DNA of 60,842 bases, counting the filler. It is 6 parts of 6 records of this genome, joined end to end, with 100 filler letters (N's around TTAATTAATTAA, not from the genome) between each part and the next. Parts side by side here need not be neighbours in the genome. Positions count along the whole stretch, not along the records: positions 24,298 to 33,859 come from SRR31156797_249; 5 more parts are not named here. One strand, 5' to 3'. Under the pieces are notes generated by a model that did not search any database, was not told the origin of the DNA, and saw nothing but the letters and a program-made list of their open reading frames with translations. The position numbers were made by a program, and so were the translations under genes. Shown piece by piece: positions 1-60,842 of the stretch; positions within the stretch are counted from its first letter, which is position 1, and each line of letters starts with the position of its first letter.

Positions 1-30
1 CTCTGGTCCCCGAAGGGCCGCCGGAGGCAT
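1..30 (-). repeat. Partial GC-rich interspersed (REP/MITE-like) repeat at contig end
   Basis: Reverse complement ATGCCTCCGGCGGCCCTTCGGGGACCAGAG starts 2 nt after the stop of the adjacent gene and resembles the motif at the other end of the contig (17845-17876). Confidence 0.55.
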
Positions 31-32
31 TC

Positions 33-803
33 TTATGCCTTAGGCTGTAAATTCTCGGAAGAACCGAGCACGATCAGCTCTACCCAGTCGAGAGCGAAGC
101 TGAGGCACTCTTCCTCGTCATTGAGGATTGCCTGCTGGCGTTCCTCAGAAATATCAAGACGGGAGAACACGTTCATGTCTTTGATGAAATTGATGAAATT
201 ATCCACCTGATAAAGGGCTAGAAAAGCCATGTTCAGCTTGCGTTCGTCAAGGACAACACCGGCCTGACGGGCACGGTTCATGATACGCATGTAGCGGTCA
301 TTGACTTCGTTGTATGGCTCAAGACCCTGATCTTTCAACCACTCGTCGCTGGTCCAAGCCTTATCTTCTTCAAATCCGCGACAGTGCGGTTCCTGCACGA
401 CGAAAAACTGCTCAATTGTCTCACCATTTTCGTCCATACGGGAAGCACGACCGAGGGGATATGTACGACAGGCACCGGGACGGTTTTCGTAGATAGAGCA
501 ACCTTCTTCACGAACAAAAGGACAGCTGCGCTTAGCATTGTCGAGCATGCGCAGCTTACACATGGGAAACCCAACACCGGGAGTGCGGGTAATATCTGCA
601 TGATTGTGAATAAACTTCTTGCTGTCGTGCCCCAAGCCCTTGCGCAGACGAAGTACGTCGTAAGGAGTGAGCATCAGGTTGAGATCACCGCAACAGGCGT
701 TGAAGCAACGTACTCCGGGATGGCAGGCAAAACCGAAAGTCTTGCCGGGTTCCAGCTCGGGCAGATTATTCAGAAATTCTTGGGTTTGATCGTGGTCGGA
801 CAT
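33..803 (-). CDS. YkgJ-family cysteine-cluster (CxxCxxCC-type) protein
   Basis: FACHPGVRCFNACC, CPFV...GCSIYENRPGACRTYP and a distal EPHCRG. Confidence 0.85.
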   Translation of the reverse strand: MSDHDQTQEFLNNLPELEPGKTFGFACHPGVRCFNACCGDLNLMLTPYDVLRLRKGLGHDSKKFIHNHADITRTPGVGFPMCKLRMLDNAKRSCPFVREEGCSIYENRPGACRTYPLGRASRMDENGETIEQFFVVQEPHCRGFEEDKAWTSDEWLKDQGLEPYNEVNDRYMRIMNRARQAGVVLDERKLNMAFLALYQVDNFINFIKDMNVFSRLDISEERQQAILNDEEECLSFALDWVELIVLGSSENLQPKA

Positions 804-823
804 GGCACTCTCCCTGTATTTGG

Positions 824-2482
824 CTATCCGGCCAGAATCCCCTTCCGCACCAGATACTGCATCTTTTTCTCAAGGTCGGACTGAAGAAGCCTTTCTTCAT
901 CAGCCATTATCTGCAATATTTCGCTGCGCGGATGCATGGCCTGCATCTTGTATTTGTTGCCCAGTGCATTGCCTTCCTGTGCGGCATTGGTATGGCAGGC
1001 AAAACCGGTCCGCTTACGGTGCAAGATACGCAAATGGCCCTGATAAACAGGAAATTCTCCTTTCAGGCAACTGCGCAGATCATGCTCCAGATCGTCATAC
1101 TGCGAGGGAGAAAGGAACAGGGAAAAGCCACCATTGTCAAGCAGCTTCTGTGTCCTGAATAGATGACAACACCCGGTAACAGATCCGCAGGGCCGCATAA
1201 AATCGAAATATCCACTATCTAAAAGATAAAGATGCAAATCCGAGCAGCGGAACGGATTGGGTGCGATCTTGGTCAGATCCACTTCCGGGCCTTCACCTTC
1301 GTCACCCACAGGTTGAATGATATGCAGATCCACTGACTGCATTACTGACGGGGCAGCATGATCCAAAACCTTGCAGCCCCAGACCCCGGCTTCGGGATAA
1401 GCTTCAACTGCCGCACCAAGACGTGAAATCCAATCCGGCTCAACTTCCACATCGTCATCAAGGTAAACTGCAAAATCACAGTCCATAACCTGAGGTTCCT
1501 TCATGAGCCAATTACGGGCTGCGGCAGCACCTACATTTACGGGCAAATCAATGCGCACCATCTGCTTACCGAACTTATATTGCCACTTGCTAATGACTTC
1601 GGCGGTTCCATCAGAAGAACCATTATCGAGCATAAAAATTTTGGCCCCATGCAACTCGGAAGCATGCAGAGAAGCAAGAGTAGCATCAAGCTCTTCAGCC
1701 TTATTGAAGGAATATAAAAGAATGGCCAGAGTTCCGGGCAGAGGAACCCGTTTTTCATCCAAACCGTAAACCAGATCATACAAGCGTAGTGCTTCGGAAG
1801 CCCGCCACGGCTGCGCCTCCACAGCTCCGCCAAGAATTGAAATAGCGGTATCCCGGTCTCCAAGACTCAATCCGATTGATGCAGCCAGATGAGCCATGTT
1901 GTTAAGCCCACAGACATCAGAAGCAGCCATAAGTAATGGAAAAGCTTCAGCAGCGTTACCGCTCAGGTAATGAAAATAAGCTTTGGAAAAATTAATTACC
2001 GGAAGTATTTCAGCCGGGAATTCACCGGATAAAAGTTCCAATCCGAATTTGAAATCGGCAAAAGCCCCGGCATGAACCAAGCCCTGCTGAACCCAAAACA
2101 GGTTGCCCGGTTCTTTTTCAAGGGAAGAAAGGATGTATTTTTTAATCTTCTCAGCATCCCGCTTGCCAGCAATACGCATGAAATATGAAAGGTTCTCCGG
2201 CTGTTTCCAGAGGGAAACAATGCCCTTAAGGCAGAATCCAACGGAGGAAGGGAAAAGCGGCAGCAAACCTTCGATCTGAGCTAGTTGCGCTGCAATATTA
2301 CCATCCAGCGGATTGGAATTATAGGCCGCCAAAAGCAATTCCACTCCCAGCTGCGGGTCTGATTCAAGAGCATGAGCCCCGGCATCAAACAGATGTTTCG
2401 ACCCCACGGAGCCCATCAAGAGTTTGCGGCGTACCGGTTCATGCATGCCGGACCAATAATTTTCGCTGTAGAGTTTGCCCAT
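824..2482 (-). CDS. Family 2 glycosyltransferase with helical/TPR-like N-terminal region
   Basis: LDNGSSDGT, NVGAAAARN, YLDDD (DXD), VTGCCHLF and YDDLEHDLR motifs in the C-terminal half. Confidence 0.85.
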   Translation of the reverse strand: MGKLYSENYWSGMHEPVRRKLLMGSVGSKHLFDAGAHALESDPQLGVELLLAAYNSNPLDGNIAAQLAQIEGLLPLFPSSVGFCLKGIVSLWKQPENLSYFMRIAGKRDAEKIKKYILSSLEKEPGNLFWVQQGLVHAGAFADFKFGLELLSGEFPAEILPVINFSKAYFHYLSGNAAEAFPLLMAASDVCGLNNMAHLAASIGLSLGDRDTAISILGGAVEAQPWRASEALRLYDLVYGLDEKRVPLPGTLAILLYSFNKAEELDATLASLHASELHGAKIFMLDNGSSDGTAEVISKWQYKFGKQMVRIDLPVNVGAAAARNWLMKEPQVMDCDFAVYLDDDVEVEPDWISRLGAAVEAYPEAGVWGCKVLDHAAPSVMQSVDLHIIQPVGDEGEGPEVDLTKIAPNPFRCSDLHLYLLDSGYFDFMRPCGSVTGCCHLFRTQKLLDNGGFSLFLSPSQYDDLEHDLRSCLKGEFPVYQGHLRILHRKRTGFACHTNAAQEGNALGNKYKMQAMHPRSEILQIMADEERLLQSDLEKKMQYLVRKGILAG

Positions 2483-2567
2483 TTATCTTCCCTTCTGATT
2501 AACGGATGGATTCTTCCAACCCACGTTAACCAAAAGGGATAGCGTCTACAATAGTTCTCGTGAAAAC

Positions 2568-2600
2568 AAAAAAGGGAGAGTTTTTACACTCTCCCCAAAA
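2568..2600 (-). terminator. Probable intrinsic terminator of the PACE pair
   Basis: GGGAGAGT/ACTCTCCC stem flanked by an A-run that reads as a U-tract on the minus strand. Confidence 0.6.
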
Positions 2601-2601
2601 G

Positions 2602-3024
2602 CTACTGTACGGAAACAACCGGGAAGGTCCGATCATATATTATATTAAAAAAGAAGGCATAAACTGGAACAGCCATGGCAAAACCCAGATCAAGAATCAG
2701 CGCCTGCATAAACGAATAGCCCAGCAAATGCATCACCAACGGAAGCGAAAATACCAGCAGACAGACTTCAAACAATATGGAATGCAATACTCGGAGCTTG
2801 GTGCTTCTTTCATGCACTGGCTTCCCAAGCCGCAAAAGCACGTGGTCAAATGCCAAATTATAAAAATAATTAACAACCATGGCGATGAGGCTGAGAGCTA
2901 TGGTCATGCCCCCCATGGTATGCAGAGGCTTGTCCAGCGCAACTGAAAGCAGCGGCCCGATCAGCAGAACCAGCACTATTTCGAACAGGATGGTATGACG
3001 TAATCTATCTTTGGAAGTGCGCAT
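2602..3024 (-). CDS. PACE-family (AceI-like) efflux transporter
   Basis: 140 aa with 4 TMs and a duplicated RxxHxxLFE...YNxxFD/YD repeat (RLRHTILFE, RVLHSILFE). Confidence 0.9.
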   Translation of the reverse strand: MRTSKDRLRHTILFEIVLVLLIGPLLSVALDKPLHTMGGMTIALSLIAMVVNYFYNLAFDHVLLRLGKPVHERSTKLRVLHSILFEVCLLVFSLPLVMHLLGYSFMQALILDLGFAMAVPVYAFFFNIIYDRTFPVVSVQ

Positions 3025-3451
3025 CTACCCCCACCTCCTCCTGAGAATCAAAAGCTTTATTCATAAACAGGTTATACGCCCCCATAAGCACCGCCATAAA
3101 CAGGCTTAAAGATACGGCCTTGGCAAACCCAGCATCCAACATGTGCATAGCTATGGGTACAACAACAGGCAGCATAATAGCTTCAAGCAGCAGGGCATGA
3201 ATCGCCTGCAGCCTGAAACTACGCTTATACAGCGCCCTGCCCTGACGCAGCAGCATACGGTCAAACAAATAAGTATAGATAAAGTTAATCGGGATGGTCA
3301 GAAGCGAAACCACTACCATGAACCTTCCGGTAATGTCAGAATTCAACCAAAGAACGAACGACAGGATCGGGGTCATTAAAACCATCAGAGAAATATCAAT
3401 GACTAAAATGAATATGGCCCGGAATATGGATGAACGTAATGTTGTTTGCAT
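3005..3451 (-). CDS. Second, divergent PACE-family transporter
   Basis: 148 aa with 4 TMs; YTYLFD, IHALLLE and YNLFMNKAFD; overlaps the start of the downstream PACE gene. Confidence 0.75.
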   Translation of the reverse strand: MQTTLRSSIFRAIFILVIDISLMVLMTPILSFVLWLNSDITGRFMVVVSLLTIPINFIYTYLFDRMLLRQGRALYKRSFRLQAIHALLLEAIMLPVVVPIAMHMLDAGFAKAVSLSLFMAVLMGAYNLFMNKAFDSQEEVGVDAHFQR

Positions 3452-3522
3452 TTTTGCTCTCCTTGCTTGAGGTGTTTTTTATCTCTTTTAATCTTTGATT
3501 CAGTTTGGTAAAGATAGAATCA

Positions 3523-3537
3523 ATCTAAATACAAGAT
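3523..3537. promoter_or_regulatory. Putative LysR box (T-N11-A)
   Basis: ATCT-AAATACA-AGAT dyad in the divergent PACE/LysR intergenic region. Confidence 0.45.
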
Positions 3538-3550
3538 AGGTATCACCGAT

Positions 3551-4447
3551 ATGAGATTTTCCCTTGAGCATTTGGAGGCTTTTGTCACTGCGGTGGACGC
3601 GGGATCATTTTCTGCGGCTGCACGCAGACTGGGCAAGGTTCAAAGCCAGATAAGTACCGCTATTGCCAGCTTGGAAGATGATCTAGGGGTCCCCCTCTTT
3701 GACCGCAGCACAAAATATCCGCAGCTAACGAAAGAAGGGGAAGAACTCCTTTTCAAATCCCGTGAGCTTTTGCGCCATTCGGAAGGTCTAGTCAAACACG
3801 CGGACCGCCTTGCTTTCGGAGAACAGACCTTGCTGCGTCTGGCGCTGGACGAATACGTGCCCCTACATATAACAACTAAGGTCCTCGATGCTTTCGAAAA
3901 AGCATTCCCGAACATCGAACTGGAAGTACTCTGGGGAGCGGTGGGAGATGTACAAAAAAACGTGCTTTCCGGTCAGGCAGACGTGGGTGTTGATATTCCG
4001 GTAGATAACATTGCGTCCTCTGGACTCTCCTTTAAAAGATTGTCCATTATGGAATTCTGCGCAGTGGCAGCACCAACCCATCCGTTGGCGAGCATGGATA
4101 AAATAAGTAAAGACACACTGCAATTTCACAGGCAAGCCATGGGTATGAGCCAGCACGGAACCCGGCTCCCGGATTCATTCAGAAGAAGTGAACAGATCTG
4201 GCAGTTTGAGGACAGCCGTTTGATCCACCGTCTGGTCCTTGCCGGAACAGTCTGGGCAGGCTTACCCCGCAACATGGTTGCCGAGGACCTTGTTTCAGGC
4301 AATCTAGTGGAACTTCCGGTAACCCTCGCTGAAAACGAACAGGAAGGAATCTTCTACTACATCTGGAACCCAACCCACGAACTGACCCCGGCTGAATTTT
4401 GGCTTTACGAAAACTTCGGGAAAAAACTCCGTGAAACTATTTCTTAA
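3551..4447 (+). CDS. LysR-family transcriptional regulator divergent from the PACE genes
   Basis: GSFSAAARRLGKVQSQISTAIASLEDDLGVPLFDRS helix-turn-helix; 298 aa. Confidence 0.93.
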   Translation: MRFSLEHLEAFVTAVDAGSFSAAARRLGKVQSQISTAIASLEDDLGVPLFDRSTKYPQLTKEGEELLFKSRELLRHSEGLVKHADRLAFGEQTLLRLALDEYVPLHITTKVLDAFEKAFPNIELEVLWGAVGDVQKNVLSGQADVGVDIPVDNIASSGLSFKRLSIMEFCAVAAPTHPLASMDKISKDTLQFHRQAMGMSQHGTRLPDSFRRSEQIWQFEDSRLIHRLVLAGTVWAGLPRNMVAEDLVSGNLVELPVTLAENEQEGIFYYIWNPTHELTPAEFWLYENFGKKLRETIS

Positions 4448-6512
4448 TCAACCTGTCAATATCCGGCAGTTCAATCTGCGGCTTATCTCCGGGCAGGGAG
4501 GAGTAAACTTTCAGTAGAGACTGGGCCTTAGCTGTGGTGGACATGAAAGAACGCACGATCCTGCGATTCAAACGCCCCATTTCACTGCGCAATTCCCCGT
4601 CTTCAATGAGCATCTTCATGGACTTGGCAAGGGCTTCACTGTCTTCCACATCGCAGAGCAAACCGTTAACCCCGTCACGAATCAATTCTGCGGTGCCACC
4701 AGCCTTGGTGCAGATGGCAGCCAGTCCGCACTCGAAAGCTTCAAGCAGGGTGTTAGGCATGGACTCCTGTCGCGAACTCATGACGTAAATGTGTGAGGTC
4801 GCCAACAGCTTAACCACTTCCTCATGGGAGATGTAGCCGGGACACTCAATACGTTCCAGAGTAGAAGCAGAAGCAACATCGCAGTAGGCGGAAAGGTCTT
4901 CCATACCCACGGCAATAAAACGCACACCTTCGCATTGGTCCTGCGCAAGCAGACGGTCAACGGACTTGATAAACACGTCCGGTCCCTTGGCATGCCCCTC
5001 GTTACCTACATAAATAATGGAAGTTTCCGCAGCGCGCTTGGGCTTGCGACCGCCACCCACAAAAGAATTGTAGACCACCTGTGCCCGCTTAGGCAGCACT
5101 CCGTGCTTGAGCAGCACTTCGCGGCTCTTGGCAGAGTTGCAGATATATCCGTTACCTATGAGCGAAAAGATCGGTGCCAGAGGATTAGGCTTATAGATAA
5201 CACCGCGGTTGAAGAAAAGTTTAAACTTACGTCCACCAAGCAGGGAAAGACCTTTGGCAATACAGCCGATCTTGACCGCACGGTTGTGGTAGGTATGAAC
5301 CACGTCCACCTGATGATCTTCGATCACATTGGAAAGGAATCCCGCAGCGGCTAGCATGTTCTTGAAATCATCCAGAAGGACCACTTCCGCGCCCATCTCT
5401 TCCAGTTCTGGAATAAGCTTGGACCCGGGTTTAAGCACTGCCACCACGCCAAGTCCGGCCTGAAGCATGGCTCTAGCGCTGTTGATCAACTGCCTGCTGC
5501 CGCCGGAAAGTTTCTCCGTATCGGTGATATAGAGCACCTTGCCAATATCATTACGCTTGGTAAAAAATTTGAAGCAGACCATGGCTGACGCTTCATTGGA
5601 ATACATGTGCAGCCGTTTCTTGATCCATGCGGCATCCTTGCTGGTGCCTACACCGATACGGTTGATACGCATAGGGTCAGTGCCAAGCATGTTTGCAGAG
5701 CGCTCAAGGGTGAAAGTTCCGCAAAACCCGGCTGCAGCAGCCTCCTGCATACCGAGAGCATCAAAATCCCCCCAAGGCCAACAGAAGAATTGACGACGCA
5801 AACCATTAATTTTCTTAATCTTATCAAAACTGCGCTTGAAATCATCACGGATAAACTTACGCCTTTCATCATCAGAACGGCGCTTGAAAGACACCTTACC
5901 CTTGCGGAACTGGGGCCAGAAACCATTGTAGGCAAAAGCACTGCCGTAATCGTAAGTGGGCAGTTCCGGGTTGAATTTGCGAAAAACACCCCATGTGGAC
6001 CAATGAGAATCCGCGGAAAAATTACCCTTGAAACGAAAATCCTTGAAGCAGCCCTGATGACGACAGGTGTGGGCGTAGACTTCCATGCCCTTGTCATGAA
6101 CCAGTGATTTCAGTTCCGCCTCATTCATGAACTGAGAATTGTCATTTTCAGAAAGAGCTTTGATGAAGGATTCGCGCATGGGCAGCATCTCTTTGATATC
6201 CGCCCTGTTTCTGATCTTGCCCTGCCCAATAAAATCACTGACGGCAAAAAAGACTCCGGTCATACCCCGCTCTTCAAGCATGGGCACGACGTTGATCCAG
6301 TTGCTGATGTGGCAGTCATCAAAGGTGAGCACCACATACTTATCGTCAATAGGCTTACGGCCCATACAGATTTCATAAAGATGGTCGGCGGTGATGGTCT
6401 TGAAGCCCATCTCCTGCATCATATCAAGATGGGAAGCAAAGGTGGCAGTGGAATGACCGTCCTCTTCACAGACGGCATGGTAGCAAAAAACAGGAACACT
6501 CTTACCGAGCAT
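4437..6512 (-). CDS. Polysaccharide deacetylase (NodB/CE4) fused to a family 4 glycosyltransferase
   Basis: N-half has CYH, VLTFDD, HTCRH and FCWPWG; C-half has SGGSRQ, VVHTY, KGPD and ESMPNTLLEA (EX7E). Confidence 0.85.
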   Translation of the reverse strand: MLGKSVPVFCYHAVCEEDGHSTATFASHLDMMQEMGFKTITADHLYEICMGRKPIDDKYVVLTFDDCHISNWINVVPMLEERGMTGVFFAVSDFIGQGKIRNRADIKEMLPMRESFIKALSENDNSQFMNEAELKSLVHDKGMEVYAHTCRHQGCFKDFRFKGNFSADSHWSTWGVFRKFNPELPTYDYGSAFAYNGFWPQFRKGKVSFKRRSDDERRKFIRDDFKRSFDKIKKINGLRRQFFCWPWGDFDALGMQEAAAAGFCGTFTLERSANMLGTDPMRINRIGVGTSKDAAWIKKRLHMYSNEASAMVCFKFFTKRNDIGKVLYITDTEKLSGGSRQLINSARAMLQAGLGVVAVLKPGSKLIPELEEMGAEVVLLDDFKNMLAAAGFLSNVIEDHQVDVVHTYHNRAVKIGCIAKGLSLLGGRKFKLFFNRGVIYKPNPLAPIFSLIGNGYICNSAKSREVLLKHGVLPKRAQVVYNSFVGGGRKPKRAAETSIIYVGNEGHAKGPDVFIKSVDRLLAQDQCEGVRFIAVGMEDLSAYCDVASASTLERIECPGYISHEEVVKLLATSHIYVMSSRQESMPNTLLEAFECGLAAICTKAGGTAELIRDGVNGLLCDVEDSEALAKSMKMLIEDGELRSEMGRLNRRIVRSFMSTTAKAQSLLKVYSSLPGDKPQIELPDIDRLIKK

Positions 6513-6539
6513 GAGACAACTCCGAAACGCTTTGATGTC

Positions 6540-6573
6540 AAAAGCCCTCCCCTCGTAAAAACAAGGGGAGGGA
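6540..6573 (-). terminator. Intrinsic terminator after the ABC permease
   Basis: CCCTCCCCT/AGGGGAGGG stem followed by TTTT on the minus strand. Confidence 0.6.
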
Positions 6574-6579
6574 GATCAA

Positions 6580-8361
6580 TTACATTTGCAGACGGAAGGT
6601 CTCGGTTGAAAGCTTCCGTTCGAGTCGTCTTGCCACGAGACTCATCAGGTAGCAACAAATAAAGTACAAAAATGCTACGGTAGTATAAATTTCAAAGGGA
6701 TAGATCATAAGCCTGTTATTCAGTCCCTGAGCAACAAAAGTCAACTCCAGAACACCAATAACAAAGGCCAGCGATGTATCTTTGAAGATTGCAATGAACT
6801 GGCCCACAATGGCCGGAAGCATCTGTTTCAAGGCCTGCGGCAGGATGACCTTGCGCATGGCCTGCCAATAGGTCAATCCGGTGGAGACCGCAGCTTCAAA
6901 CTGACCGGGAGGCAGGTTCTGAATACCGGAACGCACTATTTCAGCCAGATAAGCACCGGTAAATACGGTCAGGGCAATAGTCGCCGACCAGAAAACGTTC
7001 AAGAACTGTCCGGTCAAGATGGGGATGAAGAAATAGATCCAGAAGATGACCATGATCAGCGGATTACCACGGATAAGCTCAATGTACAGGGTGGACGGGA
7101 TAAGAAATAGTTTATTCTTGGAAGTACGCCCGATACCAACGATCAGTCCGATGAAAAAACTGACCGAAATGGCAATCACCGACATGATGATGGAGAAAGA
7201 CAAACCGCCCAGCCCCCAAAGGATTTCATTGGGATCACCTTCAGGGAATCTCCACCAGAGCATGGTCCCGATATTGTCGCGGATAACCTCAAAATTAAAT
7301 TTGGATACACCGTAAAGAGCGGACACAATCAGGAAAGCCAGACAGGCCAGAAAACTTCCCTTCCAAACGAGTCCGAGCACCTTGGAAAGTTTGGCCAGAA
7401 AAGCCTTACGCGCGGCCTGTGCTTTGGAAAGGCTGAAATCGTCCTGACGCCTGCGTTTTATGCGACGATGCATTTTTGCAATGAAAGCAAAAGGAGCTTC
7501 AAAGGGCCAGAATAGCATATGTGCAAACCTGTGGCCCAGAGTGCGGTCTTTGACCGGAACAATCTGCAGCTTCCAGTTAACCAGGGTTAGGATACCGGCA
7601 ATGGTCAGGGAGAGAGAAAGATAAATTACAGTGGCAGCAGTGGTGGCCTCAAATCCCTTAAAGGTCATACCCTCAATCTGCTGCGAGGCCCAACAGAGTT
7701 CCGGCACACCGACAACCATAGCCAGTGAGGAGTTCTTCATGTTATTCAGGAACTCACTACCCAGCGGCGGGATGATGGCCCGAAAAGCCAGCGGAAGAAT
7801 AATCTTGGTCAGGGTCTGAAACGGAGTCAGCCCAGAGGAGTACGCAGCTTCCAGCAACCCCTTGGGAATGGACTGGATACCGGCACGGATAACCTCGGCC
7901 ATGAAGGAACTTGTATAGATACCAAGCCCCACAGTGGCGGAAAGAATTTCAAAATTCTGATCAAAGAGAAAGTTGCGGATACCTTCGGGTAACCCCATAG
8001 GCAGGGCAAAATACCAGAAGAAAAGCTGAATCAGCAACGGAGTGTTTCTGAAAAATTCAACGTAACAGGTACAGAAATAATAAACCGGCTTGAACTGGGA
8101 AAGTCTGCCCAACCCGAAAAGAATACCAAGTCCCAGCGCAATAGCCGAACTCATGAGCGAAATACTTACAGTCAGGTTCAAACCGGTGACAAGCATGCCG
8201 CCCAGAACTTCACCGTAAGAAGGGTCTTCTTTATATAAAACCGACCAATCGAATTTGTAGCCGAAGTCGAAGACCCAGCCGAAATAGTAGACCAGTACAG
8301 CGGTCACAGTGGCGAGGCATAGATACTGAACCCAAGTTTTTTCCAGATAACGATTGATCAT
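6580..8361 (-). CDS. Polar amino-acid ABC permease with two HisM/GlnP domains fused
   Basis: Two copies of the RNTPLL/RGNPLI...AEVIRAGI/AEIVRSGI...EAA...KNSSLA/KDTSLA pattern. Confidence 0.92.
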   Translation of the reverse strand: MINRYLEKTWVQYLCLATVTAVLVYYFGWVFDFGYKFDWSVLYKEDPSYGEVLGGMLVTGLNLTVSISLMSSAIALGLGILFGLGRLSQFKPVYYFCTCYVEFFRNTPLLIQLFFWYFALPMGLPEGIRNFLFDQNFEILSATVGLGIYTSSFMAEVIRAGIQSIPKGLLEAAYSSGLTPFQTLTKIILPLAFRAIIPPLGSEFLNNMKNSSLAMVVGVPELCWASQQIEGMTFKGFEATTAATVIYLSLSLTIAGILTLVNWKLQIVPVKDRTLGHRFAHMLFWPFEAPFAFIAKMHRRIKRRRQDDFSLSKAQAARKAFLAKLSKVLGLVWKGSFLACLAFLIVSALYGVSKFNFEVIRDNIGTMLWWRFPEGDPNEILWGLGGLSFSIIMSVIAISVSFFIGLIVGIGRTSKNKLFLIPSTLYIELIRGNPLIMVIFWIYFFIPILTGQFLNVFWSATIALTVFTGAYLAEIVRSGIQNLPPGQFEAAVSTGLTYWQAMRKVILPQALKQMLPAIVGQFIAIFKDTSLAFVIGVLELTFVAQGLNNRLMIYPFEIYTTVAFLYFICCYLMSLVARRLERKLSTETFRLQM

Positions 8362-8443
8362 TGCAGAAACTTTCTCTTTGTCTTCAATTTATAAGGTGGC
8401 GGGGTCAGGGGAGACCCCGCCTGTCTAGCAAATCAAATGAAGC

Positions 8444-9265
8444 CTAGGGCCACATTTCAATTTTTTCAGTAAGGGGGAAGTAGTACTTGGTATCAGGACC
8501 GTACCACTTGTTGTAGATCTTTTCGTAGGTACCGTCTTTCCACATATCCTGCAGTGCAAAGTTAACGGCGTCACGAAGTTTGGAATCATCTTCAACCAGA
8601 CCGATGCCGTAAGGCTCGTTGGAGAAGAAGTCACCAACCAGTTCATATTTACCGGGAACCTGTGCAGCGTAGCCGAGCAGGATGGTGGAATCAGTGGACC
8701 ATGCGTCTACGCGACCCATCTGAAGAGCCTGAAAGCACTCAGATTCTTTCTGGTAGGAAATAACTTTGGGAGCAGCATCGCCGAGGCTCTTGAGCAGGTT
8801 CTTAACGTTCAGCTCAGAAGTGGTACCCTGCATAACAGCAACTCTTTTGCCTACGAAATCCTTGAGGGTGGAGAATTTGCCTTTAGGAGCAAGCATCTTC
8901 TGGCCGTCAAAGAAGTAAGTGATGGAAAAATCAATGGATTTATCGCGGGAGCGCTTATGGGTCATGTTGGAAACGGAAGCGTCAATGCGGCCCTGCTGGA
9001 GGAAACCGATACGGGTTTTGTTGTTAACGGGAACCTGATCGATTTTAACGCCCAAGCGTTTTGCGATTTCGTTAGCGATATCAACGTCAAAGCCAACCCA
9101 TTCTTTTTTGGCGTTGTAGAAAGCACCGGGGATGGAGTCAGTCATGATACCGACACGGATAACCTTGTCTTTCATGATTCTGTCATAAGTGGCACCTGCA
9201 AAAGCAGTTGCAGCGAAAGCCATAACCAGAGCGGCTGCGAGAGCCAAAGTCATAAACCTTTTCAT
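8444..9265 (-). CDS. Polar amino-acid ABC substrate-binding protein (family 3)
   Basis: Signal peptide MKRFMTLALAAAL behind an AGGAGG RBS, so the start is placed at 9265; VGFDVDIA, GTTSE and EPYGIG motifs. Confidence 0.92.
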   Translation of the reverse strand: MKRFMTLALAAALVMAFAATAFAGATYDRIMKDKVIRVGIMTDSIPGAFYNAKKEWVGFDVDIANEIAKRLGVKIDQVPVNNKTRIGFLQQGRIDASVSNMTHKRSRDKSIDFSITYFFDGQKMLAPKGKFSTLKDFVGKRVAVMQGTTSELNVKNLLKSLGDAAPKVISYQKESECFQALQMGRVDAWSTDSTILLGYAAQVPGKYELVGDFFSNEPYGIGLVEDDSKLRDAVNFALQDMWKDGTYEKIYNKWYGPDTKYYFPLTEKIEMWP

Positions 9266-9423
9266 TCTTTCCTCCTGCGTGGAAATAGACAAAGAGTATA
9301 CAAAAGAGCGATCCCCGACACCGGAAACCGCGAGCTTCCTGATACTGAGCCTGTAAACATTAATTTACAAGCAATTACCTCACCTCAATATTTACACCCA
9401 CCATATATATGATGGGGAATTCA

Positions 9424-10152
9424 CTAATGCGAAAGGATCTTGCTCAAGAAGAGCTTGGAACGTTCATGCTGCGGGTTGTGGAAGAATTCATCGGGGGTGT
9501 TTTCTTCAATGAGAGCTCCCTCATCCATGAAGATAACCCGGTCTGCAACCTCACGGGCAAAACCCATTTCGTGAGTTACGCAAACCATGGTCATACCTTC
9601 GCGAGCCAGAGCCTTCATTACATCCAGAACCTCATTGATCATTTCAGGGTCAAGAGCGGAAGTAGGCTCATCAAAAAGCATGATATTGGGGCGCATCGCC
9701 AGACCGCGGGCAATTGCCACACGCTGCTGCTGTCCGCCGGAAAGCTGGGAAGGATAATCGCCGGCTTTATCCGGAATATTGACCTTGGAAAGGAGTTCCA
9801 TAGCCAGATCTTCAGCATCCTTACGTTTCATATTCCGAACCATGGTCGGGGCAAGAATGATATTTTCCAAAACCGTCATATGCGGATAGAGGTTAAAAGA
9901 CTGGAAAACGAACCCGATCTCCGCCCGCAGCAGGGGCAGGTTGACCCTCGAACCGTTCACATCCATATCTTCTACAATTATTTCACCTTTTTGAATAGGC
10001 TCAAGCCGATTAATGCAACGGATCATGGTACTCTTACCAGATCCGGAAGGTCCGCAAACAACAACCACTTCGCCTTTTTTAATATGAAGATTGAGATCCT
10101 TCAGGGCGTGGTAGTCACCGTAGTATTTATTGACATTGTTAAATTTTATCAC
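9424..10152 (-). CDS. Polar amino-acid ABC ATP-binding protein (GlnQ-like)
   Basis: [22 protein letters not shown] and [11 protein letters not shown]; probable GTG start at 10152. Confidence 0.93.
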
Positions 10153-10614
10153 TTTTGTACAAATCCCGTAAAAAATTGTTCTTAGCTCGAAAAAAACGGG
10201 TACCAAATGGAACAAAATTCGGCAAGTCCACCCTCATTTTGGATGAACCCTTGTTTTTTTAGCGTTTCGCGAATTATCTATCTTGAGAAAAATCATTTTT
10301 GTTAAAAACAGCCCTACTTTTTCCTGCAAAAAACAACTCCACACAATATTGTTGATTTCGTAAATCGAAATTATTTTTAACTTTCTTGCGTTTTGATCAT
10401 AAATTTTCCTTTCTAATCAATATGAAAGAAAGCTTCTAAACACGCAGTAGAAACCTTAAGCTGTCATTATTCAAAATGATTTCACGCGTTTTCAATACAA
10501 ACCCGCCCATAAAAAGGGTAATTTTGTCCTCTTTTACGGATTTTTCCTTAATTTATCGGCCTTAATAATATATATGGAGTTGAAAAGGTTCTCACTTAGA
10601 TATATGGAATCTAC

Positions 10615-12042
10615 ATGCCTGAGAGTACATTACTATTCATAGCCGAACCCCAGTCCGTTACGTCCGTATTTTCCCCACTCAAAGAAGCGGGGTTTCAAGC
10701 CGGACTGGCCGACAACCTTGCCGGGGCAATCAATTTCATCAAAAAGTCAAAACCGTGCCTTATTTTCACCAGGCCAGTCATGCAGGGCTATTCTGCTCAG
10801 GCACTTCTGGCCGAAGCTGTAAACATTGAAAATTTCCCTCCAGTAGTAGTCTTTTCCCGCAATGGTTCCGCTGACGAAGCCCAAAGGTTCATGGAACTGG
10901 GTGCCCGTGATTACTGGCTGGAGCCTCTTTCATGGGAAAAGATCAAACTGATGCTTCCCGATGAAAAACCCTCCTCCATGCCTTCAGCAGATCAACTTGG
11001 CGCTCCGGAGAAACCTGCCGCGCCGGCACAAAAAGGCACACAGGGCCGATACCAGATCATCGGACAGCATCCGGCCATGGCGCGCGTTCTGGGTCTTGCC
11101 AAACAGGTTGCTAAATCCAAGGCCACAGTACTTATTTCAGGTGAATCAGGAACAGGTAAAGAAATGTTCGCCCGGTTTCTACATCACCATTCCGACCGTC
11201 ACGATAAGGCTTTTGTAGCCATCAACTGCGCCGCCCTACCTGAACACCTGCTGGAATCAGAACTTTTCGGACATGAGAAAGGAGCCTTCACCGGAGCCAT
11301 CAACCGCAAGCTCGGTAAATTTGAACTCGCATCCGGCGGAACCATCCTCCTTGATGAAATCACGGAAATGGAGTTAGGCCTGCAAGCCAAACTGCTCAGA
11401 GTTTTACAGGAAGGTGAAATAGACCGCGTCGGCGGAGTGGAAACCGTAAAGGTTGATGTACGCGTACTGGCCACTACCAACCGGGCCATTGAGGAAACAG
11501 TCAAAGAAGGCAAATTCAGGCAGGACCTATTCTACCGCTTGAATGTCATTCCGCTCAAACTCCCGGCCCTCGCCCAACGCGGTGAAGATATTCTGCTGCT
11601 GGCAAAATTTTTCGTTAACAAATACTGCACTGAATACGGGCTGAGTCCATTGGCTTTTTCTGAAGAATCAATCAAATGGCTGCTGGGCTACGAATGGCCC
11701 GGTAACGTGCGAGAATTGCAGAATCTTATGGAAAGGGCTGTACTGCTTGCCGGCGCAGGCCCCATTGAATCCAAGCACTTCTTAAATGATCCCGATGCAT
11801 GGATGCCGGACGAAGCTCACACTGAGGGAACTACCCCCGCCGAAGAACAAACAGCAAGTGCAGACGGCGTAGCTGCTGAATTTGCGGTCATGCCCATTTC
11901 CGAAATGGAAAAGAAACTGATCATCAAGAGCCTGGATCAGACCTCCGGCAACCGCACCAAGGCCGCCGAACTGCTGGGCATCTCAGTACGCACCCTGCGC
12001 AATAAACTTAATGACTATAAGAAGCAGGGTTTGGATTTGTAA
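10615..12042 (+). CDS. Sigma54-dependent activator (FlrC/NtrC-like) with atypical receiver domain
   Basis: GESGTGKE, ESELFGHEKGAFTGA, WPGNVREL and a Fis-type HTH. Confidence 0.92.
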   Translation: MPESTLLFIAEPQSVTSVFSPLKEAGFQAGLADNLAGAINFIKKSKPCLIFTRPVMQGYSAQALLAEAVNIENFPPVVVFSRNGSADEAQRFMELGARDYWLEPLSWEKIKLMLPDEKPSSMPSADQLGAPEKPAAPAQKGTQGRYQIIGQHPAMARVLGLAKQVAKSKATVLISGESGTGKEMFARFLHHHSDRHDKAFVAINCAALPEHLLESELFGHEKGAFTGAINRKLGKFELASGGTILLDEITEMELGLQAKLLRVLQEGEIDRVGGVETVKVDVRVLATTNRAIEETVKEGKFRQDLFYRLNVIPLKLPALAQRGEDILLLAKFFVNKYCTEYGLSPLAFSEESIKWLLGYEWPGNVRELQNLMERAVLLAGAGPIESKHFLNDPDAWMPDEAHTEGTTPAEEQTASADGVAAEFAVMPISEMEKKLIIKSLDQTSGNRTKAAELLGISVRTLRNKLNDYKKQGLDL

Positions 12043-12068
12043 CCGATCCCAACAAATAAGATGTCAAC

Positions 12069-12099
12069 AAAGGCTGTCGTATTTCACGACAGCCTTTTT
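12069..12099 (+). terminator. Intrinsic terminator
   Basis: AAAGGCTGTCGT/ACGACAGCCTTT stem with a T-run. Confidence 0.8.
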
Positions 12100-12109
12100 C
12101 TTTTGCATC

Positions 12110-12141
12110 AAAAAAGGGCAGCCCGTGACCGGACTGCCCTT
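12110..12141 (-). terminator. Intrinsic terminator of serS
   Basis: AAGGGCAG/CTGCCCTT stem with a U-tract on the minus strand. Confidence 0.75.
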
Positions 12142-12164
12142 CATCTCATCAATATAAACTAGAA

Positions 12165-13442
12165 CTAATCTGCGGTAATAACTTCCAATCCGCCCATGTA
12201 AGGACGCAGAGCTTCGGGAACAACGATAGAACCGTCTTTCTGCTGGTAATTTTCAACCACAGCAACAAAAGTACGTCCCACAGCAAGGCCGGAACCGTTC
12301 AATGTGTGTACGAACTGTTTCTTCTTGCTGTCCTTGGGCTGGAACTTGATATTGGCGCGACGGGCCTGAAAGTCCACGCAGTTGGAGCAGGAAGAAATCT
12401 CACGGTATTTGTCCTGTCCGGGCAGCCATACTTCGATGTCGTAAGTCTTAGCGGAACCGAAGCCCATGTCGCCGGTGCACAGGGTGATAACCCGGTAGTG
12501 CAAGCCGAGACGCTTGAGGATTTCTTCGGCATGACCAGTCATCTTTTCAAGGTCTTCAAAAGATTTATCCGGATGAGCAAAACGGACCATCTCCACCTTG
12601 TGAAACTGGTGCTGACGGATCAGGCCTTTTGTGTCCTTACCGTAAGAACCTGCTTCGGAACGGAAACAGGGAGTCGGTGCGCAGTAAGCAACGGAAAGAT
12701 CATCTTCGCTGAGCACTTCATCACGGTGCAGGTTGGTCAGCGGAACTTCCGCAGTGGGAATCATGTAATATTCCCAGTCTTCAAGCTTGAAAAGATCCTC
12801 GGCGAACTTAGGCAGCTGTCCGGTACCGAACAAGGAGTCACGGTTGACGATGTACGGGGGAATAACTTCGGTATAGCCATGATCCATGGTCTGAACATCA
12901 ACCATGAAGGAAGTCAGTGCACGCTCCAGACGTGCGCCCCATTTCTTGAGCACAGCAAAACGCGCTCCGGTGAGCTTGGCTGCACGTTCGAAATCAACTC
13001 CGCCCAGCTCTACTGCCAGATCCCAGTGTTCACGGGGGGTGAAATCAAACCCAGGCTTCTCGCCCCAATGACGGATTACCGGGTTGTCGTCTTCGGTTTT
13101 ACCGTAAGGAACGGACTCGTCAGGCATGTTGGGAACAGAACTGAGCCACTCACGCTCTGCGGTTTCAATATCTTTAAGGTCTTCATCAAGGGCTTTGATT
13201 TTACCTGAGACTTCACCCATACGAGCGATGATCTCGGAAGCATCGCCCCCTTCCCTCTTTATCTTTGCAATCTCGCCGGAGGTGGAGTTACGCTCGGCCT
13301 TGAGGGATTCCACTTCCTGCAGCAGGGACTTACGGCGGGAATCCAGATCGCTGAATTCATTAACATCAAGTTTGGAACCTCTTTTTTCGAGGCTTTCGCG
13401 AACTACATCCAAATTGTTCTGTACAAATTTCAAATCGAGCAT
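12165..13442 (-). CDS. serS: Serine--tRNA ligase
   Basis: [36 protein letters not shown] and [11 protein letters not shown]. Confidence 0.98.
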
Positions 13443-13652
13443 TTCATTCTCCTAATATCATCTATATAAAAAGGCTCGTCTCAAGCCCTGCCATGCAGAT
13501 ATGATCCTTCAAAATAAATTCATATTTATTTTGGATAAATCAGATTATTTTTTCCCGTCAAATTCATGGATATGATTTTGACGAACGGGTCACTAGTAGC
13601 GAATCTAAGCGTACTAATAAAGGGTATTCTTGCATCAATTTACATAAAAGAC

Positions 13653-14060
13653 CTACAAATCATCAATTCCCATGCGCTTGTTTCCATAAACACAAGCGAT
13701 ATTCGCATAAATTCCAATCAGAAGCAGCAAAGCCATAAGGCCCTCAAACCAGCAGGACAGAAAAACATATACCACGCTGGCGAACATGCCGAAACCCTGC
13801 AAACCTTTTTTCCAGCCCCACGGATGTCCCAGCCAGTTACGTTCATACTCAAGTAATTTCTCAACCAGAACAAAAGGCGGTGTAGGCTCAGGCAATTCCA
13901 TCATGGAGACCCCGATCCCGGCAATAAAAGCCAACCCAAGGAAGATGGATTTAGTCCACAAGGCCATGAGCAAGACACAAAAGGAACCGAGCATGATAAT
14001 CCAGCTCCAGTGATTCTGGTGTCTTTTCCAAATGAGTTCTCTGATATTCTTGAAGGCCAT
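13653..14060 (-). CDS. Hypothetical membrane protein
   Basis: 135 aa with four hydrophobic segments; fills the gap between serS and pncC. Confidence 0.65.
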   Translation of the reverse strand: MAFKNIRELIWKRHQNHWSWIIMLGSFCVLLMALWTKSIFLGLAFIAGIGVSMMELPEPTPPFVLVEKLLEYERNWLGHPWGWKKGLQGFGMFASVVYVFLSCWFEGLMALLLLIGIYANIACVYGNKRMGIDDL

Positions 14061-14147
14061 GGCGGGAGAGTATCATTTCACTTTGCAGTAAACAATATCT
14101 AGCATCTACCTCTTTAAATATTGCCTGAATCGGTATAACGTACCTGC

Positions 14148-14627
14148 ATGATTAAAAGCATTGTACCATCTATCGGAAATATCCTTGTAAAAAAAGGCTG
14201 GACCATGTCCACTGCTGAATCCTGCACCGGTGGTCTTGTGGCTGCTACTCTGACCGATTTCTCCGGCAGTTCCGCATGGTTCTCCGGGGCCGTGGTCGCC
14301 TACTCCAATGAAGTAAAAATGTCACAACTGCACGTCCCTGAGCAGGCTCTCATAAATCACGGTGCGGTCAGCGAACCTGTGGTCCGGGCCATGGCTGAAG
14401 GAGTCTGCAAGACCCTTAACGTGGACGTAGGCATATCACTTTCCGGCATTGCCGGACCAACAGGCGGAACCCCGGACAAACCAGTGGGCACAGTCTGGAT
14501 GGGCTGGCACGTAAATGGAAAAACCTATGCTGAAAAATTTATCTTCAGCGGTGACCGCAAGAGCGTGAAAGATCAAAGCCTGCAAACCGTATTGGAAAAA
14601 CTGCACCAGCTTTTGAAAGAGAGTTAA
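14148..14627 (+). CDS. pncC: CinA C-terminal domain protein / NMN amidohydrolase
   Basis: AESCTGG, GSSAWF, YSNEVK, GAVS and SGIAGPTGGTPDKPVGTV. Confidence 0.88.
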   Translation: MIKSIVPSIGNILVKKGWTMSTAESCTGGLVAATLTDFSGSSAWFSGAVVAYSNEVKMSQLHVPEQALINHGAVSEPVVRAMAEGVCKTLNVDVGISLSGIAGPTGGTPDKPVGTVWMGWHVNGKTYAEKFIFSGDRKSVKDQSLQTVLEKLHQLLKES

Positions 14628-14633
14628 TCCCCA

Positions 14634-15875
14634 ATGAAAAAGATGCTGTTCCTGATCATCAGCCTTGTTCTCTGCTGCGCGACAAATGGACTTTGCCGCG
14701 ACTCCCTGCGTAAGACCCTCAACCTGCATGGACAGAAAGAAGAGCATCAATCAGTACTATTGAAAGATTTCCGGCAAACTTGGGATGAAGTGCAGAATGC
14801 CACCGGTCCTTTGACCATTGAAGGCGACGTGCTCGGCTACATGCAGGCTTACGGGAGCAGCAAAATTGACGGAGAAACACAGGACGGCAACGAATACGGT
14901 GCTTTTAAGGCCCGAGTCAGGCTACACTGGGAACCGATTGAGGACGGCAAATTATTCGTTCAGGTTCAGGGCGGCATTTCAGACAAGCACAGCAACCCTT
15001 CGAGCCGCGGAATGGTTCTCTCACCCCTTAACTCTCAGGCATCCCGGACCAGTCCCGGTGGGCAAGCGTCCATTTCAGACGTGCTCTACACCCAGCACTT
15101 TGCGGACAAAAAAATGTTTGTATCCCTTGGCTGGACCGACCCGGAATCCTTTATGGATGAAAACCGCTTTGCCGGAAACGGACGAATCCAATTTATTAAC
15201 TCCATGTTCAACAATGAACCGATCTTTGACGCAATAGATACCAACCTGCCTATCGTAGCCATCGGTTTTAACCATGAAGAACAATTCAAAATCACCATGC
15301 TGGCCCAATCCACAACTTATGCCGGGAGGCCGGGAAATCAGCGTAAAGGTGACTTTGAAGACTTGGCCGACAGTCCACTCATTGGCGGACAGCTGACATA
15401 TTCACCCAGCTTTGGTAAACTAAAAGGCAATTACCGCATCTTCGGCTGGACCAATACTTATGACCAGCCGCGCATTGACGGAAGTGAAGAATCAGCCAAC
15501 TGGGGTATCGCCTTTAACATGGATCAGGATATTACCGAAGATTTCGGGATATTCGCAAGGCTGGGCAAAGGTAACGGCGCGGTAAATGACATCACCTGGA
15601 CATGGTCCACAGGTACCCATTGGCAAGGACCAATCCCCGGAAGGAAACAGGATGTCTGGGGTGTTGCCGCAGGTGGTGTGCAGGGCAACAAGCATACGGA
15701 CAATAAGGATATGGAGTTCCATTACGAAACTTACTATCAGGTCAAGCTGACCGACAACTTTTCAATTGTTCCGGACCTGACCTACGTAACCAACTCCAAC
15801 GCCAACAGTAATAATGATGATATATTGTTCGGAATGTTGAAATTCTTCTTCACTTTTTCCACACCCGGTTCATAA
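14634..15875 (+). CDS. OprB-like carbohydrate-selective porin
   Basis: Signal peptide; DENRFA, FINSMF and GNYR motifs; C-terminal ETYYQVKLTDNFSIVPDLTY beta-strands. Confidence 0.7.
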   Translation: MKKMLFLIISLVLCCATNGLCRDSLRKTLNLHGQKEEHQSVLLKDFRQTWDEVQNATGPLTIEGDVLGYMQAYGSSKIDGETQDGNEYGAFKARVRLHWEPIEDGKLFVQVQGGISDKHSNPSSRGMVLSPLNSQASRTSPGGQASISDVLYTQHFADKKMFVSLGWTDPESFMDENRFAGNGRIQFINSMFNNEPIFDAIDTNLPIVAIGFNHEEQFKITMLAQSTTYAGRPGNQRKGDFEDLADSPLIGGQLTYSPSFGKLKGNYRIFGWTNTYDQPRIDGSEESANWGIAFNMDQDITEDFGIFARLGKGNGAVNDITWTWSTGTHWQGPIPGRKQDVWGVAAGGVQGNKHTDNKDMEFHYETYYQVKLTDNFSIVPDLTYVTNSNANSNNDDILFGMLKFFFTFSTPGS

Positions 15876-15898
15876 ACACCTTAACAGGCTGGGATAAC

Positions 15899-16453
15899 AT
15901 GAAAAAGATACGCACATTTATCGCACACTCCGTACCGGAGGAATGGAAAGGGATAATCAATGAATCATCCGCCAGCCTGCGCGAAGGACTGGAATCAAGA
16001 ATTGCGTGGGTAAAACCTGAAAACATGCACTTCACCCTGAAATTTCTAGGCAGTATTGAGGAAGACAAACTTGCCGAGGTGCAGGGAGTACTGAAAAAAA
16101 TCCCGGTTGTAAACTTTAAAATTTCAACAGCAGGTGCAGGCTTTTTTCCAGCTCAGGAAAAGCCCCATGTGATCTGGATCGGGCTGGAACAGGGGGCAAA
16201 AGAAATATGCTCCAATGCCGCAGCAGTGGAATCCGCTATGGCAAAACTGGGATTTGAAGAGAACCGCAAATCATGCCACGCTCATCTCACTCTGGGCCGG
16301 GTCAAAAGAACAGCCAAAGACGACTGGGCCGCACTGGCTGAAAAAATCAATGGAATTGAACTGCCCGAAGCAGAAATCAACGGCTTCACGCTCTACAAAA
16401 GCGTGCTCACGCCTGACGGGCCTGTTTATTCTGTACTTGAGGAGTATAAATAG
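15899..16453 (+). CDS. thpR: RNA 2',3'-cyclic phosphodiesterase (2H family)
   Basis: RTFIA, two HxT motifs (HFTLKFLG, HLTLGR) and SVLTPDGPVY. Confidence 0.92.
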   Translation: MKKIRTFIAHSVPEEWKGIINESSASLREGLESRIAWVKPENMHFTLKFLGSIEEDKLAEVQGVLKKIPVVNFKISTAGAGFFPAQEKPHVIWIGLEQGAKEICSNAAAVESAMAKLGFEENRKSCHAHLTLGRVKRTAKDDWAALAEKINGIELPEAEINGFTLYKSVLTPDGPVYSVLEEYK

Positions 16454-16490
16454 AAAGCGGGGTAATCCACCGGATTACCCCGCTCTTTTT
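16454..16490. terminator. Bidirectional terminator between convergent genes
   Basis: Perfect 13-bp stem AGCGGGGTAATCC/GGATTACCCCGCT. Confidence 0.8.
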
Positions 16491-17841
16491 AGCTATTCAA
16501 CTTAACGTAATAAAAATTACGCCCGCGCTGCACCTTGAGCATGACCTTGTTGTTCATGCGGTAACGCAGAAAGGAATCAAGGAAATCCTTTTGTGAATTC
16601 ACCCTATGGTTACCGATCTGGTGAATTTTATCACCGGGTTGCAGGCCGAGTCTTGCAGATGCGCTGTTTTTGCGCACCTTGCTGACCAGCATGCCGCTCC
16701 CGCGGGAGTCCTTATTCACAAGCATACCCCAGCGGGACCATACCTGCGCCCGGACCTGCTGCGATTCAAGAGACTGTGGACGGACCACAATGTTACGCAC
16801 CTTTCTATCATGGAGCACTTCAAGATCAACATCCTCACTGCGGGTCTGTACCCGGAGCAGGGCCAGATATCCAGCCTTGTCCTCAACCTCAATGCCGTTA
16901 ATCTTCAGGACCACGTCACCGGGCTTCAAGCCTGCATAGGCAGCCGGGGTGTCCTTATGGACATCGGTAACCAGCATCCCGTAAACACGTGACAGTCCGA
17001 AATAACTGGCCGCCCCCTGATCAAGATCCTGACCGCTCAGCCCCAGCCAGACAGGGGAAACCTTGCCGGACTCGAGCAGTTCCTTGACCACCCGCTTAGC
17101 CCGGTTGATGGGAATGGCAAAACCGATACCCTCAGCGCGGGCCTGAATGGCGGTATTGATACCAATCAGATCACCCATAATATTCAGCAACGGCCCGCCG
17201 CTATTGCCGGGATTAATGGCTGCGTCGGTCTGGATAAAATCAGTATACGCGCCCTCTTTCGACTTTACAGTGCGCTTAAGTGCGGAAACCACCCCGGTGG
17301 TCACTGTATGGGTGTACCCAAAGGGATTACCGATAGCGATGACCGTCTCACCAATATAAATATCCGACGAATCCCCCATAGCGACCTGCGGCAAATTACC
17401 CGCGCCCTTGACCTTAAGTACGGCTAAGTCAAAGTCTGCGTCAGACCCGATAATCTCGGCAGGGTATTCCTCGCCGTTGATCATCCTGACCTTGATATCA
17501 CTTCCTCCGGAGAGCACATGGGCATTGGTCAGCACCAGCCCGCGGCGACCATTGATGATCACCCCGGACCCGGTGGCCTGTGAACGGTATTTGCGTTTCT
17601 GAGTCGGGAAGCCATCAAAGAACATGTCAAAGCCCTGCCCTCCGAACATTTGCCCGAAAGGCGACACGCCACGTTCAACAATGCGGGTAACGTTGATATT
17701 CACAACTGCCGGAGCAGTTTTCTGCACCGCCCGCACCACAGGTGTCACGCGCAGGGAATCATCCCGAGCAGCAAGTGCTGGCTGAGCAATGACTACTGTC
17801 AGCAGAGCAAAAAAGATTATTTTAAAAAAAGATTTGGACAT
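16489..17841 (-). CDS. HtrA/DegP-DegQ family serine protease with two PDZ domains
   Basis: Signal peptide; LTNAHV, DLAVL and TDAAINPGNSGGPL catalytic triad motifs. Confidence 0.95.
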   Translation of the reverse strand: MSKSFFKIIFFALLTVVIAQPALAARDDSLRVTPVVRAVQKTAPAVVNINVTRIVERGVSPFGQMFGGQGFDMFFDGFPTQKRKYRSQATGSGVIINGRRGLVLTNAHVLSGGSDIKVRMINGEEYPAEIIGSDADFDLAVLKVKGAGNLPQVAMGDSSDIYIGETVIAIGNPFGYTHTVTTGVVSALKRTVKSKEGAYTDFIQTDAAINPGNSGGPLLNIMGDLIGINTAIQARAEGIGFAIPINRAKRVVKELLESGKVSPVWLGLSGQDLDQGAASYFGLSRVYGMLVTDVHKDTPAAYAGLKPGDVVLKINGIEVEDKAGYLALLRVQTRSEDVDLEVLHDRKVRNIVVRPQSLESQQVRAQVWSRWGMLVNKDSRGSGMLVSKVRKNSASARLGLQPGDKIHQIGNHRVNSQKDFLDSFLRYRMNNKVMLKVQRGRNFYYVKLNS

Positions 17842-17844
17842 AGT

Positions 17845-17876
17845 ACGCCTTCGGCGACCCTGCCGGGGGCCTTAAA
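17845..17876 (+). repeat. Partial GC-rich interspersed repeat at contig end
   Basis: ACGCCTTCGGCGACCCTGCCGGGGGCCTTAAA is similar to the reverse complement of 1-30. Confidence 0.55.
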
Positions 17877-17976
17877 NNNNNNNNNNNNNNNNNNNNNNNN
17901 NNNNNNNNNNNNNNNNNNNNTTAATTAATTAANNNNNNNNNNNNNNNNNNNNNNNNNNNNNNNNNNNNNNNNNNNN
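17877..17976. other. Artificial contig spacer
   Basis: N44-TTAATTAATTAA-N44, which puts stops in all six frames. Confidence 0.99.
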
Positions 17977-18087
17977 CAAATTAGACAAAAAATGGATAAA
18001 CCATTAGGTATTGCTACAATCGAGACTATTAGAAGAAGAGGATACAGATTTTGTTATCCACCAAAAGTTGAAGAGGAACAAGCATAA
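17977..18087 (+). CDS. hsrA: C-terminal fragment of HsrA/CosR (HP1043-type) OmpR-family response regulator
   Basis: Manual translation QIRQKMDKPLGIATIETIRRRGYRFCYPPKVEEEQA* matches the characteristic HP1043/CosR C-terminus; not in the ORF track. Confidence 0.85.
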   Translation, partial: QIRQKMDKPLGIATIETIRRRGYRFCYPPKVEEEQA

Positions 18088-18090
18088 TCA

Positions 18091-19383
18091 ATGTTTAGAA
18101 CAAGAAGCATCTATAAGCAGTTTTCACAAAAGCTTATATTTGCTACTTCTTTCTTTGTGGTAGTCTTATCACTTATTTTTTATGGCTTTACCAAAGCTAC
18201 CATTTATGAAGAGATCTCTGAAGATCTTTTAAAAGATGCAAAACTTATAGTAACTCTCGCTTACAATAAATCTGGTGATCATAATGATCTTAGAGTTTTA
18301 GTAAATGATGATACCACAATTGAAGTGATCTCACTTAAATACCCTGCAAACTATTACTTTAAACAATATGCAATCAAACAAGATCATTTTATGGAGCTTG
18401 TATACCCTTTAGATAAAGACTCTTTACAATATTTAAAACTTAGACGTAATATTAATTCTTCCCATGCAATGCTTAATAAAATATTTAGTAATCTTCTTTT
18501 TTTAGGAACTGGTGGACTAATACTTATCATTGTATATGCTTTTGCTATGTCAAAAACCCTACTATTTCCAATTATTAGAATTACCCAAAAACTTTCAAAT
18601 ATGAATGAAAACTCTTTAAGTCAAATCGATCCATCAAAACTTCCTGTGGAATTTGTACCACTAGCAACTTCGATTAATACCTTAACTACAAGAATAGAAA
18701 ACTATGTGAAGTACCAAAAAGAGCTTTTTATAGGGGCGGCTCATGAGCTTAAAACTCCACTTGCAGTTATGAAGTTAAAATCTCAAGTAACTCTAAATAA
18801 AACTAGAGAGCCTGAAAAATATCAAGAGGTTTTAAAACTTCATCTTGATGAGATAGATGGGATGAATCAGATGATCTCTTCTATTTTAGATATGGGGAGA
18901 CAAGAGGGAGCTCAATTTGAAAAACCAATAGAGCTTGATCTTATACGATACCTACAAACAAAAACTGATAGTTTTAAACTCTTAGCAAAAGAGAAAGATA
19001 TCACTTTAGAGTTTCACAGCAATGTTGAAAGTTTTGTCACTATCATTCAACCGACTCTTTTAACACAGATCATTCAAAACTTTGTGCAAAATGCTATCAA
19101 ATTTACTCCAGAGGGGAAAAAAGTATCTATCTATACAACAGCAGAAGAAAATTATGTGATGGTAGAAGTTGAAGATGAGGGGATAGGATGCCCTGAAGGT
19201 GTGGATCTTTTTGCACCATTTAAACGTGTAGGTGAAGAAAAAGGAGCGGGACTAGGACTATTTTTAGCAAAAAGTGCTGCTGAGACTTTGGGTGGATCTA
19301 TCACTATAAAAAATAGAACTGATGGCGTACAAGGGGCTATTGCAACCCTTGAACTTCATAGTAATCCAACTTGTAGAATCTAA
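18091..19383 (+). CDS. Membrane sensor histidine kinase (CosS-like) downstream of hsrA/cosR
   Basis: Two TMs, HAMP, AAHELKTPL H-box, NAIKF, DEGIG and GAGLGL. Confidence 0.9.
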   Translation: MFRTRSIYKQFSQKLIFATSFFVVVLSLIFYGFTKATIYEEISEDLLKDAKLIVTLAYNKSGDHNDLRVLVNDDTTIEVISLKYPANYYFKQYAIKQDHFMELVYPLDKDSLQYLKLRRNINSSHAMLNKIFSNLLFLGTGGLILIIVYAFAMSKTLLFPIIRITQKLSNMNENSLSQIDPSKLPVEFVPLATSINTLTTRIENYVKYQKELFIGAAHELKTPLAVMKLKSQVTLNKTREPEKYQEVLKLHLDEIDGMNQMISSILDMGRQEGAQFEKPIELDLIRYLQTKTDSFKLLAKEKDITLEFHSNVESFVTIIQPTLLTQIIQNFVQNAIKFTPEGKKVSIYTTAEENYVMVEVEDEGIGCPEGVDLFAPFKRVGEEKGAGLGLFLAKSAAETLGGSITIKNRTDGVQGAIATLELHSNPTCRI

Positions 19384-19817
19384 TTAAATAACTCGTTATG
19401 CTCGATCTTTGTACAATGACTTTGTACCACTTTTAATCCAGCATCTTCCGCTTTTTTAGCAGCCTCATTATGTACAAGACCAAGCTGAGTCCAGATACAT
19501 TTTACATCATCTCTTTGTAAAGCTTCATCAACCACTTCAGCAATTACATCAGGTTTTCTAAAAATATCAACCATATCTATTTGGATATCTTTTGGGATAT
19601 CACCTAAACTTCTATATACCTTTTCCCCAAGAATCTCTTCCTCTTTTGGATACACAGGGATAATTCTAAATCCATGATCTTGTAGATATTTAGCAACTTT
19701 ATTGCTATCCTTCTCAGGCTTTGGAGAACATCCAATAATAGCAACTGTTTTAGTCTCTTCTAAAATAGCTTTAATCTCTTCTTTGTTGCTATTTACTTGT
19801 GGCATCTGACATTCCAT
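19380..19817 (-). CDS. CoA-binding protein (YccU-like)
   Basis: VAIIGCSPKPEKDS, IDMVDIFR and IWTQLG. Confidence 0.9.
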   Translation of the reverse strand: MECQMPQVNSNKEEIKAILEETKTVAIIGCSPKPEKDSNKVAKYLQDHGFRIIPVYPKEEEILGEKVYRSLGDIPKDIQIDMVDIFRKPDVIAEVVDEALQRDDVKCIWTQLGLVHNEAAKKAEDAGLKVVQSHCTKIEHNELFN

Positions 19818-19923
19818 ATAACTTTCCTTAGAATAAAATTTGACTAATTATATAAAAACTAAATAATGTAGAGTTTAAAGTGTTTATATGTTACTCTTCA
19901 CTTCCAATAAAAAAAGGATCTTG

Positions 19924-20445
19924 ATGAGTTTAAGTATTGCTGTACTTTCTGATTCCCATCGTAAACAAAACTTAACCCTTGAAGCAATAGAGCATTTAAA
20001 AAATGAAGGGGCAAAATATCTTATACATGCAGGGGATCTAGAGATTGTTGAGAATCTTCAGCTTCTCCAAGACTCAAACTTACCATATGTAAGTGTCTTT
20101 GGAAATAATGATTACACTCTAACACCCTATTCATCGAATTTTAAAATCTATAAAGAGCCACACTATTTTAAAATAAAAGAGTATAAATTTAAACTTATGC
20201 ATCTTCCTTATTATCTAACAGGAGATACAGATATTGTGATTTTTGGACATACCCATCAGTTTACAGTAGAGTTTAAAAACAATACTCTATTTTTAAATCC
20301 TGGTGAAGTGTGTGCAAGAAATAAGAATTTGAGTGAATGTGCTCTTTTAAAGATAGATGATAATAATATTATTGTAAAATATTTTTTCAAAGCACCAAAT
20401 GAGACCCATTGGGAAAATAAAGAATTTCAATATGAAAGAGTTTAA
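19924..20445 (+). CDS. YfcE-family metallophosphoesterase
   Basis: SDSH, HAGD, GNND, GHTH and NPG motifs; start placed at ATG 19924. Confidence 0.9.
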   Translation: MSLSIAVLSDSHRKQNLTLEAIEHLKNEGAKYLIHAGDLEIVENLQLLQDSNLPYVSVFGNNDYTLTPYSSNFKIYKEPHYFKIKEYKFKLMHLPYYLTGDTDIVIFGHTHQFTVEFKNNTLFLNPGEVCARNKNLSECALLKIDDNNIIVKYFFKAPNETHWENKEFQYERV

Positions 20446-21296
20446 TGGATAAAAAACCGATCTATTTATGTGCAATTTGCAACTGTGAAAGTGGTACTTG
20501 TAACGAAGATTGCAAGTTTTGTACACAAAGTGTAAAATATAAAGCGGATATACAAAGGTACAAAAAAAAAGAGTTTGATACTATTTTAGAAGAAGCGAGG
20601 CAAGCTAGAAAAAATAAAGCTGTTGGGTTTTGTCTAGTTACTGCTGGAAAAGGTTTAACTGATGATCGACTTGAATTTATTTGTGAGGCTGCAAAACTTA
20701 TAAAAAAAGAGGATCTTGGCTTAAAACTTATCGCTTGTAATGGAACAGCAAGTTATGAACAGCTACAAGAGCTACAAAAAGCAGGCGTGGATAACTATAA
20801 TCATAACCTTGAAACTTCCCGTGAGTTTTATCCACAAATTGTGACAACTCATTCTTGGGATGAAAGATATGAAACCTGTGAAAATGTAAATAGAGTTGGA
20901 TTAAAACTTGTGTGTGGAGGGATTTTTGGACTAGGAGAAAGTGAAGATGATAGAATATCAATGCTAAAATCTATCGCATCTTTAGATCCTATGAATGTTC
21001 CTATTAATTTTTTTCATCCTAATGTTGCCTTACCTATTGTAAAAAACTCTATTGACAAAAACAAAGCTTTTGAACTTATTGAACTTACAAAAAAGATGGT
21101 TCCAAATGCTCATAAAATCATGGTTGCTGGTGGGAGAGAGTTGATGTTTCAAAAAGATCAATATAAAGTGTTTGAACATGGTGCAAATTCAATTGTGATA
21201 GGAAACTATCTTACAACACTTGGAGATCATGTAAGTACTGAAATTCAAAATATTGAAGCTCTTGGATACTCTATAGCTTCTCACTGTACAAAATAA
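20445..21296 (+). CDS. bioB: Biotin synthase (short Campylobacterota type)
   Basis: CNEDCKFC radical SAM motif, YNHNLETS, CGGIFGLGE, AGGRE and GNYLTT. Confidence 0.93.
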   Translation: MDKKPIYLCAICNCESGTCNEDCKFCTQSVKYKADIQRYKKKEFDTILEEARQARKNKAVGFCLVTAGKGLTDDRLEFICEAAKLIKKEDLGLKLIACNGTASYEQLQELQKAGVDNYNHNLETSREFYPQIVTTHSWDERYETCENVNRVGLKLVCGGIFGLGESEDDRISMLKSIASLDPMNVPINFFHPNVALPIVKNSIDKNKAFELIELTKKMVPNAHKIMVAGGRELMFQKDQYKVFEHGANSIVIGNYLTTLGDHVSTEIQNIEALGYSIASHCTK

Positions 21297-21305
21297 AGGT
21301 AGCTC

Positions 21306-22475
21306 TTGGCAAATGAAGTTCTACTGATCATTACAATATCAGCAATTATATTTACTTCCCCTTTGATTGCAAAGGTGATAAAAGTTCCTATTATACCTAT
21401 AGAGATCTTTCTTGGATCCCTTTTTACCTATTATGGTTTTATTCATGAGAACCATCTTTTTGATCTAGTAGCAGAACTGGGCTTTTTATTTTTAATGTTC
21501 CTTGCTGGTCTTGAAGTGGATCTAAAACAACTTTTAAAAGTCTCCCCAAGCCTTTTAAAAAAAGGATTGATCTATTCTGTTTTACTCTATGTATTTGCAG
21601 CCATTTTAAGTTACGGCTTTGATCTTTCAAAAATCTTTATTGTAACCATGCCACTTATCTCCATGGGGCTTTTAGCCGTGCTTAAAAAAGAGTATGGAAA
21701 TGTCCCTTGGCTTAATCTTGCAATCACCATAGGACTGATTGGAGAGATCATCTCAATCATTGTTCTAACAGCAGTGAGTGCTGGATTAGAGTTTGGCTTT
21801 GGAAGTCAATTTTATAGTACCTTACTAGAACTGAGTATTGTTTTTATTATAATGGTTGTCTTTTATTACTTTTTCCACAATCTTATTTGGTGGAAACCCT
21901 CTTTAAAAACTTATCTTATGCCAAAAGATGATAATCAAGAGCAAGATATAAGAGTCTCTATGGGGATCTTTTTTATTATGGTAGCAGTTATGATCTATTT
22001 ACACCTTGAAGTAGCTCTTGGAGCATTTATCGCTGGAGTATTTATCAAAACATTTTTTGAACATAATAAAGATCTTCCTCATAAACTAGAGCATTTTGGA
22101 TTTGGATGGCTGGTTCCTGTATTTTTTATCTGGATAGGGAGTTCATTTGATCTAGAATCTATTTTTATGGACAATCTTATCCAAACCGCTCTATTAATCA
22201 CATTTGCAATGATAGGGATTAGAATCATAAGCTCATTTATTTTTATAAAAGATCTAGGGCCTCAAAATGTTGTGATCTTTGCTTTATCACACTCTATGCC
22301 TTTAACCCTATTGATTGCAGTTGCTACCTTAGCATTTCAAAACCAAAGTATTAGTCAGTTTTACTATTTTGCATTTATCTTAAGTGCGATATTTGAAGTA
22401 ATTATTGGGATGATATTAATACGATTTATTATAAAAGTGGTAGTAAATAAACCTAAAACATCAAAAAGAAATTAG
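21306..22475 (+). CDS. Cation:proton antiporter (CPA2)
   Basis: Many TM segments; LGFLFLMFLAGLE, LGAFIAG and PVFF. Confidence 0.88.
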   Translation: MANEVLLIITISAIIFTSPLIAKVIKVPIIPIEIFLGSLFTYYGFIHENHLFDLVAELGFLFLMFLAGLEVDLKQLLKVSPSLLKKGLIYSVLLYVFAAILSYGFDLSKIFIVTMPLISMGLLAVLKKEYGNVPWLNLAITIGLIGEIISIIVLTAVSAGLEFGFGSQFYSTLLELSIVFIIMVVFYYFFHNLIWWKPSLKTYLMPKDDNQEQDIRVSMGIFFIMVAVMIYLHLEVALGAFIAGVFIKTFFEHNKDLPHKLEHFGFGWLVPVFFIWIGSSFDLESIFMDNLIQTALLITFAMIGIRIISSFIFIKDLGPQNVVIFALSHSMPLTLLIAVATLAFQNQSISQFYYFAFILSAIFEVIIGMILIRFIIKVVVNKPKTSKRN

Positions 22476-23122
22476 ATCTTTTCTATTTTGATGATTCCAG
22501 CTTTTGTATCAATAGTCTCTTTAAATTCACTTGTCTCACCTTGGAGATCAATAACGATTCTAAAAAAACCTTTTTCTCTATGAGTTCCTACAGCATATGC
22601 TTTAAAATCATTATGCTCTAATTTTTTACGAATAGTATAAAAACTAGTATTTCCTTTAAAATCAAACAAAAACTTTTTTTGCTTTTTTAAGATATCTTGA
22701 TTGATCAATTTAAACTTAGTATCAACAATGATAAGTAATGCACCATCACTTGTCTGAATAGTCACAAAAGGTAAAACTTTAAAGTTTTTTACATTTTCTA
22801 CTTTCTCTTTTTGAGTTAGTAAAACTTTTGGAGTATCCTCTTGTAAGATCTTTCTTTTTTCTTGAAGTTCATTGATCTTTTGAAGCTCTTCTTGTTTTTG
22901 TAGTTCAAGTTCTTCTAGCTCTTTTTCTCGTTCAATTAAAAGTTGCTCTTGTAGTCTTGCTGTTTCTATCTCTTGTTGTTTTTGTTTCTCCTGCTCCTCT
23001 ATCATTGAGACATACTCTTTTTGTTTTTGTTCAAAAGTATCCGTTGGCTCAAATGGGTTTTCACGACCAAGTAACGGGAATGATAAAACAGTGATCAATA
23101 AAAGATAAACAATATACTTCAT
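22472..23122 (-). CDS. Secreted AMIN-domain protein with Q/E-rich coiled coil
   Basis: Signal peptide followed by RENPFEP; C-terminal GTHREKGFFRIVIDL; eno-septum-AMIN gene order typical of Campylobacterota. Confidence 0.7.
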   Translation of the reverse strand: MKYIVYLLLITVLSFPLLGRENPFEPTDTFEQKQKEYVSMIEEQEKQKQQEIETARLQEQLLIEREKELEELELQKQEELQKINELQEKRKILQEDTPKVLLTQKEKVENVKNFKVLPFVTIQTSDGALLIIVDTKFKLINQDILKKQKKFLFDFKGNTSFYTIRKKLEHNDFKAYAVGTHREKGFFRIVIDLQGETSEFKETIDTKAGIIKIEKI

Positions 23123-23358
23123 AACTTTTCAGGCTCCAAGTTTTTTAATTCAAAATATTTTTTTTGCAAAAGAGCATTTTCAAACTGCAAACGTTTAATA
23201 TCTGTTTGTAGTTTTCCTTTTCTATTTTTAAGATTTACATATACTTCGTAAGAGTTTTTTCCATAAAACAAAATATTTGCAACATAATATGCAAAAGAGA
23301 AAGTAAGTATTAAAAGACTCAATGCGATTAATATAAACTTTCTGTTCTCTTTTGTCAT
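23119..23358 (-). CDS. Septum formation initiator (FtsB/DivIC-like)
   Basis: One TM, then GKNSY and a coiled coil ending ENALLQKKYFELKNLEP; directly downstream of eno. Confidence 0.7.
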   Translation of the reverse strand: MTKENRKFILIALSLLILTFSFAYYVANILFYGKNSYEVYVNLKNRKGKLQTDIKRLQFENALLQKKYFELKNLEPEKL

Positions 23359-23365
23359 CTACAAA

Positions 23366-24197
<832 letters not shown>

Positions 24198-24297
24198 NNN
24201 NNNNNNNNNNNNNNNNNNNNNNNNNNNNNNNNNNNNNNNNNTTAATTAATTAANNNNNNNNNNNNNNNNNNNNNNNNNNNNNNNNNNNNNNNNNNNN
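24198..24297. other. Artificial contig spacer
   Basis: N44-TTAATTAATTAA-N44. Confidence 0.99.
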
Positions 24298-25313
24298 CGT
24301 TCAAACTGGCCGAATTGATTACCCTGGCGAAACAGATCATGCAGGACCGTCAATCCCTGCACCCAGATCCCAAAACAAAAGAAAGCTTGAAATACAGCGG
24401 CGGTGAGGCTGTTCACTGCCCGAGTTCGGCGATGAAAAAAATCTATCGGGCCATAGAAAAAATCGCTCCAACCGATGCCACGGTCCTTATCGACGGCGAA
24501 ACCGGAGTGGGCAAAGATGTCCTGGCCGGCCAGATCCATCGAGCCAGCGCCCGAAACAAGGCGCCTTTGATTGTCCTCGATTGCGGCTTGCTCAACCACA
24601 ACCTGGCGGACAGTGAACTCTACGGGCACCGCAAGGGTGCGTTTTCAGGTGCCGATGAAAAAAAAATCGGGCTTGTCGAAAAAAGTGATCGGGGCACCCT
24701 TTTTTTGGACGAAATCGGAAACATTGATCTCGATCTGCAGAAGAAATTTTTACGTTTTCTCGAAACCGGACGATTTCGTAGGGTTGGCGAAACCGAAGAA
24801 GTACAAGTGGACACCCGAATTATCCTTGCCACCAACGTCAACCTTCACAACGCCTTGGAAAAAGGCCGGTTGCGCGAGGATTTGTTCTATCGGATGAATT
24901 GTGTCTCCCTGAACATCCCTCCCTTGCGAGAACGACCGGAGGACATTCCTCTGCTCGTCGCCCATATGATCACCAAATACAGTGGAAACGAAAGAGAGGT
25001 GTCACAAGAGGCTCTTAATATACTCGCTCGGTATCATTGGCCCGGCAACATCCGTGAACTGAAATCGGCCATTACCAAAGCATTGATTTTTGCCGAAGAG
25101 AATATCATCACCGCCGATGACCTTCCCCGCCATCTGTCGGCGAAACGGAAAGCGACTGTTCGACGGCCTAAAACCCTGGAAGAGATGGAGAAAGATCACA
25201 TCATTGCCGTCTTGGCGGAGACCGGTGGCAATCAATCCAAGGCTGCCGAAATTTTAGGGATCAATCGGAAGACCCTTTACAAAAAAATCCACAAATTTAA
25301 AATTTTCTCCTGA
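24298..25313 (+). CDS. Sigma54-dependent response regulator (5'-truncated)
   Basis: The frame is open from the contig edge with (P)FKLAEL, the end of a receiver domain; GETGVGKD, GAFSGA, WPGNIREL and a Fis HTH follow. Confidence 0.92.
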
Positions 25314-25618
25314 CTGTCAGGGCCTTGGATGAATACCGAAGGTTCGATTGGAGATGAGAGCCTTTTCTGTGGCAGGGTGTCCCTTTTGGCCCCATTCATC
25401 GATATTTATCAGAAAAATATAAAAAACAGTCGGTTATATTATTTTTGGTAAGGTTTTTCGTTTTTTCCTACCTCAAATCTCACTCCCAATTGGTATTGCA
25501 TCTCCCTTGTCCGTCCTGTTCTCCAACCATCTTCGAAACTCATAATTAGGCCTAACGAATTAGATTCGTTGCTAATACAAGAGATTAAAATTCAGTTTGA
25601 TCATGAGATCGCATGTAT

Positions 25619-25634
25619 CGGTACGGTATTTGCT
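25619..25634 (+). promoter_or_regulatory. Putative sigma54 -24/-12 promoter
   Basis: CGGTACGGTATTTGCT has GG-N10-GC spacing, is close to the TGGCACG-N4-TTGCW consensus and lies between a sigma54 activator and the ADH gene. Confidence 0.65.
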
Positions 25635-25808
25635 GAGTCAGTTGAAATGAGGTGGTTTCCTGCTTTGCCGTAATCCGTCCCACCCAACGATGAAGCGGCA
25701 ATGTTTTCGCGCCGATGGCGAACAACACCCAATTGGAAGTGAAGCTTTTCCCTCAAACCAGCAAAGGACCTGAAAAGGAGGTGATACACAATCCTTGACC
25801 TCTTCTAA

Positions 25809-25848
25809 TGAACCTGTAGGCTTTCTCAGTTACATGTCTGCAGGTTCA
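25809..25848 (+). other. Stem-loop in the long 5' leader of the ADH gene
   Basis: TGAACCTGTAGGC/GTCTGCAGGTTCA forms 13 bp including two G-U pairs. Confidence 0.45.
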
Positions 25849-25964
25849 AGATGGCCGGCAGTGGAGCCCGCTCACTCGTCCGAGTTGTTTATCAACCTTT
25901 TTTGGTAAAGAACATTACTGCGAGTCGGGATTGTACAATCATCAAGGAGAAAAGGAGTTGTTTC

Positions 25965-27197
25965 ATGGGACATTTTGCAGACACCCAGCGTAGTATTTCA
26001 AATGAAAGAGTCGAATACCCCCTAAAGATGATGCATGCCTATCCAAAAGCGATCGTCGGTTGGGGGGCCCATACCATGGTGGGGCAGGAAGCCAAGAATT
26101 TGGGCATGAACAATGCGTTCATTGTCACCACGGGCTTAAAAGGGACCGGGATTGTAGAAGAAATCCAGGGGGTACTTAAACATGCCGGTGTCGAATCCAG
26201 TGTTTACGACAATGTAACGGGAAATCCCAAAGACCACGAAGTCATGGATGGTTATAAACAACTTTCCGCTGGCAACTTTGACGGGTTTATCAGTCTCGGT
26301 GGTGGCAGTTCGACGGACTGCTGCAAGGCCATAAAGCTTGTTCATGGTCATGACGGCCAGGACGTCAGAACATTTGAAGGCGCGTTCAAGGCAACCCAAC
26401 CCAACAAACTCCCCCATATAGCGGTTAATACAACATCCGGCACCGCATCGGAAGTCTCCTGTTTCTCCATTATCAATCATACGGATGAGATGTACAAAAT
26501 GGCTTTGTTTGATCCCAACTGCACGCCAAGCCTTGCCTTTAATGATCCGGTCCTCCATCAGTGCATGAACCAGGATATTGCCGCCTATACTGGGATGGAC
26601 GCCCTGACTCATGCGGTCGAAGCAATCGCTTCACGTTTGCTTGTCCAATCCGCCTACGGACAAGGCCTGTGGGCCATCGGCGAGATTTTTACTAATTTAC
26701 GGCAATCATCCGCCAACCGGAACAATGATAAGGCCATCGAACAAATGGTATGGGCCCAAATGGCGGCCGGTTACAGTTTCAACAGTGCCGGACTGGGAAT
26801 TGTTCATTCTATGGCCCATGTGTTGGGTGGACGCTACGATGCGCCCCATGGTTTATGTAATGCGATTGGTCTTGTTGATGTTTGCCGGTACAACCTGGCT
26901 GCCTGCCCGGAACGCTTCAAGATGATGGCTAAAGCGGCCGGTCTCGATACAATAGGCATGTCGGATTTCAAAGCAGGAGAAAAATTCGTTAATGCAGTAG
27001 AAGAACTTCGCTGCGAACTGGGCATTCGGAAGAACTTCAAGGATCTCGGGATGCAAACGGAAGATCTGGACGTCTGCGCAAAAGGTGTGCTAAACGATAT
27101 TTGTACCGAAGGAAACCCTCAGGATGTGAGCTTTGAGGACGCCAAAAAGATGTTCAGCTGTTGTATGGGGGAAGAAGTGGACTTCGGCAGCCGATAG
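25965..27197 (+). CDS. Group III (Fe-type) alcohol dehydrogenase, Mno/Mdo nicotinoprotein-like
   Basis: AAGGAG RBS before ATG 25965; GGGSSTD, TTSGTASE, DALTH, FNSAGLGIVHSMAH and HGLCNAI; N-terminal YPLKMMHAYPKAIVGWGAH and NPKDHEVMD resemble methanol:NDMA oxidoreductases. Confidence 0.85.
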   Translation: MGHFADTQRSISNERVEYPLKMMHAYPKAIVGWGAHTMVGQEAKNLGMNNAFIVTTGLKGTGIVEEIQGVLKHAGVESSVYDNVTGNPKDHEVMDGYKQLSAGNFDGFISLGGGSSTDCCKAIKLVHGHDGQDVRTFEGAFKATQPNKLPHIAVNTTSGTASEVSCFSIINHTDEMYKMALFDPNCTPSLAFNDPVLHQCMNQDIAAYTGMDALTHAVEAIASRLLVQSAYGQGLWAIGEIFTNLRQSSANRNNDKAIEQMVWAQMAAGYSFNSAGLGIVHSMAHVLGGRYDAPHGLCNAIGLVDVCRYNLAACPERFKMMAKAAGLDTIGMSDFKAGEKFVNAVEELRCELGIRKNFKDLGMQTEDLDVCAKGVLNDICTEGNPQDVSFEDAKKMFSCCMGEEVDFGSR

Positions 27198-27255
27198 TAT
27201 TGAATCCGGTATGGATGACGGCTTGCCCCCATTGGATTCGAGCAAATGGCTTCTC

Positions 27256-27281
27256 CCCTCCCCCTCCTCTGAGGGGGAGGG
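27256..27281 (+). terminator. Strong hairpin between ADH and mftA (partial terminator or mRNA stabiliser)
   Basis: Perfect 11-bp CCCTCCCCCTC/GAGGGGGAGGG stem with only a weak U-tract. Confidence 0.5.
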
Positions 27282-27341
27282 AAACTTTGTAAAAACCAAC
27301 CAGGTTATACTACCAATCATCCAAACGAGGAGGAAATGTTC

Positions 27342-27476
27342 GTGGAAGAAAAAATTTTTGAAGAAAGCTCAAAAGAAGTACGGGAAGAGATGGATCGGAC
27401 ACAAGAACAGCCCATGATCATTGAAGAATTCGAAATTGAAGAACTGAGTGTGGATGGTATTTGCGGCGTTTATTAA
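27342..27476 (+). CDS. mftA: Mycofactocin precursor peptide (variant type)
   Basis: Manual translation (M)EEKIFEESSKEVREEMDRTQEQPMIIEEFEIEELSVDGICGVY*. GAGGAGG RBS lies 8 nt before GTG 27342 (alternative ATG at 27336). The C-terminus matches the IDGMCGVY signature and the gene sits directly before mftB-mftC. Confidence 0.93.
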   Translation: MEEKIFEESSKEVREEMDRTQEQPMIIEEFEIEELSVDGICGVY

Positions 27477-27563
27477 CCGATTGGGAATTGATGGGGCCGG
27501 GCATATCGGCGCTTCGCTCCCTGCCTGATTGAGGTAAAACGGTAGTCGATGGAGAAATCAACC

Positions 27564-27845
27564 ATGCGTACCGATTCCATGTACCGGCTCTGCAAAGGTG
27601 TTCAAGTGAGATCAGAAAAGTTCGGTCTTCTCTTTTACAATTACGCAGGTCCGAAAATCTATTTTGTACCCTCCAAAAACCTTGTCGACGATAGCTTTTT
27701 TTCCGGTAGCCAATCGGTATCCGATCTGATTCGTGCGGTCGAAAAGAGGAAAGGATGGTCGAAAAAACATGCCGTGAAGCAGCTGTGGTCCTTTTTTCGG
27801 CAATTGGAAACGAAGGGACTTGTCTATGAACAATCCATATGTTGA
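27564..27845 (+). CDS. mftB: Mycofactocin chaperone (RRE/PqqD-like)
   Basis: YRLCKGVQVRSEKFGLLFYNY...KIYFV matches the MftB pattern (L-x-P/K-x-V-x-x-R-x-E-x-FG-x-L-x-Y); located between precursor and radical SAM gene; start placed at ATG 27564 after GGAG. Confidence 0.88.
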   Translation: MRTDSMYRLCKGVQVRSEKFGLLFYNYAGPKIYFVPSKNLVDDSFFSGSQSVSDLIRAVEKRKGWSKKHAVKQLWSFFRQLETKGLVYEQSIC

Positions 27846-28857
27846 ACAAGGTCTTTCCGCTCCGGTAAACGTTACCTGGGAGATTACCTACGCGTGCAAT
27901 TTGTCGTGCATTCACTGCCTTTCCGATTCGGGAAAGAAAAGACCAGGCGAACTCACTACCGATGAATGCTTTAAGGTAATTGACGACCTGGCCCGCAACA
28001 AGGTCTTTCAGTTCAATATTGGCGGTGGCGAGCCCTTTATGCGGCCCGATTTTCTGGATCTCATGGACGATGCCCATGAAAAAGGCATGGTAACCTGCAT
28101 CAGCACCAACGGAACCCGCATCGATGCCGAAACGGCGAGAAGGTTGAGTCATCCCCTGGTGTATATTCAGGTGAGCCTGGATGGGGCCACCCCCGAGTCC
28201 AACGATGCCATCCGGGGTGCCGGTAGTTTTCATAGGGTAATCCAGGCGCTGGAATACTTAAAACGAGAATCCATCGAAGTCAGCATTAACACCGTTTTGA
28301 CCCGTCGTAGCATTGACGAACTGGACAAGTTGAGCGACTTGGCGGCGGATTTCGGCGCAAAACTTCGTGTTTCCCGCTTCAGGCCATCCGGACGGGGGAA
28401 AGACGCGTGGTCGGAACTCAATGTCACCGAGCAACAGATGCTTGATTTTTCCGCCTGGCTCGGGAATCATTTGAAGGTATCTACGGGCGATTCTTTCTTT
28501 TCGGTTTCCACGGAGGATCGCCGTTCTTTGGGTTTGAATATGTGCGGAGCCTGCAAACTGACCTGCTGCCTGTCTCCCCAAGGTCGTGTCTATCCATGCG
28601 CCTTTTTACAGGAAGAGGAGTTTTACGCGGGACAGCTTCCAAAAGAATCTTTCGCCGATATTTGGCGTAATTCCGAAGTTTTCCGCTCCTTTCGAGGTTT
28701 GGAAATCAAGTCCTGCGAATCCTGCCACCGATTTGACCTCTGCCATGGCGGATGTCCGGCCATTGCCTATCACACCCAACGAAAACTGGGGGTGGCGGAT
28801 CCTGGCTGTCTGGAAAATTGTGTTCGGGTGAAGAAGGCGGCTGTCGTAAATGCCTGA
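27826..28857 (+). CDS. mftC: Mycofactocin radical SAM/SPASM maturase
   Basis: GLSAPVNVTWEITYACNLSCIHCLSDSG, NIGGGEP, QVSLDGA, SRFRPSGRG and SPASM cysteines CGA...C...YPC...CESC...CHGGC...DPGC. Confidence 0.92.
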   Translation: MNNPYVEQGLSAPVNVTWEITYACNLSCIHCLSDSGKKRPGELTTDECFKVIDDLARNKVFQFNIGGGEPFMRPDFLDLMDDAHEKGMVTCISTNGTRIDAETARRLSHPLVYIQVSLDGATPESNDAIRGAGSFHRVIQALEYLKRESIEVSINTVLTRRSIDELDKLSDLAADFGAKLRVSRFRPSGRGKDAWSELNVTEQQMLDFSAWLGNHLKVSTGDSFFSVSTEDRRSLGLNMCGACKLTCCLSPQGRVYPCAFLQEEEFYAGQLPKESFADIWRNSEVFRSFRGLEIKSCESCHRFDLCHGGCPAIAYHTQRKLGVADPGCLENCVRVKKAAVVNA

Positions 28858-28885
28858 AGGATGAATAAAAGGAGGTAATCACACG

Positions 28886-30628
28886 ATGGACAAAATTTTA
28901 CGAATAGCCATGGGGGCCGACGGCGGCCCCTGTGTTTCAGAAGAACCGTTAGGAGAGTACGCGGGAATTGGCGGCCGTGCATTGACTTCGATGATCATTG
29001 GCAAAGAGGTGCCGCCCAGTTGCCATCCACTTGGTGAAGACAACAAATTGGTGATCGCTCCGGGTTTGCTGAGTGGTTCTGCGGCCGCCATGAGCGGCCG
29101 AATTTCGGTCGGCTGCAAAAGCCCCCTGACTGGCGGTATCAAGGAAGCCAATTCCGGTGGCCAAGGTGCACAGGTCATGGCGCGGTTGGGCTATGCTGCC
29201 ATAGTTTTTGAAGGTAAACCTAGTGGCGACACCCTATACAAGGTGTTCATCAACAAGGACGGTGCGGCCGTTGAGCCCGACAACAGCCTGAAAATGCTCG
29301 GAAATTATGATCTTGTAGATAAATTGCGCGCCCAATACGGAGAAAAGGTCGCCTGCATTTCAATCGGCATGGCAGGTGAAATGAAATTGGGAGCGGCATC
29401 GATCGCCTTTACCGACATGGAACAGCGCCCCACCCGCCATGCAGGCCGGGGTGGAGTCGGCGCCGTGATGGGTTCCAAGGGCGTTAAAGCCATCGTACTG
29501 GACGATGCAGAAATGAAAATGCGCCCTCCCAAAGACCCCGAGAAATTTAAAGCCGCCAACAAGACGTTTGTCGCCGGTCTCAAGAAGCATCCGGTTACGG
29601 GAGAAGGACTTCCCGCCTTTGGAACCAACGTGTTGACCAATGTTTTGAGCGAGGCCGGTGGTTACCCCACCCGCAACTTCAGTAGCGGACAGTTCGAAGG
29701 CGCGGGTAATATCAGCGGCGAGACGCAAGCTGCGCTGGAAAACGAGCGCGGTGGTGAAGGATCTGCCACGCATGGCTGTCACCGGGGCTGCATCATCCGT
29801 TGCTCTGGAACTTTTTATGACAAGAACGGTAACTTCCTGACGAAGCAGCCCGAGTACGAGACCGTTTGGGCTCACGGCGGCAACTGCGGCATCGACGATC
29901 TGGATGCCATCGCCCAGATGGATCGGATGGACGATGACTTCGGGCTGGACACCATTGAAATGGGAGCTACCATTGCAGTTGCCATGGAGGCCGGACTGGC
30001 CGAATTCGGCGATGCCCAGGGGGCCATAAAGCTTCTCAAGGAGGTTGGCGAAGGAACACCCCTCGGTCGCGTGCTGGGCAGCGGTGCGGCGATCACCGGC
30101 AAGGTTTTCGGCGTAGAGCGTGTCCCGGTCGTAAAAGGTCAAGCGATGCCGGCCTACGATCCCAGAACCGTCCAGGGCATCGGCGTGACATATGCCACCA
30201 CCACCATGGGCGCAGACCATACCGCCGGATATGCCGTGGCCACCAACATTTTAGGGGTTGGGGGCAGCGTGGACCCACTGAAACCGGAAGGGCAGATCGA
30301 ACTCTCCAGGAACCTTCAGATCGCAACGGCAGCCATCGATTCTACGGGTATGTGCCTATTCATTGCTTTTGCGGTTTTAGATCAGCCGGAAACCTTTCAG
30401 GCACTGATTGACCTGTTGAATTCATTTTACGGACTGGAATTGACCGCTGACGATGTGACGGCTTTGGGCCAAACCATCCTGAAAACGGAAAGAGAATTCA
30501 ACGCCAAGGCCGGGTTTACGTCTGAACACGATCGGCTGCCTGATTACTTTCACAAGGAGAAATTACCTCCCCACAATATAACCTTTATGGTAAAGGATGA
30601 AGAACTGGACAAGGTGTTCAACTGGTAG
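28886..30628 (+). CDS. aor: Tungsten/molybdopterin aldehyde:ferredoxin oxidoreductase
   Basis: KSPLTGGIKEANSGG, RHAGRGGVGAVMGSKGVKAI, CHRGCIIRC, PEYET, GLDTIE and GADHT. Confidence 0.95.
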   Translation: MDKILRIAMGADGGPCVSEEPLGEYAGIGGRALTSMIIGKEVPPSCHPLGEDNKLVIAPGLLSGSAAAMSGRISVGCKSPLTGGIKEANSGGQGAQVMARLGYAAIVFEGKPSGDTLYKVFINKDGAAVEPDNSLKMLGNYDLVDKLRAQYGEKVACISIGMAGEMKLGAASIAFTDMEQRPTRHAGRGGVGAVMGSKGVKAIVLDDAEMKMRPPKDPEKFKAANKTFVAGLKKHPVTGEGLPAFGTNVLTNVLSEAGGYPTRNFSSGQFEGAGNISGETQAALENERGGEGSATHGCHRGCIIRCSGTFYDKNGNFLTKQPEYETVWAHGGNCGIDDLDAIAQMDRMDDDFGLDTIEMGATIAVAMEAGLAEFGDAQGAIKLLKEVGEGTPLGRVLGSGAAITGKVFGVERVPVVKGQAMPAYDPRTVQGIGVTYATTTMGADHTAGYAVATNILGVGGSVDPLKPEGQIELSRNLQIATAAIDSTGMCLFIAFAVLDQPETFQALIDLLNSFYGLELTADDVTALGQTILKTEREFNAKAGFTSEHDRLPDYFHKEKLPPHNITFMVKDEELDKVFNW

Positions 30629-30667
30629 ATGCCCCTGTGGCGTATTCAAAAAGGAGTAAACTTTAAA

Positions 30668-30699
30668 ACGGGGAGCTTTCAAAGGAAACTCCCCGTCTC
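30668..30699 (+). terminator. Imperfect hairpin after aor
   Basis: ACGGGAGCTTTC...GAAACTCCCCGT. Confidence 0.4.
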
Positions 30700-30795
30700 T
30701 GGCTTGGCAGGCATCATGATCCTTGCCGTGATTTTTTCGGATCGTAGGATCCGTAACACAGACTCCTGAAAAACATACATCGGAAAGGAAGCAAC

Positions 30796-31389
30796 ATGCC
30801 CATTAAAATAAAGCTTCTATTGAAAAAAAATAAGGTCTCGCCGATGTATCCCCTGCTTCAGCAAGGATTCCAGGTCACTGCAAAGGTCGGCTGCGACATT
30901 CAGAGCCTTATGTGCGACCAATTAGGAATGATGCCCGATTACTTATCCGATCGAATCAGTACAATTTTTCTTAATGGCAAGCCTGTGGATGACGTTGCAT
31001 CGGCAATTGTGAACGACGGTGCCACGCTGGCGCTGTCAGCTGCCATGCCCGGGTTGGTGGGCGCAACGTTTCGAAAGGCCGGATGCCTGGCATCTTTTAG
31101 GGGGTCGATTACCTACCGGGAAGCATCGGATTATCCTGCAGTCCGCCAGGAAGGTACCGTCACCCTGAAACTGTTTAATTTGCTTATTAATGAAATCGGG
31201 CCGCTTTTCTTGGAGTATGGCATATGGATCCAGGGCCGCCATTTACTCAAGACAATTGAACTCGACAACGGAAAAAACATTAAAAAAGTTGAAAAGAATG
31301 GCCGGGAAATAGATAAAAGCAGGCTATCCGCTCAGGACTGGATTGCTGCCGATGCCCGAACGTTCCTCCAGGTCATTTTTGAGCCTTAA
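30796..31389 (+). CDS. Hypothetical protein with MoaD/ThiS-like (beta-grasp) segment
   Basis: IFLNGKPVDD...VNDGATLALSAAMPG resembles the VNG...L-x-DGD-x-V-x-x-x-PP-x-x-GG end of sulfur carriers; AAGGAAG RBS. Confidence 0.6.
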   Translation: MPIKIKLLLKKNKVSPMYPLLQQGFQVTAKVGCDIQSLMCDQLGMMPDYLSDRISTIFLNGKPVDDVASAIVNDGATLALSAAMPGLVGATFRKAGCLASFRGSITYREASDYPAVRQEGTVTLKLFNLLINEIGPLFLEYGIWIQGRHLLKTIELDNGKNIKKVEKNGREIDKSRLSAQDWIAADARTFLQVIFEP

Positions 31390-31454
31390 ACAACACGATC
31401 AAGTTTCGCAGAGAATGTCTTCTCCCTCTATAGGCCAAAGTATAAAAAACCGCC

Positions 31455-32615
31455 ATGATCAAAGCCGAAACAATTCAATTAAATGATGAATTCTCATTAG
31501 AATCCGGAAGACGTTTAGGTGAGAATCTAATTAAAAAATTAGGTGTCGTGCCAGATGCCTGCTGGCTATTCTGCTCTCCTGATAAAAACCTGGACGCCTT
31601 GGTCAAAGGTGTTCACGAGTCGATCGACATACGAAACCTCATCGGTTGTTCAACCGCCGGAGAAATCTCAACCGATGGTTTTAGTATCGGATCCGCCGTT
31701 TTGGGTGGCATCGTTTCCGATCAGATCGATTTCGAAACAGTTGTCTGCCATGATATCAGCAGAGACAACGAAAGCGCAGGCCGAAAAATTGCATCGGCCT
31801 TTACCGATTCTGTCCGTTATGTGCAACTATTTTCCGATGGTATTACCGGAAATGGCAGCGCTATTTTAAGAGGTATGGCTTCTGTCTTCCCAGAACACAT
31901 ACCCGTATCGGGTGGCACTTCGGGCGATGCCGGAATGTTTTTGAAAACATGGCAATTTTTAGGAGGCCGGGTTTTTACCGATTCGGCAGTGGCCATCGGT
32001 TTCAGCGGTGATTTTAAGCTGGGGACCGGCGTGTGGAGTGGCTGGTCACCCATCGGGTTGCCCAAAAAGGTGACACGCTCGGAAGGCAATGTTCTGTATG
32101 AACTCAACGGCGAACTGGCCCTGAACGTTTTCGAGCGCTTTTTGGGTAAACATGCCAGAAAGCTCCCGGCCGTTGGTGTAGAGTACCCGTTGGGACTGAT
32201 TGGACAGGTTGAAGATGATGACAAAGAGAATCTTCTGCTACGTGCGACCATGTCAGTAGACCATAATCAAGGATCGATCCGCTTCGCCGGCGAAATCCCC
32301 GAAGGTGCCATGGTTTATCTGACTTGCGGGGATCGAACATCTCTGTTGGATGGCACCCAAAAGGCAGTTCGATTGGCCATTGAAGATCTGGGAGCGCCTA
32401 TCCAGCCCTCTGTTGCATTTTTCTATTCCTGTATGGCCCGCAAAATTCTTTTGGGATTGCGTACCAAGGAGGAAATTGAGCAGGTTCGCTCCCAGTTTAG
32501 CTCGGCTGTCCCAATCCTTGGGTTCTACACCTATGGTGAATATAGCCGTATTAAGGGCAACGGCCCAAGCTTGTTACACAACGAAACCGCAACGTTATCC
32601 TTGATCGGGGTATGA
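31455..32615 (+). CDS. FIST (NosP-like) sensory domain protein
   Basis: IGCSTAGEI, SGGTSGD, SGWSPIG, YSCMARK and GFYTYGEY...LHNET. Confidence 0.9.
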   Translation: MIKAETIQLNDEFSLESGRRLGENLIKKLGVVPDACWLFCSPDKNLDALVKGVHESIDIRNLIGCSTAGEISTDGFSIGSAVLGGIVSDQIDFETVVCHDISRDNESAGRKIASAFTDSVRYVQLFSDGITGNGSAILRGMASVFPEHIPVSGGTSGDAGMFLKTWQFLGGRVFTDSAVAIGFSGDFKLGTGVWSGWSPIGLPKKVTRSEGNVLYELNGELALNVFERFLGKHARKLPAVGVEYPLGLIGQVEDDDKENLLLRATMSVDHNQGSIRFAGEIPEGAMVYLTCGDRTSLLDGTQKAVRLAIEDLGAPIQPSVAFFYSCMARKILLGLRTKEEIEQVRSQFSSAVPILGFYTYGEYSRIKGNGPSLLHNETATLSLIGV

Positions 32616-32618
32616 CTG

Positions 32619-33859
32619 GTGTATCGCACTAAAAAATTACTTAAACAAATAAGTGACTTACAGGAACTTCTCGAAGTTTCTGAGCGTAAAGCCGACATCC
32701 TCACCAACCTGCTCAAAGAGGCGGGAGCAGAGTACGACCAGACCCTTCAAAAGACCCAGGTGTCCGAGGCGAACTTCCGGGCCATTTTTGAATATGCGCC
32801 CGAGGCTATCTACATTATTGACATAGATACGCACAGGATTCTTGATTGTAACCCTTTTTTTGAAAAATGGCTTGGATACACATTGAACGATTTGCGTTCC
32901 ATGGATCTGGAAGATGTTCTGGCTCCAGGTGCGGCTCAAGTTGAGGAAAACATCCAAAAAGCCGTCGACAAAGGATCGGTTTATGTCAATGAACGCCGAT
33001 TCAAGAAGAAAGACGGTACGGTTGTCGATGCCGAAGTGACGGGAACGACGATGGTGTATGAGGGACGTAAAAGATTCATGGCCCTTATTCGTGATATCAC
33101 TGAGCGGAAGCAGATTGAAGCTCTGTCACGGTATAAAGAACTCTTCGAAAGCGTTAGTGATGCCGTCTTTATCAATGACGCACAGGGACGCTTTTTAGAG
33201 GTCAACGATGTAGCCTGCAATTGCCTGGGATATTCCAGAAGGCAATTCCTTGGTCTCACCCTGCGGGATATGACCAGTCCGGATCACCACGATGTATTGC
33301 AGCAGATGAGCCGCCGGATTAAGTCAGAGGATCATTCTTATCAATTCGAACTCAGCTTACTGAGTCGCAAAGGTCTGTCAATACCGTTCGATTTTCAGGG
33401 GCGGCTCATTTCATACCGGGCAAGGAACGCTTTTCTAAGTGTGGCCAGGGACATGAGTGTGCGCAAAAAACTACAGGAGACACTGATAAAAACCGAGCGG
33501 TTATCCGCTTTCGGAGAAATGGCCAGCGGCGTGGCACACAACTTCAACAACCTCCTTCAGATGATCATGGCCGGTGCCGAGGCGGCGCAAACCAAGCTAG
33601 AATCGGGAAATATCCTGGATTGTCAGGAGGCCATTCACACGATCATTTCCGCCTCTCTGCGAGGCGCGGATGTGGTTCGACGGATAAAAGATTTCACCCA
33701 TTTATCGACGGACAGCGCGGAAAAAGGCCAAATTTTCAATTTGGAATCGTTGGTGACCGAGGTCATTGAACTGACGCAACCGTTGTGGAAGCCGCCATCC
33801 ACACCCCGCAAATATAAGCTTAATTATGAAAAAAAAGGCGACTGTTTTATCAAAGGTAA
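32619..33859 (+). CDS. PAS-PAS sensor histidine kinase (3'-truncated)
   Basis: Two PAS/PAC repeats and a GEMASGVAHNFNN H-box. Confidence 0.9.
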
Positions 33860-33959
33860 NNNNNNNNNNNNNNNNNNNNNNNNNNNNNNNNNNNNNNNNN
33901 NNNTTAATTAATTAANNNNNNNNNNNNNNNNNNNNNNNNNNNNNNNNNNNNNNNNNNNN
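33860..33959. other. Artificial contig spacer
   Basis: N44-TTAATTAATTAA-N44. Confidence 0.99.
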
Positions 33960-36461
33960 ACTGTTTCAATGGGTGATGCTGACGAATTAATGGAAGAAGA
34001 AAGTTCAGGAATTGGTTCACGAAATGGTCGATCAGCGGCAATGCCTGCCAAAAAGATGAAAAAAGAAAGAAGTATAGAATCAGATAAGGCAATTGTGACA
34101 GATGGACTGGCAAAAGATCAGCCTGCAAAAAAACCGCAGATAAGAAAGAATTTTCAGGAAACTGCATTTTTCATGCCGGTTCTTAAAACTAATTCTAAAG
34201 GTGAGATAATCATTGCTTTTGAAGTGCCTGATTCACTTACAAAATGGCGTTTTATGGGACTCGTTCACACAAAAGACCTAAAGATCGGACATGTGGAAAA
34301 ATATGCTAATACAGTGAAAGAACTGATGGTGACTCCAAATGTTCCAAGATTCTTAAGAGAAGGGGACTCTGTCATCCTAAGCACAAAGATATCTAATATG
34401 AGCGAAAAGAAGATGAGCGGAATTGTCAAGCTTGAACTGTTTGACTCTCTTTCAATGAAGTCTCTTGATAAGGACTATGGAAACCTTCAAGCTCAAAAAG
34501 AATTTTCAGTTGATAAACAAGGAAACACGAGTGTTGACTGGAAGTTAAAAGTTCCAATGAATACAGGAACTCTTACATGGAGAATCGTTGCCAGCAGTGG
34601 TGAGAAATCTGATGGTGAGGAAAACGCATTACCTGTTCTTTCAAACAGAATGATGGTGACCGAAAGTCTGCCTCTGCCGATAAATGGTAAAGAGAAAAAG
34701 AGCTTTAAATTTAAAAAACTTATTGATTCAGGATCTTCAAAAACTATTTCAAACCACCAGCTTACTTTAGAATTTACCAGCAATCCCACATGGTATGCGG
34801 TTCAAGCTATCCCTTATCTTGTTGAATATCCTTATGAATGTGCTGAACAGATCTTTTCAAGGCTCTATGCAAACAGTCTTTCAATGCACATCGTTAAGAA
34901 AAATCCTGTAATAAAGAAGGTTTTTGATAAGTGGAGAGGGACTGATGCAATGCTTTCAAATCTCCATAAAAATCAGGAGCTTAAATCTGTTCTTCTTAAA
35001 GAGACCCCATGGGTTCTTGACTCTCAGAACGAAGCGGCAAATAAAAAGAGACTAGCTAATTTCTTTGAAACTCAAAAGATGCAGAAAGGGCTAAATAGAG
35101 CTGCAAAGAAACTTAAAAGAATGCAGGCATATAACGGTGGATGGCCATGGTTTCCGGGGTTTCCTGAAAGCTGGTATATTTCTCAGCATATAGTTTCAGG
35201 GTTTGGTAAGCTTAAGAATATGAAGGTAAAGCTTGATGACTCCGTTTCCAAGATGTCCAGAAAGGGTGTTCACTATATTGATGGCAAGTCAAAAGAGAGA
35301 TACGAATATCTTAAAGCACACAAGATCGATCTTAACAGAAAGAATATCGGATATATGGAAATACACTATCTATATGCGAGAAGTTTTTTCAAAGATGTGA
35401 AAATGAGACCTGCAAATAAAGAGGCTTTTAATTACTGGCTTTCTCAGGCAGAAACATACTGGCTTGGAGAAACTCCTTATATGAATGCGATGGCTGCGGT
35501 TGCACTTTATAGGCATGGAAAGAAAAAGATCGCAAAGAAGATCGTTGAATCGCTAAAAGAGCGTGCGATATATAGTGAAGAGCTTGGAATGTACTATAAG
35601 GAGAATATGGGCGGTTATTACTGGTATCAGTTTCCAATAGAGACTCAGGCAACGATCATTGAAGCATTTGAAGAAATAACCGGAGAGCAAAAGACAGTTG
35701 ATCAACTCAAGCAGTGGTTGCTGAAAATGAAGCAGGTTCAGGGCTGGAAAACTACGAAGGCTACCGTAGATGCCGTCTATGCTCTTTTGATGCGCGGAGA
35801 CAACTGGCTCAAGAATAAAGGCGATGCTAAGGTTACTGTAGGAGGCGTTAAGGTAGAGCCCAAAAAGATGGGAGCCAAAGTTGAGGCGGGAACAGGTCAT
35901 TTTAAAGTGAAGTGGCATAAACAGGATATAAAGCCGCAGATGGGGCAAGTTACAGTTGAAAATCCAAATTCAAATCCGGCTTGGGGAGCGCTCTATTGGC
36001 AGTATTTTGAAGATCTTGATAAGATAACTTCTCATAAAACACCGCTTTCACTTGAAAAAGATATTTTCCTTGAAGTTAAGACTGCAACGGGAACAAAACT
36101 TGAAAAGGTGACCAAGGATACAAGTCTTGCTCCGGGGAACAGATTGAAAGTGAGAGTTGTGCTTAGAACTGATCGGGATATGGAGTATATTCATATGAGA
36201 GATATGCGTCCAGCGGGAACAGAGCCTGAAAATGTGATCTCAAGACATAAGTATCAGGATGGACTTTGGTATTATGAGTCGACAAAAGATACTTCGACTG
36301 ATTTTTTCATGGAAAGGCTGAACAAGGGAACATATGTTTTTGAATATCCGCTGATGGTCAACCTCAGAGGCGACTTTTCAGCTGGTATCACAACAATTCA
36401 GTGCATGTACGCACCTGAATTCACATCTCATTCAAAGGGAGTCCGGGTGGAGGTAAAATAA
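33960..36461 (+). CDS. Bacterial alpha-2-macroglobulin, C-terminal part (5'-truncated)
   Basis: [27 protein letters not shown], thioester motif [14 protein letters not shown] and CMYAPEF. Confidence 0.92.
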
Positions 36462-36462
36462 A

Positions 36463-36960
36463 ATGATGAAAGCCATTAAAGCAGACATTACAACTTTACA
36501 GGTCGACGCAATTGTAAATGCAGCCAACAACTCTCTTCTTGGTGGAGGTGGAGTTGATGGCGCAATTCATGAAAAGGCTGGACCTCAGCTTTATGAAAAA
36601 TGCAGACGTCTGGACGGTTGCGAAACTGGTGATGCAAAAATTACAAAAGGTTATGATCTTCCGGCAAAGTTCATCATTCATACTGTCGGGCCGATTTGGC
36701 GCGGAGGAACAGATGGTGAAGAAAAGATCTTAGCAGGTTGCTATAGAAGAGTGATGGAGCTTGCAAAGGAAAATGGCGTAAAATCAATAGCCTTTCCTTC
36801 GATCAGTACAGGTGCCTATAAATATCCTATAGATCTAGCTGCTAGAGTTGCTGTTAGAAATGTAACGAAATTTATCGAAAATAATGACTATGATATTGAT
36901 GTGATCTTCTGTTGTTTTTCAGATAGAGATGTGGAAGTTTATAATAGAATTCTCAATTAG
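36463..36960 (+). CDS. Macrodomain O-acetyl-ADP-ribose deacetylase (YmdB-like)
   Basis: [28 protein letters not shown] and [10 protein letters not shown]. Confidence 0.93.
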
Positions 36961-37415
36961 AAGGGAAGATCGTCATCATCATCTTCAAGATCAACAACTG
37001 GAGAAGCTGGAGCCTGAGGTTTAGTAGTCGGTTTTGAGTTTCCGCCTGACTGATATGTTCTTTCTGAGTCCTGTGAATCTTTCATATCAAGAAATCTTAT
37101 AAGGTTTGAAACAACCTCAGTTATATATTTGTCGTTTCCTTCTTTATCCTGATAAGAGCGAGTCTGAATACGGCCTTCAACAAAAACAAGAGAACCTTTT
37201 TTTACAAACTTGGAAACGTTCTCAGCCTGATTTCCAAAAACTACGATCTTATGCCATTCAGTTTTATCTTCCCAGCTATCGCCCTTTTTTACACTTTCAG
37301 ATGTAGCAAGAGAAAAGTTGCATACTGCAACACCGGAATTTGTATATTTCTTCTCAGGATCTCTACCTAATCTTCCAAGAAGCATTACTTTGTTTAGACT
37401 ATTAAAAGAGCTCAT
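36957..37415 (-). CDS. ssb: Single-stranded DNA-binding protein
   Basis: [30 protein letters not shown] and an acidic DDDDDLPF tail. Confidence 0.97.
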
Positions 37416-37427
37416 ATTGTCCTCCTG

Positions 37428-38618
37428 TTATTCTTCAAGTTTAGTTTTTTCAGGCACCTTCTCTCCCAAAAGAGTAGAGATCATCATGTTGGCATTCTGA
37501 TTAAGACTGCTTTCAAGGCCTGTTACATCATTATCAAAACGGTATGCAGTGTTTCCATTAATTATTTCAAGCATATTTTCCATGAACTTGTTGATAGGTC
37601 TGTTAAACTGCTCATCAAAGATAATTCCGGAAATAAATCCTGCAAGCATTAAAAGAACAGCAATGAGAACAAGTGTTCCGTGTTTAGAAACAATAGGCTC
37701 AAGAAGATCGTCAATTGAGGTCAGAGTTATATAGAACATATCGTTTGCATCAGAAAGAGACGGGTGCCTGGTCAGACTTGCGTAGTAGTTCTCACCATTA
37801 AGAGATATTTTTATCTGGTGAACCTTTCCTGTTTCCTCATCTACCTGCTTTATAAGACCTGAATGAGATCTGATATAGGATTTAAAGTTCTCATGAAGCT
37901 CTGTAGGCATTGTGCTTCCCAAAAGAGAGTCTTTTGTGAAAAAACCGAAAAAGAGCTTGGTCGATTTGTTAAGAGAAGCTTCTGCTGTAAGGCTTGACAT
38001 AACTTCTTTTGCAGTCTCAGAGTTTACAATGTCAGCTGAACAGTATGCTCCGACAATTTTTCCGTCTTTTTTCATAGGTGCGGCAGTAACTTTGTAAGTT
38101 TTTCCGAGCATTCTGATGATGTCTCTGTTAGAAGAACCTTTTAATGCTGAAGATATGAGAAGTTTGTTAAGAAGATTCTTCCCGCGGAGAGTTCCGTCGA
38201 GGTTCTTTGAAACAACATTTCCATAAATATCAACAACAAAGATAGCATCGTTCTTATCATACATCTTGTTAATAACATTCAGCTCAACCTGAACATTCTG
38301 CTCGATCTTTTTTATAATGGCCTTAGCATCGCTACTGACTTTTGTTGTGTCAGAAGTGTTAGCTGAGATCGCATCCTCCCAAGCTTTAACATCAAAGGCA
38401 GCAAGAAGCTCTTTCTTTTCAGCAAGAGTTTCAGCGTCTCTGACAGCTTCGATCTCATCAGCCTTGTTAATGTGTTTATAAAGCGCGACCGTTTGAGATA
38501 CAGTGTTTTTAGCAGACTCTTTTAAATTGCTCTTGATGTAGTTTACAAATAGATAATTTGCACTGAAAAACATCACAGCTGTCAATACAAGTGTCAGTAA
38601 AAAGATCTTAAGTTTCAT
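37428..38618 (-). CDS. Two-TM membrane protein with Cache-like periplasmic region and terminal HAMP-like segment
   Basis: TM1, IFVVDIYGNVV...AAPMKKDGKIVGA, TM2, then RPINKF...NGNTAYRF...NANMM; no output domain. Confidence 0.6.
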   Translation of the reverse strand: MKLKIFLLTLVLTAVMFFSANYLFVNYIKSNLKESAKNTVSQTVALYKHINKADEIEAVRDAETLAEKKELLAAFDVKAWEDAISANTSDTTKVSSDAKAIIKKIEQNVQVELNVINKMYDKNDAIFVVDIYGNVVSKNLDGTLRGKNLLNKLLISSALKGSSNRDIIRMLGKTYKVTAAPMKKDGKIVGAYCSADIVNSETAKEVMSSLTAEASLNKSTKLFFGFFTKDSLLGSTMPTELHENFKSYIRSHSGLIKQVDEETGKVHQIKISLNGENYYASLTRHPSLSDANDMFYITLTSIDDLLEPIVSKHGTLVLIAVLLMLAGFISGIIFDEQFNRPINKFMENMLEIINGNTAYRFDNDVTGLESSLNQNANMMISTLLGEKVPEKTKLEE

Positions 38619-39231
38619 CGTTCCTCCTGTCCAGCAGGACCATCCTGTTTAAAATAGAATACCTGCCTGTAGCCACTATTGAGATACTCTTTGAAAGTAT
38701 CTTATGCTCCTGGACCAGGATTCTGTTCTTGAAAATTTCATATGTATCGCTTTCCATACGCTCAACAGCGGTCTGAATAATTATAGGACCGCCATCTAAA
38801 GTTTCATCAACGAAGTGAGTAGTGCATCCTGAAACTTTTACTCCATAGTCGTAAGCCTGCTTTTGGGCATTAACACCTTTGAAAGAGGGTAAAAGCGAGG
38901 GGTGAATATTTATGATTTTCCCCTTATATCCGTTTAGAAAAATATTGCCGAGTATCTTCATAAAACCGGCAAGTACAATAAGATCTGTTCCGTATTGAGC
39001 AATAGCACCAAGAAGTCTAAGTTCGTAATCGGCTCTAAGCTCATTCTTGTTCTTGGGAACTACGATCGTTTTTATGCCTTGAGCTTGTGCTTTTGCAATC
39101 CCACCAGCGTTCACTTTGTCTGAAAGAACAAAGCTTATCTCGTCAACACCTTCAAGCTTATTTTCTTTAAAGTTGTTTAAAATTGCAGACATATTTGTTC
39201 CGGAACCGGAAATAAAAATACCTATTTTCAA
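38608..39231 (-). CDS. purN: Phosphoribosylglycinamide formyltransferase
   Basis: ISGSGTN, LAGFMKIL, NIHPSLLPSF and HFVDETLDGGPII. Confidence 0.96.
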   Translation of the reverse strand: MKIGIFISGSGTNMSAILNNFKENKLEGVDEISFVLSDKVNAGGIAKAQAQGIKTIVVPKNKNELRADYELRLLGAIAQYGTDLIVLAGFMKILGNIFLNGYKGKIINIHPSLLPSFKGVNAQKQAYDYGVKVSGCTTHFVDETLDGGPIIIQTAVERMESDTYEIFKNRILVQEHKILSKSISIVATGRYSILNRMVLLDRRNDET

Positions 39232-40169
39232 AGGTTTCTCTCCTCAAAAAATTCGATCAGATCACTTCTGGCCGGAGTTTTTTCCGGACCTTTCCTATCG
39301 CCTGTAAATTTGTAAGCCTTCTTTTCCTTGGAGTTAATGCGCCATAGGTAATTGAACTTTTGTTTTTCAAGCGGAAGCATTTTGATCTCCGGAAGCTTAT
39401 AGCTAATTCCATCCTTAGAAGATTCAAGAGTTGTTATGCATCCTTCTCCAAAAACTTTAAAAAATGCATATTCCAGGTTGACCTTGCATTGAATGCTTTT
39501 TTCTTCGACAAAGATATCAAGTTTTTTTAAGATGTTATCGTCATTGTAGCATTTTAGTTTTCTTTCTTTCTTTGAAGCAACTATGAGTTCGTACTTTATG
39601 GGACATTTGACCTTTTCGTTTTCGGCCTTTTTCATAAAGTATATCGGTATGCCAATAGGTACTCGGCACTCTTTTTCACAATTCCTCACCGGCTCTTTAT
39701 CAAGAGCCTGATAAAGCTGGATCTTGTTGGAGGACTGGTTTATAACAACCTTTGCAGTCGGTCCCTCGATAAGATCGATCTTTGCGGTATAAAGAAGATT
39801 CGGTTTAAAATATCGTTTGTACTCAGATTTTGGCTGAAGTGTCGTATACGATACTGCTTTCAGGTCGATTGAAATCTTGTGTTTGCCAGGACTTATCTTG
39901 TAAACGGTTATGCAGTTATTGTCCTTAGGCTTAAAAGATGTAAATGGAAGATCATCGACAAGCAGCCTGAACTTTCTGATGTATAAGTCGCTATCTTTAA
40001 ACTTCTTAAACCCGAGATCCTTTGCCTTATCTTCATCATCTGTTGACATCAAATATGGAACTCCATCCTTGAAAACGCAGAGCTTAACCACAGCAGTTTT
40101 CATTTTTGCTGTAATCGAAAATGTAGCAAAAGCAATAACAATGAAAATGGAAAAACGCATAAAATTCAC
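39228..40169 (-). CDS. Hypothetical secreted, Lys- and Cys-rich protein
   Basis: Signal-peptide-like N-terminus; 313 aa; overlaps the purN start. Confidence 0.65.
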   Translation of the reverse strand: MNFMRFSIFIVIAFATFSITAKMKTAVVKLCVFKDGVPYLMSTDDEDKAKDLGFKKFKDSDLYIRKFRLLVDDLPFTSFKPKDNNCITVYKISPGKHKISIDLKAVSYTTLQPKSEYKRYFKPNLLYTAKIDLIEGPTAKVVINQSSNKIQLYQALDKEPVRNCEKECRVPIGIPIYFMKKAENEKVKCPIKYELIVASKKERKLKCYNDDNILKKLDIFVEEKSIQCKVNLEYAFFKVFGEGCITTLESSKDGISYKLPEIKMLPLEKQKFNYLWRINSKEKKAYKFTGDRKGPEKTPARSDLIEFFEERNL

Positions 40170-40305
40170 AGTTGCTCCTCAACTAACGATCAGTTAATAC
40201 CCAGTGGATAAGAATTATATATTAAGTAACAGATTTGTAAATAAAATTATATATAGGCAGTGGATATAAGAAAATAAGAGAAAGATTTTGGGAATTGACC
40301 AATTT

Positions 40306-40314
40306 TGTTATACT
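40306..40314 (+). promoter_or_regulatory. Putative extended -10 promoter of the rph-aro operon
   Basis: TG-T-TATACT, followed by GGAGG (40333-40337) and TTG 40344. Confidence 0.45.
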
Positions 40315-40343
40315 GTCGGCGAACTGATCCTTGGAGGTTAAGC

Positions 40344-41027
40344 TTGAGAAAATGTTATTTTGAAAAAGATGTTTTGTTAAACCCTTTCTCTTCTGTTATT
40401 GTCAAATCGGGAAATACAAAGGTTCTCACAGCTTTAACTGTGGAAAACTATGTGCCAGGACATGTGCCTGAAGGAAGAGGGTGGCTGACAGCTGAATATT
40501 CTCTTATGCCCGGATCAACTTCCTCAAGGTTTGGAAGAGAGCGTAAGAAGATCTCCGGAAGAACAGCTGAGATCCAGAGGTTGATAGGGCGGTCTCTTAG
40601 AATGGCCGTGGACCTGTCAAAGATCCCGGGAATAACCATGCTGATAGACTGTGACGTAATGGATGCGGACGGTGGAACCAGAACTGCTTCAGTTAATGGC
40701 GGAATGCTTGCCTGTGCCATCGCTTCAAAGAAGCTGGTTAAAGATGGAGTTTTAAAAGAAAATCCTCTAAAAAGGTGGATCGGGGCAATAAGTGCAGGTG
40801 TTGTAGACGGCAAGGTAGTGATAGATCTTGATTATGAATTGGATTCAAGAGCAGATGCAGATTTTAATTTTGTCTTTTGTGAAAATGGTAATATAATCGA
40901 AGTGCAGGGCACAGCAGAGAAAGAAGCTGTAAGTGACGAAGTCTTTTCAGAGCTTCTTGTTGGTTCAAGGCGTTGTGTGATGGATATTATTCGTGAAATG
41001 AAGACTGTTGCAGGGTATAAAAAATGA
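40344..41027 (+). CDS. rph: Ribonuclease PH
   Basis: GWLTAEYSLMP, SGRTAEIQRLIGRSLR, DCDVMDADGGTRTAS and IEVQGTAE. Confidence 0.93.
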   Translation: MRKCYFEKDVLLNPFSSVIVKSGNTKVLTALTVENYVPGHVPEGRGWLTAEYSLMPGSTSSRFGRERKKISGRTAEIQRLIGRSLRMAVDLSKIPGITMLIDCDVMDADGGTRTASVNGGMLACAIASKKLVKDGVLKENPLKRWIGAISAGVVDGKVVIDLDYELDSRADADFNFVFCENGNIIEVQGTAEKEAVSDEVFSELLVGSRRCVMDIIREMKTVAGYKK

Positions 41028-42037
41028 TTATAGTTCTTAGAAAAGACACTCCAGAAGAGAACGTTGATAAAATTAAGGAAACTCTTATTGCTAACGGGAT
41101 GTCCTTTAATGTTCTAAAAGGGGCAAAATTTACACTTATTCCTGTTGTAGGAGATCTGACTACATCAGATATCGGTCGATTCAAATCTCTTCCAAATGTT
41201 GAAAAGGTTATTGCAGTTTCAAAGCCCTACTGTCTTGTCAGCAGTCAGTTCAAGAAGGAAAAAAGCATAGTTGATCTTGGTGACGGGATTAAGTTGGGGA
41301 AGGATTTCTCAATTATTTCAGGCCCATGCAGTGTTGAGAGTGAAGCTTCTCTTGAAAAAATAGCAGCTTTTCTTGAAGTTCAAGGTGTAAAGATCCTTAG
41401 AGGTGGAACTTTTAAGCTTAGAGCTTCCCCTTATTCTTTTCAAGGTCTTGGTGAGAAAGGACTAAAGATACTCCGGGAAGTGTCTTCCAGACATGACATG
41501 AAGTGCATTTCAGAAATAGTAGATATCAGATCTCTAGATGTTTTTCTGGATTGCGTGGATATTATTCAGGTCGGCGCAAGGAATATGATGAACTTCTCTC
41601 TTTTAAAGGAGCTTGGAAGATCAAAAAAGCCGGTTCTTTTAAAAAGATCTCTCAGTGCAAAGATGGATGATTTTCTTCTAAGTGCTGAGTACCTTATGAG
41701 CGAAGGAAATGAAAATGTGATCTTATGTGAAAGAGGTGTTCAGACCTTTGATGACATTACAAGAAGTAGCGTTGATATCGCTTCAATTCCTATTCTTAGA
41801 GATAAGACCCATCTACCTGTTTTCTTTGACCCTTCTCACAGTGTTGGTGTTGCAAGATATGTTCCTGACACTTCACTCGCTGCTGTTATTATGGGAGTCG
41901 ACGGACTGATGGTGGAAACACATTTTAATCCTTCAAATGCTCTTTCAGATGGATATCAGACAGTTGATTTTGAAACCTTTGAAAGAACAAATAAAAAAAT
42001 AAATAGTCTAAGAAAATTCATGAATGAAGACAGTTGA
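41024..42037 (+). CDS. aroF: Type I-beta DAHP synthase with N-terminal regulatory domain
   Basis: SGPCSVES, SPYSFQGLG, QVGARNM, LCERG, DPSH and ALSDG. Confidence 0.88.
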   Translation: MIIVLRKDTPEENVDKIKETLIANGMSFNVLKGAKFTLIPVVGDLTTSDIGRFKSLPNVEKVIAVSKPYCLVSSQFKKEKSIVDLGDGIKLGKDFSIISGPCSVESEASLEKIAAFLEVQGVKILRGGTFKLRASPYSFQGLGEKGLKILREVSSRHDMKCISEIVDIRSLDVFLDCVDIIQVGARNMMNFSLLKELGRSKKPVLLKRSLSAKMDDFLLSAEYLMSEGNENVILCERGVQTFDDITRSSVDIASIPILRDKTHLPVFFDPSHSVGVARYVPDTSLAAVIMGVDGLMVETHFNPSNALSDGYQTVDFETFERTNKKINSLRKFMNEDS

Positions 42038-43190
42038 TCTCAGCTCTCTCATTTCCCTGGATAAAAGTTCACTAATAAGACAGGCTCTATTTTCGCTTTT
42101 AACTGTTGATGATGTTGAAGTACCTTTTCAACCTGATCTTCCGGGTGATATTAAAACTGCCTTTAAGGTGCTTGAAGGTTTCTCAAAAAAAGTTGAAATA
42201 AAAGATACAAGAGCGACTATTTCAGGAGTTGCTAAAAAGCCCGAGGCCCCAATTGATTGCGAGAATTCAGGAACAGTTATGCACCTTCTTATGGGTATTT
42301 GCACCTTAAAAGGATGGGATGTCGAGTGTACAGGAGACAGAAGTTTAAGGTCTCGAGATCATAGTAGTTTTGTAAGAGCAGCAGAGCTTTATAAAAATGA
42401 AGTTGTTAGAGCAAAACTTGAAAAACAAAGCGCTCAGCTTAAAAGTTTTCATTTGCTTGCAATGCTTAAAAATGGTGGCGAACTTACTTACAAGTGGAAA
42501 ACAAGAAGTAATACAGAAGTGCTCTTAAAGAAAATGGGTGCAAAAATAACTGATAATGGAACAGTTCTTTGTGTTTCTCCGGCAAAAACTCTCAAAGGTT
42601 ATTCCGTTACAGCAGAAAAAGATCCGTCTTCCGCCTTTATTGCCGTTTGTGCCGGACTGATAGCTGGTCGGACTGTTAAGATAGAGAACATTCTAAATGA
42701 AGAACTTAGACTTGAACCTTTTAAAGTTCTAAAAGACGCCGGATATGCGGTTAACATTCTTAGATACGGTAAAAAAGTATCTGTTGAAACAAGTGAAAAG
42801 ACCGTTGTCGGGAAGAATATTAAAGTTGAAGGTTCACAAGTTGCCTATTTAATTGATGAAATACCGTTCTTAGCATATATGGTTGTAAGAAAGGGTCTTA
42901 GCTTTTCGTGTAAAGATGCAAAATGGCTGAGAAACAAGGAAAGTGACAGGATAAGCTTGACCGTAAAATTGCTGTCAGGTTTTTTTAAAGTATGTGAAAG
43001 TGATGACGGGTTTAAAGTTGCTCCTGAGATGCCACAAACGAAAGAAAGCCTTTTTCACAGTGATGATCACAGGATGGAAATGCTCGCGGCTCTAATTTCT
43101 TTGGATCAAAATACTGGATTTGAGCCTAATGCGTGTTATTATATATCGTTTCCAGGATTCGGAAAGGTGGTGGAGATTTTAAAAAAGTGA
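42024..43190 (+). CDS. aroA: Divergent EPSP synthase-like protein
   Basis: DKS, CENSGT, GDRSLRSR, SAQLKS, DPSSA, IDEIP, LRNKESDRI, DHRM and SFPGF. Confidence 0.78.
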   Translation: MKTVDLSSLISLDKSSLIRQALFSLLTVDDVEVPFQPDLPGDIKTAFKVLEGFSKKVEIKDTRATISGVAKKPEAPIDCENSGTVMHLLMGICTLKGWDVECTGDRSLRSRDHSSFVRAAELYKNEVVRAKLEKQSAQLKSFHLLAMLKNGGELTYKWKTRSNTEVLLKKMGAKITDNGTVLCVSPAKTLKGYSVTAEKDPSSAFIAVCAGLIAGRTVKIENILNEELRLEPFKVLKDAGYAVNILRYGKKVSVETSEKTVVGKNIKVEGSQVAYLIDEIPFLAYMVVRKGLSFSCKDAKWLRNKESDRISLTVKLLSGFFKVCESDDGFKVAPEMPQTKESLFHSDDHRMEMLAALISLDQNTGFEPNACYYISFPGFGKVVEILKK

Positions 43191-43196
43191 GGAAAA

Positions 43197-43448
43197 ATGG
43201 TTAACGAAAAAAAGATCGTTCAATACAGAAAAGATCTTGATAAAATTGATGATAAGCTGGTTGAGCTCATTAAAAAAAGGATTGCTGCTGCACAAAAGAT
43301 AGTCTTAGAAAAAAAATCGATGGGACTAAGTGTTGAAGATACAGCAAGAGAAGATCTGATCATCAAAAGATTAACAAAAGACAAAGAGACTGCACCACTT
43401 GTCGAAGATATTTTCAGGAGAATCTTCACTTGGGTAAAAAACCGGTAG
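43197..43448 (+). CDS. Monofunctional chorismate mutase (AroQ/type II)
   Basis: YRKDLDKIDDKLVELIKKR...K...EDTARE. Confidence 0.85.
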   Translation: MVNEKKIVQYRKDLDKIDDKLVELIKKRIAAAQKIVLEKKSMGLSVEDTAREDLIIKRLTKDKETAPLVEDIFRRIFTWVKNR

Positions 43449-44482
43449 GGATTTTTAAAACATTAAGAAAAGTAGAGTTCTTTCTACTTGTTATCATTTC
43501 ATTATCGCTATATTTCTTTTTCAATAAGGAAGCTCAAGAGACTGGAGATATTGAAAAAGATCCACCTGAAAAAATAAATATCCAGGAGTTTGGTAAAGAC
43601 GAGGTTTCAGTTGTTTTTGATAAAAAAGTTGCCGGACTTATGCATGGCATGATTCTTGAAGCTAAAAAAAGTATTCATATCTCAACATATACAATAAGGC
43701 AGAATAAGCTCATGGCCCTTCTTGAAAAAAGATCGGCTGAAGGCATAAAGGTTTATTTAGCGTATGGGAAAAGCAAGGATGGGGTTACTCCTTCTTTTAT
43801 ATCAGGTTTAGTGGAGAAAAAGTATGGAATTTTTCACGCGAAGTTCATTGTCACAGATTCAAAGAACGTTCTTATCACTTCTAGGAACTTAGGTTCAGGA
43901 AACAAAGCTGTAAACAACGCTGTTTTTTATAAAAATGTTCCAGAAGTGTCTAAAATTCTTGAAAAAGAAGTAAGTGATGCAATTAAGGGGAAAGTGCAAA
44001 GAAGGTGTGCAAAAGGTTGTGATACTGAAATTGGCCGAGTGTTCTTTACGCCTGGAAAAGCCTGCGTAAATATTAAGAAAGAGTTTTTGAAAGCAGAGAC
44101 AAAAATTGAGGGCGCAATTTATACAGTTACAACAAAGAACCCTGTAATAACCGGACTTAAAACGGTGCTTGAAAAGAAAAAGGTTCCTGTAATGCTCATT
44201 GTAGATAACTGGAAAGGTCAAGATGGAAGAGTAGTAAACAAGAGGGCTTTAAGTTATTTTAAGTCTCTTGGAGCTCGTGTAAGATTTGATAAGGATATCC
44301 TTTCTTTTGATCCTCTTTTTCATCATAAGTTTGCTGTGGTTGATGAAAAAGTTTCTATTTTAGGATCGCTTAACTGGACATCTTCAGGGTGTTACAGAAA
44401 TAGAGAGATAGTTGTGATAAGTAAAGATGAAAAAATTGCTCGGAAGTTTTCTGAATATTTTACAACTATTTGGAAAAATTAG
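43430..44482 (+). CDS. Membrane-anchored phospholipase D-superfamily protein
   Basis: N-terminal TM and two HxKxxxxD motifs (FHAKFIVTD, FHHKFAVVD...GSLNWT). Confidence 0.88.
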   Translation: MGKKPVGIFKTLRKVEFFLLVIISLSLYFFFNKEAQETGDIEKDPPEKINIQEFGKDEVSVVFDKKVAGLMHGMILEAKKSIHISTYTIRQNKLMALLEKRSAEGIKVYLAYGKSKDGVTPSFISGLVEKKYGIFHAKFIVTDSKNVLITSRNLGSGNKAVNNAVFYKNVPEVSKILEKEVSDAIKGKVQRRCAKGCDTEIGRVFFTPGKACVNIKKEFLKAETKIEGAIYTVTTKNPVITGLKTVLEKKKVPVMLIVDNWKGQDGRVVNKRALSYFKSLGARVRFDKDILSFDPLFHHKFAVVDEKVSILGSLNWTSSGCYRNREIVVISKDEKIARKFSEYFTTIWKN

Positions 44483-44766
44483 TTGTTAGGGTCACCATCT
44501 GGGTTTGTGTTAGGATTAACAACGTCAAAAAGAGTTGTTTTCTGAGTTATCACTTCAGCACATGTCATTGTGTCTGCAACTTTTATAAACTGGAAAACAC
44601 TGTTGTCTTTTTCAGTAATTGTTGTTTTCTGTCCTTTAAGAGTGATGTTCGGTGTTGAAGAGTGAGCGTACTGTTCATCAGTCCAGTCAACCTTTCCTTC
44701 GATCTTTCCTTTGCTTACAAGTTCGCCTTCATAAGTTGCTGTAAGTCTTTGAACGTAGAAGATGTC
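44479..44766 (-). CDS. C-terminal fragment of a hypothetical protein (5'-truncated)
   Basis: Open frame from the contig edge: ...DIFYVQRLTATYEGELVSKGKIEGKVDWTDEQ...TCAEVITQKTTLFDVVNPNTNPDGDPNN*; not in the ORF track. Confidence 0.65.
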   Translation of the reverse strand, partial: DIFYVQRLTATYEGELVSKGKIEGKVDWTDEQYAHSSTPNITLKGQKTTITEKDNSVFQFIKVADTMTCAEVITQKTTLFDVVNPNTNPDGDPNN

Positions 44767-44767
44767 T

Positions 44768-44867
44768 NNNNNNNNNNNNNNNNNNNNNNNNNNNNNNNNN
44801 NNNNNNNNNNNTTAATTAATTAANNNNNNNNNNNNNNNNNNNNNNNNNNNNNNNNNNNNNNNNNNNN
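44768..44867. other. Artificial contig spacer
   Basis: N44-TTAATTAATTAA-N44. Confidence 0.99.
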
Positions 44868-46324
44868 TCCGCGACCTTGGGATGTTCAACCACAAGGGTT
44901 TCTATTTCTTCCGGGCTTATATTCATGCCGCCGCGAATTATAAGATCCTTGTACCTTCCCTGAAACTTATACTTGTCCATCTTTTCTCCGGCAATGGAAA
45001 AAAGATCCCCGGTGCGAAAATATCCTTTTTCGTCAAATGCTTTTTCATTCAATTCCGGGGCGTTGTAGTACCCGGGAAATACCGTGGGGCCGGCAAATCG
45101 AAGCTCGCCTACCACATCCGGTTCCGTGATATCTTCTCCCGTGATCGTATCCACCAAGCGGCTTTTGAAACCCTTGACCGCGTCCGAGCTCCAAACCAGA
45201 CCTTCTCCTCCAAAACGCGGGAAATATGCGGCCCTGTCTTCGGGCCTGGGAAAATCCTTTGGACTGCTGTACAAAGCCTCTCCCTCATTGGAAGCAAAAA
45301 AGTTCACTATGCCTATATTAAATTCTTCCTGGAAGGTCTTGACCATCCATTCGGACAAAGGAGCGGACCCGGATCCTATGACAGAAAGGTCTCCACGGTC
45401 CATGGCCGCCCATTGAGGCGATTTGGCCAGGGCGTCCAGCAAGGCCGGAGGCGCAAGTGTATAGTAAACTTTTTCAGCAATCAACTGCTTGAGGAACACG
45501 CCGAGGTCAAAGGGATGATGGAAAACCATCTTTCCGCCTGTGATTACCCAGGGGATCAATACGGCGCCCAACCCGGCCATGTTGATAGTGGGAAAAAGGG
45601 AAAGATACACGCATTCCTTATCGGGCAGGAACGATTCAACAACAGCCCGGCTGATAGCCAGCCAGTGATTATGGCTACGAGGTACGGCCTTGGGCGAAGC
45701 TTCCGTGCCCGAGGTCCAGCACAGGGTAAAAATGTCGTTGGGGCCGGATTGCTTACCATCCAGTAATGAAGGATCCACATCCGGACCATCCAGGATGTCA
45801 GACATAAGCAGCGAGCCTTCAGCCTGATCGGCGCCCACTGTTATGAAGTTTTTCACGCTGCCGGCATCGGCCAATGTATCCTGGGCCAGGGTCAGGTTAT
45901 TAAATCCCATGATATTATGAGAAGTGATAAAAAGCTTTGCCCCGGTCAAAGTAGCCGCGTGCTTGATTTCGTGAGCCCTCCATTGCACCGGTATAGGGCT
46001 TATCACGGCGCCCGCCCTGGCCGCGGCAAAGATGCTCAGGGTGAGTTCCATTATGTTGGGGAGCTGGGCGATTATTACATCTTCCTTTTGCACGCCGAGC
46101 TCAATGAACTTTACCGCGAGCTTGTCGATAGCCCGCATCATTTCACCATAGGTTTTTCTCATCGGCTCCAGGCCGACAAGGTCCTGCTTGTTATAAGGAT
46201 CCACCAGGGCTTCAGCATCCGGAATTGACGCCGCCCGAGCCTGCAACAGGTCGACAATTGTTTCCTCGCCCCACCATCCATTGTCCGTATATTCCTTGAT
46301 CAGGGCTTTATTACTCAGGATCAT
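44868..46324 (-). CDS. Class I adenylate-forming enzyme (acyl/aryl-CoA ligase), 3'-truncated
   Basis: WTSGTEASPKAV P-loop, FASNEG, GYFRTGD and GRYKDLIIRGGMNISPEEIE. Confidence 0.92.
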
Positions 46325-46457
46325 TGATATACTCCTTTATGCTTATAAAAATATTAATAAAGACACACTTGTCCCTTGTCCGCGGCGCAGCGCCGTTATA
46401 AATCGGCGTCCGCGCGCGGCAGGGTCGGTTAAAACAGCATTGAGCTATATTCAGTCC

Positions 46458-46551
46458 GCGTTAGTCCATAAATGATGAGTATTTACAAGTTCGACATTTA
46501 TCTGCCGCAGCGGAGCAGATTTGGAAAGAGAACCATTTATGGACAATGCTA
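46458..46551. mobile_element. Short MITE-like element with terminal inverted repeats
   Basis: GTCCATAAATG (46464-46474) and its reverse complement CATTTATGGAC (46534-46544) flank an internal ATCTGC/GCAGAT hairpin; the same motif recurs at the contig end (50260-50285). Confidence 0.5.
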
Positions 46552-46552
46552 T

Positions 46553-48103
46553 CTAACGATGGTAGTCCGGCAACACCTTTTCCACGTATTTACCGCCGGT
46601 CATGGCGTCGACGCAGAGCAAGGCTGAATACACGGCCGCATCCATGCCGCTGCCCCAGGTTTCGGCGCCGTATCCGTCTCCGGCGAAAAACAGGCCTTCA
46701 AGGCCGGGCTGCGTGGTGTCAGGACGGCGCGTCCCCGGAGGCGGCCAATCGCCGAAGCCCTTGTCCGAGCAGGTCCAGAGTTCCCAGATAGTATCTTCTT
46801 TCATCGTGGGAAATGTCTTGTGCATTATTTCCCTGGCCTCCCTGATGACCCGGTCGACCTTGGCCTTGTCCCTGAGTTCGCTGTCCGTAAGGGCGATCGA
46901 ATAGCCGAAATTGTACATGCCTTCGGGTGAAAGCGACGGTTCAAAGTTACTGGGCATGATGGCGATGATATCCACATCCCCGATGAAGCCTTCTTCAGCC
47001 TTGATGATGGATGGGACAAGCAGCCATGATTTCGGACTTATGCCGGACTCCGCAAAAATATCCTTTTTAAGTCCTACAAATCCGGTCAGCATACCCACGC
47101 TGAAAAAGTCTTCTTCCACGGATTTAACAAGCTCTGGTGCAAACAGGTTCTTGGGGAGAAAAGACCAGATCTTCTTTATGGGCGCCGTGCAAACCACCTG
47201 GTCGGCCTTAATAACCTGTTCGCCTTCCGCTGTTTTAATGCGGATGCCTGATACTTTTTGACCTTCAAACATAACATCCTGGACCCGGGCGCCGGTCAGG
47301 ACCGTCCCGCCGTTCTCAGTGACTTTTTCCACGAGACGCTCTCCGATATAAACGAAGCCGGGTTTGGGGACTATGCCGGTTGATCCGCTGATAAGGTTCA
47401 TGCCGATATCAGCCGCCGTTCTCATAAAACGGATAAAATCGCCGGCCGGAATCATGTCCGGTTCGCCCATGACCATGTGTATGGAGGCGACCGCGGCCAG
47501 GAATTCATAAACCTTGCGGTCGTCAGTGCGGTCGTCCATCCATTGACCGAAAGATATTTCGTCCCATTCCTCGAGCAGTTCCGGCGTGGCCGTGACCATT
47601 TCCCTGAGCATCCTCTTGGCGGTCTTGTTGGATTCCTCGGTCATCCAACCGTAACGTCCGCCCTTTTCCATGGGAAAAAGCTCATGTTTTTCCGGGTCAA
47701 CAACCGTGAAGCCTTCATTGCCGGGCAGCGGAACGTGCTTGTCCAAATAATCCATTAAAACGCCGACCCGGCCCTTTGCGCCCCAGAATGTGGCATGGCC
47801 GCCGGCTTCAAAACTGAAGCCGTCCAGAAGGCCCTCCCCCAATATGGTTTCCAAATCGGGCTCGGCATAGCTCACCCAAGCGTAAACCGAGGCCATTACT
47901 TTTTTGAATTCCTTGGGATCCAGGGTGGCGCCATGAAGTTTAAGGCCCTTGTCTTCGCCCATGAACGAAACCAGGCGGCCGCCTACATAATTCTCTTTTT
48001 CAACCACCAGCACCTTGCGGCCTTCTTCGGAGGCAAGCAGGGCCGCGGCCGACAAGCCGGCCAGGCCCGCTCCAATAATCACGGCATCATAATGATCAGA
48101 CAT
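46553..48103 (-). CDS. FAD-dependent oxidoreductase, phytoene desaturase-like
   Basis: IIGAGLAGLSAA, VEKENYVGGR and GLFFAGD...GMDAA; start placed at 48103 after GGAGG. Confidence 0.85.
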   Translation of the reverse strand: MSDHYDAVIIGAGLAGLSAAALLASEEGRKVLVVEKENYVGGRLVSFMGEDKGLKLHGATLDPKEFKKVMASVYAWVSYAEPDLETILGEGLLDGFSFEAGGHATFWGAKGRVGVLMDYLDKHVPLPGNEGFTVVDPEKHELFPMEKGGRYGWMTEESNKTAKRMLREMVTATPELLEEWDEISFGQWMDDRTDDRKVYEFLAAVASIHMVMGEPDMIPAGDFIRFMRTAADIGMNLISGSTGIVPKPGFVYIGERLVEKVTENGGTVLTGARVQDVMFEGQKVSGIRIKTAEGEQVIKADQVVCTAPIKKIWSFLPKNLFAPELVKSVEEDFFSVGMLTGFVGLKKDIFAESGISPKSWLLVPSIIKAEEGFIGDVDIIAIMPSNFEPSLSPEGMYNFGYSIALTDSELRDKAKVDRVIREAREIMHKTFPTMKEDTIWELWTCSDKGFGDWPPPGTRRPDTTQPGLEGLFFAGDGYGAETWGSGMDAAVYSALLCVDAMTGGKYVEKVLPDYHR

Positions 48104-48119
48104 TTTAACCTCCATTCAA

Positions 48120-48569
48120 TTAGGTTCGCATATGAAACATCATGGTGTAATCAAAAACCATGACCGCTTCGTCCCGCTGATTTGTGACCGTGTATCTCCA
48201 GGTTTGCACGCCCCTGGCCGGATCCTTGGTCGGTTTTTGCTCCAGGACTTCGGTTGTGACCTTGATGGTGTCGCCTATTTTTACCGGTGCGGTCATGCGC
48301 ATCTTGTCTGCGCCCAGCCAGGCAATCACCGCATCCGCCCCATGTCCGGAAATACCAACCAGGCCCACGGCCAGGCCGAAGATGAGCGGGCCGTGCACAA
48401 GTCTTTCGCCGAACTGGCTTTTGGCCGCGAATTCCTTGTCCATGTGTATGGCGTAAAAATCCATGGTCAGGCCGGCCCAGTTTACCACGTGCGTCTCGGT
48501 AACCGTTATAGCCTGGGTAGTAAATTTGTCGCCGATTTTAAAATCGTCTCCGTATTTGGATTGCACCAT
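48120..48569 (-). CDS. MaoC-family (R)-hydratase/dehydratase
   Basis: DDFKIGD, DFYAIHMD and ERLVHGPL hydratase-2-like motif. Confidence 0.9.
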   Translation of the reverse strand: MVQSKYGDDFKIGDKFTTQAITVTETHVVNWAGLTMDFYAIHMDKEFAAKSQFGERLVHGPLIFGLAVGLVGISGHGADAVIAWLGADKMRMTAPVKIGDTIKVTTEVLEQKPTKDPARGVQTWRYTVTNQRDEAVMVFDYTMMFHMRT

Positions 48570-48581
48570 TTTTCCGTCTCA

Positions 48582-48992
48582 CTAGGTAATCGGGGTGAAT
48601 TTGGGAAGCGTGAACTCGTCGTTCAGCTTTTCAAATACAACTTCAACCGGCATGTCGCATCTGACGTTATCCGGATCGCATCCCACTATGTTGGTCAGCA
48701 TCTGTACGCCTTCCTCCAGACGGACGATAGCGACGACATAAGGGATGTCGGCCAAAAAAGCCGAAGGAGAGTTGGTCTTAACGACCGTGTATGTGTAAAC
48801 CGTAGCCTTGCCCGATGCCTCTGTCCATTCCAGATCAAGGGAGTGGCACTCCGGGCAGAGCAAGCGAGGGTAAAAAATATATTCCTTGCAATCCTTGCAT
48901 TGCTGGATGATGAGTTTTTCTTCGCGGGCCGCATCCCAAAAGGGCTTTGCGTAAGGATTTACCTGTGGATTTATTTTTTGGGGAGCATCCAT
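48582..48992 (-). CDS. DUF35 Zn-ribbon/OB-fold protein
   Basis: PFWDAA, CKDC...YPR..CPEC, PYVVAIVRLEEG and MPVEVVF; start placed at 48992 after GGAGG. Confidence 0.92.
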   Translation of the reverse strand: MDAPQKINPQVNPYAKPFWDAAREEKLIIQQCKDCKEYIFYPRLLCPECHSLDLEWTEASGKATVYTYTVVKTNSPSAFLADIPYVVAIVRLEEGVQMLTNIVGCDPDNVRCDMPVEVVFEKLNDEFTLPKFTPIT

Positions 48993-49008
48993 TATTGCCT
49001 CCATTAGT

Positions 49009-50196
49009 TTATGGAATTTCGGTTCCGAAAATAGTTACCTGGGAATCCATGTATGTTCCGCCCGTGCCGGTTTCGACGGCGAACCGGGCGTCCGGAACCT
49101 GTCTTTCGCCGGCCTTGCCCATGAGTTGGCGAGCAGCCTCAACGACCAGGGCCACGCCGCCGCCGGCGCCCGTGTGCCCTTGGGAAAGCATGCCGCCGTT
49201 GGTCGTGGTCGGCAACTTGCCGCCGGGATAAGTAACTCCATTCCGGAACATCTCTCCGCCCTGCCCGCGTTCGGCAAAGCCCAATTCTTCAAAAGTTAAC
49301 AACTGGAATATGGGGTAGGAGTCGTATATCTCGGCCACGTCAATATCCTTTGGCGTCAGGCCGGCATCCTCGAATGCTTCCCGGCCTGCATCGGCCCAGC
49401 CGTACCTGGTGACATCCTTTTCCTGGCTGAAAACAAAATGGGTAACCCTTGAACTTTCTCCTAGAAGGTATACCGGCTTTTCGCAAACATCTTTCGCCCG
49501 TTCCGCCGAAGTCACAACAAAGGCCGAGCCGCCGTCAAAGAGCATATTCGACATTTTGGCTCGAAGCGGGGTAGATAGCATTTTAGAAGCCAGGACTTCT
49601 TCAACAGTAAGAGGCTTCCTGAAAAATGCATTGGGATTCAACTCGCCCCATTTCCTGTTGGAAACGCAAACCGCGGCCATGTCTTCTTCCGTACTGCCGG
49701 TTTCATACATGTACCGGGTCATGGCCATGGCGGCGATAGTGGAATAATGCTGGCCGTACGGAACTTCCCATTCTCCGGATATGCCGGCAGTGGAAAAGAG
49801 GTCTATCCCGGCCTGCCCCCCGGCTATGCCTGTTCCCAGTTTTTCCGTATGCATGCAAAGCACCGCCTTGGCCACACCGCTGTTTACCAGGCTGGCGGCG
49901 GTCTTGACCAGGCAGCTTCCGCTGGCTCCGCCGGCAAACACCTGTTCGTTGGTCTTTACGTTTTTAAGCCCCAGTTCCTCAACAAGCCTGCAGGTGATCA
50001 GATCGCTGTTGAACTGGTTGTTATAGACCGAACCCGTGGGCATGACAAAATCGATCTCGTCCTTGCCTATTCCCGAATCCGCAATAGCCTGTCGCGACGA
50101 TTCCACGCCGTGATAGATGGCCGCCTTATCCGGAAAACGTCCGGTAGGCGCCTCGCCGATGCCGACAATAGCGGCTTTTCCTCTAAGATTACTCAT
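49009..50196 (-). CDS. SCP2/Ltp2-type thiolase-fold protein lacking the catalytic Cys
   Basis: AAIVGIGE, AGGASG where thiolases have xCAS(G), NPNA, DGGSA, EIYDSY and TNGGMLSQGH. Confidence 0.88.
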   Translation of the reverse strand: MSNLRGKAAIVGIGEAPTGRFPDKAAIYHGVESSRQAIADSGIGKDEIDFVMPTGSVYNNQFNSDLITCRLVEELGLKNVKTNEQVFAGGASGSCLVKTAASLVNSGVAKAVLCMHTEKLGTGIAGGQAGIDLFSTAGISGEWEVPYGQHYSTIAAMAMTRYMYETGSTEEDMAAVCVSNRKWGELNPNAFFRKPLTVEEVLASKMLSTPLRAKMSNMLFDGGSAFVVTSAERAKDVCEKPVYLLGESSRVTHFVFSQEKDVTRYGWADAGREAFEDAGLTPKDIDVAEIYDSYPIFQLLTFEELGFAERGQGGEMFRNGVTYPGGKLPTTTNGGMLSQGHTGAGGGVALVVEAARQLMGKAGERQVPDARFAVETGTGGTYMDSQVTIFGTEIP

Positions 50197-50259
50197 CCAA
50201 ACCTCCTGACTCGATATTTGTAAACTGATCAGCCCCACGGCAAGGCCGCAGGGTGTATT

Positions 50260-50285
50260 TAGCGCCTGTCCATAAATGGTTATTT
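50260..50285 (+). repeat. Terminal inverted-repeat-like motif at contig end
   Basis: TAGCGCCTGTCCATAAATGGTT matches the ends of the 46458-46551 element. Confidence 0.5.
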
Positions 50286-50385
50286 NNNNNNNNNNNNNNN
50301 NNNNNNNNNNNNNNNNNNNNNNNNNNNNNTTAATTAATTAANNNNNNNNNNNNNNNNNNNNNNNNNNNNNNNNNNNNNNNNNNNN
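50286..50385. other. Artificial contig spacer
   Basis: N44-TTAATTAATTAA-N44. Confidence 0.99.
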
Positions 50386-50411
50386 GACCATTATGTTAGG
50401 AGGCATTTGAC

Positions 50412-52928
50412 ATGAGCGCAGTTCCAAGTCAGGCGAAATTGGTGATCATCGGGGCCGGCATCGTGGGCAACTCCGTGGCCTGGCATCTGGCCAACAAGGG
50501 TTGGCGAAGTATGGTCTTGGTTGATAAAGGTCCGCTCCCCAACCCGGGGGGATCCACCGGGCATGCGTCCAACTTTATTTTTCCGGTGGATCATGCCAAG
50601 ACAATGACTCAACTCACCAAGGACAGTATGGAACAATATAAGGAAATGGATTTGTTCCGGCAATGCGGAGGCATAGAACTGGCTCAGACCGATGAGCGCT
50701 TTATGGAACTCAAACGTCGCATGGGTTCAGCCAAAAATTGGGGGGTCGACGCGGAACTGCTTGATGCGGCCGGTGTCAAGAAGTTGTTTCCCTGGGTTGA
50801 TGAGACCCGTATACTGGGCGGTTTTTACACCCCTTCGGTCGGCGTGGTCGATTCGTTGCGCGCCGGTTCCGTGATGCGCGAAAAGGCCGTGGAAGCCGGA
50901 GCTTTACAGGTCTTCCCAAACACTGAAGTAGTAGGTTTGGAAGTGAAAAACGGCTGCATTCATGCGGTCAAGACCAACCGGGGCGTGATAGAAACCGAGT
51001 ATGCGGTTATTGCCTGCGGCGTCTGGAGTCCCCGTATCGCTCAAATTGCCGGCGCGGCAATTCCGCTATACCCTGTGGTGCATCAGATGATCGACGCCGG
51101 CCCCATTGCACAGTTCAAAGACGCCCGGGGAGAGATTGAATACCCTATATTAAGAGACATGAGCGCTTTGATGTACGAGCGCCAGGCCGCCCAGAACCTA
51201 GAAATCGGCTCTTATGCTCATCGACCCATTTTGCATGATCCAAACGACATTCCTTCTCTTGAACAAGCCAAGCTGTCCCCCACGGAAATGCCCTTTACAA
51301 ACGACGACTTTGAACCCCAGTTGGCGGACGCCCTTGCCCTGCTGCCGGAAATGCTGGACGATGATTCCGTTGAAATACAATACGCCGTAAACGGACTGAT
51401 ATCACTTACGCCGGATGGGGCGCCGATCATTGGAGAAACGCCGGAAGTGAAGAACCTTTGGTCGGCGGCCGCGGTCTGGATCAAGGAAGGTCCGGGCGTC
51501 GGTAGAATGATAGCGGAATGGATGACCGATACAGCCCCGGAAATAGACCCAGGTGAACTGGATATAGCCAGGTTCTATCCCCATGCCCGTACCAAATCGC
51601 ACATTATCGCTCGCGTTAACGAGGGCTTCCCCCAAATTTACGGCGTGGTCCATCCTGCTGAACAATACAGCTCATCCCGCAATGTGAGGCTTAGCCCCTT
51701 TTTTGAACGTGAAAAGGAATTTGGCGCGGTCTTCCATGAAACAGCGGGCTGGGAGCGGCCGCATTGGTATGAGTCGAATAAAATCCTTCTGGATCAGTAC
51801 GGCGACAAGATCAGTCAACGATCCCATGAATGGGACGCAAGGTGGTGGTCGCCCATCATCAACGCCGAACATTTGGCTATGCGTGAAAGGGCCGCCATGT
51901 TCGATCTTACTGCTTTCGCCGTCTTCGACATTTGCGGCAGGGGCGCTTTGGATTACATACAAAATATCGCAGTCAATCAGATGGACGTCCCTGCGGGTAG
52001 AGCCGTATATACGCTTTTCCTAAATACATTCGGAGGTATCAAGTCCGACCTTACTATCATGCGCCTTAGCGAGGACGTTTTTCGTGTAGTAACCGGCGGC
52101 GGCCATGGCGGGATTGACAAGGCTTGGCTCAAGTCTTTCCTGCCCGCCGACGGATCGGTTCAACTACATGACCGGACCTCCTCCCTCTGCACCTTGGGCC
52201 TCTGGGGACCCAATGCCCGCAAGATCCTGGAAAAGGTTTCTGGCAATGATGTTTCAAATGAGGCATTTCCCTTTGCTACTGCCCAGGAAATTTCAATACG
52301 CGAGATTCCGGTTTGGGCCCTACGTTTATCCTACGTGGGTGAGTTGGGCTGGGAACTATACGCTTCGTTCGAACAAGGACGGAAGCTATGGGATTATTTG
52401 TGGGAGGCCGGCGGTGAATTCGGCCTGATCCCGGCCGGTATCGGCGTCTACGGAACCACAGCCCGACTGGAAAAAAGCTATCGATTATACGGTTGCGATA
52501 TGGATGCCGATTACTCGGCGGTGGAGGCCGGGTTGGCCAGGCCTAAGGTCAAATCACAGGAGTTTATCGGCAAGGAAGCTTATCTCCGAGCCGGCGAAGA
52601 AGAACCGGCCGCGCTGCTGTGCAGCTTGACCGTGGACGATCATACATCATCCACCGGCGAAAAACGTTATATGCTGGGCCATGAACCTGTGCTCACCGAA
52701 AACGGCAATGTGATTGAAGATCGTTTGGGGAGGCGTTCCTACGTCTGCAGCGCCGGGGCCGGACCTGCCATCGGCCGTCATATTCTAACTGCCTACCTAC
52801 CGCCGGAATTGGCCAAGGTCGGTGTGAAACTTAATGTGGAATATTTTATGGAACATTATCCGGCGACTGTACGGGCTGTGGGAGCCGTTCCGCTTTTCGA
52901 TCCGGAAAATGAGCGCCTGAAAGCCTGA
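50412..52928 (+). CDS. Dimethylglycine/sarcosine dehydrogenase-like flavoprotein (DAO + GcvT domains)
   Basis: IIGAGIVG, GGSTGHA, TPDGAPIIG, GWERP, RLSYVGELGWELY and RLEKSY; 838 aa. Confidence 0.9.
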   Translation: MSAVPSQAKLVIIGAGIVGNSVAWHLANKGWRSMVLVDKGPLPNPGGSTGHASNFIFPVDHAKTMTQLTKDSMEQYKEMDLFRQCGGIELAQTDERFMELKRRMGSAKNWGVDAELLDAAGVKKLFPWVDETRILGGFYTPSVGVVDSLRAGSVMREKAVEAGALQVFPNTEVVGLEVKNGCIHAVKTNRGVIETEYAVIACGVWSPRIAQIAGAAIPLYPVVHQMIDAGPIAQFKDARGEIEYPILRDMSALMYERQAAQNLEIGSYAHRPILHDPNDIPSLEQAKLSPTEMPFTNDDFEPQLADALALLPEMLDDDSVEIQYAVNGLISLTPDGAPIIGETPEVKNLWSAAAVWIKEGPGVGRMIAEWMTDTAPEIDPGELDIARFYPHARTKSHIIARVNEGFPQIYGVVHPAEQYSSSRNVRLSPFFEREKEFGAVFHETAGWERPHWYESNKILLDQYGDKISQRSHEWDARWWSPIINAEHLAMRERAAMFDLTAFAVFDICGRGALDYIQNIAVNQMDVPAGRAVYTLFLNTFGGIKSDLTIMRLSEDVFRVVTGGGHGGIDKAWLKSFLPADGSVQLHDRTSSLCTLGLWGPNARKILEKVSGNDVSNEAFPFATAQEISIREIPVWALRLSYVGELGWELYASFEQGRKLWDYLWEAGGEFGLIPAGIGVYGTTARLEKSYRLYGCDMDADYSAVEAGLARPKVKSQEFIGKEAYLRAGEEEPAALLCSLTVDDHTSSTGEKRYMLGHEPVLTENGNVIEDRLGRRSYVCSAGAGPAIGRHILTAYLPPELAKVGVKLNVEYFMEHYPATVRAVGAVPLFDPENERLKA

Positions 52929-52943
52929 CCAGGAGACGAGGGA

Positions 52944-53708
52944 ATGAACATTTTGGTCTGTGTAAAACGAGTGGCGGATGTAGGGGCCAAATTCGACCTT
53001 ACCGAAGACGGGCGGGCCATTGTCACCAGGAATCTGGGGTTCACCATTAGCCCTCACGAAGAATGCGCGGTAGAGGCGGCTATTCAATTTATGGAAAATA
53101 ATGAGGGGAAAACCACCGTGTTGGCTCTGGGGCCGGAAGCGGTTGAAGAACAGCTTCGAGACGCCCTGGCCAGAGGCGTCGATGAGGGCGTGCTGTTGGA
53201 AACCGACGGAGAAGAATGGGATCCGGGGCAAACGGCCAGGGCCATTGCGGAATTTGTTAAAACCAGGACTGAATCCGGAGATGGTTTCGACCTGTTGCTG
53301 ATGGGCGCCGAGGCGGCTGACACCGGTGATTCCCAGGTTTCCGTCCGCACTGCGCGGGAACTGGGTCTGGCCTGCCTGACCGGCGTCAAGAGCCTGGAAA
53401 TAGCCGGAAGTCAGGTAACAGCCCGGAAGGAAATCGATTCGGGTTGGGAAATATACCAATCAAGCCTACCCATCGTCATATCAGTCAAGGAAGGAATAAA
53501 TCTGCCGCGTTATCCAAGTTTGCGCGGAACCATGAAGGCCAAAAAGAAAAAGATCGAAAAGTTGCTTCCGGATAAAACCGGCGCCGGCTTGATCATGAAA
53601 AGCCTGCAGTATCCGCCTGACAACGGCAAACAAGTCAAGATGCTAGGCCAGGGGCCGACGGCGGCTCCAAAAGTTTTAGAACTTCTGAAATCACTGGAGT
53701 TGTTATAG
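52944..53708 (+). CDS. etfB: Electron transfer flavoprotein beta subunit
   Basis: MNILVCVKRV, AVEAA and INLPRYPSLRGTMKAKKK. Confidence 0.93.
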   Translation: MNILVCVKRVADVGAKFDLTEDGRAIVTRNLGFTISPHEECAVEAAIQFMENNEGKTTVLALGPEAVEEQLRDALARGVDEGVLLETDGEEWDPGQTARAIAEFVKTRTESGDGFDLLLMGAEAADTGDSQVSVRTARELGLACLTGVKSLEIAGSQVTARKEIDSGWEIYQSSLPIVISVKEGINLPRYPSLRGTMKAKKKKIEKLLPDKTGAGLIMKSLQYPPDNGKQVKMLGQGPTAAPKVLELLKSLELL

Positions 53709-53710
53709 CT

Positions 53711-54679
53711 ATGATACTTTTCCTGATAGACCATGATCGCGGCCGTCTCTCGGAAGCCTCCCTGCAGACGGCAACCATCGCCTGGCGAACCGCACAAGAT
53801 GCGGGCCTGGACTTGGCAGCCGTGTTGATTGGCCATCAGGCCCGGCACTTGGCTGAAGATCTAAAGCCCTATGGCGTTTCCAGAGTAATTCTGGCCGCCC
53901 ACGAAAAACTGATCGATTACGCCCCTGAAGCCTGGGCCGCCGTAATGACGGGGATAATGGAAGACCAAAATCCCGCAATCATATTAGCGCCGTCCACGGA
54001 CCGGGGTAATGAAGTCATGGCGCATGTGGCAGCCTGCACAGGCTTGCCAATGGCCGCAAATTGCATAGAGATCCACCCGGGCGACCCGTTTAAGGTAATC
54101 AGGCTCAGATGGGGCGGAAGCCTTTTGGAAGAAGCCGAATTAATCGGATCTCCTCGGTTGCTGACCTCGGCTATACATATCGTTGAGCCGCAGGAAGCCC
54201 CGGCGCCAGGTGAAGCCTCATTGGAAGAATTCATGCCGCATTTGAACGAGCAGGACTTCCGGACCGCAATCGTCGGCCGGGAAGAGAAGGCGATTGAAGG
54301 CGTAAACCTTAAGACAGCCCGTGTGGTTATCGGCGGCGGCCGCGGAGTGGGAAGTGCGGAAGGATATGCGGTGCTCGAAGAACTGGCCGAAGAACTGGGG
54401 GCGGCCGTGGGCGGCAGCCGGGTAGCTACCAACAATGGTTGGCGCCCTCACACCGACCAGATCGGTTTGACCGGCAGCCGTATCGCGCCTGAATTGTATA
54501 TCGCCTGCGGCATCTCAGGGGCAATTCAACACATGGTTGGTTGCAAGGGCGCCAAAAACATCCTGGTTATAAATAATGATCCGGAAGCAGCCTTTTTCGC
54601 CAAAGCAGATTACGGCATAGTCGGAGACCTGTTCGAAGTCATCCCGGCTATCACTGAAGAGTTAAAAAAAACAAGATAG
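53711..54679 (+). CDS. etfA: Electron transfer flavoprotein alpha subunit
   Basis: GGGRG, GGSR and QIGLTG...YIACGISGAIQH...DYGIVGD. Confidence 0.95.
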   Translation: MILFLIDHDRGRLSEASLQTATIAWRTAQDAGLDLAAVLIGHQARHLAEDLKPYGVSRVILAAHEKLIDYAPEAWAAVMTGIMEDQNPAIILAPSTDRGNEVMAHVAACTGLPMAANCIEIHPGDPFKVIRLRWGGSLLEEAELIGSPRLLTSAIHIVEPQEAPAPGEASLEEFMPHLNEQDFRTAIVGREEKAIEGVNLKTARVVIGGGRGVGSAEGYAVLEELAEELGAAVGGSRVATNNGWRPHTDQIGLTGSRIAPELYIACGISGAIQHMVGCKGAKNILVINNDPEAAFFAKADYGIVGDLFEVIPAITEELKKTR

Positions 54680-54884
54680 ACGACTACTGGAATGATCGAT
54701 GGATATATCCTCTCCATTTCCACTATCAAACATATAACGGTGGAGACTTTAACAAGCCCATACAGATCACTTTATGTCCGGGCCTATTTGGGGGAAAAGT
54801 CAGGAGCTCAAGATGGCGGATAGCCTTCGAGTCAGCTTATCCTTACCCATAAAAAGCCTCCTTCCCAAGAAACCAAAAGTCTCC

Positions 54885-55390
54885 AAGAGGACGCAACTAC
54901 CCCATGAAGGCCGGCGCTTGCCATCTTCTGGAGACGTGAAACCATGAGTTCCTATCAGAAGGTTGAAGTTATGAACCAGGGTTATATAAGGTTTACTCTT
55001 TGGATTGATATTAATACCTACTAGAAACCAGGAATAGAGTTATGTCAAGTCGAACAATCAGCAAATCAGGCCCTTATTTACTCCGGGACCGCTGCATGCT
55101 TTTCCCGGACGACGAGGACTATCTCTTCAAATCCACCAAAGGGAAAAACAAGCCGCTCATCACTTCATCGGTCAACAACCTGGTCAAATCGTGGTGTCGA
55201 GCAGTAAACCTGCGGGGGAACTACGGAACTCATACCCTGCGTAATATGTTCGGGTACATCCCAGTGAGTGGTCTATGGTGTCGGCTCAAGGGCTTTGCCA
55301 TAAGGTTCCTCCCCCTTAATCCACGCATAACCGAGCTGCCTGGGTATAAAGGGCGCTGAAGTGAACGGAATATCGTTGAATGGATTTCTT
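54885..55390 (+). pseudogene. Degraded tyrosine recombinase/integrase
   Basis: YLFKSTKG...SSVNNLVKSWCRAVNLRGNYGTHTLRNMFGY (HxLR box) lies within 55042-55359; flanking parts are frameshifted; boundaries are approximate. Confidence 0.6.
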
Positions 55391-55817
55391 TAACGGAGCG
55401 AGGATACACGTTTCAGACCTGAAAAAACGCCATAGCAAAGATAGTATATTCCTATCATCCTGATTGGCCGCCCTTAGGGGTTATACCGTCCATCCCATAT
55501 CTTGTGTTCGCTTTCCAAGCGCTGGTTAACGATCAGAGTGCAAGGAGTCGAATCATTACTGCTTAGACAGCGGGCCCACCAAGAGTGCAACTATTTACTA
55601 ATTTGCTGTTAAACCTTATTATATTCAATAAAGTAAGCGTATAAACGGCCGTGTTATTGATAATCCACTCACGAAAATAAGCCGGCATAGGTAATGAGCG
55701 AACAACCATGTCTCCTGAAAATAACGGCGTTATGCTTATTATTAAGATAAATGGTATATTTAATAAGGCTGACGATCCTTTTTCAACTCCCGGATTAATT
55801 TACAAAAGGAGGCGATC

Positions 55818-56201
55818 ATGGCCCACGAAATCGTCCAATTAAAAAATAATCATACAACCGTCGGCTATTCCCACGTCGCACGGGCGGGGAACATGCTGTT
55901 TATCGCCGGGCAGGTCGCCAAAGATGTTCAGGGCGATCTGGTCGGTCCCGGCAACTTCGACGCCCAGGCCCGACAGGTTCATGTCAACCTTAAAAACATT
56001 CTGGAGGAATGCGGCGGCAAACTGGAGAATATAGTAAAGCTGACTACATTTCTCACTCACTTCGATTATATCGATACCTATCGCAGCGTGCGCAACGAGT
56101 TTTTCCAGGAGCCTTGCCCGCCGAATACATTGTTGATTGTTGAAAGCCTGGCACTACCGGGATTTATGATCGAAATAGAAGCAATCGCCGTGTTGGATTA
56201 A
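55818..56201 (+). CDS. RidA/YjgF-family protein
   Basis: GYSHVARAGNMLFIAGQV, NIVKLTTF and MIEIEAIA; AAGGAGG RBS. Confidence 0.92.
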   Translation: MAHEIVQLKNNHTTVGYSHVARAGNMLFIAGQVAKDVQGDLVGPGNFDAQARQVHVNLKNILEECGGKLENIVKLTTFLTHFDYIDTYRSVRNEFFQEPCPPNTLLIVESLALPGFMIEIEAIAVLD

Positions 56202-56333
56202 TACAAATATAGGCCGCGGAAGGCCTAATTACACTTATTGGCATAATACTCAATGCGGCCTGCTGGATAACGGATCGGCCTGTATTTATAATATATAAAC
56301 ATTATCCACAGTTACCAATGGATTGTTTTTTAT

Positions 56334-59300
56334 ATGACGCGCCAAGGAGAAAAAATAGAAATTCTGATCGTTTCAGGCGAAAACCATACCGCCGTTGATC
56401 TCGAAAAACGTCTCGGCAACCTGGGATGCATTGTCTGTGCAAAGGCGCTGCCGGGCGAACAGGCGTTTGCCCTGGTTGAACGGCATAAACCCGATCTAGT
56501 AATTATGGACATCGACCCGCAAGGGGACGCGGACGAGATAGAGTCCTCAAAGCGCATATGGAACAAGTGGAATATACCCGTTGCCTTACTAACTGCTTAT
56601 GATGACATTGATCACCTTGAACGGGAAATAATCACTTATCCATTCGGCTGCATACTCAAGCCTGTCCAGGACAAACAACTCCGAATAAACATGAACATGG
56701 CATTGAATGCGGCAAAAATGGAGATAGACCGTAAAAATGCCGAACAGGAACTGAAAGAAGTTACGGAACGTCATCAAGCTATTTTGTCCGCCCTTTCGGA
56801 CGTACTGTTTGTTTTTGACGATGAAAACCGTTTCCTGGACTGCCGGACCAATAATCCGGATGAATTGCTTATAACGCCGGAGGAGTTTATTGGCAAGCAT
56901 GTTGATGAAGTTCTCCCTAAAGTTTCCGCTGAATTGACTAAACAACATATCGAGCTCACGCTTGCTTCCAAGATCCCCCAGAACTACCACTTCCACCTCA
57001 AGGTCAGGGGCGAAGAGCGGAAGTATGAAACCAGAATGGTTGTCAGCGGCGAACGCAATGTGCTGGCCGTTGTTCGTGACGTCACCGACCGCATGAAAGC
57101 TGAAACCGCGCTTCGGGAGAACGAAAAAAAATACAGAGAATTATTCCATCACGCGCCTGCCGGCATCTATGAAATCGACTTCGTTCAAAACCGAATTACA
57201 AGCGTTAACGATGTAGCGTGTTATCACACCGGCTATAGGCGTGAAGAGCTTCTTCGTATGAATCCACTGGATCTGCTTAGTGATGAATCAAGAGTTCGTT
57301 TTGCTGAACGCCTGGGCAATATCAGTAAAGGGGCGCAGATTACGGATCAGGTTGAATATGAAATAGTCGCCAAATCCGGAGAAAAAATATGGGCCCTAAT
57401 GGCGGTCAGCTTTGTTTATAAAAATGAAAAAATAGTCGGCGCATCTGTTGTTTCTCACGACATTACGGATCGTAAGCTCGCCGAGAAGATGCTGAAAGAG
57501 AGTCTGGCCAAAATAAAGGAATACCAAAACGATCTTGAATTATATTCAAAGCTTACTCCGTTGGGTTTTATCACCTTTGACAATGATTTCAACATCATCT
57601 CCTGGAATCCCGGAGCAGAGAAAATATTCGGGTACACTGCGGAGGAAGCTGTTGGGAAAAACACTTTTGATATATTGGTTCCTGAATATGAACAGGAAAA
57701 TGTCAGGAATGTCCACCTGATAACAGAGCCCAAAGTAACTACCAATATCAACGATAACACAACCAGGGATGGAAGAATCATTACGGTTCAATGGTTCAAC
57801 AGTCCAAGATTGGACGCCGACGGGAATTTACTCGGTTTGATGGCAGCCTGTCAGGACATTACCGAAATGTTTCAAATGGAAAGGGCTCTGCAAAAAAGCG
57901 AGGCATTATTAAGGCAAATAGTTGATTTGGTGCCCCACTTTATTTTTGTAAAAGATATCAAGGGCCGATTGATTCTGGTTAACCAGGCGGTTGCTCAGGC
58001 TTATGGAACCACTGTTGAAGATCTCATGAGAAGAGACATGTCAAATCCAACTTTGGTCGAAGATGATATCCTGTTATTACGTTTTGATGACCTGGAAATT
58101 ATCGAGACAGGCCAATCAAAGCATATACCGGAAGAAACATTTATAGATGCATATGGCGCCATCCGGTTCCTGCAAACGACCAAGATTCCCTTCTCTGTTT
58201 CAGGTTCTCAAGATCCCGCCGTATTGTGTATTTCAATTGACCTGACCGAACACAAGCGCGCCGAGGAGGCATTGAGATCGAGTGAAGCCAGGATGAGGAG
58301 CATCTTCCGGGCGGCTCCTGCAGGAATAGGCCTTGTGTCGAACCGGATGTTTCTGGACGTGAATGATCGGCTCTGTGAGATCACTGGCTATAACAAAGAT
58401 GAACTAATCGGAAAAAACGCAAGAATGCTATATCCGACCGATGATGATTTCGAATATGTCGGCCAGGAGAAATATAGACAAATAGCCAAAAAAGGTACAG
58501 GCACGGTTGAGACGCGCTTCAAACGCAAGGATGGAACAATCATCAATGTGCTGATGAGTTCAACTCCTGTTGATTTATTGGATCTTTCAGTCGGCGTCAC
58601 TTTTACTGCACTTGACATAACCGAACGCAAACAAGCCGAAGAGGCCCTGAGGGAATCCGAAAATCGCTTCAAGGTTTTAAGCGAGGAATCTCCATTAGGA
58701 ATGAGCCTTATCGACCAACATGGCTGTTATATATATATTAATCCGTCCTTTATAAATATGTTTGGCTATACGCTTGAAGATTTCCAAACTGGTAGGGAAT
58801 GGTTCAATCTGGTCTTTCCGGATGAAGAATACCGAAAAATGGTTATAAAGGGCTGGAAGGAAGACCTGGCCGGGAGCCGCGCAGATGAGTCGCGCTCTCG
58901 CATTTTTGATGTACGTTGTAAAGACGGCGATATCAAGACAATCATGTTCAGGCCCGTCACCACGATCTCCCTGGGTCAATTCGTACTTTATGAGGACATC
59001 ACCGGCCGCAAGCGAGCCGAAGAGGAAAAGGAAAAACTTCACGCCCAACTCCAGCAAGCCCAGAAGATGGAAGCAGTCGGCACGCTGGCCGGCGGCATTT
59101 CACACGACTTCAACAATCTGCTTCAGGCCATAAATGGATATACACAACTTTTGCTAATGGAAAAAAGCGAGAAGGACCTTGAATATCACAACCTGGAAGC
59201 CATCCAGAATGCAGGCGCCCGAGCAGCCGACCTTGTGCGACAACTTCTTTTATTCAGCCGCAAAGCCGACATTGAGCGCAAGCCGGTGGAACTCAACGTG

Positions 59301-60197
59301 GAAGTAGAGCAAGCCAGAAAGATTCTTGAACGCACCATTCCCAAGATGATTGATATTGAAGTTCATTCCGGCAGTCGCATTTGGCCCGTTCTGGCCGACC
59401 CGGTTCAAGTTGAACAAATATTTCTCAACCTCGGAATTAACGCGGCTGACGCCATGCCGGACGGCGGGAAGCTTGTCATTGAGACGACCAACATCATCCT
59501 GGACGATGACTACGCCCAAAGCCATTTAGGCGCTCATCCCGGCCGATATGTGCTGATAACCTTTTCCGACACGGGCCATGGCATGGACCGGGAAACAATT
59601 GAGAAAGTCTTTGAGCCTTTTTATACCACCAAGGAAATCGGAAAAGGCACAGGCCTTGGACTGGCATCGGTGTACGGAATCGTCAAAAACCATGACGGCT
59701 ACATAATGTGCTACAGCGAAGTCGGCCAGGGGACCACTTTCAAAATCTACCTTCCAGCAGTGGAACAGCCTCCAACTGAAGAGGAAAAGAGCGTTACAGC
59801 CGCGCCCCCGCAAGGAGGTTCGGAGACTATTCTGCTGGTGGACGATGAAGAGTCGATAAGAGGCTTTGCCAAACAAGCCCTCATGCAGTTCGGCTACACG
59901 GTCCTGACCGCCGCCAGCGGCGAAGAGGCTTTGGAAGTTTATACCGGAAAACCGGGCTCGATTGACCTTGTAATAATGGATATAGGCATGCCGGGGATGG
60001 GCGGCCACAATTGCCTTCTGGAAATGCGCCAAATAAACCCGACGGCAAAGGTTCTCATCGCCAGTGGATATTCAATCAACGACCAGGCAAAGAAATCAAG
60101 AGATGCCGGGGCAGCCGGATTCGTGGGAAAGCCCTATCACCTGAGGGATTTGCTTGGAAAGGTAAGGAGCGTCCTTGACGGCGAAGCGGTGCAATAG
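56334..60197 (+). CDS. Hybrid histidine kinase: REC - six PAS - HisKA - HATPase - REC
   Basis: Six PAS/PAC units each ending in a DxTxR-like motif, GGISHDFNN, NAADAM, GKGTGLGL and a C-terminal LLVDDE...MDIGMP. Confidence 0.93.
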   Translation: MTRQGEKIEILIVSGENHTAVDLEKRLGNLGCIVCAKALPGEQAFALVERHKPDLVIMDIDPQGDADEIESSKRIWNKWNIPVALLTAYDDIDHLEREIITYPFGCILKPVQDKQLRINMNMALNAAKMEIDRKNAEQELKEVTERHQAILSALSDVLFVFDDENRFLDCRTNNPDELLITPEEFIGKHVDEVLPKVSAELTKQHIELTLASKIPQNYHFHLKVRGEERKYETRMVVSGERNVLAVVRDVTDRMKAETALRENEKKYRELFHHAPAGIYEIDFVQNRITSVNDVACYHTGYRREELLRMNPLDLLSDESRVRFAERLGNISKGAQITDQVEYEIVAKSGEKIWALMAVSFVYKNEKIVGASVVSHDITDRKLAEKMLKESLAKIKEYQNDLELYSKLTPLGFITFDNDFNIISWNPGAEKIFGYTAEEAVGKNTFDILVPEYEQENVRNVHLITEPKVTTNINDNTTRDGRIITVQWFNSPRLDADGNLLGLMAACQDITEMFQMERALQKSEALLRQIVDLVPHFIFVKDIKGRLILVNQAVAQAYGTTVEDLMRRDMSNPTLVEDDILLLRFDDLEIIETGQSKHIPEETFIDAYGAIRFLQTTKIPFSVSGSQDPAVLCISIDLTEHKRAEEALRSSEARMRSIFRAAPAGIGLVSNRMFLDVNDRLCEITGYNKDELIGKNARMLYPTDDDFEYVGQEKYRQIAKKGTGTVETRFKRKDGTIINVLMSSTPVDLLDLSVGVTFTALDITERKQAEEALRESENRFKVLSEESPLGMSLIDQHGCYIYINPSFINMFGYTLEDFQTGREWFNLVFPDEEYRKMVIKGWKEDLAGSRADESRSRIFDVRCKDGDIKTIMFRPVTTISLGQFVLYEDITGRKRAEEEKEKLHAQLQQAQKMEAVGTLAGGISHDFNNLLQAINGYTQLLLMEKSEKDLEYHNLEAIQNAGARAADLVRQLLLFSRKADIERKPVELNVEVEQARKILERTIPKMIDIEVHSGSRIWPVLADPVQVEQIFLNLGINAADAMPDGGKLVIETTNIILDDDYAQSHLGAHPGRYVLITFSDTGHGMDRETIEKVFEPFYTTKEIGKGTGLGLASVYGIVKNHDGYIMCYSEVGQGTTFKIYLPAVEQPPTEEEKSVTAAPPQGGSETILLVDDEESIRGFAKQALMQFGYTVLTAASGEEALEVYTGKPGSIDLVIMDIGMPGMGGHNCLLEMRQINPTAKVLIASGYSINDQAKKSRDAGAAGFVGKPYHLRDLLGKVRSVLDGEAVQ

Positions 60198-60317
60198 AAA
60201 AAGATATTCAACCCGCCCTGCGGATCAAAAGCCCATCATAAGTTTCGGATCATCCATTCGGCGAATGGATCGGCATTAAAAACACCTGCCAGTAATAGAT
60301 AATAGGCAAAAAACAAC

Positions 60318-60370
60318 TTGCATTTCATATTATTATCCTATATAGGATAAATAAGATCGTATTTATCCTA
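60318..60370 (+). promoter_or_regulatory. Putative sigma70 promoter with overlapping palindromic operators upstream of the Rrf2 gene
   Basis: TTGCAT-N17-TATAGG; perfect palindrome TTATCCTATATAGGATAA (60333-60350); TAGGATAAATA-N6-TATTTATCCTA (60343-60370). Confidence 0.6.
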
Positions 60371-60382
60371 ATTAGAGGCGTT

Positions 60383-60802
60383 ATGAGATTATCAAGAGCA
60401 GGCGAATACGCCGTCAGATGCATACTCTATCTTTCCTTGAATCCAAATGAAGTGGTTCCGCGACGGGAAATAGCATCAAAGATGCAGGTTCCCTATCAAT
60501 TTTTAGGCAAAATAGGACAGGAGCTGGCCCGCGCCGGACTGATACATATAACCCGGGGAGCGCACGGCGGGTTCAGTCTGGTCAGGAAACCGGAAGATAT
60601 AAGCCTTCTCGATGTGGTTGAGGCCATGGAAGGTATGATCTTTCTGAACGACTGCCTTATTTGGCCGGAATCGTGTTCCAGGAGCAAGACCTGCTCCGTA
60701 CACCAGGTTTGGCAAAAGGCGCAGGATTCAATGAAAAGCGTGCTGGCTTCAGCAACTTTCGCCGATATGGCGGCCTGCGAAGCTGGTGATATAACTGATT
60801 GA
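60383..60802 (+). CDS. Rrf2-family Fe-S transcriptional regulator
   Basis: EYAVR, RGAHGGF, ISLLDVVEAMEG and three Cys (DC...ESC...KTC). Confidence 0.93.
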   Translation: MRLSRAGEYAVRCILYLSLNPNEVVPRREIASKMQVPYQFLGKIGQELARAGLIHITRGAHGGFSLVRKPEDISLLDVVEAMEGMIFLNDCLIWPESCSRSKTCSVHQVWQKAQDSMKSVLASATFADMAACEAGDITD

Positions 60803-60839
60803 ATGAAGCTCTCCGCAGCTTGCTGCGGGGAGCTTCATT
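60802..60839. repeat. Long palindrome (terminator or REP-like)
   Basis: AATGAAGCTCTCCGCAGC-TT-GCTGCGGGGAGCTTCATT, a near-perfect 18-bp arm pair. Confidence 0.6.
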
Positions 60840-60842
60840 AGA

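Follow-up and report, generated by a model that had tools for sequence, protein, structure and literature searches.

Positions 24298-33859 of the analyzed window, a 60.8-kb stretch of DNA, encode a group III iron alcohol dehydrogenase (Fe-ADH), the mycofactocin-type proteins MftA, MftB and MftC, and an aldehyde:ferredoxin oxidoreductase (AOR) behind a sigma-54 promoter. We read this contig as a single sigma-54-controlled operon that joins the Fe-ADH, mycofactocin-like mftABC and a tungsten-type AOR, and we give this explanation, taken as a whole, about an even chance. The window consists of six unrelated contigs with N spacers between them, and true gene context is confined to 24298-33859; the genes listed in the initial annotation are real, but the single-locus context holds for that contig only. 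The source is an uncultured Desulfobacterales-type anaerobe, a relative of sulfate-reducers, whose nearest relatives are Desulfobacterales MAGs, as the Desulfobacterota-like placement proposed initially had anticipated.

Gene content and promoter of the contig

Every gene of the contig lies on the + strand, and the co-oriented ADH, MftA, MftB, MftC, AOR and downstream ORF claimed at first reading were all recovered behind the promoter:

24315..25313, + strand, sigma-54-dependent activator, AAA+ and Fis-type HTH (PF00158, 206.8 bits; PF25601; PF02954)
25367..25394, + strand, conserved block CTGTGGCAGGGTGTCCCTTTTGGCCCCA, some 225 nt 5' of the promoter
25619..25634, + strand, sigma-54 -24/-12 promoter element CGGTACGGTATTTGCT (GG-N10-GC; GGYAYN5TTGCW match)
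25965..27197, + strand, group III iron alcohol dehydrogenase, 410 aa (PF00465, 144 bits; PF25137, 158 bits)
27336..27476, + strand, MftA precursor peptide, 46 aa, ending ...EELSVDGICGVY (NF040489, TIGR03969)
27549..27845, + strand, MftB, peptide-binding chaperone (RRE) (TIGR03967, 47.4 bits, cut-off 33)
27820..28857, + strand, MftC, radical SAM/SPASM maturase (TIGR03962, 385.1 bits, cut-off 265; PF04055, PF13186)
28886..30628, + strand, aldehyde:ferredoxin oxidoreductase family enzyme, tungsten/molybdenum pterin, 580 aa (PF02730, 188.9 bits; PF01314, 265.6 bits)
30796..31389, + strand, 197-aa protein, N-terminal beta-grasp-like domain plus a second domain (AF2 model, pLDDT 79.8)
31455..32615, + strand, FIST-domain sensor protein (PF08495, 155.8 bits; PF10442, 100.6 bits)
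32619..33859, + strand, PAS-PAS histidine kinase (PAS families, TIGR00229)

Gaps between the operon genes range from -26 nt (the mftB/mftC overlap) to 167 nt, and terminator-like sites within the operon are no more frequent than in shuffled sequence. The contig start at 24298 truncates the activator at its 5' end, removing the receiver domain, and the contig end removes the 3' end of the kinase, whose orthologues in relatives are hybrid kinases of 664 aa that include a receiver domain (HATPase_c and Response_reg in locus L013). The FIST gene is kept downstream in relatives; its product scores 72 bits against the NosP model, under the cut-off of 450.

The promoter element sits in the 651-nt spacer behind the activator gene and is the sole GGYAYN5TTGCW match on both strands of the window, where about one would be expected by chance. 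A similar element was present in all 18 activator-to-next-gene spacers examined, although the first gene behind the promoter varies, and the window shares one and the same 16-mer with loci L001, L007 and L013. The columns of the upstream block CTGTGGCAGGGTGTCCCTTTTGGCCCCA are mostly invariant in an alignment of five spacers with differing downstream genes, making it a candidate activator-binding site. In relatives, the orthologues of the activator are response regulators of 445 aa, encoded behind an ErcA-like Fe-ADH (479 bits, cut-off 550) and a histidine kinase. The ErcA family is tied to the control of alcohol oxidation.

Mycofactocin-type genes, Fe-ADH and AOR

MftA, MftB and MftC all score above curated cut-offs. 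MftA, whose C-terminus reads VDGICGVY with a tail conserved in relatives, matches NF040489 (variant_MftA) at 42.9 bits (cut-off 30) and TIGR03969 at 29 bits (cut-off 25). The MftC translation shows CxxxCxxC and C-x2-C-x5-C-x3-C motifs, and its second-best family reaches only 166.5 bits, which places it with the mycofactocin maturases and not with other SPASM enzymes. No mftD, mftE or mftF was found in the window. In a profile search of ten relatives' genomes, MftF was above cut-off in all ten, within or near the locus, and MftD and MftE in none; both appear to be absent from the lineage. The creatininase-family genes closest to the MftE cut-off of 172 (155-164 bits) lie on contigs other than that of the mft locus, and the one examined has an unrelated gene context. 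The mycofactocin assignment made initially therefore stands as far as the curated models go, but the system is of the curated variant type, not canonical mycofactocin. With MftD and MftE over cut-off in none of the ten genomes, the step creating the redox-active group is left here without a known enzyme; neither for releasing the modified tail nor for forming the redox-active keto-amide is an enzyme known here.

The canonical Mycobacterium system comprises MftA-F (plus MftG and MftR) together with nicotinoprotein dehydrogenases, among them Mno/Mdo, a group III methanol dehydrogenase. The window resembles it in its GVY-ended MftA, MftB and MftC, which pass the same curated models, and in the neighboring group III Fe-ADH; it differs in lacking mftD, mftE, mftR and mftG, in its sigma-54 control, anaerobic lineage and AOR in the operon, and in the score of its ADH. 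Against TIGR04266, the NDMA-dependent methanol dehydrogenase model, the Fe-ADH reaches 297.9 bits (cut-off 625), an observation that counts against the pathway considered below; its closest solved relative is the NAD-dependent methanol dehydrogenase 8zrl (278 bits). Haft 2011 (PMC3023750) links the NAD-site motif TSNPKDYEV to mycofactocin, and the window Fe-ADH has TGNPKDHEV, but the motif does not discriminate, because the regulatory ErcA-like ADH (VTNPRDYQV) nearly matches as well. The same source describes MftD, MftE and MftR as not universal.

The AOR is clear by Pfam, is typical of its family in sequence and is 78-90% identical across loci, with C298, C302, C306, C490 and H445 invariant in 15 orthologues; its solved relatives are 9mqx (305 bits), 1aor (271 bits) and 8c0z (269 bits). 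The 197-aa protein encoded behind it had been called MoaD-like. Structure searches agree to the extent that ThiS/MoaD chains are the top matches of residues 24-87, weakly (Z 3.9), but no Pfam or NCBIfam family, including MoaD and ThiS sequence models, matches the protein, which has no C-terminal Gly-Gly and continues for about 110 residues after the beta-grasp part. Because of the lacking Gly-Gly and the second domain, it cannot be a thiocarboxylate sulfur carrier. Among the 13 relatives whose sequence extends past AOR, 8 have its gene behind the AOR gene and 5 lack it there. A model of the AOR with the 197-aa protein scored 0.86 (best of three controls, 0.02). Of 78 solved complexes, 51 attain this mark, as against 2 of 108 mismatched pairs; at least 90% of contacts are common to the runs, and partner pLDDT is 86. 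These values support a role as a predicted AOR-binding partner. In this model, a conserved loop of the partner touches AOR residues surrounding H445, C306 and C490, the latter two being cluster cysteines. Iyer, Burroughs and Aravind (2006, PMC1779556) and Makarova and Koonin (2010, PMC2948915), who treat MoaD genes adjacent to AOR, describe beta-grasp genes directly behind AOR genes as a theme in many deltaproteobacteria. The window shares this arrangement, but its protein differs in length, second domain and C-terminus, and its predicted docking partner is the finished enzyme.

Related loci and the derived position of the compact form

The comparison set contained 37 related loci from Desulfobacterales MAGs, of which 21 were informative for the gene after mftC. 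AOR follows mftC in 15 of these and is absent downstream in 6. Most relatives carry a larger, variant-type block (NF040489 plus NF040490): ErcA-like ADH, kinase, sigma-54 regulator, two DUF362 genes, Mrp, SDR, mftABC, (mftF), larEBC, AOR, the 197-aa gene, FIST and kinase. Its dehydrogenase adjoining mftA fits NF040490, "mycofactocin-coupled SDR", subfamily 3 (523 bits, cut-off 385). The window shares with this block the orthologous regulator, MftB, MftC (72-89% identity), AOR, 197-aa gene, FIST and kinase, as well as the promoter 16-mer (in L007 and L013), and neither has MftD or MftE. It differs in that the Fe-ADH stands in place of the two DUF362 genes, Mrp, two small ORFs and the SDR, and in that its contig is without larE, larB, larC and mftF. 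MftA ends in GVY in the window and in GIY in the block (30 of 32 relatives).

In the MftC tree, the five ADH-type/compact loci (window, L001, L041, L045 and L002) group in a single clade (100/99) that is nested within the SDR-type loci. The tail is GVY in all four readable members, mftA being truncated in L002. The coincidence of GVY tail and Fe-ADH in this clade indicates that partner enzyme and cofactor side chain changed together. The exact gene order of the window recurs in L045; L002 reads mftBC-AOR-FIST-kinase, and L001, L041 and similar loci have ADH-mftABC without AOR. The proposed ADH-mftABC-AOR linkage is thus conserved, but it is a minority, derived form, in which one Fe-ADH replaces the SDR block.

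The Fe-ADH clade also recurs beside MftA-like peptides in three architectures. The MftA gene is directly 3' of the ADH gene in all 12 close metagenome loci with enough flank, and 10 more distant loci have the ADH 3.9-7 kb upstream of MftABC. In L078, the gene for MftA follows the ADH, and then come a radical SAM gene, two FadH/OYE genes (869.8 and 749.6 bits against TIGR03997, cut-off 793) and an EtfA-like gene, whose top NCBIfam match is the acryloyl-CoA reductase electron-transfer subunit and which reaches 128.8 bits against mycofactocin-associated EtfA (cut-off 240). Among 80 metagenome loci, AOR was present only in L045, and it was absent from all more distant ADH-MFT loci. Fe-ADHs adjoining a mycofactocin radical SAM gene are reported in Haft 2011 (PMC3023750) for Geobacter and Desulfotomaculum (Geobacter uraniireducens, Geobacter sp. 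M18, Desulfotomaculum acetoxidans), and work on the G. pickeringii methanol cluster likewise describes an anaerobe mycofactocin cluster with an adjacent Fe-ADH (PMC4358379). The window has this pairing of Fe-ADH and mycofactocin genes in common with these strict anaerobes, and its Fe-ADH is 68-80% identical to metagenome ADHs of such loci. Those clusters, unlike the window, lack AOR and contain additional radical SAM genes, oxidoreductases of the FadH/OYE type, ETF or a peptide with a GGY tail.

Proposed pathway and alternative readings

Gene content makes plausible a route from alcohol through aldehyde to acid, with electrons carried by a variant mycofactocin and ferredoxin. The activator, paired in relatives with the ErcA-like ADH and kinase, which are cut off here, would drive the promoter at 25619. 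The Fe-ADH would oxidize its substrate, probably a short-chain alcohol, to the aldehyde, MftB and MftC would make a small cofactor from the GVY tail of MftA, and this cofactor would re-oxidize the ADH-bound nicotinamide; we infer both this dependence and the final structure of the cofactor. The aldehyde would then be handed over to the AOR, probably complexed with the 197-aa beta-grasp protein, which would oxidize it to the acid and reduce ferredoxin. Several observations speak against this route: MftD and MftE above cut-off in none of the ten relatives' genomes, the loci without AOR downstream (L001, L041 and similar ones among them), and the relatives in which no 197-aa gene follows AOR. The initial interpretation is in this sense partly supported, the pathway itself being what the gene set suggests.

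The MftABC product might instead be no free redox cofactor for the ADH, staying a modified peptide or becoming a different small molecule with another role in the operon (for instance as signal, maturation factor or protein-bound group) while the ADH uses ordinary exchangeable NAD(P). Consistent with this are the relatives' genomes, with neither MftD nor MftE above cut-off and all near-cut-off creatininase-family genes away from mft-locus contigs, the ADH score below the cut-off of the one curated mycofactocin-dependent Fe-ADH model, and L010, which has mftB, mftC and AOR but no detectable MftA or adjacent dehydrogenase. We nevertheless consider it unlikely: MftF, whose substrate in the canonical pathway is the released cofactor, is above cut-off in all ten genomes, a mycofactocin-coupled SDR adjoins mftA in the common form, the ADH family accompanies MftA-like peptides in three architectures, and the GIY-to-GVY change coincides with that of the dehydrogenase.

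A reversed flux, in which the AOR would use reduced ferredoxin to reduce a carboxylic acid and the ADH would convert the aldehyde to alcohol as an electron sink, with the mycofactocin-like cofactor as reductant, strikes us as very unlikely. AOR enzymes are reversible, acetogens and Pyrococcus have an established acid-to-alcohol route via AOR and ADH, and nothing in the sequence fixes the direction; however, the relatives are sulfate-reducer-type Desulfobacterales with a respiratory electron sink, the ErcA-like ADH belongs to their upstream regulatory trio, and mycofactocin physiology, as far as known, is alcohol oxidation. A third alternative starts from the constancy of the AOR while the dehydrogenase switches between SDR and Fe-ADH. 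SDRs usually give ketones, which AOR does not use, and since the common-form partner is an SDR, aldehyde hand-over does not fully explain this constancy. The AOR and its beta-grasp partner could then be the redox partner of the cofactor, linking it to ferredoxin instead of taking the aldehyde, as a functional stand-in for MftG in anaerobes; no MftG-like or other re-oxidizing enzyme was found on the contig, and the modeled partner loop contacts the AOR near H445, C306 and C490. We give this little credence, as AOR is missing from the 6 informative loci and the more distant ADH-MFT loci, its sequence is conserved and typical, and we know of no AOR-family enzyme that acts on such a cofactor.

For the oxidative pathway, precedent exists in Desulfovibrio and Pelobacter, where an NAD-dependent ADH and a tungsten AOR carry out two-step anaerobic alcohol oxidation. 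The window would follow the same logic, with an ADH and an AOR-family enzyme taking alcohol to acid via free aldehyde and ferredoxin as low-potential acceptor, but its ADH and AOR genes flank peptide-cofactor genes under one shared sigma-54 promoter. Mycofactocin clusters beside Fe-ADHs in anaerobes were already published in 2011, and the new parts are the link to AOR and the compact form.

Operon, promoter and maturation genes

Contig 24298-33859 (9,562 bases, G+C 0.50) carries an operon behind a sigma-54 promoter, in which a group III alcohol dehydrogenase (Fe-ADH), MftA, MftB, MftC and an aldehyde:ferredoxin oxidoreductase (AOR) are encoded in succession. This contig alone is the true genomic context of the finding. 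The 60,842-base window is split into six stretches by spacers at 17877-17976, 24198-24297, 33860-33959, 44768-44867 and 50286-50385 (each made of paired 44-N runs flanking a 12-base A/T linker), so genes lying across a spacer are not neighbours and possibly come from different organisms; the G+C of the six contigs ranges from 0.32 to 0.53. All genes predicted on the contig are on the + strand, and family scans recovered there every gene family that the initial annotation had listed, the "MoaD-like" protein excepted.

Predicted genes of contig 24298-33859
24315-25313, +, sigma-54 activator (PF00158, 207 bits), receiver domain lost at the contig start
25965-27197, +, group III Fe-ADH (PF00465, PF25137)
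27336-27476, +, MftA, 46-aa peptide with the tail VDGICGVY (NF040489, TIGR03969)
27549-27845, +, MftB (TIGR03967, 47.4 bits, cut-off 33)
27820-28857, +, MftC (TIGR03962, 385.1 bits, cut-off 265)
28886-30628, +, AOR (PF02730, PF01314)
30796-31389, +, 197-aa protein matching no family
31455-32615, +, FIST protein (PF08495, PF10442)
32619-33859, +, PAS kinase (PAS families), truncated by the contig end

From the Fe-ADH gene onward, the intergenic gaps on the contig range from -26 to 167 nt; mftB and mftC overlap by 26 nt, and mftC is separated from aor by 28 nt, without lar genes between them. Terminator-like sites and sigma-70 promoters on the contig were as numerous as in shuffled sequences. 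For 25550-31400, no RNA data set was listed. In a sediment library catalogued as metatranscriptomic but marked "probably DNA", two contigs (195 and 151 nt) match segments of the AOR gene exactly and two further fragments stem from relatives, a sample too small to indicate expression or co-transcription.

A scan for MftC across one genome per prokaryote species returned 37 loci (L001-L037). Nearly all are in MAGs labelled Desulfobacterales or Desulfobacteraceae, with MftC identities of 72-89% (57% for one locus), which agrees with the Desulfobacterota-like host suspected at the outset.

The -24/-12 element CGGTACGGTATTTGCT is found at 25619-25634, within the 651-nt spacer downstream of the activator gene. 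The pattern GGYAYN5TTGCW has this single match on both strands of the whole window; about one match per window is expected by chance, and the argument for a promoter is therefore carried by position and conservation. A GG-N10-GC element (at least 9 of 12 consensus positions) is present in the corresponding spacer of all 18 examinable loci, i.e., 17 relatives and the window, and at this threshold the + strand of the 9.6-kb contig contains two matches in total. The 16-mer is identical in the window and in the related loci L001, L007 and L013, despite a different downstream gene (ADH or DUF362), and the spacer alignment contains a second conserved block, CTGTGGCAGGGTGTCCCTTTTGGCCCCA, at 25367-25394. 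With this element ahead of the operon and a sigma-54 activator gene adjacent to it, the promoter originally proposed is upheld. The leader between promoter and ADH start (25635-25964, ~330 nt) aligns with that of L001. A search of Rfam at E <= 1 gave no match on the contig, leader included, and thus no Moco riboswitch in the latter.

The MftA peptide, which ends in ...DGICGVY and thus in the Gly-Val-Tyr expected of a precursor, scores 42.9 bits with NF040489 ("variant-type mycofactocin precursor", cut-off 30) and 29 bits with TIGR03969 (cut-off 25). MftB and MftC both exceed their curated cut-offs and adjoin mftA. The alternative that MftC is a SPASM enzyme from outside the mycofactocin system can be set aside, as it scores 385.1 bits with TIGR03962 against 166.5 for the runner-up, the heme b synthase (AhbD) model TIGR04545. 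The AFOR Pfam domains of the AOR are likewise present, so that these four identities hold up to HMM search.

In mycobacteria, core release and formation of the redox-active carbonyl depend on MftD and MftE. The canonical MftA-F system includes both, and neither was found here: MftD (TIGR03966, the premycofactocin synthase) gave no match on the contig or elsewhere in the window, and MftE (TIGR03964, a creatininase-family peptidase) gave none on the contig. We also searched the genomes of ten relatives, all MAGs that can be incomplete, comprising five with the large block described below and five others (three with compact loci). Neither MftD (best score 174 bits against a cut-off of 470.85) nor MftE passed its cut-off in any of them (0/5 and 0/5 for each), and MftF (TIGR03965, a glycosyltransferase) did so in all ten (5/5 and 5/5), in most cases inside the locus or within ~10 kb of it. 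No MftF is encoded within the window, and matches to LarB, LarC, LarE, DUF362 and the subfamily 3 SDR were also absent from its other five contigs. MftC is single-copy in the relatives' genomes. These counts suggest that the Desulfobacterales lineage dispenses with the core-releasing and carbonyl-creating enzymes in producing, and probably glycosylating, an MftA-derived compound. Haft 2011 (PMC3023750) already describes MftD, MftE and MftR as not universal.

Creatininase-family genes scoring 155-164 bits (MftE cut-off 172) occur in four genomes, on contigs other than that of the mft locus. The one look-alike inspected, an ordinary member of that family, has genes for a PLP enzyme, a regulator and CorA as its unrelated neighbours; it was discarded as a dedicated MftE, although it could still serve as one.

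Larger block, compact form and the MftA tail

Most relatives carry these genes in a larger block, the content of which was determined by tblastn mapping and family scans. The block starts with an ErcA-like Fe-ADH, a histidine kinase and a sigma-54 response regulator, followed by two DUF362 proteins, an Mrp-type Fe-S carrier, two small ORFs and an SDR (NF040490, "mycofactocin-coupled SDR" subfamily 3, 523 bits, cut-off 385). Then come mftA, mftB and mftC, joined in one subgroup by mftF (TIGR03965, 384 bits, cut-off 280), and the block ends with larE, larB, larC, AOR, the 197-aa gene, FIST and a hybrid kinase. The linkage of mftABC to AOR, for which the initial annotation had suggested a synteny survey, is conserved: among the 21 loci with sufficient sequence behind mftC, 15 encode AOR there (the remaining 16 are too short). 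It is absent there from L001, L016, L024, L031, L032 and L036, with an AOR fragment upstream on the opposite strand in L031. Where 1.5 kb or more of upstream sequence is available (28 loci), 26 loci encode an SDR there (Fe-ADH replaces it in L001; L010 has neither). Where the downstream sequence extends to 3.5 kb or more (25 loci), 22 carry larB there, the exceptions being L001, L002 and L010.

Two DUF362 genes, the Mrp-type Fe-S carrier gene and larE/larB/larC are found with mftABC in one block at L013:4334-8622 and 11132-13279 and at L018:10900-13418, placing genes for two rare cofactors in one operon. DUF362 and the LarA N-terminal domain belong to the same Pfam clan (PMC11770544). Behind the hybrid kinase, L013 also encodes a 495-aa protein with two CCG domains (19198-20685), GlpC/HdrD-like and scoring 213 bits on a GlpC model (cut-off 278). 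This protein might serve the block as an electron outlet, membrane-side or disulfide-linked; the window contig ends before the corresponding position.

In the window, a single Fe-ADH stands in place of the two DUF362 proteins, the Mrp carrier, the small ORFs and the SDR. It thereby differs from the NCBI variant-type system (NF040489 with NF040490), in which the subfamily 3 SDR adjoins mftA. Other loci show the same compact arrangement in whole or in part. The metagenome contig L045 reads ADH-mftABC-AOR; L002 reads mftBC-AOR-FIST-kinase and is truncated upstream; L038 encodes an ADH 97% identical to that of the window and ends after mftA. L001 and the metagenome loci L040-L043 read ErcA-like ADH-kinase-regulator-ADH-mftABC, and L001, the only one of these five to continue past mftC, has a kinase directly after it and no AOR.

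A maximum-likelihood MftC tree was built from 44 rows, excluding those with <90% coverage or <50% identity. The window, L001, L041, L002 and L045 form one clade (100/99) embedded in rows of the SDR type; the distant loci fall across the root. Because of this nesting, the compact form is best read as the result of one replacement event inside the larger block, with the tree rooted at its midpoint only. L010 is a separate compaction in the tree; at L010:8971-9703, mftB, mftC, AOR and the 197-aa gene are kept behind a regulator, no dehydrogenase is adjacent, and an MftA-like ORF with a G[VI]Y end was not found in the 730-nt spacer.

The MftA tail also varies between the two forms. It is GICGIY in 30 of 32 related genome loci with a readable peptide (L003-L037, e.g., L013:9560-9718), and among genome loci GICGVY is limited to L001, L036 and the window. 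Among the best 80 of 173 metagenome relatives of the ADH, all 12 close ADH-type loci with enough flank carry GICGVY. In canonical chemistry, the MftC reaction forms a bond between the penultimate residue and the carbon derived from tyrosine, so the cofactor cores of GIY and GVY loci would differ by one methylene. The GIY loci would have a cross-linked Ile instead of Val and a core one methylene larger than in mycobacteria. The Ile-to-Val change coincides with the SDR-to-Fe-ADH change in Desulfobacterales; as one evolutionary event, this is suggestive only, and L036, an SDR locus with a GVY tail, is a counter-example.

The alcohol dehydrogenase, AOR and the 197-aa protein

The dehydrogenase belongs to the group III Fe-ADH family (PF00465, 144.4 bits; PF25137, 157.6 bits). 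Its translation contains GGGSSTD, which we take to be the GGGS nucleotide motif, and DALTH, VHSMAH and PHG, the Asp and His of which are presumably metal ligands. Its closest solved relatives are the NAD-dependent methanol dehydrogenases 8zrl (278 bits) and 8zwd (237 bits), with ten chains per entry, and Zymomonas ADH2. With TIGR04266 (NDMA-dependent methanol dehydrogenase) it scores 297.9 bits against a cut-off of 625, over model positions 5-356 of 420, about the same as with the ErcA and lactaldehyde reductase models.

The association of this ADH clade with MftA is conserved in metagenomes, where the best 80 of 173 relatives were retained. Fifteen of these 80 loci have ADH identities of 79-97%, and in all 12 with enough flank the MftA gene ends 157-398 nt behind the ADH. 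The other 65 (58-76% identity) encode an ErcA-like ADH, a kinase, a regulator, one or two radical SAM genes and the ADH; ten of them have an MftA (GVY) 3.9-7 kb downstream of the ADH, with MftB and MftC where the sequence reaches far enough, and 12 have a peptide ending in DG[VI]CGGY ~3 kb behind it (L052, L055, L058-L060, L064, L065, L070, L081, L087, L098 and L100). This last tail is mycofactocin-like with Gly replacing Val, and it stands apart from any mftB or mftC in the visible stretch.

L078 (7001-14917) represents a third architecture around this ADH clade. Its ADH shares 80% identity with that of the window, and behind it come MftA (GVY), a radical SAM gene distinct from MftC (70 bits with its best family), two FadH/OYE genes and an EtfA-like gene. 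On TIGR03997 ("mycofactocin system FadH/OYE", cut-off 793), one FadH/OYE scores over (869.8) and the other under (749.6) the cut-off. In NCBIfam, the EtfA-like gene best matches an acryloyl-CoA reductase electron-transfer subunit; with the mycofactocin-associated EtfA model it reaches 128.8, below the cut-off of 240.

Haft 2011 (PMC3023750) links an NAD-site motif, TSNPKDYEV, to mycofactocin. The window ADH reads TGNPKDHEV at this site and the regulatory ErcA-like ADH VTNPRDYQV, which resembles the motif too; it was therefore dropped as a marker of mycofactocin dependence. As this motif does not discriminate, the case for the ADH as a candidate cofactor-dependent enzyme (a nicotinoprotein with non-exchangeable NAD(P)) rests on recurrent gene context rather than on a diagnostic residue.

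The AOR is, by sequence, a typical family member (PF02730, 188.9 bits; PF01314, 265.6 bits), with solved relatives 9mqx (305 bits), 1aor of P. furiosus (271 bits) and 8c0z of A. aromaticum (269 bits). Fifteen orthologues from related loci have a mean column identity of 87%, with C298, C302, C306, C490 and H445 invariant. The usual cysteine spacing in AORs is C-x2-C-x3-C. Here, residues 298-306 (29777-29803) read C-x3-C-x3-C (CHRGCIIRC), invariant in the 15 orthologues and out of register with the Cys motif of 1aor and 9mqx in alignments.

The 197-aa protein is conserved among the aligned relatives, and its gene is behind AOR in 8 of 13 relatives with sequence continuing past AOR. It matches no Pfam or NCBIfam family, and its Atlas clusters contain 784, 138 and 89 hypothetical proteins, mostly from Thermodesulfobacteriota. 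The "MoaD-like" label it had received stands in part. A Foldseek search of its AlphaFold model (pLDDT 79.8) against the PDB returned nothing at E <= 0.001; the top VIA-align rows are ThiS and MoaD chains over residues 24-87 at Z 3.9 (rmsd 1.8-2.2, 57-59 residues), which points weakly to a beta-grasp fold. This part runs into ...AAMPGLVGATFR and then ~110 further residues, and the C-terminal Gly-Gly is absent from all nine aligned sequences. According to Iyer et al. 2006 (PMC1779556) and Makarova and Koonin 2010 (PMC2948915), MoaD genes immediately adjoin AOR genes in many lineages, including deltaproteobacteria; the 197-aa gene is likewise behind AOR, but its product is without the terminal Gly-Gly. 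It looks like a longer derivative of this theme, unable to act as a sulfur carrier.

Complex prediction for AOR and the 197-aa protein gave scores of 0.86, 0.85 and 0.87, against 0.02 for the best control. Of solved complexes, 51 of 78 attain this mark, as do 2 of 108 mismatched pairs and 7 of 44 pairs of blind neighbours. At least 90% of contacts are shared between runs (partner pLDDT 86), and the model sets the partner's conserved loop 81-105 against AOR 424-449 and 467-498, beside H445 and the cluster cysteines. The predicted interface also takes in AOR 235-287. This prediction supports binding of the 197-aa protein to AOR.

Proposed pathway and its significance

Oxidation of alcohols by an ADH together with an AOR is classical. 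In the pathway that we propose, an alcohol-responsive regulator trio, assigned to the window by synteny with L001 and L040-L043, would switch the operon on; the ADH would oxidise a short-chain primary alcohol and pass the hydride to an MftA-derived cofactor; and AOR with its putative partner would oxidise the aldehyde and reduce ferredoxin. For this sequence as a whole we see about an even chance of being correct. That the MftA-derived product is not a free cofactor is unlikely, and we give still less credence to a reductive flux through the pathway, or to AOR being the cofactor's own redox partner, two readings that seem equally improbable to us.

Beyond this alcohol-to-acid pathway, a broader reading can be formulated. 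In the canonical system, the redox-active group is generated by MftD, and MftG delivers the electrons to the respiratory chain; to our knowledge, mycofactocin has been studied solely in aerobic actinobacteria. Strict anaerobes might use an MftD/MftE-free variant as a private electron shuttle, coupled to ferredoxin by the conserved tungsten-type AOR and its putative, undescribed beta-grasp partner as MftG does its part in mycobacteria. This is a long shot at present. If true, the GIY/GVY and SDR/Fe-ADH change would show that the dehydrogenases each recognise a different side-chain version of the cofactor.

Parts of the system have precedents. NCBIfam has curated models for the variant MftA and its SDR partner, and Fe-ADHs adjoining mycofactocin genes in anaerobes have been on record since 2011 (Haft 2011, PMC3023750). 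Full-text searches, subscription papers aside, found no paper that mentions mycofactocin together with aldehyde ferredoxin oxidoreductase or Desulfobacter; the papers listed for mycofactocin with LarB, tungsten or sulfate-reducing, judged by their titles and abstract openings, describe no link between mycofactocin genes and AOR. The new elements are the derivation of the compact ADH-type operon from the large block, the parallel Val/Ile variation and the predicted AOR-partner complex, which may point to an undescribed AOR subunit family, common in Thermodesulfobacteriota.

The operon of the window is the smallest self-contained anaerobic version seen so far, with one dehydrogenase, three core maturation genes, one AOR and one promoter. 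Its compact size of five or six genes makes the product of MftB and MftC without MftD and MftE directly testable, together with the dependence of the Fe-ADH on that product and the link of the cofactor to ferredoxin metabolism. Finally, the natural SDR/Fe-ADH swap, along with the Ile-to-Val change in the precursor, provides a ready comparison for cofactor specificity.

Follow-up and report, generated by a model that had tools for sequence, protein, structure and literature searches.

A variant-type mycofactocin precursor gene between an iron-containing alcohol dehydrogenase gene and mftBC in a Desulfobacterales-like anaerobe

The current model of mycofactocin biosynthesis rests on aerobic mycobacteria. 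In the available parts of the mycobacterial work (PMC11778925; PMC10885120), the peptide chaperone MftB binds the precursor MftA, and MftC decarboxylates and cyclises its C-terminal Val-Tyr. The AHDP core is then freed by MftE, converted into a redox-active keto-amide through deamination by MftD, and glycosylated by MftF. Canonical precursors (NCBIfam TIGR03969) are known from Mycobacteriales, Streptomyces and Thermomicrobium, where they belong to mftABCDEF(G) clusters; they are short and acidic, end in D-G-x-C-G-V-Y directly before the stop codon and are encoded 5' of mftB and mftC. A further class has been curated as NF040489, "variant-type mycofactocin precursor". PqqA/PqqD/PqqE present a comparable case, in which a SPASM radical SAM enzyme, assisted by a small peptide chaperone, makes a redox cofactor of alcohol dehydrogenases from a ribosomal peptide, but the core residues and the chemistry of PQQ differ from those of mycofactocin.

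For anaerobes, the available text of Haft 2011 (PMC3023750) describes iron-containing alcohol dehydrogenases (Fe-ADH, PF00465) adjoining the radical SAM gene, as in the clusters of Geobacter uraniireducens, Desulfotomaculum acetoxidans and Pelotomaculum, and places a mycofactocin-linkage hot spot in these enzymes, with TSNPKDYEVH compared with VPNPTITV in FucO. A literature search, with most subscription journals falling outside it, found no paper joining mycofactocin with "variant-type" or with Desulfobacter*. The papers found on missing mftD or mftE are mycobacterial work only, and no mycofactocin paper was among the matches listed for ETF/FadH-type clusters.

The window, that is, the whole 60.8-kb stretch of DNA analyzed here, consists of six joined segments with GC contents from 0.32 to 0.54, separated by five linkers of the form N44-TTAATTAATTAA-N44. 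Since the window is a concatenation of contigs, the true context of the mftA gene described below is the segment 24298-33859 alone (9.6 kb, GC about 0.49). Every gene from 24315 to 33859 lies on the plus strand, and the host of this contig is a Desulfobacterales-like anaerobe.

The precursor gene and its class

An open reading frame at 27336..27476 (+) codes for 46 aa from ATG, MFVEEKIFEESSKEVREEMDRTQEQPMIIEEFEIEELSVDGICGVY, followed by TAA. The product has the C-terminus EEFEIEELSVDGICGVY, with the stop codon (27474-27476) directly after VDGICGVY. A Shine-Dalgarno sequence, GAGGAGG, was found at 27327..27333 (+), 2 nt from ATG 27336 and 8 nt from the in-frame GTG 27342. The five loci most similar to this one (L001-L004 and L046) keep the GTG start together with a GGAGGA-type Shine-Dalgarno sequence 7-9 nt upstream, and they have no in-frame ATG 5' of the conserved GTG. 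Therefore, GTG 27342 is the likely start, and mftA would extend over 27342..27476 (+) with a 44-aa product. The peptide is acidic, with 15 D/E residues versus 4 K/R and a calculated pI of 4.05, and it is the sole G-x-C-G-V/I-Y-stop frame in the six frames of the 60.8-kb window. The position, the GAGGAGG site, the length of 44-46 aa and the very acidic character had already been given in a preliminary description of the DNA, and all of them were recovered.

The peptide scored 43.0 bits against NF040489 (cut-off 30; positions 1-23 of 23; E-value 3.9e-11), and the 46-aa form gave 42.9 bits. The score against the canonical model TIGR03969 was lower, 29.2 bits with a cut-off of 25, and that against Pfam PF23709 was 24.6, under the gathering score of 27. 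The variant model was passed by all 11 VDGICGVY peptides tested and failed by all four reference peptides, from Mycolicibacterium, Thermomicrobium and Tsukamurella (IDGMCGVY) and Haloterrigena (IDGICGVY), which pass TIGR03969. Among annotated reference mftA genes, the IDGMCGVY ending was found in seven of nine plasmid loci and IDGICGVY in the two haloarchaeal ones, in agreement with the earlier view of VDGICGVY as a departure from a canonical IDGMCGVY. Over the last 12 residues, the differences from the references are mainly three conservative changes, L for V, V for I and I for M. Besides the ending, the preceding block EEFEIEEL distinguishes the window peptide from canonical MftA. The preliminary description had regarded this recognition region (EEFEIEELSV) as diverged; it is indeed unlike the canonical one, but it is a conserved signature of the curated NF040489 class and no peculiarity of this genome.

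Among 5.8 billion proteins searched, 38 relatives were found, 14 of them JGI records named "mycofactocin precursor" and one an NCBI record named "variant-type mycofactocin precursor". No protein in this set was identical to the window peptide, the top match having 89% identity. The NCBI record, from a Desulfobacteraceae MAG (P0014), is 68% identical; members of NF040489 such as this one equal the window peptide in length (44 aa), acidic leader, EEFEIEELSVDGICGVY ending and match to the full 23-position profile, and the N-terminal leader alone differs. Since NF040489 already defines the class and named relatives are present in databases, the novelty of mftA is low and was overrated at the outset. 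The missing annotation is an ordinary gap in a kind of system already known, and the single gene, a new sequence of a defined class, adds little biology by itself.

In an alignment of 37 sequences (the window peptide and 36 of the 38 matches, P0004 and P0006 being excluded as near-copies of P0003), the last 17 residues are almost invariant, and identity in the leaders goes down to about 50%. The same division was found at the codon level. Summed across the 15 pairs of six loci, the last 17 codons have 114 synonymous and 17 non-synonymous differences, and the 26 leader codons have 34 and 252, respectively. Judging from this codon pattern, mftA is a translated gene with its C-terminal 17 codons under strong purifying selection.

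Gene neighborhood and partner proteins

The mftB gene (27549..27845, +; 98 aa, or 93 aa from an alternative start at 27564) begins 73 nt past the mftA stop. Its product matches the peptide chaperone model TIGR03967 with 47.4 bits (cut-off 33) and carries the hallmark EKFGLLFY. It is followed by mftC (27826..28857, +), coding for the radical SAM/SPASM maturase, with 385.1 bits against TIGR03962 (cut-off 265) and the Pfam domains Radical_SAM and SPASM. The conserved start of mftC is ATG 27826, the longest frame beginning at TTG 27820; the gene overlaps the end of mftB and starts 344-350 nt past the mftA stop. MftC carries CNLSCIHC (CX3CX2C), and its score against the model TIGR02109 was 131, with a cut-off of 381. 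An MftA precursor with an intact terminal Val-Tyr adjoining MftB and MftC, as first proposed from the letters alone, is thus supported by HMM scores above their cut-offs, by gene order and by codon-level purifying selection.

The window MftC is 89% identical to that of L001 from residue 3 on; its identity to annotated MftCs, in the 12 top-ranking plasmid records, is 43-47%. In a quick tree of 32 rows, from which the short rows L011, L017, L035, L044 and L046 had been dropped, it groups with L001, L003 and L004 (SH-aLRT 99), beside the reference MftCs; deep placement in this tree is unsafe because of long branches. No MftB-like chain was found in the PDB, where the top match (E 0.0039) is an unrelated glyoxalase. 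MftC is not present in the PDB either, and its nearest solved relatives are SkfB and then PqqE (6c8v). A complex prediction for MftB and MftA, run without alignments and without controls, gave 0.02 against a mark of 0.34 and counts neither way on binding.

Upstream of mftA lies the Fe-ADH gene (25965..27197, +; Pfam Fe-ADH and ADH_Fe_C). Its conserved start, M-G/A-H-F-A, is at 25965 (M-G-H-F-A in the window), and the longest frame begins at 25851. The protein is 80-90% identical to the product of the gene preceding mftA in L001-L004, L009 and L046. The NAD-site segment is TGNPKDHEVM, and TGNPKD[HY]EVM was found in all seven mftA-adjacent Fe-ADHs, whereas an ErcA-like paralogue of L001 lacks it; in M. 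chubuense, the plasmid-borne Fe-ADH adjoining mft genes has TPNPKDHEI. The signature is thus common to the window and to the clusters in the available text of Haft 2011, where it reads TSNPKDYEVH, a likeness established for the dehydrogenases. From this altered NAD site, the adjacent Fe-ADH is presumed to be a mycofactocin-dependent nicotinoprotein.

The first gene of the contig encodes a sigma-54-dependent transcriptional activator (24315..25313, +; Pfam Sigma54_activat, 206.8 bits, AAA_lid_14 and HTH_8). Its 5' part is truncated by the contig end at 24298, and the N-terminal domain is missing, since the profile match starts at about position 141. L001-L004 and L046 have the same gene 5' of their Fe-ADH. 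Between both genes, a sigma-54 promoter-like element, CGGTACGGTATTTGCT, was located at 25619..25634 (+), in which the GG and GC of the sigma-54 consensus stand at the -24/-12 spacing. In the window alone, matches to this consensus are at chance level (31 versus 31.1 expected). The motif CGG[CT]AC-N5-TTGCT was found 5' of the Fe-ADH in six of the seven loci examined, namely the window, L001, L002, L004, L046 and L009 (TGGCAT); in L003, which has no such site, there is an IS21 insertion. Since the window count is at chance, the element is given weight for its recurrence in relatives only.

Next after mftC, at a distance of 29 nt, is a gene of the aldehyde:ferredoxin oxidoreductase (AOR) family (28886..30628, +; Pfam AFOR_N, 188.9 bits, and AFOR_C, 265.6 bits). 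It is followed by a conserved hypothetical gene of 197 aa (30796..31389, +), tied to mftA by position only. The latter product has no Pfam or NCBIfam family, and its nearest clusters in the ESM Atlas are unnamed and mostly from Thermodesulfobacteriota. Neither gene was found at that position in any of 47 related loci; after mftC, L001 has a 47-aa FIST remnant and L031 has LarE and LarC. An AOR neighbor is likewise a feature of the window and is not reported for the Haft 2011 clusters in the available text of PMC3023750. The contig ends with a FIST sensor gene (31455-32615; Pfam FIST and FIST_C) and a PAS histidine kinase gene from 32619 onward, cut at the contig end (31455..33859 together, +). 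This pair is also located 3' of mftC in L031, and L001 retains the kinase with the FIST remnant.

From spacing and strand, the sigma-54 site, Fe-ADH, mftA, mftB, mftC and AOR are inferred to form one operon. With the sigma-54 activator as regulator, Fe-ADH instead of an SDR or Zn-ADH as partner and an anaerobic Desulfobacterales-like host, this arrangement would differ from the canonical clusters.

The spacer between Fe-ADH and mftA contains a GC-rich hairpin at 27256..27281 (+), with 11 pairs, the loop CUCU and no T tail. The region 27198-27345 folds with -49.9 kcal/mol (z -2.1), and 4 of 200 shuffles fold equally well. Such a strong hairpin between the two genes counts against a one-operon reading. 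A scan of 25300-27600 for sigma-70 promoters and terminators gave nothing above the shuffle expectation and did not call the hairpin, and an Rfam scan of the contig with E-values up to 0.1 gave no match.

Related loci and the later pathway genes

Species-representative genomes were scanned with the patterns EEFEIEEL and VDGICGVY, giving 47 loci, all from MAGs. They belong to Desulfobacterales, Desulfomonilaceae, Syntrophorhabdales, Syntrophobacteraceae and many Actinomycetota (Thermoleophilia, Gaiellales), with one Spirochaetes and two Acidobacteriota. The VDGICGVY ending is present in all 47, partly because the scan selected for it. Of the 46 loci that extend 500 nt or more beyond the peptide gene, 40 have an MftB-type motif, E-x-FGLLFY, 3' of it; L002, L009, L018, L026, L033 and L047 do not, and L043 is too short to judge. 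The small frame is therefore kept upstream of mftB homologues, as the preliminary description had expected, and the pairing of variant-type mftA with mftB and mftC is constant in its closest relatives.

Two architectures were distinguished. Type I, that of the window, comprises the sigma-54 activator, Fe-ADH, mftA (EE[FY][ED]IEELSVDGICGVY), mftB and mftC; this order is conserved in L001, L003, L004 and L046, and its upstream part is common to L002 and L009. L001 is the closest relative of the window locus, with 84-90% protein identity. In L003, L004 and L046, MftF is encoded directly 3' of mftC, whereas the window contig and L001 lack it. Type II comprises Zn-ADH, mftA (LEEIEVEDL[AT]VDGICGVY), mftB and mftC, then "mycofactocin system FadH/OYE oxidoreductase 2", ETF-alpha, FixC-like, FixX-like, ETF-beta and MftF. 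The type II loci and the OYE/ETF-type clusters on Streptomyces and haloarchaeal plasmids (L051-L053, L055 and L056) resemble the window in having an mftABC core without mftD. They differ from it in carrying FadH/OYE, ETF alpha/beta and FixC/FixX-like genes and usually MftE, none of which is present on the window contig.

MftD and MftE homologues were found neither in the 60.8-kb window nor, over flanks of about 10 kb, in any of the 47 loci. In tblastn, three MftD, two MftE, one MftG and one MftM references gave no match in the 47 loci and the whole window. An unfiltered profile search of 8,396 six-frame segments (833 kb from the 47 loci and the window) likewise yielded no MftD (lowest E-value 0.58) and no MftE (0.42), and none of the 53 window ORFs scanned with Pfam has a Creatininase or FMN_dh domain. 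As a positive control, the same profiles were run on nine reference plasmid loci, including Streptomyces and Halolamina loci outside profile building, and detected MftE in six and MftD in four; the five loci without MftD carry OYE/ETF genes. Near the window mftA, no mftD, mftE, mftG, mftM or TetR-type mftR was found.

The MftF profile matched in 34 of the 47 loci and gave no match in the window. The only GT2 gene of similar size in the window (827-2482, on another contig) does not match TIGR03965 and was discarded as a candidate for an unlinked MftF. MftF was called in 30 loci, and in 24 of these the sequence continues for 900 nt or more past it without MftE, which occupies this position in Streptomyces yangpuensis.

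Proposed function and alternative readings

It is very probable that the variant-type mftA is genuine and translated, and that the one-strand row of Fe-ADH, mftA, mftB, mftC and AOR, behind the sigma-54 activator and promoter-like site, works as the following mycofactocin module. By analogy with the mycobacterial enzymes, MftB would bind the conserved acidic block of MftA and present the C-terminal Val-Tyr to MftC, which would oxidatively decarboxylate the tyrosine and cross-link it to the valine, giving the AHDP lactam core. The gene context suggests a role in anaerobic alcohol oxidation, in which the product could accept electrons from the adjacent Fe-ADH and thereby regenerate the nicotinamide cofactor that this enzyme binds tightly, and the neighboring AOR may convert the aldehyde on to the acid. 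With mftA added, an alcohol-oxidation module of Fe-ADH, mycofactocin genes and AOR would be complete in an anaerobe. The same AHDP core chemistry had been predicted in the preliminary description; by analogy this is fair for the MftC step and is limited to it, since MftE and MftD genes are absent from the window and the 47 loci.

What follows the MftC step can be read in more than one way. The later steps might be canonical, with mftE, mftD and mftF elsewhere in the genome and an ordinary (glycosylated) mycofactocin as end product. Canonical enzymes could act on this precursor, since the core Val-Tyr and the preceding Gly are unchanged; the contig covers just 9.6 kb of the genome, MftF accompanies most of the related loci and, in the available text of Haft 2011 (PMC3023750), a radical SAM gene, a glycosyltransferase and MftB always co-occur in genomes. 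Nevertheless, this reading is rather unlikely in view of the empty MftD and MftE searches, performed with profiles that recovered both families in reference loci, and of the stretches beyond MftF without MftE; the same text of Haft 2011 also states that the MftD and MftE families are not universal among mycofactocin genomes. A serious possibility, still short of an even chance, is that maturation in the variant class needs neither MftE nor MftD, another peptidase and oxidase (for instance, the FadH/OYE flavoenzymes of type II) acting instead or the modified peptide being used unreleased, so that route or product differs. The lack of both families in all 47 loci agrees with it, as do the OYE/ETF reference loci that likewise do without MftD, and the peptide class, NF040489 or TIGR03969, follows the MftD/MftE difference cleanly. 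On the other side, the absence holds for flanks of about 10 kb, and both families may be encoded elsewhere in these genomes; moreover, OYE and ETF genes are also lacking in the clade of the window, so that no substitute enzyme can be named there. A more specific proposal, which we regard as doubtful, is that the VDGICGVY systems, which are common in MAGs of uncultured anaerobic Desulfobacterota, Syntrophorhabdales and Thermoleophilia/Gaiellales, mature their precursor without MftE and MftD, either by unrelated enzymes or to a cofactor of different chemistry, which might be an aglycone or still be attached to the peptide. The window clade would then be the most reduced form, with mftABC wired directly to Fe-ADH and, in the window alone, to an aldehyde oxidoreductase of the tungsten type. 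In any case, 47 loci from anaerobic or uncultured lineages with MftA, MftB, MftC and mostly MftF, and never MftD or MftE nearby, mark a gap in the pathway model, and this absence leaves room, tentatively, for another route in anaerobes.

Two further readings concern the nature of the peptide itself. It is highly improbable that mftA encodes a secreted or antimicrobial RiPP instead of a cofactor precursor. MftC does belong to the SPASM peptide-maturase group, with SkfB and PqqE as its closest solved relatives, but the locus has no transporter, immunity or leader-protease gene, the conserved partners in all loci are dehydrogenases and electron-transfer proteins, and the core is invariant, in contrast to those of antimicrobial RiPPs. 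The probability that mftA is no more than an open frame present by chance between two genes is negligible. The frame is short and overlapped by longer ones at 27133-27417 (+) and 27418-28233 (-); however, these have no Pfam family, and the latter also has no NCBIfam family and is antisense to mftB and mftC. The E-value of the profile match, the 38 homologues and, above all, the contrast of synonymous and non-synonymous differences between C-terminus and leader, which excludes a chance frame, stand against it. The mftA gene is rather a textbook example of a functional small gene lost through ORF length cut-offs, without which mftB and mftC appear orphaned.

Reading frames and spacer around mftA

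Two open reading frames longer than mftA (27342-27476, plus strand) overlap the precursor gene: one of 271 aa on the minus strand (27418-28233), antisense to mftB and mftC, and one of 94 aa on the plus strand (27133-27417), covering the end of the Fe-ADH gene and the spacer. Neither matched a Pfam family, and no NCBIfam family was found for the 271-aa frame. Both are probably spurious, and they could hide the real small mftA where ORF lists are ranked by length. The spacer that separates mftA from the Fe-ADH gene contains an 11 bp hairpin (27256-27281; CCCUCCCCCUC / GAGGGGGAGGG), almost entirely GC and without a T tail, which may act as a processing or stabilizing element setting the transcript ratio of precursor to enzyme.

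Genes flanking the mycofactocin genes

In the window only, mftC and the FIST gene are separated by a gene for an aldehyde:ferredoxin oxidoreductase and one for a conserved hypothetical protein of 197 aa (28886-31389). The hypothetical protein has no family in Pfam or NCBIfam, and its Atlas clusters are mainly from Thermodesulfobacteriota. At the corresponding place, the closest relative of the window, L001, carries a 47-aa FIST remnant, and the related locus L031 has LarE and LarC.

Upstream of its mycofactocin genes (L001:193-4031), L001 encodes an ErcA-like Fe-ADH together with a histidine kinase and a sigma-54 regulator; the Fe-ADH scores 483 bits, slightly below the cut-off of 550. The FIST protein of the window (within 31455-33859) weakly resembles NosP, with 72 bits versus a cut-off of 450. 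These genes are reminiscent of the regulatory genes of ethanol oxidation in Pseudomonas, here accompanying a mycofactocin rather than a PQQ system.

Peptides without MftB/MftC and clusters without MftD

In four related loci, MftB and MftC do not come after the VDGICGVY peptide (L009:10001-10135, L026:5003-5083, L047:7139-7186 and L033:2725-2790). In L009, Fe-ADH and then the peptide are followed by a distinct SPASM/twitch radical SAM protein (family 23, with members also in L006, L015 and L022), two OYE2 genes and ETF-alpha. In L026 and L047, two OYE2 genes directly follow the peptide. These peptides may be extra precursor copies or may be paired with a different maturase.

The annotated mycofactocin clusters on Streptomyces and haloarchaeal plasmids (L051, L052, L053, L055 and L056) all contain FadH/OYE oxidoreductases 1 and 2 and ETF/Fix genes, with no MftD within 10 kb, so an MftD-less architecture already exists in reference annotation. 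MftE was present in four of the five, by annotation or profile, the exception being L055.

Composition of the window

The window consists of six contigs united by N44-TTAATTAATTAA-N44 linkers (17877-17976, 24198-24297, 33860-33959, 44768-44867 and 50286-50385). GC content contrasts strongly among segments (e.g., 0.32 at 18-24 kb versus 0.53 at 45-51 kb), and the pieces need be neither adjacent nor from a single organism. On another segment (50412-54679), the gene for an 838-aa DAO/GCV_T fusion that resembles dimethylglycine or sarcosine dehydrogenase precedes those for ETF beta and alpha; these are unrelated to the mftA finding.
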